A stretch of 63,890 bases of DNA, counting the filler, from Craspedostauros australis (lineage: Eukaryota): the NCBI GenBank assembly GCA_030167865.1. It is 13 parts of 13 records of this genome, joined end to end, with 100 filler letters (N's around TTAATTAATTAA, not from the genome) between each part and the next. Parts side by side here need not be neighbours in the genome. Positions count along the whole stretch, not along the records: positions 44,622 to 51,891 come from JALAGF010003343.1; 12 more parts are not named here. The stretch is one strand, 5' to 3'. This document shows positions 1 through 63,890 of the stretch, one piece after another (the stretch's first letter is position 1; each line of letters starts with the position of its first letter). Under the pieces are notes generated by a model. That model was given only the letters and a program-made list of their open reading frames with translations, was not told the origin of the DNA and did no database searches. A program made the position numbers and the translations under genes.

Positions 1-230
1 GCTGCATCGATGTTGATGGTGCCCATGTCATTGACGAGGACAGCCACGGTGAAACCTTCGTAGTTGGCCAGGATGTGTGACAAGAGGGTGGTCTTGCCAG
101 ATCCCAAGAAGCCAGACAGGAGGGTGACCTTCAATTTGGGTTCTGGTTTCTCGCCATCCTTGGAGATACCTCGCTCTGGCTCCGCGGTTTTGGCTTCGTC
201 TGAGTGTTTTGGTTCATTGACGTCCTTCAT
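1..230 (-). CDS. CobW/COG0523 (G3E family) metallochaperone GTPase, N-terminal part, runs off the window edge
   Basis: Manual translation from ATG at 230: [10 protein letters not shown]...[45 protein letters not shown]. The Walker [10 protein letters not shown] and VLVNDMG motifs are typical of COG0523. Not in the supplied ORF track. Confidence 0.88.
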
Positions 231-1848
231 GGCAGCGATCATCTGTTGGCATGGGTTGGTTGGTTGGTTGGACTTCGATACTGGCGGCAGAAGATTGAAT
301 GCAACGATAGATGGCAGGTGGTGTCTCAGGATGGGTGGATGGGAGAGCTGCGAGAATGTATGAGCATGGTGCACAAGATCTGGCCGTACGAGGATGACAC
401 ACAATGATTGGTGGGAGGCCATCAACAAGATCTCGCTGGAGTTGCTCACTCTCACATTACTGACATCTCGAAATGCACACAGATCGTGGCGGCAGAAGTC
501 TGGATTTGGGTTGGGTGATGATGTGAGAATACAGCCTTCAAAGGCCTCTGTGCTTCTCCCAAGAGGCGTGGTGGGAAGCCGTGGACGAAATCGAGTCCGA
601 GTTTGTGCTTGTGTTGTTGCGTTCTGATTTGGTTCTTGTCGATGTGGAGGCACGATCCAAGAAGAGAAGCCTGCCCGTAGCTAGGCCATATTACTTTCGT
701 ATAGCCTAGGAAGGCCTTCTGGTTTTCTTCGCGAACAACACAGATTGTTGTCGGAATTGGAGAAAGCGTTCTCATCCAACAAACACAACACGCAAAATGA
801 TTTAGCCTAGAGAGTAGATTCTAGGCCATAATAGGTGCATCCAACCTCAGCGCCCGAACGCGAAACGGATTAGGTCGTTGGATAGGGGACAAACGAGCTC
901 ACCTCGTACCCAGAAGCAGGCGACGACGGCCAGGCAAGCGGTATTGTGCAGACGCAGGTGAAGAGCAAGCAAAGTATTCTATTCCTGTTGCGTATAACGC
1001 TGTTTGATGCAGATCTGTGTGCCCAATGCGTCTTGAAATAGGATGCAAAAATGCATCCCATTCGAAATGCTCGATCCCTTTCGAGGCATCCTTTGGCTCA
1101 TCACAACGTCGGTGGCTGTCACCCATGATTAATCGCCAGGGCTTATGAGCCATCCCTCGCCTTTCTCGATTGTTAGACTCGTTCTGGGCCATCTCGATGA
1201 CCAACCCTCGACACATTTGCGAAACATGTAGCGAATCTGCGGAGCTCCGACCCTTCGAGCAACCTCCTCTCGGCCACAGGGATCAGAAGCCAGGGAAAAG
1301 GCTTCACACTGCCTAATTCTATTATATTCCCTCGGTCCGCAGCGCAGTGCGTACACCCGGCCACTCCCGAAGACATGGCGAGCAGCGGATGTCTCGCCAA
1401 CTTCGCAGCCTTCTCAATCTTGCCCAAGTCCACGCCTCCCTCGGCCAGATCCTTAGGTATCCTGGATGTGGTGTTTCTTCATTGATTCACGACTGATGAT
1501 ATATTCGTGATTGGATTACAGCAAAATGTGTTTCAGCGAATTGTGCAATCGAATCTTGGAAGCGCTGCGAGTCCCACGTAAGCCAAATGTATCTTTGTCG
1601 ATGTGTCTTTCTGTGTGGCGGAAGGATCTTGTCTGTGGATGGTTGGTCAGAAAGACTGCGAGAGGTGATACGAACCCTCTGGGGAGGGTACTGCACACTT
1701 CGTCCCGCCACAATCCTCCGACCAACTCTCCGCACATCACGACAACCACACCCGCAGCAACCAACATTACAATCCAGAGCATTGGTCGTAGTATACTTCA
1801 TTCCGCAAAGCATTCCGCATCAATACTGAGACATTGCAGCGGGCAAAG

Positions 1849-3198
1849 ATGGCTTCGTTGGTGGGGTTGCTGAAAGCACCCAACTGCGGCACCGACAAGA
1901 CCATTTGGGAGAAGCTGTGTCCTGAGCTGTCCATTGTGGCAACCGGCGATGCTGATGAAATAGATCACAAGCCACCAGCAGCGCCTGCAATCCACGATGC
2001 AGCCGACGATGCTGGCAAGGATGGCGATACAACGAAGGATGAAGATGTCGTTTACAACAAACGCATGCAATCCATCGTCCAAGATGGATACTGCCTGGTC
2101 GATGACGTTCCCGCTCCCTCCCTGATTGAGAAGATCAGGAATGGTATCGAGCAGTTGGTGGCAATGGACTTACCGCCGACGCTCATCTTTCTGTTTGACG
2201 AGACGTGGGAATTGGCGAAGATATCGTCACAGACGTTGACAAGCGCCAACGCCAACGACAACCAATTCAACTACGACGTCCTCGCTTGGCACATCCCACA
2301 CGGCTCGGCCGGATTCTCGCCACACCGCGATCGACAACCCGACGACGTGGCATCGTCGTTCCATTCCGATTCGCAGATCCCCAAATTCATCACGCATTGG
2401 ATCGCCTTATCTGACGCCACACCATCCAGTTCTTGCCTCTACATGATCCCCAAATCGCTGGATCCGGGTTACATGCAAGGCGATGTGGACAGCGCGGACC
2501 CGCTGCAACGCGCCCTCTGCGACAAACATGCCTACCAGCACATCCGCGCCATGCCACGCCAAGCGGGACAGTCCGTTCTCTTTTCGCATCGCATCATCCA
2601 CTGGGGCTCGCACTGTCATGCGCGGACACAGCCGCGCATCGCCATCAGCTTCGTGGCGTCGCATCCCGATTTCGAACCCAGTTTGTTGGCGCAGCGCTGT
2701 ACCATGCCGTCGTTACAAACACGGCTGGTGCTGATCTGCGGGCAGTTGCTGATTTATTACCAACGATTTGATTTCTCTAAGGAGTTGATTCGAGCATGTT
2801 ACGAATATTGCAAGTTGCACCAGGATATACTGGATGAAACATATCGGCACAAGGTCTTTGTCGAATTCATCAAGGCGATGAAGGAGCATGCGGATGCTGG
2901 TGTGGAGAATGTGGGAGCGACAGCCAAGACGGACAAGGCGACGACCGTCCAACTAGTGATTAACGGTGATGGCAAAGAAGGGGAAGATGACGACGATGAT
3001 GACGAAGATGCCATGATGGAGGAGATGTTAAACGCGGAAGAGGAAGGGTATGGTGAATTCCAAGATGATTTTGATGAGGTGGAGAATGACGATCAAGGCG
3101 ACGACGGTAAGAACGAGGATGGGGAGGACGAAGACCCGGAACTTGCAGGCATCCAACCATTTGTGTTCGGGGACAAGAAGCGGAAGAGGGATGTTTGA
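1849..3198 (+). CDS. Phytanoyl-CoA dioxygenase (PhyH)-like Fe(II)/2-oxoglutarate oxygenase with acidic tail
   Basis: DGYCLV, HxD motif (FSPHRDR), ITHWIALSDATPSSSCLYMIPKS, distal His (HRIIHWGS), PRIAISF. First ATG is at 1849. Confidence 0.8.
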   Translation: MASLVGLLKAPNCGTDKTIWEKLCPELSIVATGDADEIDHKPPAAPAIHDAADDAGKDGDTTKDEDVVYNKRMQSIVQDGYCLVDDVPAPSLIEKIRNGIEQLVAMDLPPTLIFLFDETWELAKISSQTLTSANANDNQFNYDVLAWHIPHGSAGFSPHRDRQPDDVASSFHSDSQIPKFITHWIALSDATPSSSCLYMIPKSLDPGYMQGDVDSADPLQRALCDKHAYQHIRAMPRQAGQSVLFSHRIIHWGSHCHARTQPRIAISFVASHPDFEPSLLAQRCTMPSLQTRLVLICGQLLIYYQRFDFSKELIRACYEYCKLHQDILDETYRHKVFVEFIKAMKEHADAGVENVGATAKTDKATTVQLVINGDGKEGEDDDDDDEDAMMEEMLNAEEEGYGEFQDDFDEVENDDQGDDGKNEDGEDEDPELAGIQPFVFGDKKRKRDV

Positions 3199-3392
3199 AT
3201 GCTCTCCGGGGTAGTCGTATGTTACGAAGTCAAGTCGTGTGCGTATGTTTGGGACAGCAACAGATCTTGGGTATCGTAGCAGCATGACAAGGAGAATGTG
3301 AAATATCCTTTCATAACACCACTTGTACGCATGAGCCATGCGAATGCCTGTTGTAGTAGTACACGACTCTCTCTGGACTAGAATATGAGTAC

Positions 3393-5963
3393 TTATGCTG
3401 TCTCGTCCATCTTGAGGAAAGCGGCCGTGGACAAAGCAGCCAGACCAGACAAGGTTTCAGCAGCAGCCATCTCCTTGGGTGGCAAGTGCCGACGTGAGCG
3501 ACTTTGCAACACGGCGGATGGTGATTTAAGCGTGGGTGCGGGCTTGGCAGTGGTTTCTGCCTTGTCCTCCGTCTTTGCCGTCACCTTCGTCGCCTTTGGT
3601 GGCTTCGTTGCCGTCTTTGATGGCTTGGCTGCTGACTTTGCTTTTTTCATTAACTTCGCTGTCTTTGGCACGGGCGTCGTTGTCTTGGGAGACGCAGGAG
3701 CCACATCGTCCAGAACCAGACGCCGTTCGACGGCTCGAGACAGGGAGGCATCCGACAGTTTACGCACGATGTCTTCATCGCGCTGTCGCTTCCATTCCTG
3801 ACGGCGTTCGGGAGAGACCTCGCCCTTGCTGCGGATGTACCCGCTGGATGTGCGGTGGATGACTTCTTCGCTGGCGGCGGAACGATGCGAGGTGGACTTG
3901 GGCGCCTCGGGACGTGGGATGAAGTGCTCGGGGCGGTAGTCGTAGTCGCTGCTGCGGAAGGATGGTGGGGAAGGTGGGTACATGCTGGGAGGGTACTGCA
4001 TGGCATGAGAACGGGGACGGTGCATGGATGGCAGTCTGGATCGGAACTGATGAGGCGGTGGCGGTGTCGCAGCCATCTGGGAGTGATGGCGCACGCGTGC
4101 GGGATGCGGTGATGGCAGCGGCGAGGCGGGTGCACGGCCGTAGCTGTGATGCGGTGTCACCGCGGGTGGTCGCGGCATGCTCTGGGTGCTGGCGAAAGGC
4201 GATGCATGCGAATCATGGTGGCGATGGCGAGGCGGAGGATATGCAGGACGGTGTGTCGTGGGCGGTGACGAGACTCTTGGACTTGCGTACTCTGCGCCGT
4301 ACCCGTGCTGCTGCTGAGAATGACGGTGGAGATGCTGTTCCGCGTCATACTTGCTACCACCATTGTTGTTGCTGGTGGTGGTGGTGGTGTTGTAAGGATC
4401 GTAATGCTCGGCATGATCGTACTGAGCAGGGCGGGCCGACAATCCACGACTATAGGAATGGAAGGGCGGTCGTTCCGATCCGTAGTACGGGCTGCTGCCA
4501 GTGGTTGGTGGCGTTTGAGGTGGGACCGTGTAACGTTCCGTAGGTGGTGACACCGGATGCCGAGAATGATTCTGTGGCGGATACCCGTTGTGGTACGGAT
4601 TCGAGTGCGAGTGCGAGTGCGAATGTGAGTAAGGTGACTTGGTGTACTCCTGCTCAATGCTTTCGTTGCTGGCCTGGTGGTGTTGACTGTGTTGACTGTG
4701 TTGACTGTGATGGTAGTGCCAACGATCCATGGAGGGAGGCATGTCAGCATGCGGCCTGGCAGGGCGGTAGATAGGCAGAAGATGAGGCGGAATGATGAGC
4801 GGAGGCGCCTCCACATGCTTCTTTCCCTTGGACGACGCTGACGATGCTGGTGACGCCGGCGACGACTTGGACACGGACTCGTCCGGGGTGGGCGACGTCG
4901 GCTTGGACGATGGCGAGATCATGGAGACGATGATGTCCTCGTTGGGCTTGCCAGAATGCACGTGACCGTTCGCACCGCCTGCCTTGGAGATGACCTCCAC
5001 CTGCTCCTTGGCGTCGACGGCCGTGGCATCGTTTGAATTCTTCTCGCGCAGAGCCTGCGAGGTCTTCTCGAGACTGCGCGGAATGCCGATGTCGTACCAG
5101 AGACCCGAGGTGAGGTCCTTGGCAAGGAAGCGGCCGGCCGGCGAGGCGCTGCGAACAGTGTCGACGATCTTGCGAGCCACCAGCATCTTCTGCTTCTTGG
5201 TGAGTCCCACGTAGGTCTTCTTGTTGGCTGCCACGAGCTCTCGAAAGTGAATGTTGCCCAGATGTCGGTTGCTGCTTCCTCCGCGCCCGCAGAGGACGTC
5301 GTTGGAATGGGGCTTCTCGATGTCCGTGGTGGGCTCTGCGTCCGCGGCTGGATCGTGCGACATGCGAGATGGCGAAGTGACAGGAGAGTGCACAAGATGG
5401 CCTGCGGGATCGTAGGCATCCATGGCATCCGCGGCATCCATGGCAGCGTGGGGGCTGGTGGGGCTGGAGAGGGCCCGGCCATCCTGACGAGGCGAGGTTG
5501 GCTGAGATGGCGGGTACCTCCGATCCGTGAGCGGCGACACCACGCCAGAGTCTCGATCGCGATCCCGGAAGTGAGATGAGGGGATGGGGGTGCAGCTCTG
5601 CGTGCAGTCGTTGTCGAAGTTGGGGGCGACGCAGCGCACGAAGGGGGAGATGACGTTGTCCATGAAGGACCGCATGCCTCTGTGGTGGCCGTGCCTGCTG
5701 CTATCGCTCATGGGGTTGCTGTGGCCGTAGCCGCGGCTGTGGCCATGTCCGTGTTCGTGGCCATGAAGGTGGGGTTGAGGCTGCTGGTGATGTTGATACT
5801 GCTGATGCTGTTGATGCTGTTGATGCTGTTGATACTGAGTGCCATGGTGCTCAGCATGGTGCCTGCTGTGCTGACTGTGCTGACTGCGCTTCGATGGCGG
5901 AATTGATTTGCTGGATGTCGCCCGGAACGATGTGTACTCGGACACCATCTCGCTGATCACCAT
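3393..5963 (-). CDS. DUF6824-domain protein with H/Q/P/S-rich low-complexity flanks
   Basis: 856-aa ORF containing PHSNDVLCGRGGSSNRHLGNIHFRELV...GRFL...WYDIG...EKTSQALRE, the signature of this diatom-expanded domain. Confidence 0.88.
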   Translation of the reverse strand: MVISEMVSEYTSFRATSSKSIPPSKRSQHSQHSRHHAEHHGTQYQQHQQHQQHQQYQHHQQPQPHLHGHEHGHGHSRGYGHSNPMSDSSRHGHHRGMRSFMDNVISPFVRCVAPNFDNDCTQSCTPIPSSHFRDRDRDSGVVSPLTDRRYPPSQPTSPRQDGRALSSPTSPHAAMDAADAMDAYDPAGHLVHSPVTSPSRMSHDPAADAEPTTDIEKPHSNDVLCGRGGSSNRHLGNIHFRELVAANKKTYVGLTKKQKMLVARKIVDTVRSASPAGRFLAKDLTSGLWYDIGIPRSLEKTSQALREKNSNDATAVDAKEQVEVISKAGGANGHVHSGKPNEDIIVSMISPSSKPTSPTPDESVSKSSPASPASSASSKGKKHVEAPPLIIPPHLLPIYRPARPHADMPPSMDRWHYHHSQHSQHSQHHQASNESIEQEYTKSPYSHSHSHSHSNPYHNGYPPQNHSRHPVSPPTERYTVPPQTPPTTGSSPYYGSERPPFHSYSRGLSARPAQYDHAEHYDPYNTTTTTSNNNGGSKYDAEQHLHRHSQQQHGYGAEYASPRVSSPPTTHRPAYPPPRHRHHDSHASPFASTQSMPRPPAVTPHHSYGRAPASPLPSPHPARVRHHSQMAATPPPPHQFRSRLPSMHRPRSHAMQYPPSMYPPSPPSFRSSDYDYRPEHFIPRPEAPKSTSHRSAASEEVIHRTSSGYIRSKGEVSPERRQEWKRQRDEDIVRKLSDASLSRAVERRLVLDDVAPASPKTTTPVPKTAKLMKKAKSAAKPSKTATKPPKATKVTAKTEDKAETTAKPAPTLKSPSAVLQSRSRRHLPPKEMAAAETLSGLAALSTAAFLKMDETA

Positions 5964-6649
5964 TGTCGACTCTACTTGCTTGCGCTGGTATTGTCTTGCA
6001 CTCTATGTGGATGCTTCTCAGCCAGATGGAGTGGAGCGGTAATGGAGCGGAGTGGAGTACAGTCTAATATATAATATAATAGCTCGTATAGTATCCGGCA
6101 CAGTACCCGCACCAGGATGACTCGAGAATGGCGGGATGATGGACGTCTTCCAACTCCAACTTCGCAAGTGTCGCTGCGCTCTCTTGCCGTCTCCGTCGTT
6201 GGTCTCTTGCTCTTCCTTGGTCGTTGCCTTGTGTCGATCTTTGAGCGCCAAAGATTGTGTTCTGTGGTGTACGACTATAATAGTAATATAGCACGAGTGT
6301 GGTGTGGTGATAGTTGTGGTCACTGCTGCCGAACCTCTTCTTCTGTTTGTACTTCTGTTTCTGTTGGAGCGTTGCTGTTGCTGCCAATAATGCCATAGTC
6401 CGAGTGACGGAGTATGCTGCACATGAACAATTGCCTCGATCCATCCATCATCGCATGGAGCGAGAACAACTGAGATGGTCGTGCGGTGCACCATCGCTTC
6501 CCGACAGCATCCATCTCCATTCCACGCAATCGTGGCGCGTGCTCACACATGGCGGAGTCCACACAGATCAGAGTACGCGTACAGGTATCTGCAAAGAACG
6601 GACACGGCCGCAGAGAGGAGAAGTGCCGCATCACGAGGACAAGAGACCA

Positions 6650-6712
6650 GCAACGCAACACGACGCAACACAACACGACGCAACACAACGCAACACAACG
6701 CAACGCAATAGA
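6650..6712. repeat. Degenerate pentamer microsatellite (CAACA/CAACG/CGACG units)
   Basis: caacgcaacacgacgcaacacaacacgacgcaacacaacgcaacacaacgcaacgcaa. Confidence 0.6.
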
Positions 6713-8001
6713 CAAATCACCAAAAGAGAGAAAGGACAGATGACCCCACAACCCAAACATCAATGTGAGTGCAAAAGCCGAAAAATTTGTCGAGACTGAG
6801 GCCCTTGCACATGATAACTACTTACGAGGCATCATTTTTGGTCACGGGTTCCCATTGGCTTTTCGGTGGACTCAACGGGAAACTAAAGTCACACACATGG
6901 CAATGCACTTAATTTAGCCCTGAGGAAATTCATTCAAGATCCCTGTAAAAGCGTTCCAATGGCAAGGCCGAAAGATACCATGATGGAAGGAGGGAGAGCT
7001 CGACGAACGCACGCGGACGTTGCTTCTTCGGTTTTGTGAATGGTCGAAGGAAGCCGTTGCTGTCAACTGGCGTTTCGTCCACCGAAGATTTGGCGGCTCA
7101 CTTTTCTCCTCTTCCACTAGTGGACTCGTGCTCACTTTAGCGTTTGTGTCGTCGCTGTTGCTGTTGCTGACATGCTTCCCTGTTCTTTGATGTTGCTGAT
7201 GTCGTCGAGGCTGGCGTCTTTGGCGATCAAGATGCAGAAGATGCAGACGATGCAGATGGAGGTGAAAGTTAAAATGGAAGTGCCACCACAGTCCTCTTCG
7301 TTGAGTTGATCAACGATGATACAAACACGCTCGTATTTCCAGTCGAAAAAAGGACCGAGCAGAGTGAACCTCCGACTCACGTGTGCCATGTTGGTTGACA
7401 TTGAGAGCTTCATCCAATGCTAACGTGTAGAGTATGTCACCATCAGGAAGATACAAGACCGTGCGTAGAGGAGGGGCAGTACGTAAGATTGTCGGAGTGT
7501 CGTGGAACAGAATGCTATCCTACGAGCTTCGGCACTGCATGGATGAAATGCAAACGAATCTGGTGGAATCCGTCTTCATTCCCTGCCTCTGGTTTGCTGA
7601 ATGCCGTCTACGACTATATCGACTAACATCAGTCTTGCATTCGACGCAAACGTGGACCGACTGCTCGACCAAAACGATTCCCACGAAACAAGATCGAAAT
7701 TCGATTTTCGGCAGAGTGGATCTGTTTTTGTGTTGTGGCAGTTCGTCGATGAGTCAAAACGTGCGGCAAACAACCACGCAAAGTCACGCAATTCGAAAGT
7801 CACAGAGCCGCGGCGATGAGAACGATCAAAACACAAGCGAAGAACAGAACTTGAAAACGGAACAGGTGCTCCCTCGCTGCTTCGCCACCTTGCAGACTCT
7901 CCGCCACTGCCGCAACAACGACGCAACTCACAAACAAACCAAGAGAAAGGACCTCTGCAAGACCATCGATAGCAACACCAATCCCAGCAACAACCAGCAC
8001 C

Positions 8002-9002
8002 ATGGAGAAAGTCGAAGAATACCTCGTCACAGTCAACGATTTTATGGAGAGATATCCAACAGTCACTCAGAATGGTACGATCGCGGAAAAGCGGCTGTCG
8101 TCCATGGATGCGCTGCGGCAGTATGCGAGGGTTCCGAACCCACCAGGTTGATGCTTCGTTTCTCCAGAATTCCGCGGCGACGTTCTGAGAATTGGGTGGA
8201 TCCCACACCTGGCACGGGCGAATGAACGGCATTGCATGGCAGCAGCAATACGTTTCCATGATGCAAATGATGTCCATGGCCGGTGCCCCATCAATTCACG
8301 GAGCATGCCTATTATCTCGCATTCCTGTCTTGCTCTCTTCACCGCCGCTCTCACCGTTCTTACCCTCTCTGTTTCCTTCTCCAATTCGCATCGTTCCTTT
8401 TGATCGACATCAACCACAATGCCAAACGCAATCCTCAACTGTTGACGATGATTGCTCTCCAAACCCATGAAAAAACGACTATGCGAATCCCCGAATGCCC
8501 ACCCTCACAAACGAAAACACACATGCACATGTATGTACGTGCATACGCAATCCCCGTACTCGGATGAATCACAGAGATCATGAAGACGCTGGAAAAGAAG
8601 ACGGGGCACCCCAAGACATACTTTTTCCTGGGCGCCGTTGCTTTGATCGGCACCATCACCGCGCTGATCGGAGGAATGAAGCTCGTCACGGATCTCGTCG
8701 GCTTCCTCTACCCCGCCTACATGTCCTTCAAGTGCATGGAATCCACCAACGACCTCACGCAAGACGCCACGCAGTGGCTCACATACTGGGTCGTCTTCTC
8801 CAGCGTCACCGTCATAGAGAGCATGGCCGGCTTCATCATCAACTGGATCCCAATGTACTTCCTCATCAAGACCGGAGTCATCATCTGGATGTACCATCCA
8901 AAGACGAAGGGTGCCGAGATGGTCTACACGCAGGTTGTGCGCGCGCACATCGTTCCGCAGATGGAGAAGATGAAGGCGGCGACGGCGACGAAGTCGGACT
9001 AA
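8002..9002 (+). CDS. REEP/DP1/Yop1/HVA22 ER membrane-shaping protein; exons 8002..8074 and 8575..9002
   Basis: GFLYPAYMSFK...DATQWLTYWVVF...WIPMYFLIK...WMYHPKTKGA is the TB2_DP1_HVA22 signature. Exon 1 (MEKVEEYLVTVNDFMERYPTVTQN) joins in frame through a phase-1 GTACGA...ACAG intron at 8075..8574. Confidence 0.9.
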
Positions 9003-10385
9003 TTGCAGCTGCTTGTTGGAATCGCAAGCGCGCAGATCCATTTACTTGCGAAAGGAGGAGACAAGATGCCGACCCGACTGCTCGGCATTATGCTATTCTC
9101 CTCTGTTCCATCATCACCGGGGTGCATCGCAGCATGCGTGGCTGCGGGCAGAGAGGAGGAGTAGAGTACTATTACGCATGGTATACCACTCCACCATGCG
9201 TACCGTATATTAGCATTACTCCTACACAATAAACACACCATACCATACAGAGTATGGACAGCACCGTCATCATCATAATTCAAGGGCCCATCAGCTGGTG
9301 GATGGGTTGGATCGGATGGTTCAGGAAATGAATTATTGGACGAACGTCGCAGCCAGCCAACATACAAGACAGAACAACAAAAACATAAAAAAATGAAATG
9401 GCAAGGGGAACAACGATCGACCGATCAATTCAAACGGTGGATAAAAGGATGACAACTTGATTGGAATGGATCATGGATCGGTCAGACGTCAAATTTGCGC
9501 GAGTGGTCGATCCATGAAACAGACGCCGAGTGAACATGAACAGCAGATCCCCAACTCGGTGGAGCATGGGAAGAGAAAATGGAGATTTGATTGTGAATTA
9601 TCATTCCATGCATGGATACGAAGGATGGAGGAAAAGGGGATTTGGTTGGACGGAGGTGATTGCATGCGCAGTTGCACCATTGTACTTCTTGGCGGTCTGT
9701 TCCTATTCTACATACATACGGGCATGATCGCAAGTGAACAAACCAACTGTGCCAGCAACACAACCGTTCAGCCATCATGGAGACCGCGACGAGGACAACT
9801 GCGACAATGGAAGACACAACGTGCATCATCTTGAATCATTAGTATTGAAAAACAACATTGATTGAACAAACGCAGCGCAATGCATTTCTTCTCTCGTTTC
9901 ATGCTGTACTTTGCGTCGAAAATACCAATGTTGGTAGGGCTGTTGGCTGTACTACATACTCGCACGAGTAGCATGACTGCAAAGAGCAACCGTATCGCGG
10001 TGGGTTGTTGTTGTTGGTCACTGTCGTTGTTCTTGGTTGCCGAAAATGGCGAGAAAGACGAAGTGTGGGTTTGTGGCGTGAGAATCGTTGTCTTGTTTGG
10101 TTGGACGAATCTTCGGACACGTCACGTTTTGCATTTCCGACCAGCACACATTTGAGTCGCTGAGTTGATTCGCGTAGTGACGATGGAAAAAGACAACGAC
10201 GCACACGTACTCCAACCGATACCATACGCACCAACCATCGCCACCGTCATCGTCGTTGCCGTTGTCGACAAAAATACCGAAAGACATTCCAAACAACAAT
10301 TCAGCCCATGACACCTTACCTCACACCTCACACCTCACACCTCAACCACCACAAACTTGAACACCCGCCACCCCGCAGATTCACC

Positions 10386-10886
10386 ATGAAATTCACCAGC
10401 AGCATCCTCTCCATCGTGGCAATTGCGTCATCCACCACAGCCTTCACAACGGGCCCAGCCGCACGATCCCAGCACACTGCTCTCCAGGTCATCGATCCCA
10501 CGGCCGTGACGGAGGCCGCCAACAGCGGCGTGGACTTTGGTGCTGTCGCAGGTGGCGTCGGTGGACTCGGTGCTGCCGTCGCGGCCGCCGTCGGATTCGC
10601 CACGAAGTCGTCAGAGAAGCCAAGCAAGGCTGCCGTCGAAGAGATCCCAGAGCCAGAAGCAATCGATGTGTCGATTCCGTACAACGCCGCCGCCCAGTTG
10701 GCATTCGACGCCAGCGCATTGGAGGCATCCGAATTCGCCACCTTCGAGGAGGCCTACTTGGCCAAGACTGTCGCCGAAGTCACTTTGAAGAAGATGCAGC
10801 GCGATGCTGCCCTGTTCGAGACCAGCGTCGTGGCCAAGGCCGTCAAGGCGTACGATGAGTTGATTGCCACAACGACGAAAGAGTAA
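10386..10886 (+). CDS. Small plastid-targeted protein of unknown function, probably with one membrane span
   Basis: Signal peptide MKFTSSILSIVAIASSTTA followed by F (ASAFAP-type cleavage), an S/T/R transit peptide, a Gly/Ala hydrophobic stretch and an IDVSIPYNAAAQLAF motif; strong codon bias. Confidence 0.75.
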   Translation: MKFTSSILSIVAIASSTTAFTTGPAARSQHTALQVIDPTAVTEAANSGVDFGAVAGGVGGLGAAVAAAVGFATKSSEKPSKAAVEEIPEPEAIDVSIPYNAAAQLAFDASALEASEFATFEEAYLAKTVAEVTLKKMQRDAALFETSVVAKAVKAYDELIATTTKE

Positions 10887-12525
10887 GAGTACGCGCAAGG
10901 CACACAACAACAACAACTACAACAATGGGAAACAGGATGCAATGCAATTGGAGGACGCATTGTCGCTGGCATGCATGATGTGAACGGAAGGCTTTTCTGG
11001 ATGACACAAGAACAATGCTCTGTTCGATTACGACGCTCATCGTATTGTTCTTGGAAAGATGGATGGACAAACAGACATGTGTAGGTACATTGAGGACACA
11101 CGAGCGCGCTGCCATGCGATGCGACGCAGAAATAGTATCAAGCTAACTTAGAACACGAGTATAGTGCTATTGCGTACCCTCCGCTCTCTCTCTCCCTCTC
11201 TCTACGTATGGTACATCGTATTCTACAACATGAATGAACAATACGAGTACTTTTGACATGGACGTTTGTTGGAACAAATTCTTGTGAAATAGGAGCATGC
11301 AACCGAGTCTCCCAAACGGGAAAGAAGCATGGTAGGGTGTGAGTTTTGAGGAGGAGAGTCGGCTTTTTGTGAATTCCTGAATGGAATGGAGGGAGAGACA
11401 TGTTGATGTGCAGAAGAAGTGATGCTGTTGTGCCATAGTCGTACGTACTAGAGTAGAGTACCCTCTAGTACCATGCCATGCGGGCCACCGTATCCGCCTC
11501 TTTCGTGAAGCTTTCTCTACATTGAATACAGCTAGCTTGCAATATTGAAACGAGAACACGATTCATATGCGGTCGTTCCAGTCGACATAGCTCGTGACCG
11601 AGAAAGAGACAACTGTGTCACGTAGATGATTGTGTAAAACCAGTACTAAATCGAGACAATCAACGGAAGAGGACCTCGCGCAGCGAACGGCACAACATCA
11701 CAAAACAACAAGAACAACACGCAAAACATGCACAGCAGCAAAAGGAGAATTTCGCACACACTCACGAGAACAGATGGCGGACACGACAACACGACAACAG
11801 CACAGCACCAAAGCACGCCGCAACGAGATTGGGAAAACCGAGAGAGAGAGGATTGAGGACCTCGCACAACGAAGAAGGGGAATCTGCCGGATCACACAAT
11901 CCAGAGACCACAAGAAGAAACCCTTCTCATCTCCTTCCACTCCCTCCATCAGCCGACACCCTTTCATCACGACTCCATCCGCGAAATAGCATTGGGAATA
12001 GCTCGCAGGCCGCTTGATCCACGGTCTATTCTATGCTCGTGCGAATCTACTACTGATAGAGAGGCATTGATGGTACATCACAGGTGGGAAGGCAACGGAA
12101 CAACGGAAAGACAAGAGACAAGAGGAAGAGACAAGCACGACGAAAGCAACAACATCGGAGAACAAAAAGGAGCACGCGGACTCTAACAATCCCCAGACGC
12201 GCCACGCTCGAGAGGACATCTCTCCTGAATGCAGGAGAACTGTTCCTCTTGATTCTTCTGCCTCTGCGGCGTGCTTGCTGCCGAACTTCCCACCAGCGTG
12301 ACACGAGTGATCGCAGGGCGAAGCGTCCTTCTCCGACAGAACAATCGGACAACGTCTCATCCCTTCATCACAGCAGCGTCAGCGCTGCATCGAACTGTCG
12401 CATGCTGCTATCCCTTGGCAGAAGCACATTCTCAGCAGATCAGAATATAGTACCATAGTCTTGGAGGATTCAGAATACATCCACGCGATCAAAAGCACCA
12501 GAAAGAGCAACTGTAGGCGACTTCG

Positions 12526-14484
12526 ATGTCACCATCGACGACGATGGCACGCAGCAACGCCGCAACGCCTCGGCTGGAGGTGCACAGCGCACAGGTAAAG
12601 CAGCAACCGCAAAAGACTCTCAAGCACAAGAGGAGGTACTGCAAGAGGGAGGGATGCGACAGCATCGTCAAGTCGCAGGGCCTGTGCCAAAAGCACGGTG
12701 CCAAGCCACGCAAATGCAGGGTGGAGGGCTGCGATAAGCAGGCGCAAGGCAACTTCGACAGGATGTGCAAGAAGCACTTCAAGGAGATGAAGCGTGCCAC
12801 CACGCCTCTCCCGTTGCCACCACCAGATAAGACCCCACCAGCTCCACCTGAGGGCGCGAGCGTGTACGATGATATCTTCACCAAGTCCATCAACTTCTTC
12901 CGCCGTTCGGTCGACGACAAGATGCCCCTCGTCGCGCACCTCAAGGAGGGTTTCGATACGCTCAAGCCACCAGCATGGCACCGCAACGAGGAGCGTCGGG
13001 CCAGAGGTTTGCACGTGGTCAGCAACCCGGCGACGCAGCTGGAAGGATGGGAACGTGAGCTGGTCTGGATGGAGATCCTCATGCTCACGGGCGCGCCCAA
13101 CGCCAGCTTCCGTCATTTAGCCAGAGGGTGGGGACGCGACAAGGGCTTTCACATGGTGCTAGCGCAGTTCATTTGCGAACGCCATGGCAACGTCGAACGT
13201 AAGAAGCGCAAGGGCATCAAGCAGAAGCAGCTGCAAGCCTCTGGCAAGATGCCACCCAAGAAGCCACGCCGCGCGCCTCGCAAGAGGTTGCATCCGGCCG
13301 GGTTGAGAAAGAATCAGACACAGCAGCTACAGCCACAGCAACTACTGCTTCAACAGCAGCTGCAACAGGCACAACAGCCACCGGCAACCAACGGAGCAGA
13401 GGAGGTAGACGCGGGAGACAATGACAACAGTGGGGTCATCTCGGCAGATGTTTGGGATGACACGCTCTACAACGATTCGCAGACCAACGAGTCGTTGGTG
13501 GCGGATATTTTCAACTTTTCACCGCAGGACTTTGCCAACATGTCCCATCGTTGGAGGTACGAAGATCATGAAGATGAGACGGCATCCGAGGCGGCCTCTG
13601 CGTCCACCAATCGCACCGAACCGACCCATGCCACACAGTACAGCGACATGTCACAGCAGAACGATGGGAGCTTCGCGAGTGCTATTGCCAATGGCGGTGG
13701 AGGCGGTGGTGCAGTCATACAGCAGCAACAACAACAACAACAGCCGCAACAACAGCAACATCAGATGCAACAGCAGCAGATTCATCATGGATATCCTCCT
13801 CAACAACAACAGCAGCAGCAGCAAAGATTGTTTCCGCATGTACTTCAGCAGCGACACGCTCAGCACCAATATCAACAAGCACAGCAACAAGCGCAATCGC
13901 AGCCGCAACATCAGCAGCCGCAACAGCAACAGCATCCTTCGCCCATAGCAGAGCAAGTCACGGCAGCTGAGAGCGTGGCGCAGATGCACAATCGAGCAGC
14001 AGAGGAGCCACCGCTGCTGCAAGTCCCAGAAGATCAGCCGGTGGGACAGCCCTTTGATGAACGCTTCAGTGAGCAGCAGCAACCACAACAGCAGCAGCAA
14101 CAACAACAGCAACAACAACAGGGACAGATCCAAGCAACTAAGCTCGAAGACAATCAACAACAGCAGCAGCAGCAGCAGCAGCAGCAGGACTTTCACTTCC
14201 AGCAACAGCAGCAACAACAAGCGCAAGCACAACAACTGCAACCGCAGGGACAGTTCCAACCGCAGCAGCAACGGCAACAACAACACCCACAACATACCCA
14301 GCCACAACAAAGTCAGCACATGCAAACGCCACAACAACCCAATCAAACAGCGACTCAGATGCACCATCAGCCGCAGCAAGTCCAGGAGCAACAGCAGATC
14401 CAGCAACAAGGACAGCAACCGCAGCAGCAGCAGCCGAAACAGCAAAAGACACAGCTCAATCACCCAGACAAGGAGTTTTGTTGA
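12526..14484 (+). CDS. WRKY19-like Cys/His zinc-finger repeat protein with polyQ C-terminus (putative transcription regulator)
   Basis: Two Cx4C...CxxH repeats (CKREGCDSIVKSQGLCQKHG; CRVEGCDKQAQGNFDRMCKKH), a basic NLS-like tract (ERKKRKG, PPKKPRRAPRKR) and a long Gln-rich tail. Confidence 0.75.
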   Translation: MSPSTTMARSNAATPRLEVHSAQVKQQPQKTLKHKRRYCKREGCDSIVKSQGLCQKHGAKPRKCRVEGCDKQAQGNFDRMCKKHFKEMKRATTPLPLPPPDKTPPAPPEGASVYDDIFTKSINFFRRSVDDKMPLVAHLKEGFDTLKPPAWHRNEERRARGLHVVSNPATQLEGWERELVWMEILMLTGAPNASFRHLARGWGRDKGFHMVLAQFICERHGNVERKKRKGIKQKQLQASGKMPPKKPRRAPRKRLHPAGLRKNQTQQLQPQQLLLQQQLQQAQQPPATNGAEEVDAGDNDNSGVISADVWDDTLYNDSQTNESLVADIFNFSPQDFANMSHRWRYEDHEDETASEAASASTNRTEPTHATQYSDMSQQNDGSFASAIANGGGGGGAVIQQQQQQQQPQQQQHQMQQQQIHHGYPPQQQQQQQQRLFPHVLQQRHAQHQYQQAQQQAQSQPQHQQPQQQQHPSPIAEQVTAAESVAQMHNRAAEEPPLLQVPEDQPVGQPFDERFSEQQQPQQQQQQQQQQQQGQIQATKLEDNQQQQQQQQQQQDFHFQQQQQQQAQAQQLQPQGQFQPQQQRQQQHPQHTQPQQSQHMQTPQQPNQTATQMHHQPQQVQEQQQIQQQGQQPQQQQPKQQKTQLNHPDKEFC

Positions 14485-15018
14485 CGAAACAGGAATAGAA
14501 GCATCACCTTGAAATTTGATCAATGCTATCACCTTTTTCAGTACTCTATCTTGAAGCCTTCTTTCATGAAAGGAATACTTTTCAGTGTCAACCCTTTGTG
14601 CTTGCTATTTACATCTGCTGAAATGCACGCACATGGGACAAGTAGAGCACATGATTTGAATCACACACTATGTTCTTGTCCAGTGCTCTTGTCCAGTTCA
14701 ATCGATTGTGCGCGATTGGAGAACTCGATCCAACGAGCATCGCACCATGCACGAATAGTAGTCCATAAGTTAACCGAACGCAGAATACCAGTGACGTATT
14801 GATGCTCAATACTTGTCGTTGAATGCAGAGTATGTAGAGCGCTATCTTTGTTCTTTGCGTGTGCTCATTTTGCGGATCTACCCGTCAAATCGGTCCTTTG
14901 AAAACAGAGGCATCCCATCACTATTGTCGCCGTCGTCGTCATCACCATTTTCATTATGATCATCGTCACCATCCAAATCTCATTGTTTGCTTTTGCTCTG
15001 CTTGTTCTCATTGCTGCC

Positions 15019-15600
15019 TTAGAAACCGTGCAACACGATGCTCTCTCCATGGCAGATTTCTTGGTCCACCAAAAAGCTTTTGACGTTCGTTCTCTGATCA
15101 CCTGACAGTTGGATGACTTCACCCACCTCCTCATCTTTCTGCACGGCACCGTTGCAGCTGAAGTTCTTCTTGAAGGCCTTGCAAATGCGCTTCACATCCA
15201 GATCATCGGCAAGCCCGGCGACGGTCGTGATACACTTGCGTCCGTTACGCTGCTGAACACGCACGTGGACCTTCTCTTCGTTGGAGGCACCTCCCTTGTC
15301 ACCAGCGTCCTCGAAGGCGTCTGCAAGGTGAATGGGTATGACATAGCGCAATGTTCCGCAATGAATCGCATGTAGTGTTGTGTTGAATTGTCGAGACGAA
15401 AGAAAGTGGAATGGAACGAAATGGAATCGATGGTTGAAGAGGGATGGGGTGTGCATGTTCGGGATCGTTAGCGAGGTCCAGAACGGGTCAAAACATTGGA
15501 TCATCACGGCTCATACACGTTCTCCATTGTGCTCAAACCACATGCCCGACGATCAACCGTAGACAGACGCACCAAATGTGTTGAATTGCATGGAAGTCAT
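15019..15600 (-). CDS. SUI1: Translation initiation factor eIF1/SUI1; exons 15573..15600 and 15019..15320, 109 aa
   Basis: KVHVRVQQRNGRKCITTV...FKKNFSCNG...VIQLSGDQR...VLHGF*. Exon 1 (MTSMQFNTF) joins in frame through a phase-1 GTGCGT...TTGCAG intron at 15321..15572. Confidence 0.95.
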
Positions 15601-16686
15601 GGTGCTGCTATTTCTCTTCGATGGTGACTTGTGAGTACGAGACTGTGCTTCGATTTCGTTTTGGTTTGTGTTGTTGTGGATGCATTCGATTTCGTCGCAT
15701 GTTTCAACACGCAAAGGCAAACAGAGATCGCGTCGCAGCGAACAAGAACGAACGGCGACAAACAACCACCATGGTCAATCGATGTTGTTTTAGGGGTGAC
15801 CTGCGTCTGCCCGTATGTCACGAGGTCGAAAGTGACAGGCCATCAATTTTCATTTCGTATTTACCGCAGCTTCCAATGCAGTCCATCCAATCGGGACTAG
15901 AGAGTGCGGAGTCAAGCGCAGAGTTAGCCCACATCAGTGAGCTCTGTGCTCTCTTGCTATGTCTGCGGGGCATGGTACCAACAGAACCATCGTTGATGAC
16001 AACATACCAGTACGTCTGTAGTTCCTGCATCACATCACGAAACATTGAATTTAAAGTTATGTAATTCCCCATGTTCTTCTTTCTTTGATGCTTCCATGCT
16101 AGAGTCCACGTCGCACTGACAGAGACATAAAAAATCCCCTCGAGCGAGTCGACCTGCCCTTTGACATGGACCTCCGTACTCATGGGTTTCCAAACCAAGC
16201 ACATACTCATAATCCTTAAAATCTCCTTATAAATACTTAGCCAATACATTGTTGAGCTAGGTCCTATATAGTTTTATGGACCCATCAATGTGCGCATTGT
16301 TGACCGTTTGCGGGTTTCAGCGCTGCGCTTCCGACTACATCGATCCAACTGGACGTGTTCCTGTTCTTTGTTTCAGCGATTTTGCTCCCATTTTGAATGA
16401 TTTAGTCTCTGAGCACGAGTTTTGGGATCATTTGGGCCGTGGGGGTCGTTGGGGTTGGAACGTCTGGTGGTCGGCTGGTGCGGTCATCCGATCGTTTTTG
16501 ATGACTCCTATGCACCACCAGTATAGAGGATATACATGAGCATGTGTCAGCAACAGAATCCTTTCAGAGCAGGAGAACACTCAATTTCGAGGACCTCAGC
16601 TCGAAACAGCAGCAACAACAACAACAACAACAAACGCTAGATAGGATCCTCTTCTGTGTGTCTTGAGGTCTCTCCCTTGCAGCATC

Positions 16687-16991
16687 TGTCGAGATGTACA
16701 TGTGAGTATATGTTGAGATGTACGCGTATATGTGCATCGTTCACCCGTTATTCTCTCATACGCACTTGGACGGTACAACTACATTCGTGTCGATTGTATA
16801 CTGTGATTCGTCAGAATCAGAGCGGAAAAGGAACACACGAAAATGAGCAGAATTTCTGGAGGAAATTTGCAATCAACGATTTCTGAGAGGATCAGGAACA
16901 TCGTCCGTCCATCCATTAATGGAAACGTATGGTATTGAGCGAAGCTCGAGGTACCTCCCAACTAAGCCCCAAATGACGATATCATCTGACA
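16687..16991. mobile_element. Solo-LTR-like element (TGTCGAGATG...CATCTGACA); family also starts at 28356 and 39451
   Basis: Three similar copies whose homology begins exactly at TGTCGAGATG, with unrelated flanks; TG...CA ends with an imperfect terminal inverted repeat. No TSD seen. Confidence 0.6.
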
Positions 16992-17389
16992 GTCCATTGC
17001 ATCACCAATGGAACGTGATGTCTGGAGAGCATATTAGCGCAACGCTTTATTCACCTGATTCGTTTTCTGATTAGTCTGTCCCAGCATGTGCTGAAACGAT
17101 GCTTTCCTCAGGCACATGGATTTCGGCATAAGGGACACACTAGGGAGTATCAGAGATGCGATCTGTCCGCCACCCGGTAAACATGTGATGTCCAATTCGA
17201 CCTGATATACTTCCCAACTAAACCTGAAGTGACACCTCCTCTGACAACCTCAAGCATCATCGATGGAATGTGGAATCGACAGAGCCATGGAATGGTGATG
17301 AGTGACGTCGACGCAGGAGACATCATTGCCACATCATGGGTCATCTCCACATCAGAACAAGATTGCAGAGGTGCAATGACCGAGAGCTG

Positions 17390-17580
17390 ACCTTGAAGAC
17401 AGCAACGCGAAATACAACTCAATGAAGATAACATAGAAACAGAAGTCACTCAACCCAAACAGTGTCTTCACTCAACAGCTCGTCACCCTCGTCCTGAAAG
17501 ACTTGATCTCTCTTGAAGGACTCGTGTGATTTCGCTGTGTACAATAACAAGTTAACAGAGCAGAAGGACGCCTACTGACA
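17390..17580. repeat. Dispersed repeat (LTR-like remnant), homologous to the reverse complement of about 39215..39385
   Basis: Shared cagaagtcactc...cagtgtcttc...cctgaaagacttgatctctcttgaa.gactcgtg.gatttcgct. Confidence 0.6.
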
Positions 17581-17623
17581 TTGACAGGATGTCATTGTGT
17601 CACCATGTTGACATCTGTCTCCA

Positions 17624-18507
17624 TGTCAGAAGCAGAAGGTGAAGATTCGATGACCGAAGGGCATCGAGATCATGGATACATGAAGAGGAGTTCAAATGGT
17701 AAGTACTCATGGAGTAGGAACCAGTAGCGAATGAATGGAGTATCGAATGCGGAGTACGCATTGAACATGGAGTATCGTGTAGTGCAAGTACACAATATTG
17801 AGAGAGAGAGAGAGAGAGAGAGAGAATACGAAGAGCAGCAAGAGAGCATCTCGCACACCGACTCATAGTCGGAGACCCAATCTACGAGACAAGTCAAACG
17901 CGTCGAGAGCATCGGGCAAGAGAACGGGCGTACACCGAGAGGATCGAAGTAGCCAAGTAATGAAATAGCAAACGAATGACTATCAACCAACACTGTCTTC
18001 CATGATCGTAGGCTTCCAATCACGGAACTTGCCAACAATCATTGATTCTTCAGTCTTTCTCACATCGATTGTTCATCCCTTTTTCATACAACCATCATGT
18101 CATCGTTGGTCACAACACTATTTGTTGCATCGTCATTTGTGTTCTTGGGTGACCAGAGGTTTATTTCTCTTTCTGGGCGTTTCTTACTTGTCAATCACAC
18201 AAGGTAACCATGTCCGCCAGAGGGGCGTGGATTCTCCATGGATATATTACATGTTGTTTCTTTGGATGAGACTCCACTCTCACCCATTGCCCTGCAGTGT
18301 TTGGATTCATTTTTTCTCACTTGGTTCTGTGCACATTTGGGACAGGCTTTATTGCAGGGCAGGACTGGTTGTGATACAGGGCAGGGCAGGCTGTAAGGTA
18401 GTCGGAGTGTGATCAATGTGGGTTGATTCTAATTGGTCTTAATGATACTATGGGGAGGTGTGTCAACTGTGGGTATCACGACATTGTTGCGCCCCCGGTT
18501 CCTGACA
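17624..18507. mobile_element. LTR-like element (TGTCAG...CTGACA), distantly homologous to about 38300..38773
   Basis: Shared blocks cttgggtgac, aaggtagtc...gtgtgatcaa and gggtatc...ttcctgaca end at the same CA in both copies; 6-bp terminal inverted repeat. The left boundary is inferred. Confidence 0.5.
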
Positions 18508-19329
18508 GATGTGTCAGCATGGATGTCGCTGAAACGTGATGTTCTCCAGGAGGCGTGGAAGCAAACATGTCTAAATTAGATACCTTGGTCATGGCAACGA
18601 CTCAAAATCGCTCGAGTTAATCCAAGCAGTATTCTGTCACGAAACAGTCGGGTGCAGTTTCACTGCTTGAGGAGTACACAGGAGCTGAAAGCGAAAGGCC
18701 TCTAATGAAAGCGCCTCTTTCTGCATTGGGACAAAAGGCGAAAATGAGCTGACACGAACGGAGTGAATGGGGGAGGTTTGAGAGCGCATTTAATTATGCT
18801 TGGACCTAATCGGCGCGGTTCCTTTTTCCGTGTCATCGATGTTTTGGTCCAGAACTTACGCGCGGCGTTACAGGAGCGCAAGAGTGTGCTGACGCGTTGG
18901 GGGCAGTTGGATGCAGGGTCTGACCACAACACTTAATGGTTCTTGATTGCATCTTGGGACTTTGGGAGTGTCTTTTTCCCGAGGACACACAAATTGAATA
19001 TCGCAAAGGCATTCTTCGTTGTTGTGATAAAATGCAGCGAATGACAGAAAGCAGCGCTTCTTATCGTCAGAGGCCTTTGTCCGCGGCAACCACTCCACTC
19101 CATGCATTCACGATCACCCATGATGACCCGAACGCGGACCTTGGCCAGTCCATCCGGAAAAGTGGATCTGATCATTCTGATTGCGAATTCCCAACCAGCA
19201 CAACCTCGTATTCCACCCGCCGACATGAAGGCGATCGTTCGTCTCCTCTCCGTTACTGCACAACCAGTGGGACGGGAGACGCACTGGAAGGCGAGCGTGA
19301 TCGAACCTCACCGAACAGAGAGGAAACGG

Positions 19330-19364
19330 CATCCTTCCTTGGGTATCCTTGGGTATCCTTGGGT
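19330..19364. repeat. Short tandem repeat, 10-mer (TCCTTGGGTA) x3
   Basis: tccttgggtatccttgggtatccttgggta. Confidence 0.7.
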
Positions 19365-19736
19365 ATTCCAGTGCAGGTTCGGCCTCCGCACCTCCATCCA
19401 AACCGCAAGGGAATTGCCACTCCAACACTCACAAATTCGGGCTCCAAGGCTGTTCCAATCTCACAAGCGGTCATTCCAGAAGAAGCACCGAGAAGGATCG
19501 CAGGCCAATCCACGGCAAGAGTCCTCCACAGCACTTCCACCTGACAAACCCAAGACGAAAGCAAACACGCCCACAGCGAGTGCCAATACCGGTGCCAACG
19601 ACAGTGACAACGACAGAGCAGCCAAGCACCTACGTTGGCGGCCATCGTGACAAACAATCACACGCAACAACAAACAAAAGCACGACCAAAAGCAGCATCC
19701 AGTCCTACCACTACCAGTATCTGCCTTCCCTCCACC

Positions 19737-22700
19737 ATGCCGATGACCATGCTTCCATCAGGAGCAGCAACGGCAACCAGTGTCACTAGCACCACCGGCA
19801 CCAACGTAAGTACCAACGCCAGGACCAACCCAAGCAACAGCCTCTCAACATCATCAGCACCTGCGAGAGAGTCGAGTAGGGCGTCCTCTGTCTTGCACGA
19901 GATGGTTCTCACATCGGGCGACAACTTCTATGATGATGGCTACAACCAGCATGAACTGAATATAGACGTGCCTCGCACTCTCTTCAAAGCCAACAACAAC
20001 GGCAACGTTGGTGGCAATGCTAATTCTTCTGATTCGTACTGCAGGAAGAAGGAGCTTGCAATGCTGCGACATGCATTTGATCAGATGATGACGCAAGGCA
20101 AGCAGCGCGGTGCATCTGCGTCCACAACGCCAGAAGCAACGCCGACATTAACATCAACGCCAATGCCAACATCAACGTCAAACCCATCCATTCCAGCCGC
20201 CTTCGTCTGGGGTGGCAGCGGGACGGGCAAATCTCACCTCGTCGACACATTCTGCGAGCGCATCAGCAACGAGCGCCGCAGCGACGGTGTGAACGTTCAC
20301 ATTATCAAGGGCAAGTTCGAGCAGCACCAGAAGAACGATCCCTACTCGGCCATCACACAAGCATTCTCCGATTGGTGTTCTTCGTTGCTGCTATCCACTG
20401 CTGGGAAAGGATCAGACAAGCAGAATGGAATGGCCAATAGCAAACAGAGTATATCATGGGGGGACGGCACTAATGACAATACTCATATGAATACACCTGC
20501 GAATACAAGTCTCAAGCGGTTGCGGACCAGAGTCAAAGCCAGCCAGATGACATCGGAACAAGCAGAGCTCTTGCAGACCTTCATTCCGCCCCTGTCCATC
20601 CTCTTCAACGACGGAGCGGATGCACAACAGTTTGGATCAGGAACACAGTCGCAGTCACAGGCACAGCCACATCCCAACTCCCGGACTTCGCAGATGCCCA
20701 ACAACGACACAGCATGGAACACGTTTCAGTACGCGTTCGTCCAATTCCTGACGGCCATTTCATCGAAGGCGTGTCCGTTGGTGCTGGTATTGGATGATCT
20801 GCAGTGGGCATCGCAGGACAGCATGAACCTTCTGTCCACCCTGCTGCATCGACCTCACTTCCTTTGGATGGGCACCATCCGGCAGGAGTACAACCCTCAT
20901 TCGCACGATGAGCTGTTGGATCCAGACGCCAGCCTGCCATTCATGAAGCTGCTGGACGAGATGCGGCAAGGACAGCCGCAGGACTTGCCAGCCGTTGCCA
21001 CGCCCGGCGTTGATACGGCAATAAGCCTGGCGCTGCCATACGTCAGCGTCCAGCTTGCCAACTTCACTCGACAAGAGCTGCATGACTGGGTGTCCCAGCT
21101 GTTTCGCCAGAGTGACAACGAAACCACTTCTCATGAGCTGGCAAGTGGTCATAGTCATGACCATAGCGAAGCCAAGGAAGAGGAAGAGGACGCCCGTGAT
21201 GAATACACCATCGATCTGATCAACAGCATCGTCGACTTCCTCTTCAAGCAGACTAAAGGCAACATCTTCCACGCCGTGCAGCTGCTGCAGGACATGGAAC
21301 AAAACAACGAGCTGACATACAGTCGCATCTCCTTCCAGTGGGAGCTTAACAGCGATCTCAATGCGAATAGCGATGCGAGCCGAAACACTCTCCCTGGGGA
21401 TTCGAGAGATGTTCTGCATCTCGTCACCTCCAAGTTAAGGGCCCTGTCCGTCGAGATGCAGAGGGTGCTGGCCATCGCCTCCTACATCCGATCATCGTTC
21501 GATGTCAGCCTGCTGCAGGCTGTGTTGGATCATGAACAAAATCATAGCCACAGTCACGGCCACGTCCACGAAGACATCTTCGAGAGTATCGATGCCAATG
21601 CACATGTCATCGCCGGTGCGAATGCTTGTGAAAGCACCGACGACGCCTCGAAGAACCAAAAGCACCGATCACTTTTCGCCTTGCTGGAACAGGCCGTGCT
21701 GGAAGATCTGCTACACAACTCGATTGGTGCAACCACGTATCGCTTTGCACACGATCGCATCCAGCAGGCAGCCCACGACCTGGTGCCGTTTGGGGAGACC
21801 CGGACCAAGCTCCGGCTCCGCATCGGCCAATGCCTTTGGGGGCTGTGCACGAGCGCGGAGTCCAGCATGGCGAATCAAGGCACCCCAGGACACGGCGGGG
21901 TGCACGCCTCGATCGCCAACGACACGGGGCTGATGTTCATTGCAGCAGAGCATCTGAACTGCGTACCCGACAAGGATCACCTGCGAACCATGCAACGGAA
22001 CCTCCGCACTGGAGAGCATGCTTTGCAGATGACCGCCCTCGTCCCGGCTGCGACGTACCTGCAGATTGCCGCAACCGCACTGCGAAAGCTCAAGTGCGAT
22101 CCATGGCAAAGTCACTACGACCTGACGCTCCGGCTGTTACGCGGACGATGCGACGTTGAGCTTCTGCTGGGGAACTATGAGCAGGGATACTCAATTGGTG
22201 AAGAGGTGCTGAAGCATGCCACGGCGCTCATCGACAAGCTCCCCACATACGATGCCATGGCGAGAGCTCTGGCCAAAGAGGGCAAGCACCAGAAGTCCCT
22301 TCAAATGAGCAAGAAGTGCGCGCAGATGTGCAGCTTGTACCCAAAGCGTGGCATCCTTTTGCGCGGCCTTCGCCAGCTGGTGTCATTGCGATCGTACTTT
22401 CGTCGCACGTCAGATGAAGAGTTTCTGGAGAATGCTACTGTCATCACGGACCCTCAGACGCTGTTGCCAATAAGCCTACTGAGGCAGCTCACTGCACGTA
22501 CGCTTTTGTGCAATGATACCAAGGCGTGGCTTCTGACCGTAACGCGTCTCGTCGACATCACAAGGCGGGTGGGCATATGCGGGGAGTGCGCGAATGCGAT
22601 GGTATCGTTTGCGATGATCCATAACAAGCTGGGTGAGTATACGAATGCCCGCAGATACGTGGAATTGGCCAAGAAGATTATCCGGAAGGTTGGCGAAAAC

Positions 22701-23918
22701 AATAGATACACGAGCTTCGTCTACTACCTGGCCGCGTCATTCATTGATCAATACTCCAAGCCACCAGCAGAAGTTGCATCGGACTTTCAGTACTCCTACA
22801 GCTCTGCTATGTCCAAGGGTGAGTTTGAGATTGGGATCCTTGCTCACTATGGATACATCTTCCACGCATTCAACCAAGGTTACCCATTGGGCGGCCTCTT
22901 GCCTGCCATTGACTCGGTCTTCGAGCAAATGAAGATGTACAAAATGAATGGGCATTTCGAATCGATCACCGAGTACACCAGCGCACCCAGAAAAATTGCG
23001 GGGGCGCTTCCCATCGATTGGCAGGAATGCATGGATTGGAAGAAGTACGAAAATTCGGCCTTCCGCTTCCAATTCGCTGCGTTCTGGAGTCGGATGTGTC
23101 TCGCCATATACTTCGGCAAGTACGAATTTGCGGAGATGCTCTACGAGAAGATGGTGGCAGGCAAGCTTGTGTCAACGGATGCCGCCATACAAACAATGAT
23201 CATCATGTTTTGTGGATTGATGGCGTCCAATCGGTACCGGAAAACGAAGCAGAAGAGGTTCATGAAGATACTCCGGCAGAAGAAACAGGAGCTCAAGAAG
23301 ATATGTGACGAGAAAGGCAATTCTGCGATCAACCGCTACCTTCTGCTCCGGGCCGAGATGAAGTCGATCAAGTCAAGTGCTTCGTTGCCAACCTATATCC
23401 GGAATTGCTACGAAGCGTCCATAGATGGTGCGGAGCGAGCGGGCCAGCTACACGAGGCCGGGTTGGCCTGCGAATTGGCAGGCGAGCATGTCTTGACATC
23501 TAGCGTCGATAGCAATGATCTGGCGCGGCCATACTTCACGAAGGCGATGGGGTTCTATCAGGCTTGGGGTGGTGTCGCCAAGTGCGCCGACTTCCGCAAT
23601 AGACGTGGCGAGTACATCGATGAAGATCAGGTGAAGAGAGGCGGGTGGAATGGAGTCGGCGGAGGCAAAGCATTTGCTTTCGAGATTCGTGATAAGACGA
23701 AAGCCAGCTTCGACATGTTGTCTGTGTACACACCAACAACAAATACCATGGCCCGGACATTTGCAGGCGCGAAGTCAGTGCAGCAAGCGCCCACCTCACC
23801 GAATGGCATGGGCGGAACTCATGTAAGCGCCGGTAGCAAGGGTAGCAGAGCGGCCGGCAGCGGTACCAACGATGATGACGACGATGATGATCATTCTGCG
23901 TTGAGCGATCTATCGTAG
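19737..23918 (+). CDS. STAND-class AAA ATPase (AAA_16 type) with a helical/TPR-like C-terminal half
   Basis: About 1390-aa ORF: Walker A GGSGTGKS, KGKFEQ...PYSAI, Walker B LVLVLDDLQWA, TKGNIF, YRFAHDRIQQAA and HEAGLACELAG...AWG. These motifs match the ATPase module of bacterial multi-sensor kinases. Start codon uncertain. Confidence 0.85.
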   Translation: MPMTMLPSGAATATSVTSTTGTNVSTNARTNPSNSLSTSSAPARESSRASSVLHEMVLTSGDNFYDDGYNQHELNIDVPRTLFKANNNGNVGGNANSSDSYCRKKELAMLRHAFDQMMTQGKQRGASASTTPEATPTLTSTPMPTSTSNPSIPAAFVWGGSGTGKSHLVDTFCERISNERRSDGVNVHIIKGKFEQHQKNDPYSAITQAFSDWCSSLLLSTAGKGSDKQNGMANSKQSISWGDGTNDNTHMNTPANTSLKRLRTRVKASQMTSEQAELLQTFIPPLSILFNDGADAQQFGSGTQSQSQAQPHPNSRTSQMPNNDTAWNTFQYAFVQFLTAISSKACPLVLVLDDLQWASQDSMNLLSTLLHRPHFLWMGTIRQEYNPHSHDELLDPDASLPFMKLLDEMRQGQPQDLPAVATPGVDTAISLALPYVSVQLANFTRQELHDWVSQLFRQSDNETTSHELASGHSHDHSEAKEEEEDARDEYTIDLINSIVDFLFKQTKGNIFHAVQLLQDMEQNNELTYSRISFQWELNSDLNANSDASRNTLPGDSRDVLHLVTSKLRALSVEMQRVLAIASYIRSSFDVSLLQAVLDHEQNHSHSHGHVHEDIFESIDANAHVIAGANACESTDDASKNQKHRSLFALLEQAVLEDLLHNSIGATTYRFAHDRIQQAAHDLVPFGETRTKLRLRIGQCLWGLCTSAESSMANQGTPGHGGVHASIANDTGLMFIAAEHLNCVPDKDHLRTMQRNLRTGEHALQMTALVPAATYLQIAATALRKLKCDPWQSHYDLTLRLLRGRCDVELLLGNYEQGYSIGEEVLKHATALIDKLPTYDAMARALAKEGKHQKSLQMSKKCAQMCSLYPKRGILLRGLRQLVSLRSYFRRTSDEEFLENATVITDPQTLLPISLLRQLTARTLLCNDTKAWLLTVTRLVDITRRVGICGECANAMVSFAMIHNKLGEYTNARRYVELAKKIIRKVGENNRYTSFVYYLAASFIDQYSKPPAEVASDFQYSYSSAMSKGEFEIGILAHYGYIFHAFNQGYPLGGLLPAIDSVFEQMKMYKMNGHFESITEYTSAPRKIAGALPIDWQECMDWKKYENSAFRFQFAAFWSRMCLAIYFGKYEFAEMLYEKMVAGKLVSTDAAIQTMIIMFCGLMASNRYRKTKQKRFMKILRQKKQELKKICDEKGNSAINRYLLLRAEMKSIKSSASLPTYIRNCYEASIDGAERAGQLHEAGLACELAGEHVLTSSVDSNDLARPYFTKAMGFYQAWGGVAKCADFRNRRGEYIDEDQVKRGGWNGVGGGKAFAFEIRDKTKASFDMLSVYTPTTNTMARTFAGAKSVQQAPTSPNGMGGTHVSAGSKGSRAAGSGTNDDDDDDDHSALSDLS

Positions 23919-23923
23919 ACGCG

Positions 23924-24023
23924 NNNNNNNNNNNNNNNNNNNNNNNNNNNNNNNNNNNNNNNNNNNNTTAATTAATTAANNNNNNNNNNNNNNNNNNNNN
24001 NNNNNNNNNNNNNNNNNNNNNNN
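23924..24023. other. Artificial contig linker (44N-TTAATTAATTAA-44N). Also at 26295, 28440, 31058, 34079, 37752, 39693, 44522, 51892, 54458, 57973 and 59736
   Basis: Identical 100-nt spacers carrying stop codons in all six frames. Confidence 0.98.
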
Positions 24024-24032
24024 TGAACCGAC

Positions 24033-25181
24033 TCAGCTGACCTTGGGTCTGGGAATGTCGACAGTCTCTCCAATCATGCTGTAAATGTTGCCACCCAACC
24101 GTCCCACAGGCTTCAGTTGCATCGTATCCACCGCCGGTCTTTCCACGTCGCTGTTGGCCATCAATACTGTCGAATCCACATGCACACGCACCACCTTGGC
24201 CAGCACGATTTCAGTCGTCGCCTTTCCCGTCGCATCGTTCGTCAAGGCATGGATGTGTTGCAATTCGCATTCGTACGATACAGCAGCCTCCTTGACACGC
24301 GGAGCGTTGACAACCTCACAATCATTGATCTTCGTCATACCGGACACATCGAATTCGTCGACGGAGGATGCGAAGTTGCCGCAGCTGTGGTTGGCAGCAT
24401 CGAGGTACCATTCCGAGATGATGTTGACACAGAATTGGCCGTTGTTGGATTCGATGTTTTGGAGGGAATCCTTCTTGGCACCACCATTGCGACAGAAGCC
24501 GATGGCAATCATGGGTGGATCATGGGCAAGGGCGCCGAAGTAGGAGAACGGCGATACGTTGTCCACTCCGGTGGTGCCGTGGCGCGATGATACCAACGCG
24601 ATTGGTCGTGGCGTGACGGTGGAGATCATGAGGGAATAGGATGATTTCAACACGGATGGATCGTAGACTCGAACATTCTTTCCGAATGTTGACGATGGAA
24701 GCGTTGGCTTTGCCCCTGGCTTGTAGGGTGGCCGATCGGCTAGAGAGGTGGGCGCGACCCGCTCCGCGTCGGACCGCGTCAGAACGCTTCCCGTGACCAT
24801 GCCAACTCCCACCGCCGCAGGAAGAGGGATATCGTACGATGTCGATGAGTCACCATTCTGCGAGGCGGTGTTCTGGTCACTTGTAATCATCTGCGTGTCC
24901 CGAGAAGCAGCGTCCTCGGAAGCCTCAGCAACATCCACGAACGGGGCAGCTGCAGCGAAGGCCGCTGCGCCCACGAGGAACGCTTTTCTCGAAACGCCAA
25001 CAGAATCCACAGCGTTGTCTGCCATGGTTGCGGAAGGAGTGGCCATGGCTGTCTGATGCGATGGCTTTGGAGGCACTGATAGACGTGCATGAGGCCGATT
25101 TGGTGTGGACCATCCCTGCGCTGGTCTGACGGTCGATGTGCCGATCAGCAGGTACGTGAGAGCGATTTTACGAAACGACAT
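24033..25181 (-). CDS. Flavin reductase-like FMN-binding split-barrel protein (DIM6/NTAB family), predicted plastid-targeted
   Basis: YSLMISTVTPRPIALVSS...NVSPFSYF...KKDSLQNI...FCVNII...APRVKEA...YEC...PVGRLGGNIY. The N-terminus has a signal peptide (AQG|W) and a Tat-like motif. Confidence 0.88.
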   Translation of the reverse strand: MSFRKIALTYLLIGTSTVRPAQGWSTPNRPHARLSVPPKPSHQTAMATPSATMADNAVDSVGVSRKAFLVGAAAFAAAAPFVDVAEASEDAASRDTQMITSDQNTASQNGDSSTSYDIPLPAAVGVGMVTGSVLTRSDAERVAPTSLADRPPYKPGAKPTLPSSTFGKNVRVYDPSVLKSSYSLMISTVTPRPIALVSSRHGTTGVDNVSPFSYFGALAHDPPMIAIGFCRNGGAKKDSLQNIESNNGQFCVNIISEWYLDAANHSCGNFASSVDEFDVSGMTKINDCEVVNAPRVKEAAVSYECELQHIHALTNDATGKATTEIVLAKVVRVHVDSTVLMANSDVERPAVDTMQLKPVGRLGGNIYSMIGETVDIPRPKVS

Positions 25182-25799
25182 TGTGGGCAGGACTCTCTTC
25201 AGGGCGAGAGAATTCTCCATTTGAATTCGAGTCTATGTTGCTCCCGGCTGCCCTGGACGATGTACATGGTTGTGCCTCCTTCGACGATGCTGTTGGTGTT
25301 GTCTGTGCCGCTCACGCCGTTCATGTTGTGCTCGACGATGATGTGTTGGATCTCCTGTTGGTATCTTTCTTCTTTGTCTTCTTTGTCTTTGTCATGTCCC
25401 AACATGCACGACTAAAACACTGTGGTTCCTTGTGCCGAATGACACCACGTCTAAGGCACGAACGTAGAACGGAGGAAAAAGTTGAAACAAACAGGCTATC
25501 CAGACCTCTGGAGAGTAGCCGCCATTCCAAGTGATTTCTCTAAATTAAAGTGAAGTTGATGGACTCCAGCTTAAGCTGTTAGAAACAAAGGTATTCGGAG
25601 GGCGCCTGCTGGAATTGTTGTCTGTTCCTTGGTTGTTGCGGACTCCAACGTAGGACTGCGACACTCATTCAGGTGTTCTTCTTGCTGCACCTTGTCAAGG
25701 TTGCATCCTTTCCATCACAATCCGCAGAAGAACATGCAAACTCATGACGTGGTACAACAGCAAGCCTGTGCCATGCCCCTCGCCATCACGTGAACCGAC

Positions 25800-26294
25800 T
25801 CAGCTGACCTTGGGTCTGGGAATGTCGACAGTCTCTCCAATCATGCTGTAAATGTTGCCACCCAACCGTCCCACAGGCTTCAGTTGCATCGTATCCACCG
25901 CCGGTCTTTCCACGTCGCTGTTGGCCATCAATACTGTCGAATCCACATGCACACGCACCACCTTGGCCAGCACGATTTCAGTCGTCGCCTTTCCCGTCGC
26001 ATCGTTCGTCAAGGCATGGATGTGTTGCAATTCGCATTCGTACGATACAGCAGCCTCCTTGACACGCGGAGCGTTGACAACCTCACAATCATTGATCTTC
26101 GTCATACCGGACACATCGAATTCGTCGACGGAGGATGCGAAGTTGCCGCAGCTGTGGTTGGCAGCATCGAGGTACCATTCCGAGATGATGTTGACACAGA
26201 ATTGGCCGTTGTTGGATTCGATGTTTTGGAGGGAATCCTTCTTGGCACCACCATTGCGACAGAAGCCGATGGCAATCATGGGTGGATCATGGGC
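25800..26294 (-). CDS. Second, identical 3' portion of the flavin reductase-like gene, truncated by a gap
   Basis: 25791..26294 is identical to 24024..24527. Confidence 0.8.
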   Translation of the reverse strand, partial: AHDPPMIAIGFCRNGGAKKDSLQNIESNNGQFCVNIISEWYLDAANHSCGNFASSVDEFDVSGMTKINDCEVVNAPRVKEAAVSYECELQHIHALTNDATGKATTEIVLAKVVRVHVDSTVLMANSDVERPAVDTMQLKPVGRLGGNIYSMIGETVDIPRPKVS

Positions 26295-26394
26295 NNNNNN
26301 NNNNNNNNNNNNNNNNNNNNNNNNNNNNNNNNNNNNNNTTAATTAATTAANNNNNNNNNNNNNNNNNNNNNNNNNNNNNNNNNNNNNNNNNNNN

Positions 26395-28355
26395 CTGTCG
26401 CGAAGGTTGCCACCGTGCCGTTGTCGCCGTTCTGTGTTCTTGGATTTGTGGCCATTTCCACTTCAAACTTCAACAACGGTACCGGTTTCATGTTTCCGTG
26501 CTCGTCGACGTATCCTTCCCATCCGACGTCTGCCGCGGTGAGGCCAATCATCTCCTCCTCATCCAGATCCAGAAAGTGAGCTCCCGCCTGAGCCAATTGG
26601 CCCATCTCAAGCTCTTCTTTGCTCTTGACCAAGCCGGTTTCCCAGTCCACTTCGTAGAACTCATTCTGGGCCCAGGCTTCCGGTGTGAACCAGCCCTGGC
26701 ATTTGTGGTCCAGTTTCTTGCTGCAAAAGAAGGGCAACTTCGAGATCAGCTCCTGTGCCTCCACCTGTCGTTTCGGATGGAAGACGAATGTCGTTCTGTT
26801 TTGGTCCATCTTGTCCGTATCGACCGATACGAAGAGGGTGTAGTCAGGGTTGTCGAAGGATCGCAGATTCATGATGACTTCGCGAAGTGTGAGATTCCAG
26901 ATTGGCACCTCCACGTCCAGCTGCATGATGGAGTATACTCCTTGCATTACCATCTTCTTCTCGAACGCGACTTGGTGAGAAACCATCGAGCTCAGGTTCG
27001 CCAGTTCCGAGGGTGGGTGGTGGAAGCGTTGATCCAGGGCGTCCGGCATGAATCTCATCTGTTTTCCCAACAGGCGAACGGTGTCTGCTCTGTTGTTAAA
27101 CATTTCTTTCATCGCCAAGCGGCACTCTCTGGACTTCGACTCCCCGCACAGGATGTGCGTGGCTCGGGGCCTGTTGCGGAAGTCATCCGTGTCAGGACGT
27201 CTTCCTCAGCGCTTCACGAGTTGGATTTCGCGGATGCGGAGCTGAACGACGCAATGATTCTTCACCAGCTCGTTCTCGTTGATGACCTCCGCCATGTCGT
27301 CAGTGTTCATCGAACTGTGGCTACCGAAAAGCCACCCGGCTGTCACAATGTTGTGCTCCTGAATCTGTGATTTCTTGAACGAGATCGCAGCAGAGGCAAG
27401 CGACCCGTCGTCTTCGAAGACGTCCAAGTCCTGCTTGTGCGCCACCCAGATACGGGTGTAGGTCATGAAGCCGGTTCTGGCGTACAGGCTCTCCACGAAT
27501 TGTTTCAGTGATTCGCGGTTGGTCCACTCCACGTCCGCCACAGTCCACGGGCGGAGCTCCTTGCTCTTGCGCCACACCAAGATCTGTGCCTTGGAATCCG
27601 CTCTGAAGATGAATGCTCGTAGCGCGTTGAGACCAGCCATCACTTGCACCAGCGGGGTTTCACTGCCTTCTCTGGACATAGGTAGTCGGATGTCGAAAAA
27701 AGTCTTGTGGAAGTCGCTGAGCGCATCGTTCACGCTGATAAGCTCCCTGGCCTGTGGCTGCTTCCTTGGGTACGCGACCACTTTGTGTCTGGGCTTGCGG
27801 GATTTCTTTTTCGAGGATGGGTTTGGAGACGTTGCTTGGGTCTCTTCTGTGTCGTCGTCTTTGTCCAGGTGAATACCTTTGACCTCCATGAACACCGTGC
27901 GCACCGCGATCCATGCCGCTGTCTCGTGGGTTGCTCTGATCTGACCGAGCTTCCACATCGACGAAGAGAAAATGTTCGACGTCGCCATCAAGCGCACCAT
28001 GACTTGCACCACTGTGAGGTTGGAATCCGCTGGGAGTTTGTTGTCGTACGCATCTTCGAATAGCTTCTTCCACTGCTCCAGCGACGCCCCTCCGGCAAGG
28101 TCCTCTCTCATCTCATTGACGAATGCGATGGTCTCATCGAGGGACCCCTCGGCTCCGGACACCGCGGTGAACGGGTCGGATCCTCGGGTGAACAGGTTGC
28201 GCTCGCGCAGGATGTCTCCCCAGTTTCTCTNGTGGTGATGACTCCAAATCCAACGGTTCGCGTTCGCCGGAGGTGTGGTTTTTTGTGCCTTTTTGGGCGG
28301 AGAGTCTCTGCTCTGTCTCTTGCCTCCTCGTCCTCCTCCACTTGCGCCTTTGCCA
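26395..28355 (-). mobile_element. Non-LTR retrotransposon (Ambal-like LINE) ORF1, 5' portion; in-frame TGA at 27206..27208; abuts an LTR-like element at 28356
   Basis: Reverse complement of the sequence starting at 28540 and 31158. The frame is open from 28354 (GKGASGGGRGGKRQ...) except for one ambiguous NAG codon. Confidence 0.75.
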
Positions 28356-28439
28356 TGTCGAGATGTATATGTGAGTATACGTCAAGATGTACGTGTATAT
28401 GTGCATCGTTCACCCGCTATTCTCTCATACGCACTTGGA
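28356..28439. mobile_element. LTR-like element (16687 family) inserted into LINE ORF1, truncated by a gap
   Basis: TGTCGAGATGTATATGTGAG...CATACGCACTTGGA matches the copies at 16687 and 39451. Confidence 0.7.
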
Positions 28440-28539
28440 NNNNNNNNNNNNNNNNNNNNNNNNNNNNNNNNNNNNNNNNNNNNTTAATTAATTAANNNNN
28501 NNNNNNNNNNNNNNNNNNNNNNNNNNNNNNNNNNNNNNN

Positions 28540-31057
28540 GAGATGAGAGAGGACCTTGCCGGAGGGGCGTCGCTGGAGCAGTGGAAGAAGCTATTCGAAG
28601 ATGCGTACGACAACAAACTCCCAGCGGATTCCAACCTCACAGTGGTGCAAGTCATGGTGCGCTTGATGGCGACGTCGAACATTTTCTCTTCGTCGATGTG
28701 GAAGCTCGGTCAGATCAGAGCAACCCACGAGACAGCGGCATGGATCGCGGTGCGCACGGTGTTCATGGAGGTCAAAGGTATTCACCTGGACAAAGACGAC
28801 GACACAGAAGAGACCCAAGCAACGTCTCCAAACCCATCCTCGAAAAAGAAATCCCGCAAGCCCAGACACAAAGTGGTCGCGTACCCAAGGAAGCAGCCAC
28901 AGGCCAGGGAGCTTATCAGCGTGAACGATGCGCTCAGCGACTTCCACAAGACTTTTTTCGACATCCGACTACCTATGTCCAGAGAAGGCAGTGAAACCCC
29001 GCTGGTGCAAGTGATGGCTGGTCTCAACGCGCTACGAGCATTCATCTTCAGAGCGGATTCCAAGGCACAGATCTTGGTGTGGCGCAAGAGCAAGGAGCTC
29101 CGCCCGTGGACTGTGGCGGACGTGGAGTGGACCAACCGCGAATCACTGAAACAATTCGTGGAGAGCCTGTACGCCAGAACCGGCTTCATGACCTACACCC
29201 GTATCTGGGTGGCGCACAAGCAGGACTTGGACGTCTTCGAAGACGACGGGTCGCTTGCCTCTGCTGCGATCTCGTTCAAGAAATCACAGATTCAGGAGCA
29301 CAACATTGTGACAGCCGGGTGGCTTTTCGGTAGCCACAGTTCGATGAACACTGACGACATGGCGGAGGTCATCAACGAGAACGAGCTGGTGAAGAATCAT
29401 TGCGTCGTTCAGCTCCGCATCCGCGAAATCCAACTCGTGAAGCGCTGAGGAAGACGTCCTGACACGGATGACTTCCGCAACAGGCCCCGAGCCACGCACA
29501 TCCTGTGCGGGGAGTCGAAGTCCAGAGAGTGCCGCTTGGCGATGAAAGAAATGTTTAACAACAGAGCAGACACCGTTCGCCTGTTGGGAAAACAGATGAG
29601 ATTCATGCCGGACGCCCTGGATCAACGCTTCCACCACCCACCCTCGGAACTGGCGAACCTGAGCTCGATGGTTTCTCACCAAGTCGCGTTCGAGAAGAAG
29701 ATGGTAATGCAAGGAGTATACTCCATCATGCAGCTGGACGTGGAGGTGCCAATCTGGAATCTCACACTTCGCGAAGTCATCATGAATCTGCGATCCTTCG
29801 ACAACCCTGACTACACCCTCTTCGTATCGGTCGATACGGACAAGATGGACCAAAACAGAACGACATTCGTCTTCCATCCGAAACGACAGGTGGAGGCACA
29901 GGAGCTGATCTCGAAGTTGCCCTTCTTTTGCAGCAAGAAACTGGACCACAAATGCCAGGGCTGGTTCACACCGGAAGCCTGGGCCCAGAATGAGTTCTAC
30001 GAAGTGGACTGGGAAACCGGCTTGGTCAAGAGCAAAGAAGAGCTTGAGATGGGCCAATTGGCTCAGGCGGGAGCTCACTTTCTGGATCTGGATGAGGAGG
30101 AGATGATTGGCCTCACCGCGGCAGACGTCGGATGGGAAGGATACGTCGACGAGCACGGAAACATGAAACCGGTACCGTTGTTGAAGTTTGAAGTGGAAAT
30201 GGCCACAAATCCAAGAACACAGAACGGCGACAACGGCACGGTGGCAACCTTCGCGACAGCCACAGTCGCCCAACAGTCGGCGCACATTGGATCGGCCATC
30301 ACGAGCACGGCGAGGAACAAATCAGCGAACCCCCAGCGCTTTGCAACGGATCCATTGGCAAAGACGGATTTTGACGTGGACAACCCAGGCGTAAGCATCC
30401 CTGAAGGAGACGAGAGCGACACCGACCAAGAAGGCTCCCTAGCAGGGGAGAGCGCGAAGGAAGGAGACAGCGGAGAGAGCACGAGCGAGGACGAAGGCAA
30501 CGAGGAGGAAGTCGAAAGCGACAAAGACATCAACATGAGTGACCCAATGGAAACCGAAACCACCACGAACATCGGCGAAACAGCCGCCCAGCAAGAGTAA
30601 AAACACACACACATACACACACACACAACAAGACAAGACAGATACAGCCAACAGGGTAACAACACTCAGCGAATCCACAAGGTGAACCAGACAGGGCGAC
30701 GCAGTAAGCAACAAGCCAAGGTCTACGCGACAGAGACGACACGACACAGACAACACGACACAGACAACACGACAAAGACAACACGATACAGAACAATACA
30801 AGATAGCACAACAAGACAGAGACAGAGACAACAAGAGGCAGAGGCACAACACCAAAAGCAAACAAGACACCCGGCGGCTACGGAACAACATTCACACCAC
30901 GCCGCCACGGCCAATTGCCAACAAGGGAGCACGTTAAAAAAATAGGACGCGCGTCCCAACGTGACACCCACGCCTACACAGCCATACCACAGCTTCCACA
31001 GAGTAGCGAACGGAGACGATGGCGGACCAAGACAACCCACCGAACGCGAGTAGGCTA
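28540..31057 (+). mobile_element. Ambal-like LINE fragment: ORF1 (to 30600, internal TGA at 29446..29448), A/C-rich spacer, start of ORF2 at 31019
   Basis: Near-identical to 31158..33690, which leads into an APE endonuclease ORF. Confidence 0.8.
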
Positions 31058-31157
31058 NNNNNNNNNNNNNNNNNNNNNNNNNNNNNNNNNNNNNNNNNNN
31101 NTTAATTAATTAANNNNNNNNNNNNNNNNNNNNNNNNNNNNNNNNNNNNNNNNNNNN

Positions 31158-34078
31158 GAGATGAGAGAGGACCTTGCCGGAGGGGCGTCGCTGGAGCAGT
31201 GGAAGAAGCTATTCGAAGATGCGTACGACAACAAACTCCCAGCGGATTCCAACCTCACAGTGGTGCAAGTCATGGTGCGCTTGATGGCGACGTCGAACAT
31301 TTTCTCTTCGTCGATGTGGAAGCTCGGTCAGATCAGAGCAACCCACGAGACAGCGGCATGGATCGCGGTGCGCACGGTGTTCATGGAGGTCAAAGGTATT
31401 CACCTGGACAAAGACGACGACACAGAAGAGACCCAAGCAACGTCTCCAAACCCATCCTCGAAAAAGAAATCCCGCAAGCCCAGACACAAAGTGGTCGCGT
31501 ACCCAAGGAAGCAGCCACAGGCCAGGGAGCTTATCAGCGTGAACGATGCGCTCAGCGACTTCCACAAGACTTTTTTCGACATCCGACTACCTATGTCCAG
31601 AGAAGGCAGTGAAACCCCGCTGGTGCAAGTGATGGCTGGTCTCAACGCGCTACGAGCATTCATCTTCAGAGCGGATTCCAAGGCACAGATCTTGGTGTGG
31701 CGCAAGAGCAAGGAGCTCCGCCCGTGGACTGTGGCGGACGTGGAGTGGACCAACCGCGAATCACTGAAACAATTCGTGGAGAGCCTGTACGCCAGAACCG
31801 GCTTCATGACCTACACCCGTATCTGGGTGGCGCACAAGCAGGACTTGGACGTCTTCGAAGACGACGGGTCGCTTGCCTCTGCTGCGATCTCGTTCAAGAA
31901 ATCACAGATTCAGGAGCACAACATTGTGACAGCCGGGTGGCTTTTCGGTAGCCACAGTTCGATGAACACTGACGACATGGCGGAGGTCATCAACGAGAAC
32001 GAGCTGGTGAAGAATCATTGCGTCGTTCAGCTCCGCATCCGCGAAATCCAACTCGTGAAGCGCTGAGGAAGACGTCCTGACACGGATGACTTCCGCAACA
32101 GGCCCCGAGCCACGCACATCCTGTGCGGGGAGTCGAAGTCCAGAGAGTGCCGCTTGGCGATGAAAGAAATGTTTAACAACAGAGCAGACACCGTTCGCCT
32201 GTTGGGAAAACAGATGAGATTCATGCCGGACGCCCTGGATCAACGCTTCCACCACCCACCCTCGGAACTGGCGAACCTGAGCTCGATGGTTTCTCACCAA
32301 GTCGCGTTCGAGAAGAAGATGGTAATGCAAGGAGTATACTCCATCATGCAGCTGGACGTGGAGGTGCCAATCTGGAATCTCACACTTCGCGAAGTCATCA
32401 TGAATCTGCGATCCTTCGACAACCCTGACTACACCCTCTTCGTATCGGTCGATACGGACAAGATGGACCAAAACAGAACGACATTCGTCTTCCATCCGAA
32501 ACGACAGGTGGAGGCACAGGAGCTGATCTCGAAGTTGCCCTTCTTTTGCAGCAAGAAACTGGACCACAAATGCCAGGGCTGGTTCACACCGGAAGCCTGG
32601 GCCCAGAATGAGTTCTACGAAGTGGACTGGGAAACCGGCTTGGTCAAGAGCAAAGAAGAGCTTGAGATGGGCCAATTGGCTCAGGCGGGAGCTCACTTTC
32701 TGGATCTGGATGAGGAGGAGATGATTGGCCTCACCGCGGCAGACGTCGGATGGGAAGGATACGTCGACGAGCACGGAAACATGAAACCGGTACCGTTGTT
32801 GAAGTTTGAAGTGGAAATGGCCACAAATCCAAGAACACAGAACGGCGACAACGGCACGGTGGCAACCTTCGCGACAGTCACAGTCGCCCAACAGTCGGCG
32901 CACATCGGATCGGCCATCACGAGCACGGCGAGGAACAAATCAGCGAACCCCCATCGCTTTGCAACGGATCCATCGGCAAAGACGGATTTCGACGTGGACA
33001 ACCCAGGCGTAAGCATCCCTGAAGGAGACGAGAGCGACACCGACGAGGCAGGCTCCCCAGCAGGGGAGAGCGCGAAGGAAGGAGACAGCGGAGAGAGCAC
33101 GAGCGAGGACGAGGGCAAAGAGGAGGAAGTCGAAAGCGACGAAGACATCAACATGAGTGACCCAATGGAAACCGAAACTACCACGAACATCGGCGAAACA
33201 GCCGCCCAGCAAGAGTAAAAAAAACACACGTACACACACACACGACGAGACAAGACAGATACAGCCAACAGGGTAACAACACTCAGCAAATTCACAAGGT
33301 GAACCAGACAGGGCGACGCAGTAAGCAACAAGCCAAGGCCTACGCGACAGAGACGACGCGACACAGACGACACGACACAGACAACACGACAAAGACAACG
33401 ACACAGACAACACGATACAGAACAATACAAGATAGCACAAAAAGGCAGAGACAGAGACAGAGACAACAAGAGGCAGAGGCACAACACCAAAAGCAACCAA
33501 GACACCCGGCGGCTACGGAACATTCACAACACGCCGCCACGGTCAATTGCCAACAAGGGAGCACGAAAATAAAATAGGACGCGCGTCCCAACGTGACACC
33601 CACGACTACACAGCCATACCACAGCTTCCACAGAGTAGCGAACGGAGACGATGGCGGACCAAGACAACCCACCGAACGCGAGTAGGCTAAACGATGCTTG
33701 CGGAGATGCGATGGAAAGCAAAACAACAGCGACGATTCGCATTGTGTTCCAGAACGCAGCTCAAATTCCCATTCACGCCTACCAGCAGAAGAATGAAGAG
33801 ATCTTCGAATTCATAAAGACGAGCGATCTCGACATTCTGTGCCTGGCAGAAACGAACCTACGGTGGGATCACGTCCGACCCCAGGACCAATGGTCGGAAC
33901 GAACCCGGCGCCAGCTGCCAAGATCAAAACATGTCTTCGCATACAACACACACGACGACCGACGAGATCCCAGGATGTATGGGGGTGCAGGAGTGGTAGT
34001 GACAGCCCAAATCGCCGCACGCACATTCAAGAGCGGGATTGACGAGAGTGGGATGGGAAGATGGTGCTGGACGCTCAC
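31158..34078 (+). mobile_element. Ambal-like LINE fragment: ORF1 (to 33218, internal TGA at 32064..32066), spacer and ORF2 start
   Basis: ORF1 followed by an APE-type ORF2, the standard LINE layout. Confidence 0.82.
33651..34078 (+). CDS. LINE ORF2 N-terminal apurinic-like endonuclease domain, truncated by a gap
   Basis: IRIVFQN, DILCLAETN, YGGAGV and GIDESGMGRWCW are APE motifs of diatom LINEs. Confidence 0.85.
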
Positions 34079-34178
34079 NNNNNNNNNNNNNNNNNNNNNN
34101 NNNNNNNNNNNNNNNNNNNNNNTTAATTAATTAANNNNNNNNNNNNNNNNNNNNNNNNNNNNNNNNNNNNNNNNNNNN

Positions 34179-35211
34179 TGGGGCTATTATCATCCATGAC
34201 GCTCGGATCCCGCTTCTCTTGCAACGCCTCTCCTATTCTCTTCGATTCATCGTCTCTCGTGGGCGTAGCTTCTGAACCATCCCTGCACGGCATCAACTCA
34301 TCCTCCGAATCAGAGTTGGCTTCAGTGGAGCTTGTGCTGCTGATCGACACTCCTCCTGATGGATGCTTCTCTTGGTGCACCTGCGATTGCGATTGCGATG
34401 GAGTCTGCTTGTGCTTCGACTTCGGCTTCTGCGTGTGTGGTGGCATGTTGCCGTCAATGAGATAATCCACGATGAGAACCAATTCCACATCGTCGAATGC
34501 AATCCCTGTCAGCTCGTCCACCACGTCCACGAACATCTGGAATTCATCCAAGCCCATTCCAGCATTCTGCCCCTCTTGCTCCAACGCCACCAGCATGCAA
34601 CCATAAGCGACGCGCGACGGAGTTGCCGACGTCCAACCATCCTCTTGCACCATCTCGAACACCAGCTTCCGGCATTGTCTCATCACATCCTTGCGAAGCG
34701 TCGAGCATTCCATGTGCAACAGAATGTGCGACAGCTGCTCGATGAAGCAGTGCGCCGTCGGAGGATGCAGCTTCCATTGCAATGCCTTGAGGATCCGTGT
34801 TTCCATGTCCGCCACATCGTCATCTCGGAATGCCCCGTGGCTCAGCTTCAGCAGCTCCCTCATGGGGAACAGCTTGACTTCGTACAGCTTCATGGCCAGG
34901 TGCAACGACGTCAGAGCGACGAGCTGGTAGTCCGTCGATTCAGAGACCAATCCCTGTCTTACCGATGAATCCGCGAGATACATCCCCACTTCGAGGATGC
35001 ACGGCTTGAGATGGAAGATCTGGACGATGTTGTTCATCCACACCACGATCATCTGACGCCAGTTGGAATCCACCGCGTCTGGCACATACTTGTGAAGCAT
35101 GTTCTGCTGTCTTTTGTAGGTGGACTGCTCCAACGCCATCATCACCTCCACTCGATCCTGCATGGCGGCAAGCTCTTCCGTCAGCACTTGATGCGATGAT
35201 TCCTGCTTCAT
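34179..35211 (-). CDS. Cyclin (diatom-specific cyclin-like), 3' end lost in a gap
   Basis: WRQMIVVWM...YQLVALTSLHLAMKLYE...METRILKALQWKLHPPTAHCFI cyclin box; ATG at 35211. Confidence 0.9.
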
Positions 35212-36653
35212 CGTGGATTTATGTTTCCGTGCGTGTGTGCGGATGTGTGGATGTGTCGCGTGGATGCGTACAATTCGTGCTTGCGTGTGTACGGATTGAT
35301 GATGTGCACTCGAATGGAAAGCCTGAGAGTTCTTCTGTGAGAGTCTAGATGTGATTGACGGTGAGAGAGAAGACGAGCAACGTGCCTCGCGGTGATTCCA
35401 CGTTCGGTATCCTCGAACTCTTTGCGTTGTGCTGCGGTCGACGCGAGCGTGGCAGTGTAGCAGGGATGGGAGAGAGAGAGTTGACAACCTGACAATTTGT
35501 GACGTTGCGATACGCTGCGTTGCGTTGAGTTGTTGCTTTCGTTGCTGTCGTTGTGTCAGAACGCCACGAAAGATAGCTCAGTGCTTCAATAGCAATGGCC
35601 GATCAATGGACTGTTCGCTCGGCTGTCTGCTCACTTGCTTGCTTGGTCGCTTACTTGTTGTCTTGCGCTGGATGGGAAAGCCTCGAATTTGCCACAGAAT
35701 GGAAGATTATGTGAGAGTTGCGGATCGTGGGAGACCACGTTCTTCGTTCTCTGTCGTTATCGTTTCTCCTGCTGTTGGGATTGGGATGAGACGTTGCGAG
35801 CCTTTCCTTCGGCTTCCTTGTGAGTGTGCGTTGATTGTCTCTCGCTTGACTTGCTGCTTACTGATGCTTGATGCAACGCGTGGTGTGATGCTCGGCACTT
35901 TGTGTGTTGTGAATGGAACGTTGATTGCGTCGATGGCTGAATCAATGAGCGAAACGTTACGTCAATCAATCATTTTGCTTGTTCGATGAAAGTAGCGGCG
36001 GAGACACCGCGTTCGGAAATCCACACAGTCGCACCACGGCGTAAAACGCCCTCCAAGCTCCATCAAGCTCTGCCAAGTTCCACCACAAGAGCACCCTCAC
36101 AGACTGCTCCACGGCGCAGAATTCCGCGATGCGACTTGGCGATCACCACACGCAGCGTGGATCTTGCGAGCAATTTTTTGTGGCGCCCAAATTCTGCCAA
36201 CATGGTCCTTCCCCACCAAAATTGTGGCGTGCGATTTTGTGTTTTTGTGTGTTCACCAAATCGTGGATGGATGTTTTGTCGAAGTGGTCGACATTGGGAT
36301 TGTCATTCTCAATCGAGTCGGACGATTCCAATTCGTTCTTCCACAAAGGCTAGTCGTGAAAGATAGAGGGGACAGACTTTTCGGGTTGAGATTGCAGGAA
36401 CAGCATGCCACCAGAACTCCTCTAGCTCGCAGCATGGCAGATGAGCAACTAGTGTACTTCTTCCAGATCGAAGTGAAAATCAGGTGATAAGATGAGTAGA
36501 GGAGCATCATCGTAGTTTGTTTGATGTGGTACTACGCACTTTTGTTATGGTCGTACTGCATTGAGTACACGTATTGTATATCCACTTCCTCACCAGCTCG
36601 TGTCTCCGGTTCAACTACGGGTGTGGCAGGATTGTCTGTCTCTCTCTCGGTCA

Positions 36654-37703
36654 TCATGCATTTAACACCTCCGCTGTCTTCATCGTATCCAGGACGATTT
36701 TCACCATGTCTGGGTGGTCGAACAGCTCATGGCCCACATCAGGAATCAAATGGAATCTTGGACTCCTGCAGCTACTGCGATCACCGCTTGCTTCGGTGAT
36801 GGTGGGTGGGAAGATGCCCATGTACTGACGGCTGGTGTGTTCGGGTATCATGTCTTGGCCACCATGGACGATGGTGACAGGGAAGGCGGCTTTGGAGAGG
36901 CGTCTTCGACATTCGGGGATGTAGTCATGCTCCATACCCATGGACATGAAGGCAGCAAAGCAGGCCATGCCGCCGATCATGGACTTGTCAACCTTATCCA
37001 TTGCCGCATTCACCTTTGCCTCATTGCCATCAAAGTCCGCGCGGTAGTAGTGACGGCAGAAGTCGCACTGCCGTTGTCCCAAGGTTTCATCGGTTTCTTT
37101 CGGCAGGCTGCCAAAATCGAGATATCGCTTCATGAAGGCATCAAATTCATCGAGTATCGCAACGCTTGGCGGTGCCCCAGAAGTAGCATCCGTGTTCCCA
37201 TCGTCGCTGCCTCCGTCTTCCTCATCCACATTGCTTCGTTGCGAGATGACCACCAGCTTGCTGCGGATCATTTTGAATATGTCGCCGCTCTTCGATGGAT
37301 CCTTGGCAGGCAGCTGCAATACCGCGGCCGGGGCCATCAGTGTGAGAGATGCCACATGACTTGGAAATTCGGCTGCGTACATCGTGGCGAGGAAGCCGCC
37401 GAATGAATGCGCAACCAAGTGAAGCTTCTCGACCTTGAGCCTGTCCTTGCGAATGCATTCCACATCTGCCAGCTGAGCCCCGATGCCCAATTCTTGCTCC
37501 AGTATCTTCATGCCAGGCCACATTCCAGGAGTCGGAAACTTCGAGAATGGTCGCGTGGATTTGCCACACCCGCGGGCGTGGTAGAGATAGATCTCGTCGG
37601 CCACTGCGTCATCCTTGGCGATGGCATCAAATAACTTCCATGGAACTGCAGGCGCAATCGCTGGACCTCCATGCATGCAGAGGATGGCAGAATGCGTCGT
37701 CAT
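36654..37703 (-). CDS. Alpha/beta hydrolase (proline iminopeptidase-like)
   Basis: HGGP oxyanion motif, RGCGKS, nucleophile elbow AHSFGG, HGGQD acid and GHE catalytic His. The true start may lie upstream, near the gap. Confidence 0.85.
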   Translation of the reverse strand: MTTHSAILCMHGGPAIAPAVPWKLFDAIAKDDAVADEIYLYHARGCGKSTRPFSKFPTPGMWPGMKILEQELGIGAQLADVECIRKDRLKVEKLHLVAHSFGGFLATMYAAEFPSHVASLTLMAPAAVLQLPAKDPSKSGDIFKMIRSKLVVISQRSNVDEEDGGSDDGNTDATSGAPPSVAILDEFDAFMKRYLDFGSLPKETDETLGQRQCDFCRHYYRADFDGNEAKVNAAMDKVDKSMIGGMACFAAFMSMGMEHDYIPECRRRLSKAAFPVTIVHGGQDMIPEHTSRQYMGIFPPTITEASGDRSSCRSPRFHLIPDVGHELFDHPDMVKIVLDTMKTAEVLNA

Positions 37704-37851
37704 CTCTGCGCCCGACTTTCTATTGGTTTGGTTGGGTGGAGGAGGTTGATTNNNNNNNNNNNNNNNNNNNNNNNNNNNNNNNNNNNNNNNNNNNNTTAAT
37801 TAATTAANNNNNNNNNNNNNNNNNNNNNNNNNNNNNNNNNNNNNNNNNNNN

Positions 37852-38773
37852 GTGATTCCCTACTGGTAGACGATGGTGTAAATGCTGTTTCTGTTTGCTA
37901 TTTCATCACGTGGGTGGTTGAGTATCTCTGCGGATAGCTCTCGCTCGACTATGAGTTCACACAAGATGCTCTCTTGTGTTTCCGTCTCTACAAGTGTTGG
38001 AACTCCAGGGTTATCGTAGTACTCTATTCTGTTATTAGATTGTACCGTTTTAGAACTGTGGAGATCAATCTTCTTGACCCTCTTCAATTCAAATTTGATT
38101 GCAAGTGTAATCCATAGCAGTTCACCATAGTCATACACTTGTCCATAGTTGCTCTCATCTGCATCATCAACTTGCTCTCATGCTCTCTCCTTCAGATTCA
38201 TTGTGCATTTCAGTAGTGCCATGCCTCTTCTATATTCAAGCAGTATTTCTTGTAGCCGCACGGGTACCTCAGCTTGGGTCTCAGCCTGATCGATCCCACA
38301 TCATCTTTGATTCCTCAGTATTCTTCCTATGCCACCCCCACGGTCTCAGCAATCATGTTTGTCCAATGTCGCATTGTCATTCGTGCTCTTGGGTGACTCA
38401 GGGATCGCCTCCGTTTCTCCTTCTCGCCGTTTCTCCCATTGGGGTGACTCTGGAGCGTCTCTTGTCTGTTGAGGCATGTCGACTTGCTTGGAATTTATTG
38501 ACTGTATTGCACATAGTCTTGACTCATGTGCAGATACATCCCTAGTGGTCAAATTACAGGTTCGCCCTCATTTCCATGACAGTTCATAGATAGACTCTAT
38601 TGTGGGACATGACTGCGTATGGTGCCAGCCACAAAAGGTGGAGTGAGGAGAGACAAGCTACAAGGTAGTCCAAGTGTGATCAACAAGGTTGAATTGTTCA
38701 AGTTGTGAAGATATTATTGGGAGGTGCTGCAATCAGGGGTATCTTGACAAAGTTGTACCCTCGATTCCTGACA
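37852..38773. mobile_element. LTR-like remnant related to 17624..18507
   Basis: Blockwise similarity over the right half, ending ...TTCCTGACA at 38773. Confidence 0.45.
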
Positions 38774-39450
38774 TCGGGAGTGCAAGGATCTTGCAAATAT
38801 GCAACGCCATAAATCGGCATGTGTATGGGTCTCCCGTGGTGGGAGTGAAGTTGTGATGGAGGCCATTGAGGTCTTCCTTGGTGAGGAAGGTGAGGTCGCC
38901 AATGTTTCCACCGCTGCGTCGATGATAACGTGGCAGTGATTGGAGTTGTTGGAGATACCCACGGCCTTGAGGACGTGGTTCAGTACGGTGATGGAGTTGG
39001 TGGGTTCTGTTGTTTTGGTCGGTTCGTCACGGAGAAGCGGATACGCTGTACTCAGTGTGTTCATGTGCACTGCCTTGGTTGGCTCTTCTTGTTGTTTGGT
39101 TTCTGCTTCACATCGTCACATGATGCACTCGGGTCGTTGCTGATGGGATCAGCTTGGTGTGTTGGAGTTGATTTCACTCAGTCAGGTCAGGACGTAGCGC
39201 TCGCGACTGTTAATCTATTGTCCTGTTGTTGTAAAGAGCGAAATCTCACGAGTCGTTCAAGAGAGATCAAGTCTTTCAGGATGACGGCGATGAGCTGTAG
39301 AAAAGAAGACACTGATTGGGTAGAGTGACTTCTGAATCTATGGTTATCTTACTTAGGTGTATCTCATGCTGTTGTGTTCAAGGACATCTCTTGCTTGTGC
39401 CAAGTTGAGGTGCTATCCTTCTCTAAGATTCTTTACGTTTGATCCACCAG

Positions 39451-39692
39451 TGTCGAGATGTATATGTGAGTATATGTCAAGATGTACGTGTATATGTGCA
39501 TCGTTCACCTGTTATTCTCTCATACGCACTTGGACGGTATAACTACACTCGTGTCGATAGTATGCTGTGATTCGTCAGAATTACAGCAGAAATGGAACAC
39601 ACGAAAAAGAGCAAGATTTCTGGAGGAAATTTGCAATCGACGATTTCTGAGAGAATTGAAAGATCGTCCGTCCATCCATCAATGGTACCAAG
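39451..39692. mobile_element. LTR-like element (16687 family), truncated by a gap
   Basis: Begins TGTCGAGATG and aligns with 16687..16925. Confidence 0.68.
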
Positions 39693-40394
39693 NNNNNNNN
39701 NNNNNNNNNNNNNNNNNNNNNNNNNNNNNNNNNNNNTTAATTAATTAANNNNNNNNNNNNNNNNNNNNNNNNNNNNNNNNNNNNNNNNNNNNTGATTGAG
39801 TGGCAGTGCTGGACAGCGTGGCGCCTGATTTGAGTTGATGGATCATCCAGCTGAGCTGAGCGGAGGCGGTATCCATCTCCTTTTTTGTGGTTGAGGTTGG
39901 GTTGGTTTCACAAACTTTCTCCGACTTTGTGGTGTGTGATGGCTTCGGCGTCACAAAATGACGGAGATGGCGAAGGCGCGGCGAATTTTCGGTCACAAAT
40001 AGTTGCATTTGGACACAAACAACATCGCCGCGTCTATGGCGAATCGCGGAATAATTCCGATGGACTTCTTTGGTACGAAGAACAAGCGCTGTACGTAGAG
40101 AGAAAGGCGGAAGAACTAGTACCCTTCTTTATGGATTCTTCCATCGCCGTTTTCTGTGCTTCGTTGGCGTTTGGCCCGTTTGGTGCGTTGTTGTTGTTCA
40201 AAACACGTCTTCACCAGACAACTGCTCCAGCACAGCGCTGTGTTCAGTATGTTCTTTGTGACAGTTGTCCCATCACATTCTCCTCCTCATAAAACCAACA
40301 TTCTCACAACTTCAGAGCCAACGACCAACACAGCCAGCACAGTCAGCACAGTCAGCACCACAAACACACTCAAATACAATCAACGACAGCAAAG

Positions 40395-40988
40395 ATGAAC
40401 ACCACCACCACCACCAAGAATAACACCAAGAAGACAGTCAGGTTCAACGAGAGCGTGCGATGCAAGTTCGTGCTTCACAACAAGAACTACACAGAGGAAG
40501 AGCACAGCAACGCCTTCATGAGCCACGAAGACATGCAGGCCATCAAGGCCGACATCCGATCCACGCTGAGAGCCATCAACGATGGCACCATGCCAATGCA
40601 GCGCGGCTTGGAATCGCGCACGAGGGAGGCCTCGGAACGGCGCTCGGCTCTGAAGCACTGTGCCAGAACCACCGTCCTGGACGAACAGGCAGACCAGAAG
40701 GTCGCCGGTGATCACGATCCTGACTTCATCGCCTCCATGTACCAGCAGGTCAGCAAGAAGAGCCAGAAGGCTGCCGCCATGCGCGGAAAGATGGATGAAG
40801 AGGAGGCCGAGATGATCAGAGGCGAGGACATCATCAGCCGCCAACAGAGATCGCAATCGCATCCAGACTGCGAGTCATATTCTCCAAAGACCATCTCGCT
40901 TGCTTCCAAGCTGAGATCGAACCCAATCAAGCCATTGAAGTCGTTGGCAGTTGGTCCCATTCGCATGTTCATCGGCAAGGCAGCCTAA
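40395..40988 (+). CDS. Diatom-type hypothetical protein (VxF...RGLE...VLDEQ family), paralogue 1
   Basis: 197-aa ORF, alignable with 43573..44337. Confidence 0.82.
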   Translation: MNTTTTTKNNTKKTVRFNESVRCKFVLHNKNYTEEEHSNAFMSHEDMQAIKADIRSTLRAINDGTMPMQRGLESRTREASERRSALKHCARTTVLDEQADQKVAGDHDPDFIASMYQQVSKKSQKAAAMRGKMDEEEAEMIRGEDIISRQQRSQSHPDCESYSPKTISLASKLRSNPIKPLKSLAVGPIRMFIGKAA

Positions 40989-41683
40989 GCACCGAATGGA
41001 CCATGCATTGGTATCAATACGCTATAAACAAGTCAATGCCGTGGGCAGCTTGATGGGGAAGGGGGTGTACATACACATAGAAACACAAAATAGAGATAGA
41101 CAAACAGACACAAACACACAGACACAATCACAACTACCATAGAACTTATCACAATGCGATTGCTCTACACGACGAAATGCACTTGGCACAACACTATAAT
41201 AGTAGTACGACTATGCCATGTACTCGCACCTGATTCCATGACCGTCTTTGCCACAGCGTCGGTGACGAGACTTTCAGAGGTATTGTTGCGTCAAGCGACT
41301 GATCGATTTTCCTTCCTCTCACCCCACATCCTCTTTGATTTGCTTTGGTGCTCGCATCTTCCTCGTCTCATTTGCTCGAACGCGAGGTATGGTGCAAGTA
41401 ACCGCAGCACAGAACAGGAGTAGATTAGATTAGATCGTACACAGAGCGACATCGACCGAACCTGACATTCCTCATTTTGGAACTGCAAGGACGAAGTCCA
41501 CGTCTGCGCACAGGATCATCAAGGTCGCTGTGAGCAACTGTACGTACGATCATCGTGACGGGCGCACTTTGATCTCCTTGCCTCTCTCTCTCTCTGTGTC
41601 TGCGCGTGCTGTGGATCCCTGTGTCAGTTCCATCGTTGGTGTGCACGTCTGCTGGCAAGATCAGCACAACGAGGTCATCATCT

Positions 41684-41721
41684 CACAGAGACTCCACAGA
41701 GACTCCACAGAGACTCACAGA
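41684..41721. repeat. Short tandem repeat, 11-mer (CACAGAGACTC) x3
   Basis: cacagagactccacagagactccacagagactcacaga. Confidence 0.7.
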
Positions 41722-43572
41722 AGCTGAAAGCAACCTCACAGACATGTCTGGTGCCATGCTCGCAGATGTGGAGGAGATCCCAATCCACCACGGACCGGCA
41801 CCGAGGCCAAGAGATAAGAGTACAATTCGAATTCAAGTCTGAAGTAGAAGCGCAAGGGGAGAAACAACGATGTGGGTGACATCAAGAGGAAAGACGAGGA
41901 TGCCGGATCGAAGATCAAAGGCATGTATGTGTGGTACGCGGAAATGCCAATAACCGCGTTTCCATTGCATGGCTGGTGCACAATGAAGGTTTCAGCAAAT
42001 GCAGATTCATGAACAACGGCGCAGACCCGAGTGTATGATAATATCATTGGGCGCTATGAGCATGAAGCCGACGACGACGATGATGACAGGAGGTGAGCAC
42101 CAAAACAGAACCCGTGACCGGCCAGGGGACGTTCTCATCAAGGTTCAATCTTTGGTTGGTGGCGACCCTGAAGAGACGGAGAGAGGCCGCAGCATCTTGC
42201 AAGCTGCGGGCTACTATGCCACCAAACCTGCGCGCAAAGGCTCCAATCAGCCGCGCCAGCAAACCTACCAGTGCTTCGGCGATGCTCGTGGATACATGGA
42301 TGGCCAAAGGACAGAAGGAGAGGAGGAAAGAAATCGAGAGCAAGTAGTGCGCCAGCTAGCAGAGCAGCGAAGAATGAGCACATCTGAGTTGGGAACACCG
42401 CCGCCATCCAACCGCATCCACGTCGTCACCATCAGCGCCAACAACCACAAGTATCCATAGACATTATACAATCACATCCGCGTCCAAATCCGAGGGCCAA
42501 CGTCGTCATACTACTCCAAGGAGGAAGAGCACCCCAATGTCACCCACCGATGAACCCGAAGACGCTGCTTGCGTGATCTTACAGTTCGTATGCGTGTCTC
42601 CTGTTCAAGACCTTTTGCCAAAATGTTCCTCACTGTGAGAGTCTGTGTCAGCGCATTTTGGTCCCCACAGAGAAACCAAGACCATAGATCTTGGGATGTG
42701 GCATGGGTATCGCTGGTGTGGCCGCGGATGACATCAACTGCGACAAGAACGATGATACCAACGCCACAATCATGATGAGCAACACAAAACGGATCCATCT
42801 ATTTTCGGAAAGTGTTGGTTTCTGACGAAAGAGGTATCGATGGTGGTGAGGAGTGTCAACAATTGGCCGAGTTGCGGAACTGCACTCCGTCTTGTATCCG
42901 CCACTTCGCTGTCCCGTTCTTCACCACCGCCGTTCTTCCGTGGTTATCTGTTGGTCCAATCCTCTTTTTGTGATCAATGCCTGCAACAACGCGGTGGGAT
43001 AGTTGTCACAAGCAAGCCATCCTCGGCATATCTTTCGCCCTTTGCTTCATGTCACACCTTCAGAAACTTAACATAACTGCCTCTCTGCACCACTTTCGTG
43101 TTCTTTGGAATGCGCAGAAGGAGAATATAAATTGTGCGGAACAACAGAAAGAGCATAATTACAGATGGACAGGTAAGAGAAATATGCGTATTCATAGCAC
43201 GTCACAACACAGGCCATTCAACCCTTCAGCCAAATGACCCCATGGATGACTGTGCACGATCGAATGAACGCCAGTTTGTGCGCAGTCATTCGCCACAGCG
43301 CAATTCGATTTCCCACGGAGCTTTCGAAAACGATGCCACGAACGTGGCGGAATCCCGTGAGGTGAACTGGCAACCAACACAAACGCCCACGCAAAACGAC
43401 GCAAGTGTGTTGGGCGCAGCTCGCGGTGCAAAGTACCCGTAACTGCGGCATCACTGCGACCGCTCTTCTCCCTTCTTCGGTAGTTTGTTTGTTGTTCTCA
43501 CAAAATCAAACCGATCACAACCCAAAACCAAAGATCAAAAACAGCCAGCACAACCAACACAACAAATTCACG

Positions 43573-43584
43573 ATGGCTACTACC

Positions 43585-43616
<32 letters not shown>

Positions 43617-44337
43617 CAACAACAACAAGCGCCGCGTGTCCTTCAACGAACGCGTGCGCTGCAAGTTCTCCCTGCACCACAACGACTTCACAGAGGAAGA
43701 GAGAGTCGCGACGTGGATGACAAGGGAGGAGATGATGGCCACGCGCGACGACATCCGCTCCACCATCTTGGACATCCAGGCCGGCAAGCTGCCGATGCAA
43801 CGTGGTCTAGAGTTCCGCACCAAGGCGGCATCCAAGCGCAGGGCCGCATTGAAGAACGAGGCCAGGGCTGTCGTTCTCGATGAACAGTCCGACCAGCGCA
43901 GGGAAGGGGATTGCGATGTGCAGTACATGGCGGAAATGTACGCCGAGGTCTGCGAAGGTTCACAGCGACAGGCCGGACTCCGCGGCATGCTCGATGAGCA
44001 GGTTGCGAGGCAGCTAAATTCACTCAAGGGCGATGATGACACCGCTTCCACGGCATCTTCATCGTACCTCTCTCTTTCGTCCATCAGCGAAGGTTCACAG
44101 GCACCGGAGACGGAGAGCATGACTGGAGGCAGCCAAAACAACCACCAGAACAGCACCTTCCCATCCGGCGTTTCTCCCAAGAAACGTCTACCAGGTATCT
44201 CCAAACTCTCGCAGCTGTTGATGCCATCATCGTCGTCATCGTCACCATCATCTTCTTCTTCATCATCCATGATGTCGAGAAAGACGAGCAAACCACGCAT
44301 GGGTCCGATCAGATTGCTCGTTGGAAAGGCAGCCTGA
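43573..44337 (+). CDS. Diatom-type hypothetical protein (VxF...RGLE...VLDEQ family), paralogue 2
   Basis: RRVSFNERVRCKF...DIRSTI...PMQRGLE...VLDEQ...GPIRLLVGKAA*; ATG at 43573. Confidence 0.82.
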
Positions 44338-44621
44338 AGGAGCGCACCGCTCACAGTATTGCAACGACATTCGATTGCAGTCTCCACGCAGCGGAAAATA
44401 CGAGCAGACGAGCCAATCACACGCGCGCCAGTTCCCATAGCGTACCATACACCATACACCATGCCACATAATACAATACTAGAGTAATACAATAGAGACA
44501 TCACTTCAGAACCACAAACACNNNNNNNNNNNNNNNNNNNNNNNNNNNNNNNNNNNNNNNNNNNNTTAATTAATTAANNNNNNNNNNNNNNNNNNNNNNN
44601 NNNNNNNNNNNNNNNNNNNNN

Positions 44622-45931
44622 ATGTCACAGAACAAGCCTGCTCTGCAGATGGCATCCACTACTGACTGTGTGCGTGTGTGCAAGATTTCCACGACATGTC
44701 ACTGAGCAACAGAGAATGGCTGAAGCACGACAGCATGACTCCCTACCTTTTTCCTCAATCGTCCTATCAATAGCAAGCTTAACACATAAAACAAGCAATC
44801 AGAAACACTCTTCACAGCTTACTTCCAAGTCTACTAGAGTTACATCATCGTCTGACATAGCTTTGTCCTCAACATCAAACGGTGCCAAAGCCGGTTGAAG
44901 GACAGATCATCCTCCTGACAGCGTGCAAAAGACACGGAATACCAACTGTCCGAGTTGAATTTCGTAAGTTCCCGTTGTTCTCGCGAGTTGAAGTTCACTT
45001 AAGAACAGACTACGAGTTCGATTTTCATGTCCTGTTGTGGCACGATCCGGAAGGGAAGGCCTAGCTGACTGCCAGACTCAGTGAAGCTGTTGATGCAGTT
45101 AGCTAGGGATGGCTGTCTGGGAAGATGGTAGTAGGTGACAATGAGTAGATTAGTGCTGATGTGCTGATCTTGAGTTGTGCTATTTGTTACATTGAATAAT
45201 CTGCATTGTGAGTTGATCAGTTTAAGATGTAGGATGAAGAAACGATGTTCAGTTGGATGGTGCGGCTCTGCACTGACCCTCAGAGGTTCAGTGCTGAGAA
45301 CAGACGAAGCTCCTCTCTCTCACTCTCTCCACTATCTGTAGTAGTTGTTCTGCACTCAAGTACAAAGCCTTGACATCTTGATTGAGGTTGCGATTGAGAA
45401 CACAGGAGGGCAGGTGATAGGAATTACAGTTGGATTCCCTGCTTGTGTTGAAGCAGGGCGGATCTCTTCATTGTTGTCGAGTAGTGGTAGTAGGTGTCAT
45501 AGCTGACAAGGGAATTGAGGCAAGTTGCAATTCAAGGATTCAGGGGAGCATACAGTTACCAGAACAGCTTGGATCGAGTCATTTGAGTAGTTTGAGTCAG
45601 TGATGATCAGTGAATGGAAAAAGGAGGAAAAAAGAATGGAGGATTTGCTGTTGCCGTAGCTGGAAGATTTCGCGCCGAAGTGAATTTCGCGTGGCAATCT
45701 GGGACACACTGAAATGGAAAGTAGTCTGTTCTTAAGTGAACTTCAACTGTGCTCGCCCATTTGTTGTTCAATCGTGTGTACTGATGGTAGTACAGACAAC
45801 ACAGTCACCGGTCAACAGTTATATGAGGGGAAATACCGTTTTTCGCAAGTTTTAGTGATGTCATGTTTTTTTAACTGATCAGGTTGTTTCAGTCGTTGAT
45901 TCTGTCACAGATTCTTCCACAATGTGGTTCC
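44622..45931. repeat. 1.3-kb non-coding segment present three times (also 51992..53303 and, reversed, 54558..55589); probably one locus with two haplotypes
   Basis: Identical for about 1030 bp. The third copy ends at the first polymorphism between the other two. Confidence 0.85.
44986..45748. repeat. Segment flanked by perfect 28-bp inverted repeats AGTTGAAGTTCACTTAAGAACAGACTAC (44986..45013 and 45721..45748)
   Basis: Direct read; the same pair occurs at 52356..52383 and 53091..53118. Confidence 0.9.
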
Positions 45932-46074
45932 TGTTGGCATACTGCCCACGGACGATGACAGACGCCGTGGCAATCACAGGACAGCACAGAAGAGATCGTC
46001 CCTTCCGGTCATAAATCACATTAGTAATCATCCACACACACACACACACACACAGTTCCCCTCAGATACTGACA
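45932..46074 (+). repeat. 5' LTR (143 bp, TG...CA)
   Basis: Starts exactly where homology to the empty allele breaks (TGTTGGCATA), ends ATACTGACA and is followed by GGTTATAGCC. Confidence 0.82.
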
Positions 46075-46084
46075 GGTTATAGCC
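46075..46084 (+). promoter_or_regulatory. Putative primer-binding site GGTTATAGCC
   Basis: Immediately 3' of the LTR; resembles the GGTTATGGGCC internal tRNAi-Met PBS of copia-type elements. Confidence 0.6.
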
Positions 46085-46193
46085 TTTCGCGCTCTCCTCT
46101 CCTCGCGCTTTGTGTTCAAGGACGTTCCATTCCCTTACACTCAGTGGTATCTCTTCCCTGCCCCTTCTCCTCTTCCCTTCGCTTCGCTCCAAC

Positions 46194-47900
46194 ATGACCT
46201 CCGACGACGACGTGCTTTCTGATGCTCACACCATCTCGAAGCGGCTCGGTTGGCGTTGGTTCGACTCCATGCTCGAGGCCCTTGGTCTTGCCACTGACGG
46301 CGAGCTGTGCGATCTTCTCGACTCCCCCGATGACCTCTTCCATCAGCGCATGCTTGCGTGGGGCGACGATGATGGGGTTCGCATCCGTGGCATGTGGAAA
46401 CTTCGCGCGTGGTACGTGCTGCATGCCGATTCGGATGGTTGGGCCGGCGAGATCACCCCACGGGTGTTTCGGTCCTTCCTTCGCAAGGAGCGTGTAATTC
46501 CTGAGGCGTTCGCTCCATCCCAGGGCCGCCGCGCCCCTGCGACAAGCACTCCGCCTACTCCTACTGACGACGACCGTGCCAGTGGCGATGACCGTGCCCG
46601 TGACGGCGGTGACGCGCTCCCAGTGGTGCTAGAGGGTGAGATGACACCTGCTACGCCTACTGATGGTGTCGACGCGCTGCCCTCGGATGCTCCTCGCGTG
46701 CCTGAGTCTTCGACGTCTCCTGCCGCTGGTGATGCTCCTGAGTGGTGTGCTGCTGGGGGCGAGGACTTCGACTACATCACGGCATCTGGAGTTCCCTACG
46801 GCCTTGCCAATGCCAGTCCGTCGCTCCGCCGCCATGACACCTACCACATTGGCCCTTCTCTTGATCGCCTTGAGTACGGCGCCCAACAGACTTGGGATAA
46901 GTGGGCGCTGAAGCTTGTGGATGACGATCCGCATCGAGTCTTCCAGTGGTATGCTCAGTTCCAGGCAGCGGCTCTCTGCGTCGATCTCCACGTCTGCCCC
47001 TTGGATCTCTTCCGACCCCATCTGTCGGTCATCCCTGGCAATGTGGTGGGTCGCCGCGTCTTCGAGATGAACTCCAAGCTCGTTGTCAAGCTTCAAGCTG
47101 ATGGCGTCATCAATTCCAGCCATGCCGGCTTGCAGCTCAAGTATGCTGGCAGTTTTGGTGTTCTTCCCCACCAGCTGTCGGCGTACATGTTCCTGCACAA
47201 GATCCTTGCTGGGGCGTTCGACCAGGTGCAATCTCAGGTCCACAAGCATCCCACCTTCGAGGGGTCTGTGTCTGAGTTTGCCACTCGCCTCCTTGGGTTC
47301 CAGCATGTGGAAGGACTCGTTTTTCACCGTACGGTGACCGACATGGAGGTCAGCCGTCTCTTCCTTGAGGAGCTCCGGTCTCATGGGTACTCCCTTGATC
47401 ACTACCGCACGGCCATTCGCTCCGTGACCTCGCCCAAGTCCTTGCCGTTCAATCTCCACATTGAGCAGCTTGCTCAGGAGATTCCGGATCCTCCTGGATC
47501 TGGCGTGCAACCACTTGCTCATCGTGCTCAAACCCGGTCCCAACGGGCTCCGCGCGATGGTGGACGTGGCCAACGCCCTGAGCGCCCACGCCATGCGTTC
47601 TACAAGCCTGATCCGGGTGCATACTGCGAGGCGTGCTGCTCTATGGGCCACCGGGCCGCCACGTGCAAGATGTTTGGGCGCACTGCTCACCTCATCCAGT
47701 ATGTGGCCGACCATCCTGACGATGCCCGGCGCATTCGCGAGAGCTACCGCGAACACTTTGGCCCTGACAAGTTCAAGTCTACTGCTCGTGCCATCCAGCG
47801 CTTCGGCACTGTTGAGGACGCCCGAGTTGAGGATCTTCTGGTGTCCGATGACGTCGTTCATTCGCTCGACCTGGATTTTTGGTCCGCCGGTCAGGAGTAG
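46194..47900 (+). CDS. gag: Copia Gag
   Basis: Long ORF after the PBS with a CX2CX4HX4C knuckle (CEACCSMGHRAATC); ends with TAG at 47898..47900. Confidence 0.88.
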   Translation: MTSDDDVLSDAHTISKRLGWRWFDSMLEALGLATDGELCDLLDSPDDLFHQRMLAWGDDDGVRIRGMWKLRAWYVLHADSDGWAGEITPRVFRSFLRKERVIPEAFAPSQGRRAPATSTPPTPTDDDRASGDDRARDGGDALPVVLEGEMTPATPTDGVDALPSDAPRVPESSTSPAAGDAPEWCAAGGEDFDYITASGVPYGLANASPSLRRHDTYHIGPSLDRLEYGAQQTWDKWALKLVDDDPHRVFQWYAQFQAAALCVDLHVCPLDLFRPHLSVIPGNVVGRRVFEMNSKLVVKLQADGVINSSHAGLQLKYAGSFGVLPHQLSAYMFLHKILAGAFDQVQSQVHKHPTFEGSVSEFATRLLGFQHVEGLVFHRTVTDMEVSRLFLEELRSHGYSLDHYRTAIRSVTSPKSLPFNLHIEQLAQEIPDPPGSGVQPLAHRAQTRSQRAPRDGGRGQRPERPRHAFYKPDPGAYCEACCSMGHRAATCKMFGRTAHLIQYVADHPDDARRIRESYREHFGPDKFKSTARAIQRFGTVEDARVEDLLVSDDVVHSLDLDFWSAGQE

Positions 47901-47922
47901 ATGCATCTCCTGATGAACGGCG
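47873..47922 (+). promoter_or_regulatory. Putative -1 ribosomal frameshift signal: G_GAT_TTT + 5-nt spacer + stem-loop
   Basis: Heptamer 47873..47879 is in the gag frame. CGCCG/CGGCG and TCAGGAG/CTCCTGA stems follow, and pol is in the -1 frame. Confidence 0.78.
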
Positions 47923-50900
47923 TTCTCTCATGCATCGTCGCAGCGGGGCACATGCAGGCCATCACTCTGGTGGGGTGTCCGCGCTTACCATACCTGCTTA
48001 CGCTGGCGTTCCGCCAATCAAGATGGCCAGCGTTGCCATTGCACATGCGTGTCGCGTCCACTCTGCCCGGCATTCGAGTGGTCCTGAGCGTGCGTGGGAT
48101 CCTGGTGGCGGTCCTGGACAGTGCGATGTTGGCGCCAACGTCAGCGCCACGCCTGAGCGGTCCATCATCAGCCGGTACCGGGAGTATGCCCAGCCTGTGC
48201 TGCTCGCCGCTGCCAATGCTGGGTCGCCGTGCATGACATGCCCTGGGGGTGGCGTCATCTACGTCCCCAATGATGATGGTGGGGTCATCCACGTTGAGGC
48301 CATGTACTGCCCTGGGCTGTCCACTACGCTCATTTCGCCTCAGGCGGTCGTCCGACAGACTGACAACGACTTCGAGCGCTTTGTTCTCAGCTGTGGTCTG
48401 CACGATGCCACCATCACCTTTTGTGGACCTGGTGCACCTGTGTCCGCTACCATGCGACAGCACAATGGCCTCTACTTCTTCGATGATGGTGGTGTCCGTG
48501 CTCCCACGGCGTTTGCGCTGCAAGGATCTTCACCTGCACTGCGTGCTGAACTTTGGCATATGCGGCTGGGTCATTCTGGCATGCAGCAGCTTGCTCAGTT
48601 GCCCAAGCACTGCACTGGGTTACCTTCGCGGCTGTCCCAAGGTGCTCATCCCATGCGTCATTGCACTGCTTGCAGTCAGGCGCAGCGGCAAAAGGCAGCG
48701 CATGGGCCCAACGATCCTGATGTGGTGGCCGTCGCTGGTGCCCGTTTCCATGCGGATTTTGGGTTCATGCGGTCTTCTGGTCCCCGATATGGTCGGTCTT
48801 CGTCTCGAGGCAGCGCCAAGCATCATCGTGTGGTCCAGTCGTTGGAGGGATTCACATCCTACCTGTTGGTGACAGATGCATACACTCGGTACACGTGGGT
48901 ATTCCCCACCAAGGATCGGTCGCCGCCTGTGGACATCTTTTCGAAGCTCTTGCGCGACTTTGGGCGGCGCGATGGTCACCGTGCGGTGCGAGTCGACACC
49001 GGTGGAGAACTCGCTCGGTCCAGTGCGTTCCAAGAGATTGTACAGTCTGCTGGGTACAACCTCGAACCCACCGGTGCTGGCTGCTCGTGGATGAACGGCA
49101 AGGTGGAACGTCTCAACCGCACCTTTGGTGTCATGACTCGAGCGCTGCTGTACTCCTCTGGACTTCATCCGCGCTTCTGGGCCAGAGCTCTTGTACATGC
49201 CGTGTATATCAAGAACCGCTTGTGGCACAAATCCATCGACGCTACACCCTACGAGCTCCAACATGGTGTGAAGCCCGACGTCAGTCACTTGCGGGTGTTT
49301 GGATCACGTGTGACGGTTCGCAAACCTGGGTATCCCGCAGCCAAGCTGGATGTGCACACTTATGATGGCATATTTGTGGGGCACACAGCTACTCCATCGC
49401 TTCATGAGTACTACGACCTGGACTCAGGACGGATCAAGACTGCGGGCAACATCGTCTTTGACGAGGCTCACTTCTCTTCCACTGAGCGCCCACCTGGACC
49501 TCAATTGCTCTTCGAGCTTGGCTTCGAGATGGAAGTCGAGTCTGATGGTGTCAAGGTACCGGACAAACATGAACCAGGTCGCACCAGTCTACCTCTTGAG
49601 TGCATCGAGTCCATCACTCGCGACACAGATGATATCCATGCTGCGGCTGCTGCCTGTTCTATTCCGGCATCGCCCAGTTCGGACATTGTTGTCATGGCAG
49701 GTGATCCGTTCGACCTTGCTTTTGCTCAGACCATCGACATCACCGGCGACGATGACACGGCTGGCTTGGAGTTTTCCTACGATGACGCTCGCGGCCGTCT
49801 GCAGCTGGTGCGGTGCCGTCCAGGGTCCAAAGCTGCGCGCATTCCTCGCTGGCGCACTCGCATGCGGAATGCGCATCTGCTGCAGTTCCATGACAGCCCG
49901 GTGCACACCATGGAAGACCTCGCTCTCGCTGTGGCCAATGCTCGTAAGGGTGGCTTGACTCAGTGCGACGCCATCTTCGCCTTTGATGAGGTGCGCAATG
50001 CGCTGTCGCAGCGAGGGGTCCCTCAGCTGTACTTTGATCAGCTCCGGCATATTCGCGGGATTCTTGATGATGTGCAGCCTGCGGCGAATCAGGTGCATGC
50101 AGCTCCCAAGCTGAGCCGCCGAATGCTCCTTCAACGTGATGACTGGGAGGAATGGCAACAGGCTGAGTTCAAGCAGTTGGATCAGTATCATCATCAAGGC
50201 ATGTTTGGGACTCCTGTTGACGCGCCGCGCGATGCTGCCATCTTCAATTGGGTCTGGGTCTACGTGGTCAAAACGCACGAGAACAATCGCAAGAAGGCTC
50301 GAGCAGTTTGCGACGGATCCACCCGCGGCGGCAGCGTCCGAGTGTTTGGCCATACTTATGCGGCGACACCTGATCTCACCGAATTCAGGCTCCTGGTGGC
50401 AATTGCTGCTATTCAAGGGCTCCTTGTCTTTGGTGCGGATGTTGCGAATGCTTTTGCAGAGGCACCCGCCAGTGCTCAGCGGTACTACATGCGTGCGGAT
50501 GCTCCCTTTCGCAGCTGGTGGCAACACAAACATGGGGTTCACCTTGGCCGCAATGCAGTGGTGCCTGTTCTCAAGAACTTGCAGGGCCACCCGGAAGCAC
50601 CTCGACAGTGGAGTCTCCACGTTAATGGGATGCTCAAGGAGATGGGGTTTGCTGCCACCACTCATGCTCCGTGCCTATACACTGGGTCCATTGATGGGCA
50701 CAAGCTCTACGTCCTACGGCAAGTGGACGACTTTGCTGTTGCGACGGCAATGGAACATTCGTTCCAAGTCTTTTGCGACATGCTCGATCAACGGCTGCGT
50801 CAACCTATCACACGTCATGGCATTTTCTCTCACTACAATGGCCTGGACCTTACGCAGGGGCGCCATCACATCACTGTCCATTGCACTACGTATATCAACA

Positions 50901-51823
50901 AAGTGCTGGCACGCCACGATTGGAGTGACCTGAGGTCATCGCAACGCCTTCCCATGCGGTCTGACAGTGGGTATATCCGCAAGCTTGACCAAGGTGTGGG
51001 TCCTGATGACGATGGCGAGCGTGCTGCACTTCAGTCTGAATTTTTCAGCTATCGGCAGGCTATCGGTGAACTCATCTGGGCGATGGTGTCATGCAGACCT
51101 GACATCTCCTTTCCGGTTGTCAAGCTCAGTCAGTTCTCCATCAACCCTGCCAGAATCCACTACGAGGCTGTGAAATATCTCTTTCGGTATGTGGCTGCTA
51201 CTCGCACACATGGCATCACCTACTGGCGTGCACAGCCGGTTCTGCAGCTACCTCAGGTTCCTGATCCGCGACGAATGTCCCCTTCTGCTGACAAGTCGCA
51301 CCAGGTGGCTGACCAAGACACCATACAGGCGTCGTCCTTGTACGGGTACGTTGACGCGGATTGGGGCTCCGACACGCGCCACCGGCGGTCGACCACTGGC
51401 ATCGTATATCTCTTTGGCGGCGCTGCCATTGCTTGGAAGACTCGGATCCAGCCTACCATTGCTCTCAGCAGCTCTGAGGCCGAGTTTGTTGCGGCCAGCG
51501 ATGCTGGCAGGATGGCACTCTGGCTCCGCTCAATCCTCGACGAAATTGGCGTGCCCCAACAGCACGCCACGCTTCTTTACGAGGATAACAGGGGAGCTCG
51601 GATGATGGCGAATGCCAGCCAGCCCACGAAGAACTCAAGGCACATCGACATTCGCACGTTTGCAGTCTGCGACTGGGTGGAGCGTGATCTCATACTCATC
51701 GCGGACGTGGCTTCGGATCTGAATGCGTCGGACGTGTGCACCAAACAGACGTCGATTGTCTTGTTCCATCGACATACCGACCTCATCATGGGTCGGGTTA
51801 GGCCGTTTTATGTCGGAGGTTGA
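47879..51823 (+). CDS. pol: Copia Pol (protease, integrase, PDZ-like insert, RT, RNase H), in the -1 frame relative to gag
   Basis: CDVGAN protease; LWHMRLGH...CTAC; HADFGF...RVDTGGEL...NGKVER integrase; KKARAVCDG...RQVDD RT; YVDADW...EDNRGA...RHIDIR RNase H. No internal stops. Confidence 0.95.
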   Translation: MVRRSGVDASPDERRSLMHRRSGAHAGHHSGGVSALTIPAYAGVPPIKMASVAIAHACRVHSARHSSGPERAWDPGGGPGQCDVGANVSATPERSIISRYREYAQPVLLAAANAGSPCMTCPGGGVIYVPNDDGGVIHVEAMYCPGLSTTLISPQAVVRQTDNDFERFVLSCGLHDATITFCGPGAPVSATMRQHNGLYFFDDGGVRAPTAFALQGSSPALRAELWHMRLGHSGMQQLAQLPKHCTGLPSRLSQGAHPMRHCTACSQAQRQKAAHGPNDPDVVAVAGARFHADFGFMRSSGPRYGRSSSRGSAKHHRVVQSLEGFTSYLLVTDAYTRYTWVFPTKDRSPPVDIFSKLLRDFGRRDGHRAVRVDTGGELARSSAFQEIVQSAGYNLEPTGAGCSWMNGKVERLNRTFGVMTRALLYSSGLHPRFWARALVHAVYIKNRLWHKSIDATPYELQHGVKPDVSHLRVFGSRVTVRKPGYPAAKLDVHTYDGIFVGHTATPSLHEYYDLDSGRIKTAGNIVFDEAHFSSTERPPGPQLLFELGFEMEVESDGVKVPDKHEPGRTSLPLECIESITRDTDDIHAAAAACSIPASPSSDIVVMAGDPFDLAFAQTIDITGDDDTAGLEFSYDDARGRLQLVRCRPGSKAARIPRWRTRMRNAHLLQFHDSPVHTMEDLALAVANARKGGLTQCDAIFAFDEVRNALSQRGVPQLYFDQLRHIRGILDDVQPAANQVHAAPKLSRRMLLQRDDWEEWQQAEFKQLDQYHHQGMFGTPVDAPRDAAIFNWVWVYVVKTHENNRKKARAVCDGSTRGGSVRVFGHTYAATPDLTEFRLLVAIAAIQGLLVFGADVANAFAEAPASAQRYYMRADAPFRSWWQHKHGVHLGRNAVVPVLKNLQGHPEAPRQWSLHVNGMLKEMGFAATTHAPCLYTGSIDGHKLYVLRQVDDFAVATAMEHSFQVFCDMLDQRLRQPITRHGIFSHYNGLDLTQGRHHITVHCTTYINKVLARHDWSDLRSSQRLPMRSDSGYIRKLDQGVGPDDDGERAALQSEFFSYRQAIGELIWAMVSCRPDISFPVVKLSQFSINPARIHYEAVKYLFRYVAATRTHGITYWRAQPVLQLPQVPDPRRMSPSADKSHQVADQDTIQASSLYGYVDADWGSDTRHRRSTTGIVYLFGGAAIAWKTRIQPTIALSSSEAEFVAASDAGRMALWLRSILDEIGVPQQHATLLYEDNRGARMMANASQPTKNSRHIDIRTFAVCDWVERDLILIADVASDLNASDVCTKQTSIVLFHRHTDLIMGRVRPFYVGG

Positions 51824-53841
51824 CGGTTACCCGTCCTCTCTGTTACGACAGAGTCGATTCTTTCCGCTAGCTTACGCTAGCGTGGGGGGGGNNNNNNNNN
51901 NNNNNNNNNNNNNNNNNNNNNNNNNNNNNNNNNNNTTAATTAATTAANNNNNNNNNNNNNNNNNNNNNNNNNNNNNNNNNNNNNNNNNNNNATGTCACAG
52001 AACAAGCCTGCTCTGCAGATGGCATCCACTACTGACTGTGTGCGTGTGTGCAAGATTTCCACGACATGTCACTGAGCAACAGAGAATGGCTGAAGCACGA
52101 CAGCATGACTCCCTACCTTTTTCCTCAATCGTCCTATCAATAGCAAGCTTAACACATAAAACAAGCAATCAGAAACACTCTTCACAGCTTACTTCCAAGT
52201 CTACTAGAGTTACATCATCGTCTGACATAGCTTTGTCCTCAACATCAAACGGTGCCAAAGCCGGTTGAAGGACAGATCATCCTCCTGACAGCGTGCAAAA
52301 GACACGGAATACCAACTGTCCGAGTTGAATTTCGTAAGTTCCCGTTGTTCTCGCGAGTTGAAGTTCACTTAAGAACAGACTACGAGTTCGATTTTCATGT
52401 CCTGTTGTGGCACGATCCGGAAGGGAAGGCCTAGCTGACTGCCAGACTCAGTGAAGCTGTTGATGCAGTTAGCTAGGGATGGCTGTCTGGGAAGATGGTA
52501 GTAGGTGACAATGAGTAGATTAGTGCTGATGTGCTGATCTTGAGTTGTGCTATTTGTTACATTGAATAATCTGCATTGTGAGTTGATCAGTTTAAGATGT
52601 AGGATGAAGAAACGATGTTCAGTTGGATGGTGCGGCTCTGCACTGACCCTCAGAGGTTCAGTGCTGAGAACAGACGAAGCTCCTCTCTCTCACTCTCTCC
52701 ACTATCTGTAGTAGTTGTTCTGCACTCAAGTACAAAGCCTTGACATCTTGATTGAGGTTGCGATTGAGAACACAGGAGGGCAGGTGATAGGAATTACAGT
52801 TGGATTCCCTGCTTGTGTTGAAGCAGGGCGGATCTCTTCATTGTTGTCGAGTAGTGGTAGTAGGTGTCATAGCTGACAAGGGAATTGAGGCAAGTTGCAA
52901 TTCAAGGATTCAGGGGAGCATACAGTTACCAGAACAGCTTGGATCGAGTCATTTGAGTAGTTTGAGTCAGTGATGATCAGTGAATGGAAAAAGGAGGAAA
53001 AAAGAATGGAGGATTTGCTGTTGTTGTAGCTGGAAGATTTCGCGCCGAAGTGAATTTCGCGCGGCAATCTGGGACACACTGAAATGGAAAGTAGTCTGTT
53101 CTTAAGTGAACTTCAACTGTGCCCGTCCATTTGTTGTTCAATCGTATGTGCTGATGGTAGTACAGACAACACAGTCACCGGTCGACGGTCATATGAGGGG
53201 AAATACCATTTTTCGCAAGTTTTAGTGACGTCATGGTATATTCCAACTGATCAGGTTGTTTCAGTCGTTGATTCTGTCACAGATTCTTCCACGATGTGGT
53301 TCCAATCAAAACCTGAGATGTGCGCACATCACAAACACAAACATCGTGTCACCGTCACGTTTGTCATGTCTTGTGAACATCGTGGAGACCACGATGTTTG
53401 GAATCAACGAGCACACAACACGTTATCAAGGCGTGCAACATCGATTTGGGTGTTGCGATTGACAAACTCACAAATCAATCTCATAAATTGAGCCAAGTAG
53501 TCATCGAGCTTGAGGACCCAAGGAACTCGAGAGCAGAAGCAGCAGCAGTAGGTGGCAGCTCATCGCCAGAACCAACCACATTCCACCCCCCATCCCCCAT
53601 CAAACCAGTGAGTTCAATCATCTCACAGGTAGTCTGTCCAAGAGCCATGCTTTAGAATCATTCACATGCGCTGCTGATTGCACGCGGTTCCTCACTTTGC
53701 ACCTTGATCCTCCACCTTCGTTCCCCTTGATACCTCATATTACTATGCACGCACTGATAACACCACCAAACACAACCAAACCTTCCACCACAGCACGCAC
53801 GTCGAGTCCACGCATTTTCCACGACTGTTTCCCCCATCATC

Positions 53842-54457
53842 ATGCCGCGTCCACCGGATCGTGCCTTTTCTGTCCTTCACAATGCTTGTCGATCAGGCAA
53901 ACTGGACAGAGTCCGGCTCCTGGTCCCGGCTGGCCAACACAACGACAGCATAAACACCAAAGACGAACAAGGCAATACCCCATTTCATCTCGCTTGCATG
54001 GAGGGGCATTTGGGCGTGGTTGAGCACTTGGTTGAGTCCATTCCAGAGAGCATCGACTTCACCATCAAGAATACAAATGGTCAAACACCATGGCAAGTCG
54101 TTTGTGCGATGGGGCACACTAGTGTGGCTCAGTATCTGGCCAAATCAGCGCGCTTCAATATGGATATCAACTCGCAAGAGGCAAATGGTGACACAGTTCT
54201 GCATCTTGCGTGTCGCCGCGGGAGCACGGACATGGTGAGATTCTTGGTTGAGTCACACGATGACACCTTGGACATCAACGTGATGAACAAAGCTGGCGAG
54301 ACTCCATTCGGATGTGCCTGCGCACTTGGATGGCAAGAGATTGCTGGGTACTTGACTGAATCGGGCGTGCTCAATGTGGATGTCAACCTGCATGGCGAAG
54401 ATGCGTTGTCCCCTTTTCATGCTGCTTGCAGTCATGGCCATGTGGACTTGGTGAAAT
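53842..54457 (+). CDS. Ankyrin repeat protein, truncated by a gap
   Basis: Repeated GNTPFHLAC / GQTPWQVVC / GDTVLHLAC / GETPFGCAC / SPFHAAC units. Confidence 0.92.
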
Positions 54458-56070
54458 NNNNNNNNNNNNNNNNNNNNNNNNNNNNNNNNNNNNNNNNNNN
54501 NTTAATTAATTAANNNNNNNNNNNNNNNNNNNNNNNNNNNNNNNNNNNNNNNNNNNNCAACAGCAAATCCTCCATTCTTTTTTCCTCCTTTTTCCATTCA
54601 CTGATCATCACTGACTCAAACTACTCAAATGACTCGATCCAAGCTGTTCTGGTAACTGTATGCTCCCCTGAATCCTTGAATTGCAACTTGCCTCAATTCC
54701 CTTGTCAGCTATGACACCTACTACCACTACTCGACAACAATGAAGAGATCCGCCCTGCTTCAACACAAGCAGGGAATCCAACTGTAATTCCTATCACCTG
54801 CCCTCCTGTGTTCTCAATCGCAACCTCAATCAAGATGTCAAGGCTTTGTACTTGAGTGCAGAACAACTACTACAGATAGTGGAGAGAGTGAGAGAGAGGA
54901 GCTTCGTCTGTTCTCAGCACTGAACCTCTGAGGGTCAGTGCAGAGCCGCACCATCCAACTGAACATCGTTTCTTCATCCTACATCTTAAACTGATCAACT
55001 CACAATGCAGATTATTCAATGTAACAAATAGCACAACTCAAGATCAGCACATCAGCACTAATCTACTCATTGTCACCTACTACCATCTTCCCAGACAGCC
55101 ATCCCTAGCTAACTGCATCAACAGCTTCACTGAGTCTGGCAGTCAGCTAGGCCTTCCCTTCCGGATCGTGCCACAACAGGACATGAAAATCGAACTCGTA
55201 GTCTGTTCTTAAGTGAACTTCAACTCGCGAGAACAACGGGAACTTACGAAATTCAACTCGGACAGTTGGTATTCCGTGTCTTTTGCACGCTGTCAGGAGG
55301 ATGATCTGTCCTTCAACCGGCTTTGGCACCGTTTGATGTTGAGGACAAAGCTATGTCAGACGATGATGTAACTCTAGTAGACTTGGAAGTAAGCTGTGAA
55401 GAGTGTTTCTGATTGCTTGTTTTATGTGTTAAGCTTGCTATTGATAGGACGATTGAGGAAAAAGGTAGGGAGTCATGCTGTCGTGCTTCAGCCATTCTCT
55501 GTTGCTCAGTGACATGTCGTGGAAATCTTGCACACACGCACACAGTCAGTAGTGGATGCCATCTGCAGAGCAGGCTTGTTCTGTGACATGGATATGCTTC
55601 AAGACACGCGCAGGTTCTGCAAGATGGCAGATTTGGCAGGTGGCAGGAGTGCATGAGCTGGAGGATGAGCTGAGCGTGGATTGTGGTTCAACTACACACC
55701 ATGCATGTGGTAGCCTTTCATCCCGGTATCGGGTTGGGATACCAAATACCATGTACGCGACAACAACAATTGAGTCCGGTAACGTTTTGGGATCAAGTAT
55801 GTCCCAACTCGGATCATCTTGTATTCCACGATTCGCTCGACCGATACATCACCATTAAGTCGTGCATGAGTTGAATCCCGAACCACATCAAGAAATCCAA
55901 CAACAAACGAGAACGCTGCGTTTGGCGCCACCACCAAAGCACAAATGCATCTCACTCAGCTCAGCCTCTCACACTCTGCAGACCGCGTCCATCTCTGAAA
56001 GGTGATCAGGACCACAAAAGGAACAACTCCAACCACGACTCCAACAACTCCAACCACGGCGAAGAACACA

Positions 56071-57972
56071 ATGGTAATGATTCGAAGTGGCAGCAACGCG
56101 TTCAGTGCTCATTCTGTCGACAGGACGATACGATCGATGCCATGGATGCGACGATGCGCGGCGAGATCTGCGCAAGCAGCGGTGGCAAGGGAGGGGCTGA
56201 GAGTCCATCATCATCATCATCGATACTGCCGACGCTCCTTCTCAATGGGTCGTCATTGCCGTCGGACTACGACCATGCGTATGACAACGCAGTTGCTGCC
56301 GTCGAACACATCCACGCTCAACTCCATGAGCACGATGGCACCGCGCGGGACGGATGCAGGTGGAGGTGACGCCTTGGTGTCCGATGAAGAGGCTTCCGTC
56401 ACGCGCACAAATCCCGCGGGCGTTGCCGCTCCGTACACGTGGAGGAACTTACTCGGACCGTCGGCCAGAGCATCGTGGAGGGCCTCCGATCCCAAGCTGC
56501 CCGAACATCTGGAATCCACCATTGCTGACATTCTCAAGGACGGACAGCGCACAAAGCGCCAGCTGCGACGCAACTACGAGCGTGTGCTCAAGACGCAGCG
56601 CAGATTGTCGGTCTTCCGCGAACGCGACCGGCGTGCCATGGTCAATCCTGGTGACAAAAGCAGTGCCAGCAACCACCAGCTTGATCCTGCCAAGTTCCCG
56701 CCGGTGTATTATGGGCCGGATCAAACCCTCGCGGACCTCACCTTCCGCTTCGATTCCAACTACGCCATCGCCAAGAGGGTGCTCCAAGAGGCCAAGAGCC
56801 TCACGCAGTGCAAACCGCAGCGGGTGCTGGATTTCGGAATCGGATGCGGCGCGGCATCGGCGGCGGCCCTGGAGGTCTTTGGCGGTTCCATCGATTGGAT
56901 TCATGGCATAGAACCATCGCACAGCATGCGAGAATGCTCGGAACGTCTTTTGGAGCATTCCAGAAACAGCGGCAGCAGCAGCGGTCACAATCAAGACAAC
57001 GGCGGCGCTATTCGCACAACCTTCAGCAGCAGCCTCTCTGCCGAGTCCACCAGCACGGGCGGATTCGATCTCATCCTCGCCTCGTACACGGCATCGGAGA
57101 TACCTCACGTCACGGCCAATTTGACCGCCGCCGCCATCCTGTTCCAGCGATGCAATCCAGGCGGTATCGTCGTCTTCATCGAACCTGGCACGCCGGATGG
57201 ATTCAACACTCTGCGTGCCACGCGCAACATGCTTCTGGATTGCTGCCCGCCGGGGGATCCGGATTTCGAATGGGAGGAACGCTGTCACGTCATCGCGCCC
57301 TGCACGCACAATGGAAAATGCCCCATGGAACGTCACAAGAAGAATTCCTCGCGACCATCGTCCGTCCAGCTGGCGGGTGGCAAAGATATCGAGCAAGACT
57401 TTTTTGACGGTGACGATTTCGAAGAGATCGAAGATGACAACGACGTCGATGGTATGGATGGATTCGAAAGTGACGACAACGATTATGATGATGATGATGA
57501 TGATTATGACCATGATGACGAGGATGATGATTTCTTCGATGGTACCGACGAGAGTGACGATGGTGACAGGGAACAAGGCTCCATCGAAGATGCCGACTAC
57601 ATTGACCTGATGGCCAATTCTGCTGGATTGATGTCGGAAACGGAATTGTACGATTCCTCATTTTGCAGCTTCGTGCAAACCATGCCTGGCAAGGGACACA
57701 AACGAAAAGGCGAGAAGTTTTCCTATTTGGTGGTCCAAAAGCGGCTGGCGAACAAGGGCGCGAAGACTGCAACGAATGCGCGCCATGGCAATGACAATGA
57801 CGATGATGATGCTGTCCAGCATCACGAAAGCAAGATGGAGAATGCCACCAAGATCCTTGCCAACTTGCACCGGGGCGCGAAAGATCAACACATCCCGACG
57901 TTGGAGAAGTACTATCAGCAGGCGATCGATTTGGAAGAGGAATTTGTGGAGGTGGACGATGACGAGTTGGGA
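56071..57972 (+). CDS. RSM22: Mitochondrial small-subunit assembly factor Rsm22/METTL17 family, 3' end truncated
   Basis: VLDFGIGCG SAM motif, IEPGTPDGF, HVIAPCTHNGKCPM, FCSFVQ and EKFSYLVVQK; Arg-rich presequence-like N-terminus. Start codon uncertain. Confidence 0.88.
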
Positions 57973-58074
57973 NNNNNNNNNNNNNNNNNNNNNNNNNNNN
58001 NNNNNNNNNNNNNNNNTTAATTAATTAANNNNNNNNNNNNNNNNNNNNNNNNNNNNNNNNNNNNNNNNNNNNAG

Positions 58075-59532
58075 ATCAAGTTCTACATTCAAGGTGTTCT
58101 GAACATCACCAGTGAAGAGATTGCTGGTGCTTTGTTCGAGCAAGGCTTGATGAGCTTCGATGGTCTCCTCTCACTCACAGACAATGACCTTTGCAAACTG
58201 TGCAAACGCATTTGCGTAGGCAGTGGGCTGATCGATAACCCTGCCTACAAGGGAGGCAAAACATCTGTACCATCCCAGATCAAGGATCCAGGAACCACCA
58301 TCGGGTGGCTCCACGAGCTCAGACTGCGTCAACTCCGTTATGCTCGGTTTCATTTTCATCGCATTCAACGTCCATTCTCTGCCATGGAAGCACCCATGGA
58401 TCGCCTTTTGGCTCTGTGGGAACTGTTCCTCGAAGAGAAACGCATCAAGGACGCACCGGCGATGGACATGCCCGATCAGCTCACCAGGGTTGAGAACGTA
58501 CGAGACAGTCTGGAGGACATCCAGAATTACTTGGACAGCACGCTTGGTGCTATCGATGCTCCGCTGGCGTACATCATCCGAGAGGACATCCGCAAACCAG
58601 AAGATCGAACACCACCCATCCATACCGGATTTGGTGTGCCATCCATGCAAGAAGAACTCGTCGATAGAGCACTCCATGAAGGGGTGAAATACCATGCAGA
58701 CAATGCGGCTGTATGGCAAGTCATTCGACACGTGACACATGGTGGTCCGGCATGGGCTTGGGTCCAAGGGTATGAACGTACCAGGAACGGTCGCTCCGCA
58801 TACATCGCTCTGAAAGAGCACTACCACGGGGACTCGTTCCAAGCGCGGACAAAGGCAGCGGCCTCACGCACCATTGCCACACTATTCTATGACGGCAAAG
58901 CACGTCACTTCCCATTCGAGAAATACGCACAAACGATGAACTCTGCTTTTGAGGATATGTCCAAGTGCGGCGAACCTTTGGTGGAAGCCGCCAAGGTCCG
59001 CCACCTCATTACCGGGATTCGTGATCAGCGTCTTGCCAATGCTTGTGACTCCATCATGATGAACAAATCCATTGCCCTCAATTTCCAGACAACCGTCAAC
59101 ACTCTCAGCGAAGTCCTTGATCGCAAACAATCCACCACGTCCGCACGCAACATTGGATCAATGGGAAGAGGCAAGGGTGGTCGCGGCAACCGCAACAATG
59201 CATCCAACAAAGGAGGTCGCGGAGGTCAAGGCAAGGCAAAGAAGTATGACCCCAACATGGTCATCACAGACCGCCACTACACACCAGAAGAGTGGTCTGT
59301 CATGTCGGCCGCTCAGAGGTCCAAGGCAATTGAGATGCGCCAAGAGCGAGATAAGCGTCGTGGGGTCATGGTTGTGGGTAGGAATACGTCGTCCAAACGT
59401 CCCAAAGAGGACAAGGACGATTCTTACCAACCACCAGCGACATCCGGCACGTCCAATGACCAGACCAACAACAGTCGACAGGCTGGTATCGGCAGCATGA
59501 TGTCGCGTCGCAACCAACAAGGCCAATCCTGA
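58075..59532 (+). CDS. gag: Copia Gag (5' partial), ending in TGA at 59530..59532
   Basis: Open frame from the contig start; Gly/Arg-rich nucleic-acid-binding tract and no zinc knuckle. Confidence 0.82.
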   Translation: MKFYIQGVLNITSEEIAGALFEQGLMSFDGLLSLTDNDLCKLCKRICVGSGLIDNPAYKGGKTSVPSQIKDPGTTIGWLHELRLRQLRYARFHFHRIQRPFSAMEAPMDRLLALWELFLEEKRIKDAPAMDMPDQLTRVENVRDSLEDIQNYLDSTLGAIDAPLAYIIREDIRKPEDRTPPIHTGFGVPSMQEELVDRALHEGVKYHADNAAVWQVIRHVTHGGPAWAWVQGYERTRNGRSAYIALKEHYHGDSFQARTKAAASRTIATLFYDGKARHFPFEKYAQTMNSAFEDMSKCGEPLVEAAKVRHLITGIRDQRLANACDSIMMNKSIALNFQTTVNTLSEVLDRKQSTTSARNIGSMGRGKGGRGNRNNASNKGGRGGQGKAKKYDPNMVITDRHYTPEEWSVMSAAQRSKAIEMRQERDKRRGVMVVGRNTSSKRPKEDKDDSYQPPATSGTSNDQTNNSRQAGIGSMMSRRNQQGQS

Positions 59533-59735
59533 CCAATCCGCGATCAACAGCGACAAGTGACATCTGTTGGTCAATCGTTATCGTCGGATACTCCACGCGC
59601 CGAACTCGACTCACACGCCGACACCTGTTGCTTTGGTGATACGGCCTACATCGTGCATACAACCAATCAGACAGTCACCGCGACCCCTTTCATCGACTCA
59701 CTAGGGAAAGTCAACAACGTGCCCATCGTCACCGC
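59533..59735 (+). CDS. pol: Copia Pol start (aspartic protease), same frame as gag, no ATG; truncated by a gap
   Basis: PIRDQQRQVTSVGQSLSSDTPRAELDSHADTCCFGDTAYIV...VTATPFIDSLGKVNNVPIVT. Confidence 0.82.
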
Positions 59736-59835
59736 NNNNNNNNNNNNNNNNNNNNNNNNNNNNNNNNNNNNNNNNNNNNTTAATTAATTAANNNNNNNNN
59801 NNNNNNNNNNNNNNNNNNNNNNNNNNNNNNNNNNN

Positions 59836-61446
59836 CAGAAGGCCAACTACGCCGCAGAAATAGTCATCTTCGCATGTCATGTCCCCATCATTGCGCACGA
59901 ATGCGTTGTAGTAGGCCAAGGGCAGGCCAACGAACCAGTACGAGAAGAAGACGACAGGCACGCTGATCCACTGTTTGCCGCATCCCTTGAGGGTGCTGTT
60001 GAATGCGTACAGCACGCCGTCGGCGAAGATGTAAACGGCGAGCAATGGGATTGTTTGCGCAGCCTCGTCGACGACACCATCTTCGCCGGGTGCGAAGAGT
60101 GATGGGAAGAAGGTGTGGGGGACTGCCATCAAGATCGTGCCAAGGGTGAGGGTGAGCGCGACTGTGCACAAAGTGCAGACAGTGCCTGCAAATTTGGCGG
60201 CGTGTGCCTTGCCTTCTCCCAAGAGGTTGCTGACTCTGGTGGCCCCTGCAATTCCAATTCCCATGGACAACGAGAAGCAGGTCACGTTGATGGATTGGAA
60301 CAGGCTCATCCCACCGAGCGCTGATTCCGGACTGGGCGAAAGTTGCCCTGCAAGGATGACGATCGTTTCGGACGACCACAATTCCGCGAAAGCGAAGATG
60401 CCCGGCACCGCCAGGACGAGGTATTGGATGATGCCATAGAGCGATGATATGGCAGCCTTGAATTCGGGCCAGAACGTCAGCTTCGTCTTGTTGATCGCGA
60501 TCGCGGAGGTGCTCTTGAGGACACGCTGCCGTCCGTGCTCGGTACCGAAAACGTACGCTGCCATGATGACCGATTGCGACACTTGGAAGCAGCTTGTTGC
60601 GACCGCGCAACCGATGTAACCAAATCCCATGAAGTAGATGAAGAACCAGTTGAGCGGCGCATGCAAAGCCAGTGAAACGCACGATGCGTACAGCGGTACA
60701 TCCACCATCCCGATGCTTTGAAGCCATGTCGTGAGTGTGTAAACGAGACAAAGTCCCCAGAAGGCTGGCACCAGAGCTGTGAGATAATCGGATGCCATTC
60801 CGGCGATCACTTCCGCTTGTCCCACCTTCAACAGAAAGTCCTTGGTACCAGAGAGCCACCAGATTGCGAATGGTAGCAAGATGGCGTGCTGGATGATCAG
60901 CGCTCTGAAGAAGACGACCAATGGTGGAAGTGGCGTGTCGTTCCCTGTACCCACACCATCGGCATCAGCGTCTTCTCCATCCGACGGAATCGTTGCGACA
61001 ATGAACTGCGCAGAGTCTGAGACGGTTTCTTCGTCCGTATCGTATTGCACCTGTGCTTTGATAGCCTCGAGCCTGGCGGTCATCTCTCCATTAGATTGGC
61101 CAGCGAGAGTCGTTGTGGCGGAGTTCAGCCCGCTCGAAAAACTCATCCCAATGATGTTGCTGAGCGATGTTGCCAGCGCGGCCGCTGTGAGCTCATTGAC
61201 GCCCAGCCCACCTGCGAAACGGATGGAGATGAGCCAGGGCAGCTTGTTGAGGATCGCGCTCTGCATCGACGGGACCGCCAGCTTCAGCTGCTTCTGAACT
61301 TCGACGGAGAATCGATCCCAGGACATGGAGTCGGAGCCCTTCATGTCGTCCGATCCGATGGAACTGCCATCATCTTGAGTTGTTGTCCATAGGAGAGGCG
61401 GTATTTCTGTTGCAGACTCGGTGTCATCTCTCTTCTTTGGAGTCAT
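59836..61446 (-). CDS. MATE family efflux transporter, 3' end lost in a gap
   Basis: QLKLAVP...ELTAAALATS...TTLAGQSNG...LAVPG...ELWSSE...ATRVSNLLGEG...LKGCGKQ; multiple hydrophobic segments. Confidence 0.92.
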
Positions 61447-62814
61447 CTTCGATTGGACGGAAGCAACGGTGATGCGTGATGGGTGTTATTTGATGGGTGA
61501 TCGGTAGGAACGGAAATGGTCTCCTCTTGATTTGTGGAAGGGAGGGTGTGTCTCCATGCCAACACATTGAGGTGGAAGGCATCATTCGCGTGTGAGTACT
61601 AGTACGATTGTGCATTCACGTGACAAAACATCACTTGTGTGCTCTAATCGTAGGTATGTGGGGTGCGATGCTCTGCATGCTTTGTGTTAGTACCCATCGT
61701 TGACTTGTGGAGTGATTGTCCGTCTTGGAGGAAGAACAAAAACAAAGTGAAGGTTGCACATCACCCCATTCTTCGCCCATCGTCATGGCGTCCGCACGCG
61801 TGAAAATCTCTCACAGCGCGCTTTTTGGGCAGACTCGGATGAGCGACTCCGATTTGATGGGCCATCAGACAGCGGGAGAAACAAGACCGAAGACGTGCGT
61901 GTGGGTGTCTCACCACTTGAAGTGGAGATGGAGACGCTGATAAAGCCGCAGCTTTCGTGGGTCATGCCAAGATGGTTTCTTGAATTGGCTTCCCTTCACA
62001 ACTGCCAAACAACACATCGTTGTGGCTGAGCGATGGCACGTCTGTGAAAGAACAGCACAACTCTGTCGCGGCAGATAGTGACAGGACAGTATCTTTGTAT
62101 TTGTATTCCTCAGAGCTATGTACCACGTCATACAAGGGTGTACGGTTGACATAGTCAAGAAGTATTTTATGTACCTGCGAATCTGTATGGCTGCTTACCG
62201 GTATCCTCTCTGTACGTGTCTTGTTGTTGTGCCCTGTTCAATTCATGATCGTCCAACAGGGAATTGCAACCACGGCAAAGTGTTGACAAGCCCCACTTGG
62301 TCTGTGTGTGGTATCCGTCCAGCGCTGGTTCTTCCCCCTCAACCCCAGACTGGACGCTGTCATCAGCAGTATTTGCAGTGTCGCTCAGGGTCTCCCTTGG
62401 ACCACTCTTGCTGGTCTTGGGAGGCCTGTTGCCAGTTGGGATCATGCCGGGCGGCGAGAGGTTCGGTGGTCGAGTGGGCCTCGGTGTCACGGTTGGGCTG
62501 CCCGTCTTCGCAACGCGGATGCCGAAGTTGCCCGTGTCATCGCCGAATCCACTGACGCGGGCGAAGGACATTGCACACGTTGGTTGGATCTCATTTCCAA
62601 CAGACGTCCTCGATTGAGAGCGGACCCGCTGATTCTTATTCCTCGAGCGCCTGTCATCAGGCGTTCGCGCCCATCCCGTCCAACATCACTCCTCATCGAA
62701 TGTCAACGCCGCGGCAGCGCCTTCTTCGCCGTACCTGCTACGACTGATCCTTGAAGTATTCCATCCAACATGGCAATACTTGGATGGCGACAAATCACGC
62801 TCCAACCGCTACCG

Positions 62815-63890
62815 CTACTGCTGCTGCTGATTCTGCTCCTTCTCCATCACCTGACACAGCCGCGACACCAACCCCAGCAACTGTAGCAGACTGTCCACAC
62901 CGTTGGAAATGCGCATGTGCGTGAACCCTATCTCGCGCAGGAACTCCAACTTGGTACCCTCTGGCATCGTCGCGTGGGCCTTCGTCACCTTGAACAACGT
63001 CCCGATCAAATCGGATGATGAATATCCCTGATCGTAAAGCATCCGGAGATTCTCAATTGCATTGTCTATGTCGTTTTTGTGGGCGAAATCGATCACGCTG
63101 CGCACGATGTTGGGATGCGGCTGATCGCAGACCTGGAATACCGTCTTCTGATCCACAACCCCTGATCCATCCTTCGTGAACTTCGCCAGCGAATGCGAGG
63201 CCTGCAGGTTGTTCAGCGCGTGCCGCATGTCACCTTCGGCAGTGAAGAGGATGGCATCGAGTCCTGTGGAGTATGTATTCCGGTATCCACCCATCCAAGG
63301 CCATCGAAGGAAAGCATCCGATAGAGAGGAGTGAGAATCCGTGGATGATGAAGTCAACGCTGCTCTCAGTGCAATCAAACGCAATGCTAAGTGAAACACC
63401 CAAACACACCATCAGTCTCAACCAAACCACTTCACAAAATGCACAATGCCACACAAGTAGACAACTACTCACCATCGTCAGTGTAATTGATATCTTCCAC
63501 CTTGCATACCCGCAGAAGATTGGCCTTGATCTGATCCTGGCCCAGCCGAGAGTACCGCAGAATCGCAGCTCTGGACTGGATGGCCTCGATGATCTTCGTG
63601 CTCACATTGCACGCCAAGCAGAACCGCGTCGAATTCGAGTAGATCTCCATCGTGCGTCGCAACGCCTGCTGCGCTGCAGTTGTCATGCTGTCCGCCTCAT
63701 CCAGGATCACGATCTTGTGCCTCCTTGGTGGCAACGTGACCTTGTTCATGGCGAACGACTTGATGTTGTTGCGCACCACATCAATGCCTCTCGAATCGGA
63801 GGCGTTCAGCTCCAGCACCGCAGTCTTGTAGCTGTCACCCAGCAGCTCACGCGCCAATGCATGCACGCTCGTCGTCTTTCCAGTTCCGGG
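62815..63890 (-). CDS. RFC2: Replication factor C small subunit (human RFC2 / yeast Rfc4 type); exons 63473..>63890 and 62815..63263
   Basis: [45 protein letters not shown] and [13 protein letters not shown] phase-1 GTGAGT...CACAG intron at 63264..63472 joins the frames. Confidence 0.95.

What the first reader, a model, noticed from the sequence alone, without database searches (positions are those of the whole stretch)
47871..47922. Copia element with a retrovirus-style -1 frameshift cassette (G_GAU_UUU + hairpin)
Seen: gag reads CTG GAT TTT TGG ... GAG TAG(47900) and pol is open in the -1 frame. The heptamer GGATTTT (47873-79) is followed after 5 nt by a two-part stem, CGCCG(47885-89)/CGGCG(47918-22) and TCAGGAG(47891-97)/CTCCTGA(47907-13), with the gag stop in the loop. 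Established: G_GAU_UUU is a functional -1 slippery site in dianthoviruses; -1 shifting is typical of retroviruses and Gypsy elements and unusual for Ty1/Copia. Inference: Pol is produced by -1 frameshifting. Split gag/pol frames may already be reported for some diatom Copia groups, so novelty needs a literature check. With the element at 58-59.7 kb, this gives two candidate recoding strategies in one genome.
Basis: partly seen in the sequence, partly recalled or inferred. Interest (0 to 1): 0.75.

Follow-up and report, generated by a model that had tools for sequence, protein, structure and literature searches.

The report
Conserved -1 frameshift signal in algal Copia retrotransposons
A Copia-type jumping gene, probably from a diatom, appears to make its enzymes by letting the ribosome slip back one base at GGAUUUU in front of an RNA hairpin, and the same signal is kept in every related element that has this gene layout.

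Summary
On a 7.27-kb contig (44622-51891), gag ends at TAG 47898-47900. Pol (PR-IN-RT-RH) is open in the -1 frame from 47852. G_GAT_TTT lies at 47873-79 in the gag frame. Five nt later comes a two-part hairpin at 47885-47922 (-20.7 kcal/mol; 1 of 200 shuffles as stable).

It is not an indel or assembly error. All 31 gag relatives found among 1.84 billion proteins are stand-alone proteins of 160-685 aa, and 17 end in Asp-Phe plus 0-7 residues. Of 79 related metagenome loci plus the window element, 25 could be typed. Eleven have pol in -1, and 11 of 11 carry in-frame GGATTTT, a 4-6-nt spacer and a bulged GC-based hairpin. A covariance model found four further sites.

The stem covaries: 11 of 13 pairs change on both sides. 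Synonymous positions are fixed in 14 of 14 sites.

Sister clades instead have one in-frame TGA (10 of 10). No typed relative is fused.

The best reading is programmed -1 ribosomal frameshifting. The layout resembles the umbravirus cassette, tested in PEMV (GGAUUUU, 5-nt spacer).

I found no published description for diatom Copia elements, but two key sources could not be read. There is no experimental proof.

The parts
44622..45931 (+). 5' long terminal repeat. It begins at the contig start, so the true 5' end is at or near 44622/44623 (TGTCAC...).
   Evidence: Self-BLAST: 44622-45931 matches 51992-53303 at 98.6% over 1312 nt. Its first 1032 nt are 100% identical to 51992-53023 and to the reverse complement of 54558-55589. 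The copies diverge after ...GTGGTTCC. The other copies lie on other contigs.
46191..47900 (+). gag ORF, from the first Met (codon 37 of the stop-to-stop frame 46083-47900) to TAG
   Evidence: No Pfam family. There are 31 homologues, all stand-alone proteins of 160-685 aa. Conserved core and CCHC knuckle in alignment A1.
47625..47666 (+). CX2CX4HX4C zinc knuckle of Gag (C515, C518, H523, C528 of P0001)
   Evidence: These four residues are invariant in the 16-sequence alignment A1. Coordinates are computed from the frame start at 46083.
47873..47879 (+). slippery heptamer G_GAT_TTT (zero-frame codons GAT 47874-76 and TTT 47877-79)
   Evidence: Invariant and in frame at 11 of 11 typed -1 junctions and at 3 more full sites. 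Synonymous positions are fixed in 14 of 14.
47880..47884 (+). 5-nt spacer (TGGTC)
   Evidence: Relatives have 4-6 nt before the first stem pair.
47885..47922 (+). Two-part stimulatory hairpin: a 5-bp G:C outer stem (47885-89 / 47918-22), an 8-bp inner stem (47890-97 / 47907-14, closed by G-U), a 9-nt loop and a 3-nt bulge on the 3' side (47915-17).
   Evidence: MFE -20.7 kcal/mol, z -2.55. 8 of 1032 control windows are as stable. The same architecture occurs in all relatives, with covariation.
47898..47900 (+). gag stop codon TAG, the first three bases of the hairpin loop
47852..51823 (+). pol reading frame (-1 relative to gag), 1323 codons stop to stop. After the shift, decoding would continue at TTG 47879-81.
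   Evidence: Pfam hits in order: gag_pre-integrs 229-277, rve 335-403, SH3_retrovirus 471-541, RVT_2 789-1026. 189 pol homologues, 44-52% identical for the best 14.
51884..51891 (+). G8 run at the contig end, 61 nt after the pol stop: a polypurine-tract-like sequence just before where the 3' LTR should begin
   Evidence: tail of the contig. Its function is inferred from position only.

Best explanation
This is an intact-looking Ty1/Copia-type LTR retrotransposon of a eukaryotic alga, most likely a diatom. Its Gag-Pol polyprotein is made by programmed -1 ribosomal frameshifting.

Proposed mechanism:
1. Most ribosomes translating gag terminate at UAG (47898-47900) and yield Gag.
2. A fraction pause with tRNA-Asp on GAU in the P site and tRNA-Phe on UUU in the A site, because the bulged hairpin 5 nt downstream resists unwinding.
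3. Both tRNAs slip back one base. Phe re-pairs perfectly with UUU; Asp re-pairs partly with GGA.
4. Decoding continues at UUG (47879-81) in the pol frame, giving a predicted Gag-Pol of about 1877 residues (563 from gag plus 1314 from pol).

What is shown: the frames, the heptamer, the hairpin, and their conservation and covariation across relatives. What is inferred: that slippage occurs, its efficiency, the tRNA details, and the size of the product.
For: 1. Anatomy: pol is open only in the -1 frame, the overlap is 49 nt, and the heptamer is in the correct phase.
2. Hairpin: -20.7 kcal/mol, z -2.55; top 0.8% of windows along the element.
3. Family level, proteins: HMMER against 1.84 billion representatives gave 31 gag homologues, all 160-685 aa, none fused to pol. 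17 of 31 end in Asp-Phe plus 0-7 residues. Most of the other 14 appear to be fragments whose match stops before the gag C-terminus, judged from the match ranges rather than checked one by one.
4. Family level, DNA: of the 25 sequences that could be typed (24 loci plus the window element), 11 have pol in -1. All 11 carry GGATTTT in the gag frame inside overlaps as short as 16 nt (L038).
5. Model search: a covariance model built on those 11 found L058, L075, L067 and the 5'-cut L076, and exactly one site in the 63.9-kb window. L075 and L067 have the expected frames.
6. RNA-level selection: at 14 of 14 sites Asp is GAT, Phe is TTT, and the preceding codon ends in G. That preceding codon is CTG, CCG, TCG, GAG, CAG, GTG or CGG. 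In the same elements GAT is 46-73% of Asp codons, TTT is 29-51% of Phe codons, and 11-28% of codons end in G.
7. Structure: 74.2% of cells are paired against 58.4% in shuffles (0 of 500 reach it). 11 of 13 pairs change on both sides. Slid controls give 29-46% paired. RNAalifold on the unfitted MAFFT alignment finds the outer stem, with 4 of 5 pairs compensatory.
8. Depth: the two -1 clades are far apart on the RT-RNase H tree.
9. Precedent: GGAUUUU with a 5-nt spacer is an experimentally dissected -1 site in PEMV (PMC4737148; PMC5009743).
Against: - There is no direct evidence of the frameshift product. No sequencing run could be listed, and no genome is held for the window.
- GGAUUUU departs from the strict X_XXY_YYZ rule, because the P-site tRNA re-pairs imperfectly.
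- Single hairpins are only modestly unusual. Shuffle z ranges from -0.56 to -3.27, and L059 and L077 rank only in the top 14% and 13% of windows.
- The covariation alignment A6 was fitted to the model's structure. The sequences are related, and several are near-copies (L031/L040/L058/L076; L030/L034), so the 14 sites are fewer than 14 independent lineages.
- In a 128-nt context the overall fold is not exceptional.
- The 3' LTR of this copy lies on another contig, so the integrity and age of this particular copy are unknown.
Confidence: 0.85

Rival explanations
1. The split is an artefact or a dead copy. A 1-nt deletion or a sequencing/assembly error in the T run broke an originally fused gag-pol ORF.
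For: The site contains a T5 run in a draft assembly of short contigs. Single-ORF gag-pol is the usual Copia layout (from recall of Gao et al. 2003, which I could not read).
Against: The same -1 arrangement with the same heptamer occurs in 13 other elements from independent metagenome contigs. Gag proteins at 20-38% identity stop within 0-7 codons of the same Asp-Phe. Both ORFs are free of internal stops.
Confidence: 0.02
2. Pol is expressed independently of Gag by internal initiation, reinitiation after the gag stop, or a spliced or subgenomic mRNA. On this reading the conserved Asp-Phe is a protein feature of the Gag C-terminus, such as a protease site.
For: Gene callers gave Met-initiated pol-only proteins of 1196-1432 aa, one from a transcriptome (P0034). 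The pol frame has an ATG at 47930. Some retroelements express Pol separately (foamy viruses are named in abstracts listed).
Against: A protein motif does not explain the fixed synonymous bases or the G before GAT across seven different preceding codons. It also does not explain a covarying hairpin at a fixed 4-6-nt distance. The N-terminal pol-frame sequence and any Met are not conserved among relatives. The pol frame opens only 1-8 codons before the heptamer in several relatives.
Confidence: 0.06
3. The frame change is made at the RNA level, by polymerase stuttering on the T run (transcriptional slippage), not by the ribosome.
For: The site is a homopolymer run. Transcriptional slippage is a known alternative in other systems (the title of PMC5009743).
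Against: The conserved run is only four T in 13 of 14 sites; the next base is A, G or C. By recall, that is short for slippage. Slippage needs no downstream hairpin at a fixed spacing and no conserved GGA before the run.
Confidence: 0.03

Closest known systems
Umbravirus -1 PRF cassette, tested in Pea enation mosaic virus RNA2 (PMC4737148; passages read). I recall that the dianthovirus RCNMV uses the same heptamer.
   Same: - The heptamer is identical (GGAUUUU), with only the A-site tRNA re-pairing perfectly.
- Both have a 5-nt spacer.
- In both, the hairpin's lower stem is 4-5 G:C pairs and the hairpin is bulged.
- In 8 of the 14 algal sites the gag stop lies one codon after the heptamer. In seven of these it is TAG, and its G opens the lower stem (for example GGATTTT CAG TAG GGC in L059). 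This matches the paper's description of G_GAU_UUU_UGG_UAG in PEMV.
   Different: - The viral stimulators are 88-95 nt long with two large bulge loops. They need long-distance pairing of a bulge with the genome's 3' end.
- The hairpin here is 38 nt, and its 3' bulge is only 2-4 nt.
- In the window's copy the stop sits six codons after the site, in the apical loop, not at the stem base.
- The host and the replicon are unrelated: an LTR retrotransposon against plus-strand RNA viruses.
Retroviral and Ty3/Gypsy gag-pol -1 frameshifting
   Same: Same logic and gene layout. Pol overlaps the end of gag in the -1 frame, with a heptamer, a spacer and a downstream structure setting the Gag:Gag-Pol ratio. 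A 2003 survey found 28 of 51 animal retroelements with pol in -1, many with classical shift sites (summarised in PMC5009743).
   Different: - The element has the Copia domain order (integrase before reverse transcriptase).
- The heptamer is not of the classical X_XXY_YYZ type.
- The stimulator is a bulged hairpin. No pseudoknot was looked for.
Other Ty1/Copia recoding: Ty1 +1 frameshifting, Drosophila 1731 gag-pol frameshifting, and diatom CoDi elements
   Same: It belongs to the Copia superfamily. Frameshifting between gag and pol is on record for 1731 (PMC5009743; reference titles seen). Maumus et al. [quoted passage not shown]
   Different: - Ty1 shifts +1 by a different mechanism (recalled).
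- For CoDi, no shift site or RNA structure is given in the main text I read, and the supplement is not held.
- Membership of a numbered CoDi group was not tested.
Sister elements with an in-frame stop between gag and pol
   Same: They share homologous pol (33-38% identity in the best tblastn segment) and weakly homologous gag. They come from the same kinds of marine metagenomes and lie between the two -1 clades on the tree.
   Different: Gag and pol are in the same frame, separated by one stop. That stop is TGA in 10 of 10. They have no GGATTTT cassette and no hit with model R1. The presumed mechanism is stop-codon readthrough.

Membership tests
Ty1/Copia (Pseudoviridae) LTR retrotransposon | Pol domain order protease - integrase - reverse transcriptase - RNase H | tested here: met
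   Pfam on P0002: gag_pre-integrs 229-277, rve 335-403, SH3_retrovirus 471-541, RVT_2 (the Copia-type RT) 789-1026. The rve and gag_pre-integrs hits fall below Pfam's own cut-offs. The integrase and RT blocks are strongly conserved in alignment A3.
Ty1/Copia (Pseudoviridae) LTR retrotransposon | Flanking direct long terminal repeats, with a primer-binding site and a polypurine tract | tested here: inconclusive
   One 1.31-kb LTR lies at the 5' end of the contig, and a G8 run lies at its 3' end. The matching LTR copies are on other contigs. No primer-binding site was identified.
Ty1/Copia (Pseudoviridae) LTR retrotransposon | Gag with a CCHC zinc knuckle | tested here: met
   C515, C518, H523 and C528 are invariant in A1. 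Pfam itself reported no family for gag.
Diatom CoDi Copia lineages (Maumus et al. 2009) | Phylogenetic placement of RT/RNase H with reference CoDi elements | not tested
   No reference CoDi sequence was available to the tools. The only support is that the named pol homologues come from Cyclotella and Thalassiosira, at 32-42% identity.
Canonical -1 programmed ribosomal frameshift cassette | Heptamer X_XXY_YYZ in the zero frame | tested here: not met
   G_GAU_UUU has GGA in place of XXX. It is nevertheless the variant shown to work in PEMV. The strict consensus fails, but the working class is matched.
Canonical -1 programmed ribosomal frameshift cassette | A short spacer (about 5-9 nt by recall) followed by a stable structure | tested here: met
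   The spacer is 5 nt and the hairpin is -20.7 kcal/mol. This is conserved and covarying in relatives.
Canonical -1 programmed ribosomal frameshift cassette | Downstream ORF in -1, overlapping the end of the upstream ORF, with the site inside the overlap | tested here: met
   Overlap 47852-47900, site 47873-79. Same in 11 of 11 typed relatives.
Canonical -1 programmed ribosomal frameshift cassette | A trans-frame protein is actually produced | not testable with these tools
   No RNA or protein data. No sequencing run was listed.
Umbravirus/dianthovirus-type PRF signal | GGAUUUU with a 5-nt spacer | tested here: met
Umbravirus/dianthovirus-type PRF signal | Zero-frame stop directly after, or 3 nt after, the heptamer, at the base of the stem | tested here: not met
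   In the window the stop is six codons downstream, in the loop. The feature is met in 8 of 14 relatives' sites.
Umbravirus/dianthovirus-type PRF signal | Large (88-95 nt) doubly bulged stimulator whose bulge pairs with a distant 3' sequence | tested here: not met
   The size criterion fails: the hairpin is 38 nt with a 3-nt bulge. Long-range pairing was not searched for.

The most novel reading that the evidence does not exclude
A deep lineage of algal Copia retrotransposons has kept, across two distant clades, a frameshift cassette built like that of umbraviruses: GGAUUUU, a 5-nt spacer, often UAG opening a G:C lower stem, and a bulged hairpin. Its sister clades have switched to, or from, in-frame UGA readthrough. 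On this reading the cassette is either an ancient shared solution or a repeatedly reached optimum for eukaryotic ribosomes. It also gives the first natural, phylogenetically validated -1 PRF signal for diatoms, and evidence that retroelements toggle between two recoding modes.
Probability: 0.3. Interest if true: 0.7.

Novelty: new member of a known kind. Interest (0 to 1): 0.55.

Why it matters
Copia elements are the main transposons of diatom genomes: CoDi elements make up several per cent of the Phaeodactylum genome (PMC8147415). How they set the Gag:Pol ratio has not been described in anything I could search.

A conserved, covarying, 55-nt cassette gives three things:
- a rule for annotating these elements correctly, as two ORFs joined at Asp-Phe rather than as pseudogenes or separate genes;
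- a natural -1 frameshift signal to test in diatom expression systems;
- a case for studying why a non-canonical heptamer recurs in unrelated replicons, and how lineages exchange frameshifting for UGA readthrough.

The mechanism itself is textbook, so the advance is one of scope, not of principle.

Tried and rejected
- **Whole genome of the window:** none is held.
- **Public sequencing runs** for 47300-48500: none was listed, and no RNA holder was listed. The T-run length could therefore not be checked in reads, and read laying was not used.
- **Earlier findings of this scan:** nothing.
- **Word-indexed protein search with gag:** no hit, although HMMER over the representatives later found 31. 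The index is simply too coarse for this protein, so I ran no further search on 'longer'.
- **The search for related loci with the 16-row gag alignment:** With the 5-row alignment A2 it found 24 pattern matches, none confirmed. The pol alignment worked.
- **The listing of cluster members:** The sources of the gag homologues are therefore unknown.
- **Rfam on the whole window:** 0 matches.
- **ESM Atlas with the gag core:** only unnamed or zf-CCHC clusters, uninformative.
- **The repeat finder at first suggested a 300-nt repeat at 44522:** this was the N linker.
- **RNAalifold on the unfitted alignment:** it recovers only the outer stem, because the inner stems sit in different registers.
- **Literature:** Gao et al. 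2003 (RNA 9:1422) is not held, and the Maumus 2009 supplement is not held.
- **Literature searches:**
  - copia + frameshift + gag + pol + slippery + retrotransposon: 2 papers, both on RetroTector.
  - copia + ribosomal frameshifting + LTR retrotransposon + diatom: 0 papers.
  - GGAUUUU + retrotransposon: 10 papers, none on such elements.
  - GGATTTT + frameshift + gag: 237 papers, and none of the 15 listed was relevant.
- **Not done:** I looked for neither a pseudoknot nor long-range pairing, and I identified no primer-binding site.
Full report
**What is in the window**

The 63.9-kb window is not one stretch of chromosome. It is 13 contigs joined by 100-nt linkers of the form N44-TTAATTAATTAA-N44. 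The finding lies on a 7270-nt contig, 44622-51891.

That contig has the following layout:
- It starts with a 1.31-kb repeat (44622-45931). Copies of this repeat begin two other contigs: 51992-53303 at 98.6%, and the reverse complement of 54558-55589, which is 100% identical over 1032 nt.
- It then carries two long frames.
- It ends in a G8 run, 61 nt after the second frame.

This is the layout of one LTR retrotransposon whose repeats the assembler collapsed. No whole genome is held for the window, and no sequencing run could be listed.

**Checking the observation**

- Gag is open from 46083 (first Met at 46191) and reads ...CTG GAT TTT TGG TCC GCC GGT CAG GAG TAG, with the stop at 47898-47900.
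- Pol is open from 47852 to 51823 (1323 codons) in the frame one base back.
- Pfam finds, in this order, gag_pre-integrs, rve, SH3_retrovirus and RVT_2. That is the Copia order.
- Gag has no Pfam family, but it has an invariant CX2CX4HX4C knuckle.
- GGATTTT (47873-79) is phased as G_GAT_TTT.
- After 5 nt, ViennaRNA predicts exactly the proposed two-part hairpin: a 5-bp G:C outer stem, a 3-nt 3' bulge, an 8-bp inner stem and a 9-nt loop that begins with the stop codon.
- The energy is -20.7 kcal/mol, z = -2.55, and 1 of 200 shuffles folds as well.
- Only 8 of 1032 equally long windows along the element fold as well.
- In a 128-nt context the hairpin persists, but the total energy is ordinary (z = -0.66).

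**Is it an error in one copy?**

I searched gag with HMMER against one representative of each of 1.84 billion protein clusters. That search has no length limit.
- It returned 31 homologues of 160-685 aa. None is long enough to be a Gag-Pol fusion.
- In the best hits the match runs to their last residues.
- Aligned at 19-37% identity, 14 of the 15 homologues end in Asp-Phe followed by at most a few residues: DFCNAGQE, DFLFAGHLD, DFINAGQM, DFP, DF, DFR, DFYKAGQ and so on.
- Over all 31, 17 have Asp-Phe within the last 12 residues. Most of the rest appear to be fragments that stop before the gag C-terminus, judged from their match ranges rather than checked one by one.

So the gag stop sits at the same place across the family.

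**DNA of relatives**

A gag-based scan of metagenome contigs found nothing. A scan with an alignment of pol and its 14 best homologues gave 79 loci. I translated all forward frames and scored them with gag and pol profiles, then typed the junction wherever the pol N-terminus and at least 200 nt upstream were present.

| Category | Number (of 80: 79 loci plus the window element) |
|---|---|
| Typed | 25 |
| Pol N-terminus not detected by the profile | 53 |
| Pol frame open to the 5' end of the locus | 2 |

| Junction type among the 25 typed | Number |
|---|---|
| Pol in -1 (window, L001, L029, L030, L031, L034, L038, L040, L042, L059, L077) | 11 |
| Gag and pol in one frame, separated by a single stop | 10 |
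| Broken copies (L006, L058) | 2 |
| No upstream frame (L020, L024) | 2 |
| One fused frame | 0 |

**The signal is conserved**

- All 11 -1 junctions contain GGATTTT in the gag phase. In L038 the whole overlap is only 16 nt and consists of little more than the heptamer.
- Each heptamer is followed, after 4-6 nt, by a hairpin of the same design. The design is a 4-5-bp G:C outer stem, a 2-4-nt bulge on the 3' side, and an inner stem whose sequence differs from element to element.
- Taken singly the hairpins are modest. Shuffle z runs from -0.56 to -3.27, and they rank between the top 0.5% and the top 14% of windows. But they sit at the same place in every case.
- A covariance model built from the 11 sites was run over all 79 loci and the window, 490 kb on both strands. 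It found the 11 seed sites and four sites it had never seen: L058, L075, L067, and L076, which is cut at its 5' end. Two weak hits (E about 1) were also returned. There was exactly one hit in the window and none in the in-frame-stop loci.
- L075 and L067 have the expected frames, with the gag stop one codon after the heptamer. L058 is a decayed copy.

**Selection acts on the RNA, not only on the protein**

- At 14 of 14 full sites Asp is GAT and Phe is TTT.
- At all 14 the preceding codon ends in G, although that codon is CTG, CCG, TCG, GAG, CAG, GTG or CGG.
- In the same elements GAT makes up 46-73% of Asp codons, TTT makes up 29-51% of Phe codons, and only 11-28% of codons end in G.
- On the model-guided alignment A6 (15 rows), 74.2% of cells form pairs, against 58.4% when partners are shuffled (0 of 500 shuffles reach it).
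- 11 of 13 pairs show changes on both sides. Sliding the partners by 1-3 columns drops pairing to 29-46%.
- That alignment is fitted to the structure and the rows are related, so I also ran RNAalifold on the plain MAFFT alignment. It recovers the outer stem, with compensatory changes at 4 of 5 pairs (GC/CG, AU/UA). It misses the inner stems, which lie in different registers.
- Several rows are near-copies (L031/L040/L058/L076; L030/L034), so the number of independent lineages is nearer eight or nine than 14.

**Depth of conservation**

On a tree of the RT-RNase H region for 16 typed elements, the -1 elements form two well-supported groups:
- window + L001 + L038 (SH-aLRT 100);
- L059, L077, L042, L034 and L031 (SH-aLRT 100).

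The in-frame-stop groups attach between them. The tree is unrooted, so the order of events is open. The nine typed elements left out had no single pol frame spanning that region. In the in-frame group the stop is TGA in 10 of 10.

**Mechanism**

The best-supported explanation is programmed -1 ribosomal frameshifting, as set out under Best explanation.
- Shown: the frames, the phase of the heptamer, the hairpin, and their conservation and covariation.
- Inferred: that ribosomes slip there, how often, and the predicted 1877-residue Gag-Pol.

The rivals fare poorly:
- A broken copy is excluded by the family data.
- Independent Pol expression does not explain the fixed synonymous bases or a covarying hairpin at a fixed spacing, and the pol-frame N-terminus and any Met are not conserved.
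- Transcriptional slippage is unlikely on a run of four T in 13 of 14 sites, and it does not need the hairpin.

**Comparison with what is known**

- GGAUUUU is a shift site dissected by mutagenesis in the umbravirus PEMV. Changing the uridines abolishes frameshifting, and only the A-site tRNA re-pairs perfectly.
- In that virus, the paper describes a 5-nt spacer, a zero-frame UAG 3 nt after the site whose G opens a lower stem of 4-5 G:C pairs, and a bulged stimulator. It also reports that replacing the stop with a sense codon lowers frameshifting by 72% in vitro (PMC4737148, passages read; PMC5009743).
- Eight of the 14 algal sites have the stop one codon after the heptamer. In seven of them it is TAG opening the stem (...GGATTTT NNN TAG GGC...).
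- The window's own copy keeps the heptamer, the spacer and the G:C base, but it places the stop in the loop.
- The viral stimulators are much larger (88-95 nt) and depend on long-range pairing. I did not test for that, and a 3-nt bulge makes it unlikely here.
- An abstract also calls G_GAU_UUU a typical -1 motif in a Fusarium virus. That it is the dianthovirus site is recalled, not seen in a call.
- Within Copia, frameshifting is on record for Drosophila 1731. Ty1's +1 shift is recalled.

**Host**

Named pol homologues come from Cyclotella and Thalassiosira, and the best hit is a transcript from a marine-protist transcriptome project. Other contigs of the window encode a cyclin, an AAA/TPR protein and a DUF6824 protein. 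A diatom or close relative is likely but not shown.

**Novelty**

Maumus et al. [quoted passage not shown] Split frames were therefore noticed, but I saw no shift site or structure there.

The literature searches are itemised under Tried and rejected. In brief:
- Two combined-term searches returned 2 irrelevant papers and no paper.
- Two motif-based searches returned nothing on such elements among what I saw.
- Passages from five further Copia papers mention only decay frameshifts, or gave nothing on gag-pol recoding.

Two sources that could hold the information were not readable: Gao et al. 2003 and the Maumus supplement.

I therefore rate this as a new, well-supported member of a known kind of signal, in a superfamily and a host group where it has not been characterised.

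Noticed in passing
window 23924-59835 (12 linkers, e.g. 44522-44621): The window is 13 contigs joined by N44-TTAATTAATTAA-N44 linkers. Gene neighbourhood across linkers is artificial, and several contigs begin or end at repeat boundaries.
   Followed up: yes
L004, L005, L009, L010, L011, L015, L016, L025, L026, L028 (gag-pol junctions): Related Copia elements have gag and pol in the same frame, separated by a single stop that is TGA in 10 of 10. This suggests programmed UGA readthrough as the alternative strategy in sister clades. No common downstream structure was obvious from single folds.
   Followed up: partly
window 47898-47906; L030, L034 and L077 hairpin loops: The hairpin loops of the window element and of three clade-B elements share TA(A/G)ATGC, which contains the gag stop. 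The loops of the window element and L077 contain the palindrome ATGCAT, and the L038 loop contains GTGCAC. It is unexplained whether this is a loop-loop or dimerisation contact or just shared ancestry.
   Followed up: no
window 51992-53303 and 54558-55589 (minus strand): Two more copies of the element's LTR start other contigs, each with different flanking sequence. They are either solo LTRs or the ends of further copies. The family is therefore present more than once in the source assembly.
   Followed up: partly
window 26395-28114, 28540-31057, 31158-33689: Another repeat family. A 1720-nt segment is 100% identical in three contigs (one inverted), and 2.5 kb are shared at 98% between two contigs. 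It carries ORFs of 318-391 aa; the two I scanned had no Pfam hit.
   Followed up: no
proteins P0057, P0069, P0077 and others: Many more distant pol homologues (1328-1686 aa) carry a dUTPase domain (PF00692) ahead of the integrase region. That is unusual for Copia elements.
   Followed up: no
It has no Pfam family and does not match this family's gag or pol profiles.
   Followed up: partly
protein P0031: One gag homologue ends in ...EANFL, with Asn-Phe where the others have Asp-Phe. This may be a variant shift site of the A_AAU_UUU type.
   Followed up: no
window 3396-6002 (-), 19608-23915 (+), 34182-35577 (-): Host-like genes on other contigs: a DUF6824 protein, an AAA_16/TPR protein and a cyclin. 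They show that the source is a eukaryote.
   Followed up: partly

Follow-up and report, generated by a model that had tools for sequence, protein, structure and literature searches.

A conserved in-frame UGA between gag and pol in a Copia-type retrotransposon fragment from Craspedostauros australis: likely programmed readthrough

Programmed readthrough of a UGA stop codon is the likely route to the Gag-Pol protein of a Copia-type LTR retrotransposon found as a fragment in Craspedostauros australis. The gag and pol genes of this element share one reading frame and are separated by a single in-frame TGA, which is kept at the same boundary in many of its relatives. In-frame leaky stops are an established means of setting the ratio of Gag to Gag-Pol in retroviruses and in some LTR retrotransposons. 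What is new here is comparative evidence for UGA readthrough as the likely standard layout of a very large Copia clade.

The Element and Its Reading Frame

The DNA analysed (the window) is 63,890 nucleotides long and consists of 13 short contigs, with N44-TTAATTAATTAA-N44 linkers between them. One of these contigs carries part of a Copia-type LTR retrotransposon, with most of gag and 67 codons of pol; the regions for RT and IN would lie beyond the contig end. No further copy of the element was found within the window by blastn or tblastn. Among public sequencing runs, RNA runs included, none was listed as containing the contig. Its features are as follows.

58073..59735, + strand: fragment of a Copia-type LTR retrotransposon, one 1663-nt contig with both ends cut (from the linker map)
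58075..59529, + strand: gag frame without its N-terminus, open for 485 codons beginning at the contig start (translation and open-frame count)
59491..59511, + strand: gag C-terminal motif G-S-M-M-S-R-R, family pattern G..M[ST][RQ]R, 6 codons upstream of the stop (alignments)
59530..59532, + strand: in-frame TGA at the gag/pol boundary, candidate recoded stop (sequence; TGA kept in relatives)
59533..59533, + strand: C at position +4, context TGA-CCA-ATC (sequence)
59533..59733, + strand: beginning of pol, in frame with gag, 67 codons free of stops and of Met as far as the contig end
59542..59572, + strand: hairpin with a 9-bp stem and a 13-nt loop, putative signal (sequence and folding)
59602..59628, + strand: ELDSHADTC, a protease-position motif, clade form (E)LDS[HN][AC]DT (translation and alignment to relatives)

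The end of gag reads ...CAA TCC TGA. The original prediction had noted this TGA at 59530-32, the C that follows it, and a frame that stays open without an ATG through ELDSHADTC, and these sequence facts hold. A frameshift at the junction was rejected, as gag and PR share a frame. The visible start of pol can be aligned to single-ORF Copia polyproteins, in their PR region.

The first frame is labelled gag because of its position upstream of PR. Alignment to relatives places its 5' end about 30 codons short of complete, and its identity to 17 gag-like proteins is 35-41%. Pfam gave nothing significant for the gag of the window and the short pol piece, the top match being DUF7083 with an E value of 0.05, and Pfam Retrotrans_gag matched one of 18 gag members (E 0.006). 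When the gag profile was used for a sequence search of the PDB, it returned only RGG-rich (RGG-box) ribosomal or RNA-binding matches; the gag of the window has an RGG-rich stretch in place of a zinc knuckle. Several groups of CoDi elements (Copia of diatoms) are described as having no CCHC knuckles (Maumus et al. 2009, PMC2806351).

Intact Relatives and Copia Membership

The stop is also present in intact elements. One intact relative, L014, consists of 521 codons, the TGA and 1386 further codons before a TAA end. Another, L002, consists of 500 codons, the TGA and 1323 further codons before a TAG end. Their frames thus span 1908 and 1824 codons, each with exactly one TGA. L002 is a circularly permuted unit of 6395 nt, whose two ends share an identical overlap of 123 nt and in which 929 nt of non-coding sequence remain.

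Membership in the Copia group can be seen from the domains of such relatives. The RVT_2 profile (PF07727, cut-off 31.6 bits) scores 57.4 bits in the pol of L014, 62.2 in L002 and 53.8 in P0005, and RVT_2 annotation was precomputed for P0001, P0003 and P0005-P0012. The first parts of the L002, L003 and L004 pols gave nothing with Pfam. In P0005 an rve match at 813-871, with 29.6 bits just below its cut-off of 32.6, lies upstream of RVT_2 at 1317-1492. The PR motif is located upstream of both rve and RVT_2, and the order PR - IN - RT - RH is found in relatives only. Because relatives that share its gag and PR have RVT_2, an RVT_2-type RT is assigned to the window copy; its Copia RT and domain order are thus those predicted from relatives.

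Direct repeats are present in some members. L068, of the single-ORF clade, carries 851-nt repeats at both ends that are 95.7% identical, and L015 carries repeats of 285 nt (86%). An LTR search in L014 found none.

Conservation of the Boundary Stop

Conservation was assessed in 47 sources with a PR match, namely 46 of 80 fetched metagenome loci and the window. An in-frame TGA precedes the (E)LDS motif by 17-26 codons in 35 of them. Among the frame-0 loci of these sources the boundary stop is never TAA or TAG, and gag and PR lie in one frame at 34 of the 35 TGA junctions (nearest gag match against PR). In decayed copies, the disabling stops at other places include TAA, TAG and TGA alike. Because the TGA is conserved in relatives, a random nonsense mutation was rejected, as the original prediction had argued from the position of the stop at the gag/PR boundary.

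The carriers of the TGA are diverse. They form about 14 junction lineages with gag identities of 30-45% and branches of 0.5-1.2 changes per site, the 21 TGA-A loci being copies of one family and counted as one lineage. Ten sources have a frame without a second stop as far as each contig extends. No conserved ATG is present downstream of the stop in the relatives, and none lies between gag and the PR motif in the window.

Further evidence comes from the end of gag. The G..M[ST][RQ]R motif occurs in 63 of 184 related proteins, and in 52 of these 63 the ORF ends 0-14 residues beyond it, most commonly 6; this protein set overlaps the fetched loci and is silent on the identity of the stop and on the frame. 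For the codons immediately after the stop, dN/dS is below 1 in four of five pairs, with small counts. These codons look translated, as judged from such substitutions.

Some relatives have a sense codon instead of the stop. These include the single-ORF clade, P0157, whose junction has no stop, and P0027, a sister copy of L032 with W at the stop position. Tryptophan is among the residues that near-cognate decoding of UGA is expected to insert. The clade has switched repeatedly to a single ORF.

The clade comprises 2412 clusters at 50% identity (E up to 0.001). The nearest cluster in the ESM Atlas is 93% Eukaryota, with Bacillariophyta commonest, the phylum being known for 15 of its 408 members. 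The clade is very large and mostly environmental, with diatoms as its probable carriers. None of the relatives searched was a close copy from the same family as the window element, and contigs of prokaryote genomes and viruses gave no confirmed match.

Sequence Context after the Stop

Conservation of TGA-C in related families had been proposed as a test. At position +4, 9 of the 35 TGA junctions have C and 5 have G; the other 21, all from one family, have A.

Where C follows the stop, the context is often one known to be leaky. TGA-CTA-G is found in L004, L008 and L013, TGA-CTA-T in L010, TGA-CGG in L003, TGA-CAA-TCA in L001 and TGA-CAA-TTA in L032. In 4 of the 14 lineages the codon directly after the stop is CTA, compared with 90 of 10,296 codons (0.87%) in these ORFs; the binomial probability of such an enrichment is about 5e-6, provided that the lineages are independent. 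Of these contexts, UGA-CUA and UGA-CGG correspond to the type II motifs for readthrough (PMC13517186; PMC10085805). Counted over the 14 lineages, known leaky contexts are CTA in four, CGG in one and CAA-TYA in two, with none in the A and G families. The TGA-CCA-ATC of the window differs from the canonical hexamer, and its one favourable base is the C at +4.

A Hairpin Downstream of the Stop

Two pairings pointed out in the original prediction are both present in the sequence. In the first, GATCAACAG (59542-50) pairs with CTGTTGGTC (59564-72) to form a stem of 9 bp, including one G-U pair, with a 13-nt loop and a spacer of 9 nt after the stop. In the second, TGACCAA (59530-36), which includes the stop, is exactly complementary to TTGGTCA (59567-73).

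The hairpin is real, ordinary by folding energy and, by helix frequency, ambiguous with respect to chance. An uninterrupted helix of 9 bp or more, with a spacer of 6-12 nt and a loop of 3-20 nt, follows 283 of 123,424 background positions in the window (0.23%) and 9 of 2309 TGA triplets (0.39%), by a criterion chosen after the stem had been seen. The folding energy of the hairpin is -9.9 kcal/mol (z -0.95), a value equalled or bettered by 33 of 200 shuffles. In contexts of 71 nt and 141 nt it is replaced by other folds, with z near 0.

Relatives give a similar picture. At 16 representative related junctions, not even a 6-bp helix was found at the spacing of the hairpin. RNAalifold consensus folds of the G family (5 sequences, 11 predicted pairs) and of the A family (21 sequences, 22 predicted pairs) contained no compensatory pairs. 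When minimum free energies were compared with shuffles at 17 junctions, 15 or fewer of 200 shuffles folded as well in just 3. All these comparisons have low power. An AGGRC...GUCCU pairing appears in single folds of the G family and is lost from its consensus fold.

The stem-loop had been proposed as a stimulator of readthrough, and this claim is not borne out: its energy resembles that of shuffles, and neither a counterpart nor compensatory pairs turned up at the related junctions and in the two families just described. The hairpin may still add to the UGA-C signal as a candidate stimulator.

How the Stop May Be Bypassed

In the mechanism proposed here, gag and pol would form one reading frame with a single conserved UGA between them. 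The majority of ribosomes would stop at the UGA and yield Gag. In a minority, a near-cognate tRNA would decode the UGA, and translation would run on into PR-IN-RT-RH. The outcome would be Gag-Pol at a low, fixed ratio. For the window copy, the only recognisable signal in this scheme would be the UGA followed by C.

That this lineage makes Gag-Pol by readthrough had been suggested from the window sequence. As far as bypass of the stop is concerned, the suggestion is now probable, given that the boundary codon is always TGA, that the frame is kept and that leaky codons follow it. Bypass by readthrough as such, its efficiency and the residue inserted at the stop are what we infer.

Several observations weigh against readthrough. 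The junction of Tca2, described below, did not support it in reporters. The TGA-A family (21 loci) and the TGA-G family have no known motif, and no conserved structure was detected in either. By energy, the hairpin of the window cannot be told from shuffles, and it is missing in relatives. Sense-codon relatives exist.

Because junctions with TGA-A, TGA-G and TGA-CCA keep the stop over deep divergence without a hexamer or conserved structure, bypass without any known cis signal was considered. It is conceivable, if doubtful, that bypass in this clade depends instead on host-level leakiness, a suppressor tRNA or a route like that of Tca2. If true, this would suggest that UGA termination in diatoms or their relatives is exceptionally leaky or that these hosts have a natural suppressor tRNA, or, alternatively, a non-canonical Tca2-like bypass common to Copia elements of distant hosts.

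A related explanation, which is rather unlikely, dispenses with leaky decoding: bypass of the UGA, or expression of pol, would follow a non-canonical route like the one proposed for Tca2, with an internal promoter or internal initiation, distant signals or a host factor as candidates. Tca2 is the one tested Copia element with an in-frame UGA. In S. cerevisiae reporters its junction alone drove no readthrough and contained a minor promoter, yet pol came from gag-pol RNA, and the mechanism was called non-canonical (PMC2194720). The TGA-A and TGA-G lineages, with neither known motifs nor detectable structure, would fit such a route. Independent initiation, however, would not require pol to lie in the gag frame, as it does at 34 of 35 junctions, and there is no conserved ATG downstream of the stop from which it could begin. 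The exclusive use of TGA at the boundary and the excess of CTA and CGG after it are hallmarks of leaky decoding.

Readthrough also has to be weighed against the absence of any present function. The window copy could be a dead fragment that has simply inherited its TGA, with the hairpin a product of chance. Many related loci are decayed, and the visible 1.66 kb comes with no LTR, RT or second copy in the window. This reading is unlikely, since the 552 visible codons (485 and 67 on the two sides of the TGA) contain no other stop, unlike those of decayed relatives. Inactivity of the window copy would, moreover, leave the nature of the signal unchanged.

Removal of the stop from some transcripts by a short intron, which would fuse gag and pol, is very unlikely. 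An in-frame piece of 66 nt that contains the TGA is indeed bounded by GT (59485) and AG (59549-50), although such pairs are expected by chance. This piece would take with it the G..MSRR motif, which single-ORF relatives keep inside the polyprotein. Splicing needs neither a TGA nor an unshifted frame, and both are conserved.

Finally, decoding of TGA by the hosts as a sense codon or selenocysteine, hence with no recoding, is barely credible and was rejected: the open frame alone speaks for it, whereas L014 and L002 have one TGA per ~1,800-1,900 codons, always at the boundary, and gene callers ended dozens of gag ORFs there.

Uses of the Junction Set

If UGA readthrough is indeed the layout of this clade, its members offer naturally occurring junctions at which the decoding of UGA in diatoms can be studied. 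Gene calls can also be corrected, as elements are now split into a "hypothetical protein" and a pol that lacks a start. In addition, the clade offers a second Copia test case next to Tca2.

In the literature searched, no statement of such a layout for diatom elements was found; part of this ground may already be covered by Gao et al. 2003 (RNA 9:1422) and by supplementary material of Maumus et al. 2009. The word "readthrough" is absent from the main text of Maumus et al. 2009 (PMC2806351).

Comparison with Known Systems

Alphaviruses. The type II junction between nsP3 and nsP4 has UGA followed by CUA or CGG, and sense-codon variants occur naturally (PMC13517186). These variants are paralleled by the single-ORF relatives and P0027. 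Unlike the present clade, alphaviruses are RNA viruses with extended stem-loops of 126-177 nt (SINV, VEEV), to which nothing comparable was detected here.

Gammaretroviruses. MoMLV produces Gag-Pol by in-frame readthrough of a UAG between gag and pol, and an H-type pseudoknot begins about 8 nt past the stop, at +12 as numbered in the review cited (PMC13517186). The window copy shares the in-frame junction, and on this numbering its hairpin would begin at +13. The two differ in the stop codon, UGA as opposed to UAG, and a candidate hairpin of 31 nt, unconserved, stands against an experimentally proven pseudoknot of 50 nt.

Ty3/gypsy elements of fission yeasts. Tj1, Tosmo1-3 and Tcry1 have an in-frame TGA within a conserved TGA-CT(A/G), and their group includes single-ORF relatives; the stop of Tj1 is reported to be essential (PMC10085805). 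Both the in-frame junction TGA and the single-ORF relatives recur in the present clade. The Tj1 group differs in belonging to Ty3/gypsy, in the order PR-RT-IN and in a strictly conserved block of 8 nt, whereas the flanks of the present junctions vary widely.

Tca2. This Ty1/copia element of Candida albicans, also called pCal, has gag and pol in one frame with a UGA between them, and a downstream RNA structure has been proposed for it (PMC2194720). Like Tca2, the present elements are Copia-type and have a UGA separating gag and pol in a single frame. Unlike Tca2, which has a fungal host, the present clade has UGA-CUA and UGA-CGG in several lineages. The likeness to Tca2 described here is one of layout.

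The element and its contig

The window is made up of 13 contigs, with N44-TTAATTAATTAA-N44 linkers between them, and is not a single molecule. The contig with the gag-TGA-pol junction is 1663 nt long (58073-59735). Its gag frame is open from the contig start and runs 485 codons to the TGA at 59530-32, and the same frame stays open for 67 further codons, after which the contig end truncates pol. By gag alignment, about 30 N-terminal codons are missing. No second copy of the element was found elsewhere in the window.

The original prediction described the junction correctly. It reads CAA TCC TGA C, and neither ATG nor stop lies between the TGA and the protease (PR) motif ELDSHADTC (59602-28). 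A 9-bp stem (59542-50 with 59564-72, one G-U pair, 13-nt loop, 9-nt spacer) and an alternative 7-bp pairing, TGACCAA/TTGGTCA, are both present. The gag C-terminus is GSMMSRR, six residues, then TGA.

Several contigs overlap one another and resemble assembly-graph branches or haplotigs. Neighbouring contigs carry host genes of eukaryotic type, consistent with a protist genome.

Contig overlaps (98-100% identity) and host genes in the window
26395-28439, overlapping 28540-31057 and 31158-34078
28540-31057, overlapping 31158-34078
44622-51891, overlapping 51992-54457 and 54558-57972
3396-5963, minus strand, DUF6824 protein
19635-23915, plus strand, AAA_16 plus TPR_12 protein, 1427 aa
56002-57972, plus strand, Rsm22-like mitochondrial methyltransferase
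59836-61446, minus strand, MatE transporter

Relatives of the element

Neither the gag piece nor the pol piece matches Pfam. Single-ORF relatives, 1645-1924 residues long, share 23-34% identity in the search and 24-34% in alignment; in these polyproteins the same gag is followed by the same (E)LDSHADT motif, an integrase core and RVT_2. This is the Copia order PR-IN-RT-RH, and the identity of the element as Copia is supported through such homology.

Gag-only relatives are closer (32-41% identical, 370-583 residues). Fifteen of the 17 aligned end a few residues past a conserved G..M[ST][RQ]R, the end point of the window's gag. An exhaustive search gave 2412 clusters at 50% identity (E up to 0.001). 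Of the 184 related proteins fetched, 63 have the motif: 52 stop 0-14 residues past it (mode 6), 4 run on into the PR motif, and 7 do otherwise.

The closest ESM Atlas cluster is a eukaryotic one, and Bacillariophyta is the commonest phylum among its few members with a record. A diatom origin of the clade is a lead. The search found no relatives in prokaryote genomes or viral contigs.

Throughout the clade, an RGG/GRG-rich stretch of gag (about 59173-59250 here) takes the place of the CCHC knuckles of many Copia gags. The only matches to gag in a PDB sequence search were RGG tails from ribosomal and from RNA-binding proteins.

Conservation of the TGA

A scan of metagenome contigs gave 80 related loci. 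Forty-six of these matched the PR piece by tblastn, which with the window makes 47 sources. In 35 of the 47, a TGA in frame with PR precedes the (E)LDS motif by 17-26 codons; TAA or TAG occurs at this boundary in none of the 35. In decayed copies, the additional disabling stops include TAA, TAG and TGA alike. The nearest gag match shares the PR frame in 34 of the 35 (exception L056).

The next base is A in 21 (a single family from related samples, the A family), C in nine, including the window, and G in five (the G family). Among the other sources, three (L055, L064, L065) have differing gag and PR frames with a TAG nearby, and look decayed. Eight have no stop near the junction, the nearest in-frame stop being far upstream, and L074 has none upstream of PR. 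Apart from decayed L059, these nine form the single-ORF clade.

A tree of 43 gag sequences, made by a quick method and with many open forks, places the window, L008, L004+L010 and L003/L013/L001+L002 on separate long TGA-bearing branches. The G and A families are two more TGA-bearing clades, and L032, with TGA, is nested within the single-ORF clade. At least three changes between TGA and fused states are needed. Besides the single-ORF clade, two proteins have a sense codon: P0027, a nearly identical copy of the junction in L032 (L032:1449), has W in place of TGA, and P0157 (988 aa), similar to the junction of L008, continues across it with no stop. By this comparison, both are natural stop-to-sense switches.

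Intact relatives also carry the stop, as two of them show. L014, of the G family, has 521 codons, TGA, 1386 codons and TAA. The L002 contig starts and ends with the same 123 nt (1-123 and 6396-6518). Closed into a circle of 6395 nt, it holds 500 codons before the TGA and then 1323 codons to a TAG, leaving 929 nt that do not code. In both relatives the part after the TGA contains RVT_2. Read in this way L002 is a complete gag-TGA-pol element, and its contig is probably an LTR-collapsed or tandem assembly. Ten sources (the window, L001, L002, L003, L004, L007, L008, L013, L014, L033) have no other in-frame stop within contig reach. A host code with TGA as sense is ruled out, because there is only one TGA per ~1,800-1,900 codons.

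Bases after the stop

The bases 3' of the TGA vary among lineages.

Junction sequences
L004, L008, L013: TGA-CTA-G
L010: TGA-CTA-T
L003: TGA-CGG
L001: TGA-CAA-TCA
L032: TGA-CAA-TTA
L002: TGA-CAC
Window: TGA-CCA
G family: TGA-GTY or TGA-GCT
A family: TGA-AGC

CTA is rare in the ORFs (90 of 10,296 codons, 0.87%), yet it follows the stop in 4 of ~14 lineages (binomial P ~5e-6, assuming independent lineages). Since L004 and L010 are sisters, at least three CTA lineages are independent. Alphaviruses and other viruses use UGA-CUA and UGA-CGG as their type II readthrough contexts (PMC13517186). Codons right after the stop evolve like coding sequence in four of five pairs (dN/dS 0.26-0.58; above 1 in the fifth), on very small counts.

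The hairpin

The stem-loop had been proposed to stimulate readthrough. It is the minimum-energy fold in a 48-nt context (-9.9 kcal/mol), an energy equalled by 33 of 200 shuffles (z -0.95). Other folds displace it in 71-nt and 141-nt contexts, and a 60-nt context gives a different fold (z -2.0; 7 of 200 shuffles as good). By a post hoc criterion, an unbroken helix of its length and spacing is rare, occurring at 0.23% of window positions and 0.39% of TGA triplets.

No helix of at least 6 bp at comparable spacing was found in 16 representative related junctions, and for only 3 of 17 junctions was the fold matched by at most 15 of 200 shuffles. RNAalifold gave no compensatory pairs in the G and A families, the two families it covered; the closest relative of the window's element among the 80 loci has a best identity of ~45%. 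On these results the hairpin is real but unsupported. Known stimulators start at +9 to +16, a similar distance, but are 50-177 nt long versus 31 nt here (PMC13517186).

In single-sequence folds of the G family, an AGGRC segment pairs with GUCCU ~20 nt past the stop, although a 15-nt indel separates the subgroups. The pairing drops out of the family's consensus fold and shows no compensatory change.

AGGRC/GUCCU sites
L014:2011-2110
L023:1465-1564
L079:3019-3118
L033:1491-1590
L080:1123-1222

A second Copia element

An unrelated Copia element lies at 44622-51891.

46110-47900, ORF1
47879-51823, ORF2 (RVT_2, SH3_retrovirus, gag_pre-integrase)

Relative to ORF1, ORF2 lies in the -1 frame. The two open frames overlap at 47852-47897, with a five-T run (GAT TTT TGG) inside, which may be a junction for -1 frameshifting or reflect a homopolymer indel. 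If the frameshift is real, Copia families within the same genome differ in how they make Gag-Pol.

Expression of Gag-Pol

Programmed UGA readthrough best fits the junction and is the probable mechanism, because pol continues in the gag frame, no restart codon is present, TGA is the only stop at the boundary, and known leaky contexts are enriched after it. Gag would be the default product and Gag-Pol a minor extension product. The stem-loop part of the original prediction is not supported.

The main rival, though an unlikely one, is a bypass like that of Tca2, judged non-canonical by its authors; Tca2's gag-UGA-pol boundary alone reportedly gave no readthrough in S. cerevisiae and had a weak promoter inside (PMC2194720). 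Splicing that joins gag and pol is very improbable; it leaves the conserved TGA and frame unexplained.

Comparison with known systems

The main text of Maumus et al. on diatom Copia does not mention readthrough (PMC2806351), and a full-text literature search found no published statement of it for diatom elements. The layout is known elsewhere: expression of Gag-Pol across an in-frame stop is established in gammaretroviruses and some LTR retrotransposons (PMC10085805), and Tca2 is one Copia element for which it has been proposed (PMC2194720). The evidence for it here is solid at the comparative level. Alphaviruses have sense-codon isolates (PMC13517186), a parallel to the single-ORF clade, P0027 and P0157. 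In fission yeasts, the Ty3/gypsy elements Tj1, Tosmo and Tcry1 have a conserved junction, TGA-CT(A/G) (PMC10085805), as in the CTA lineages here.
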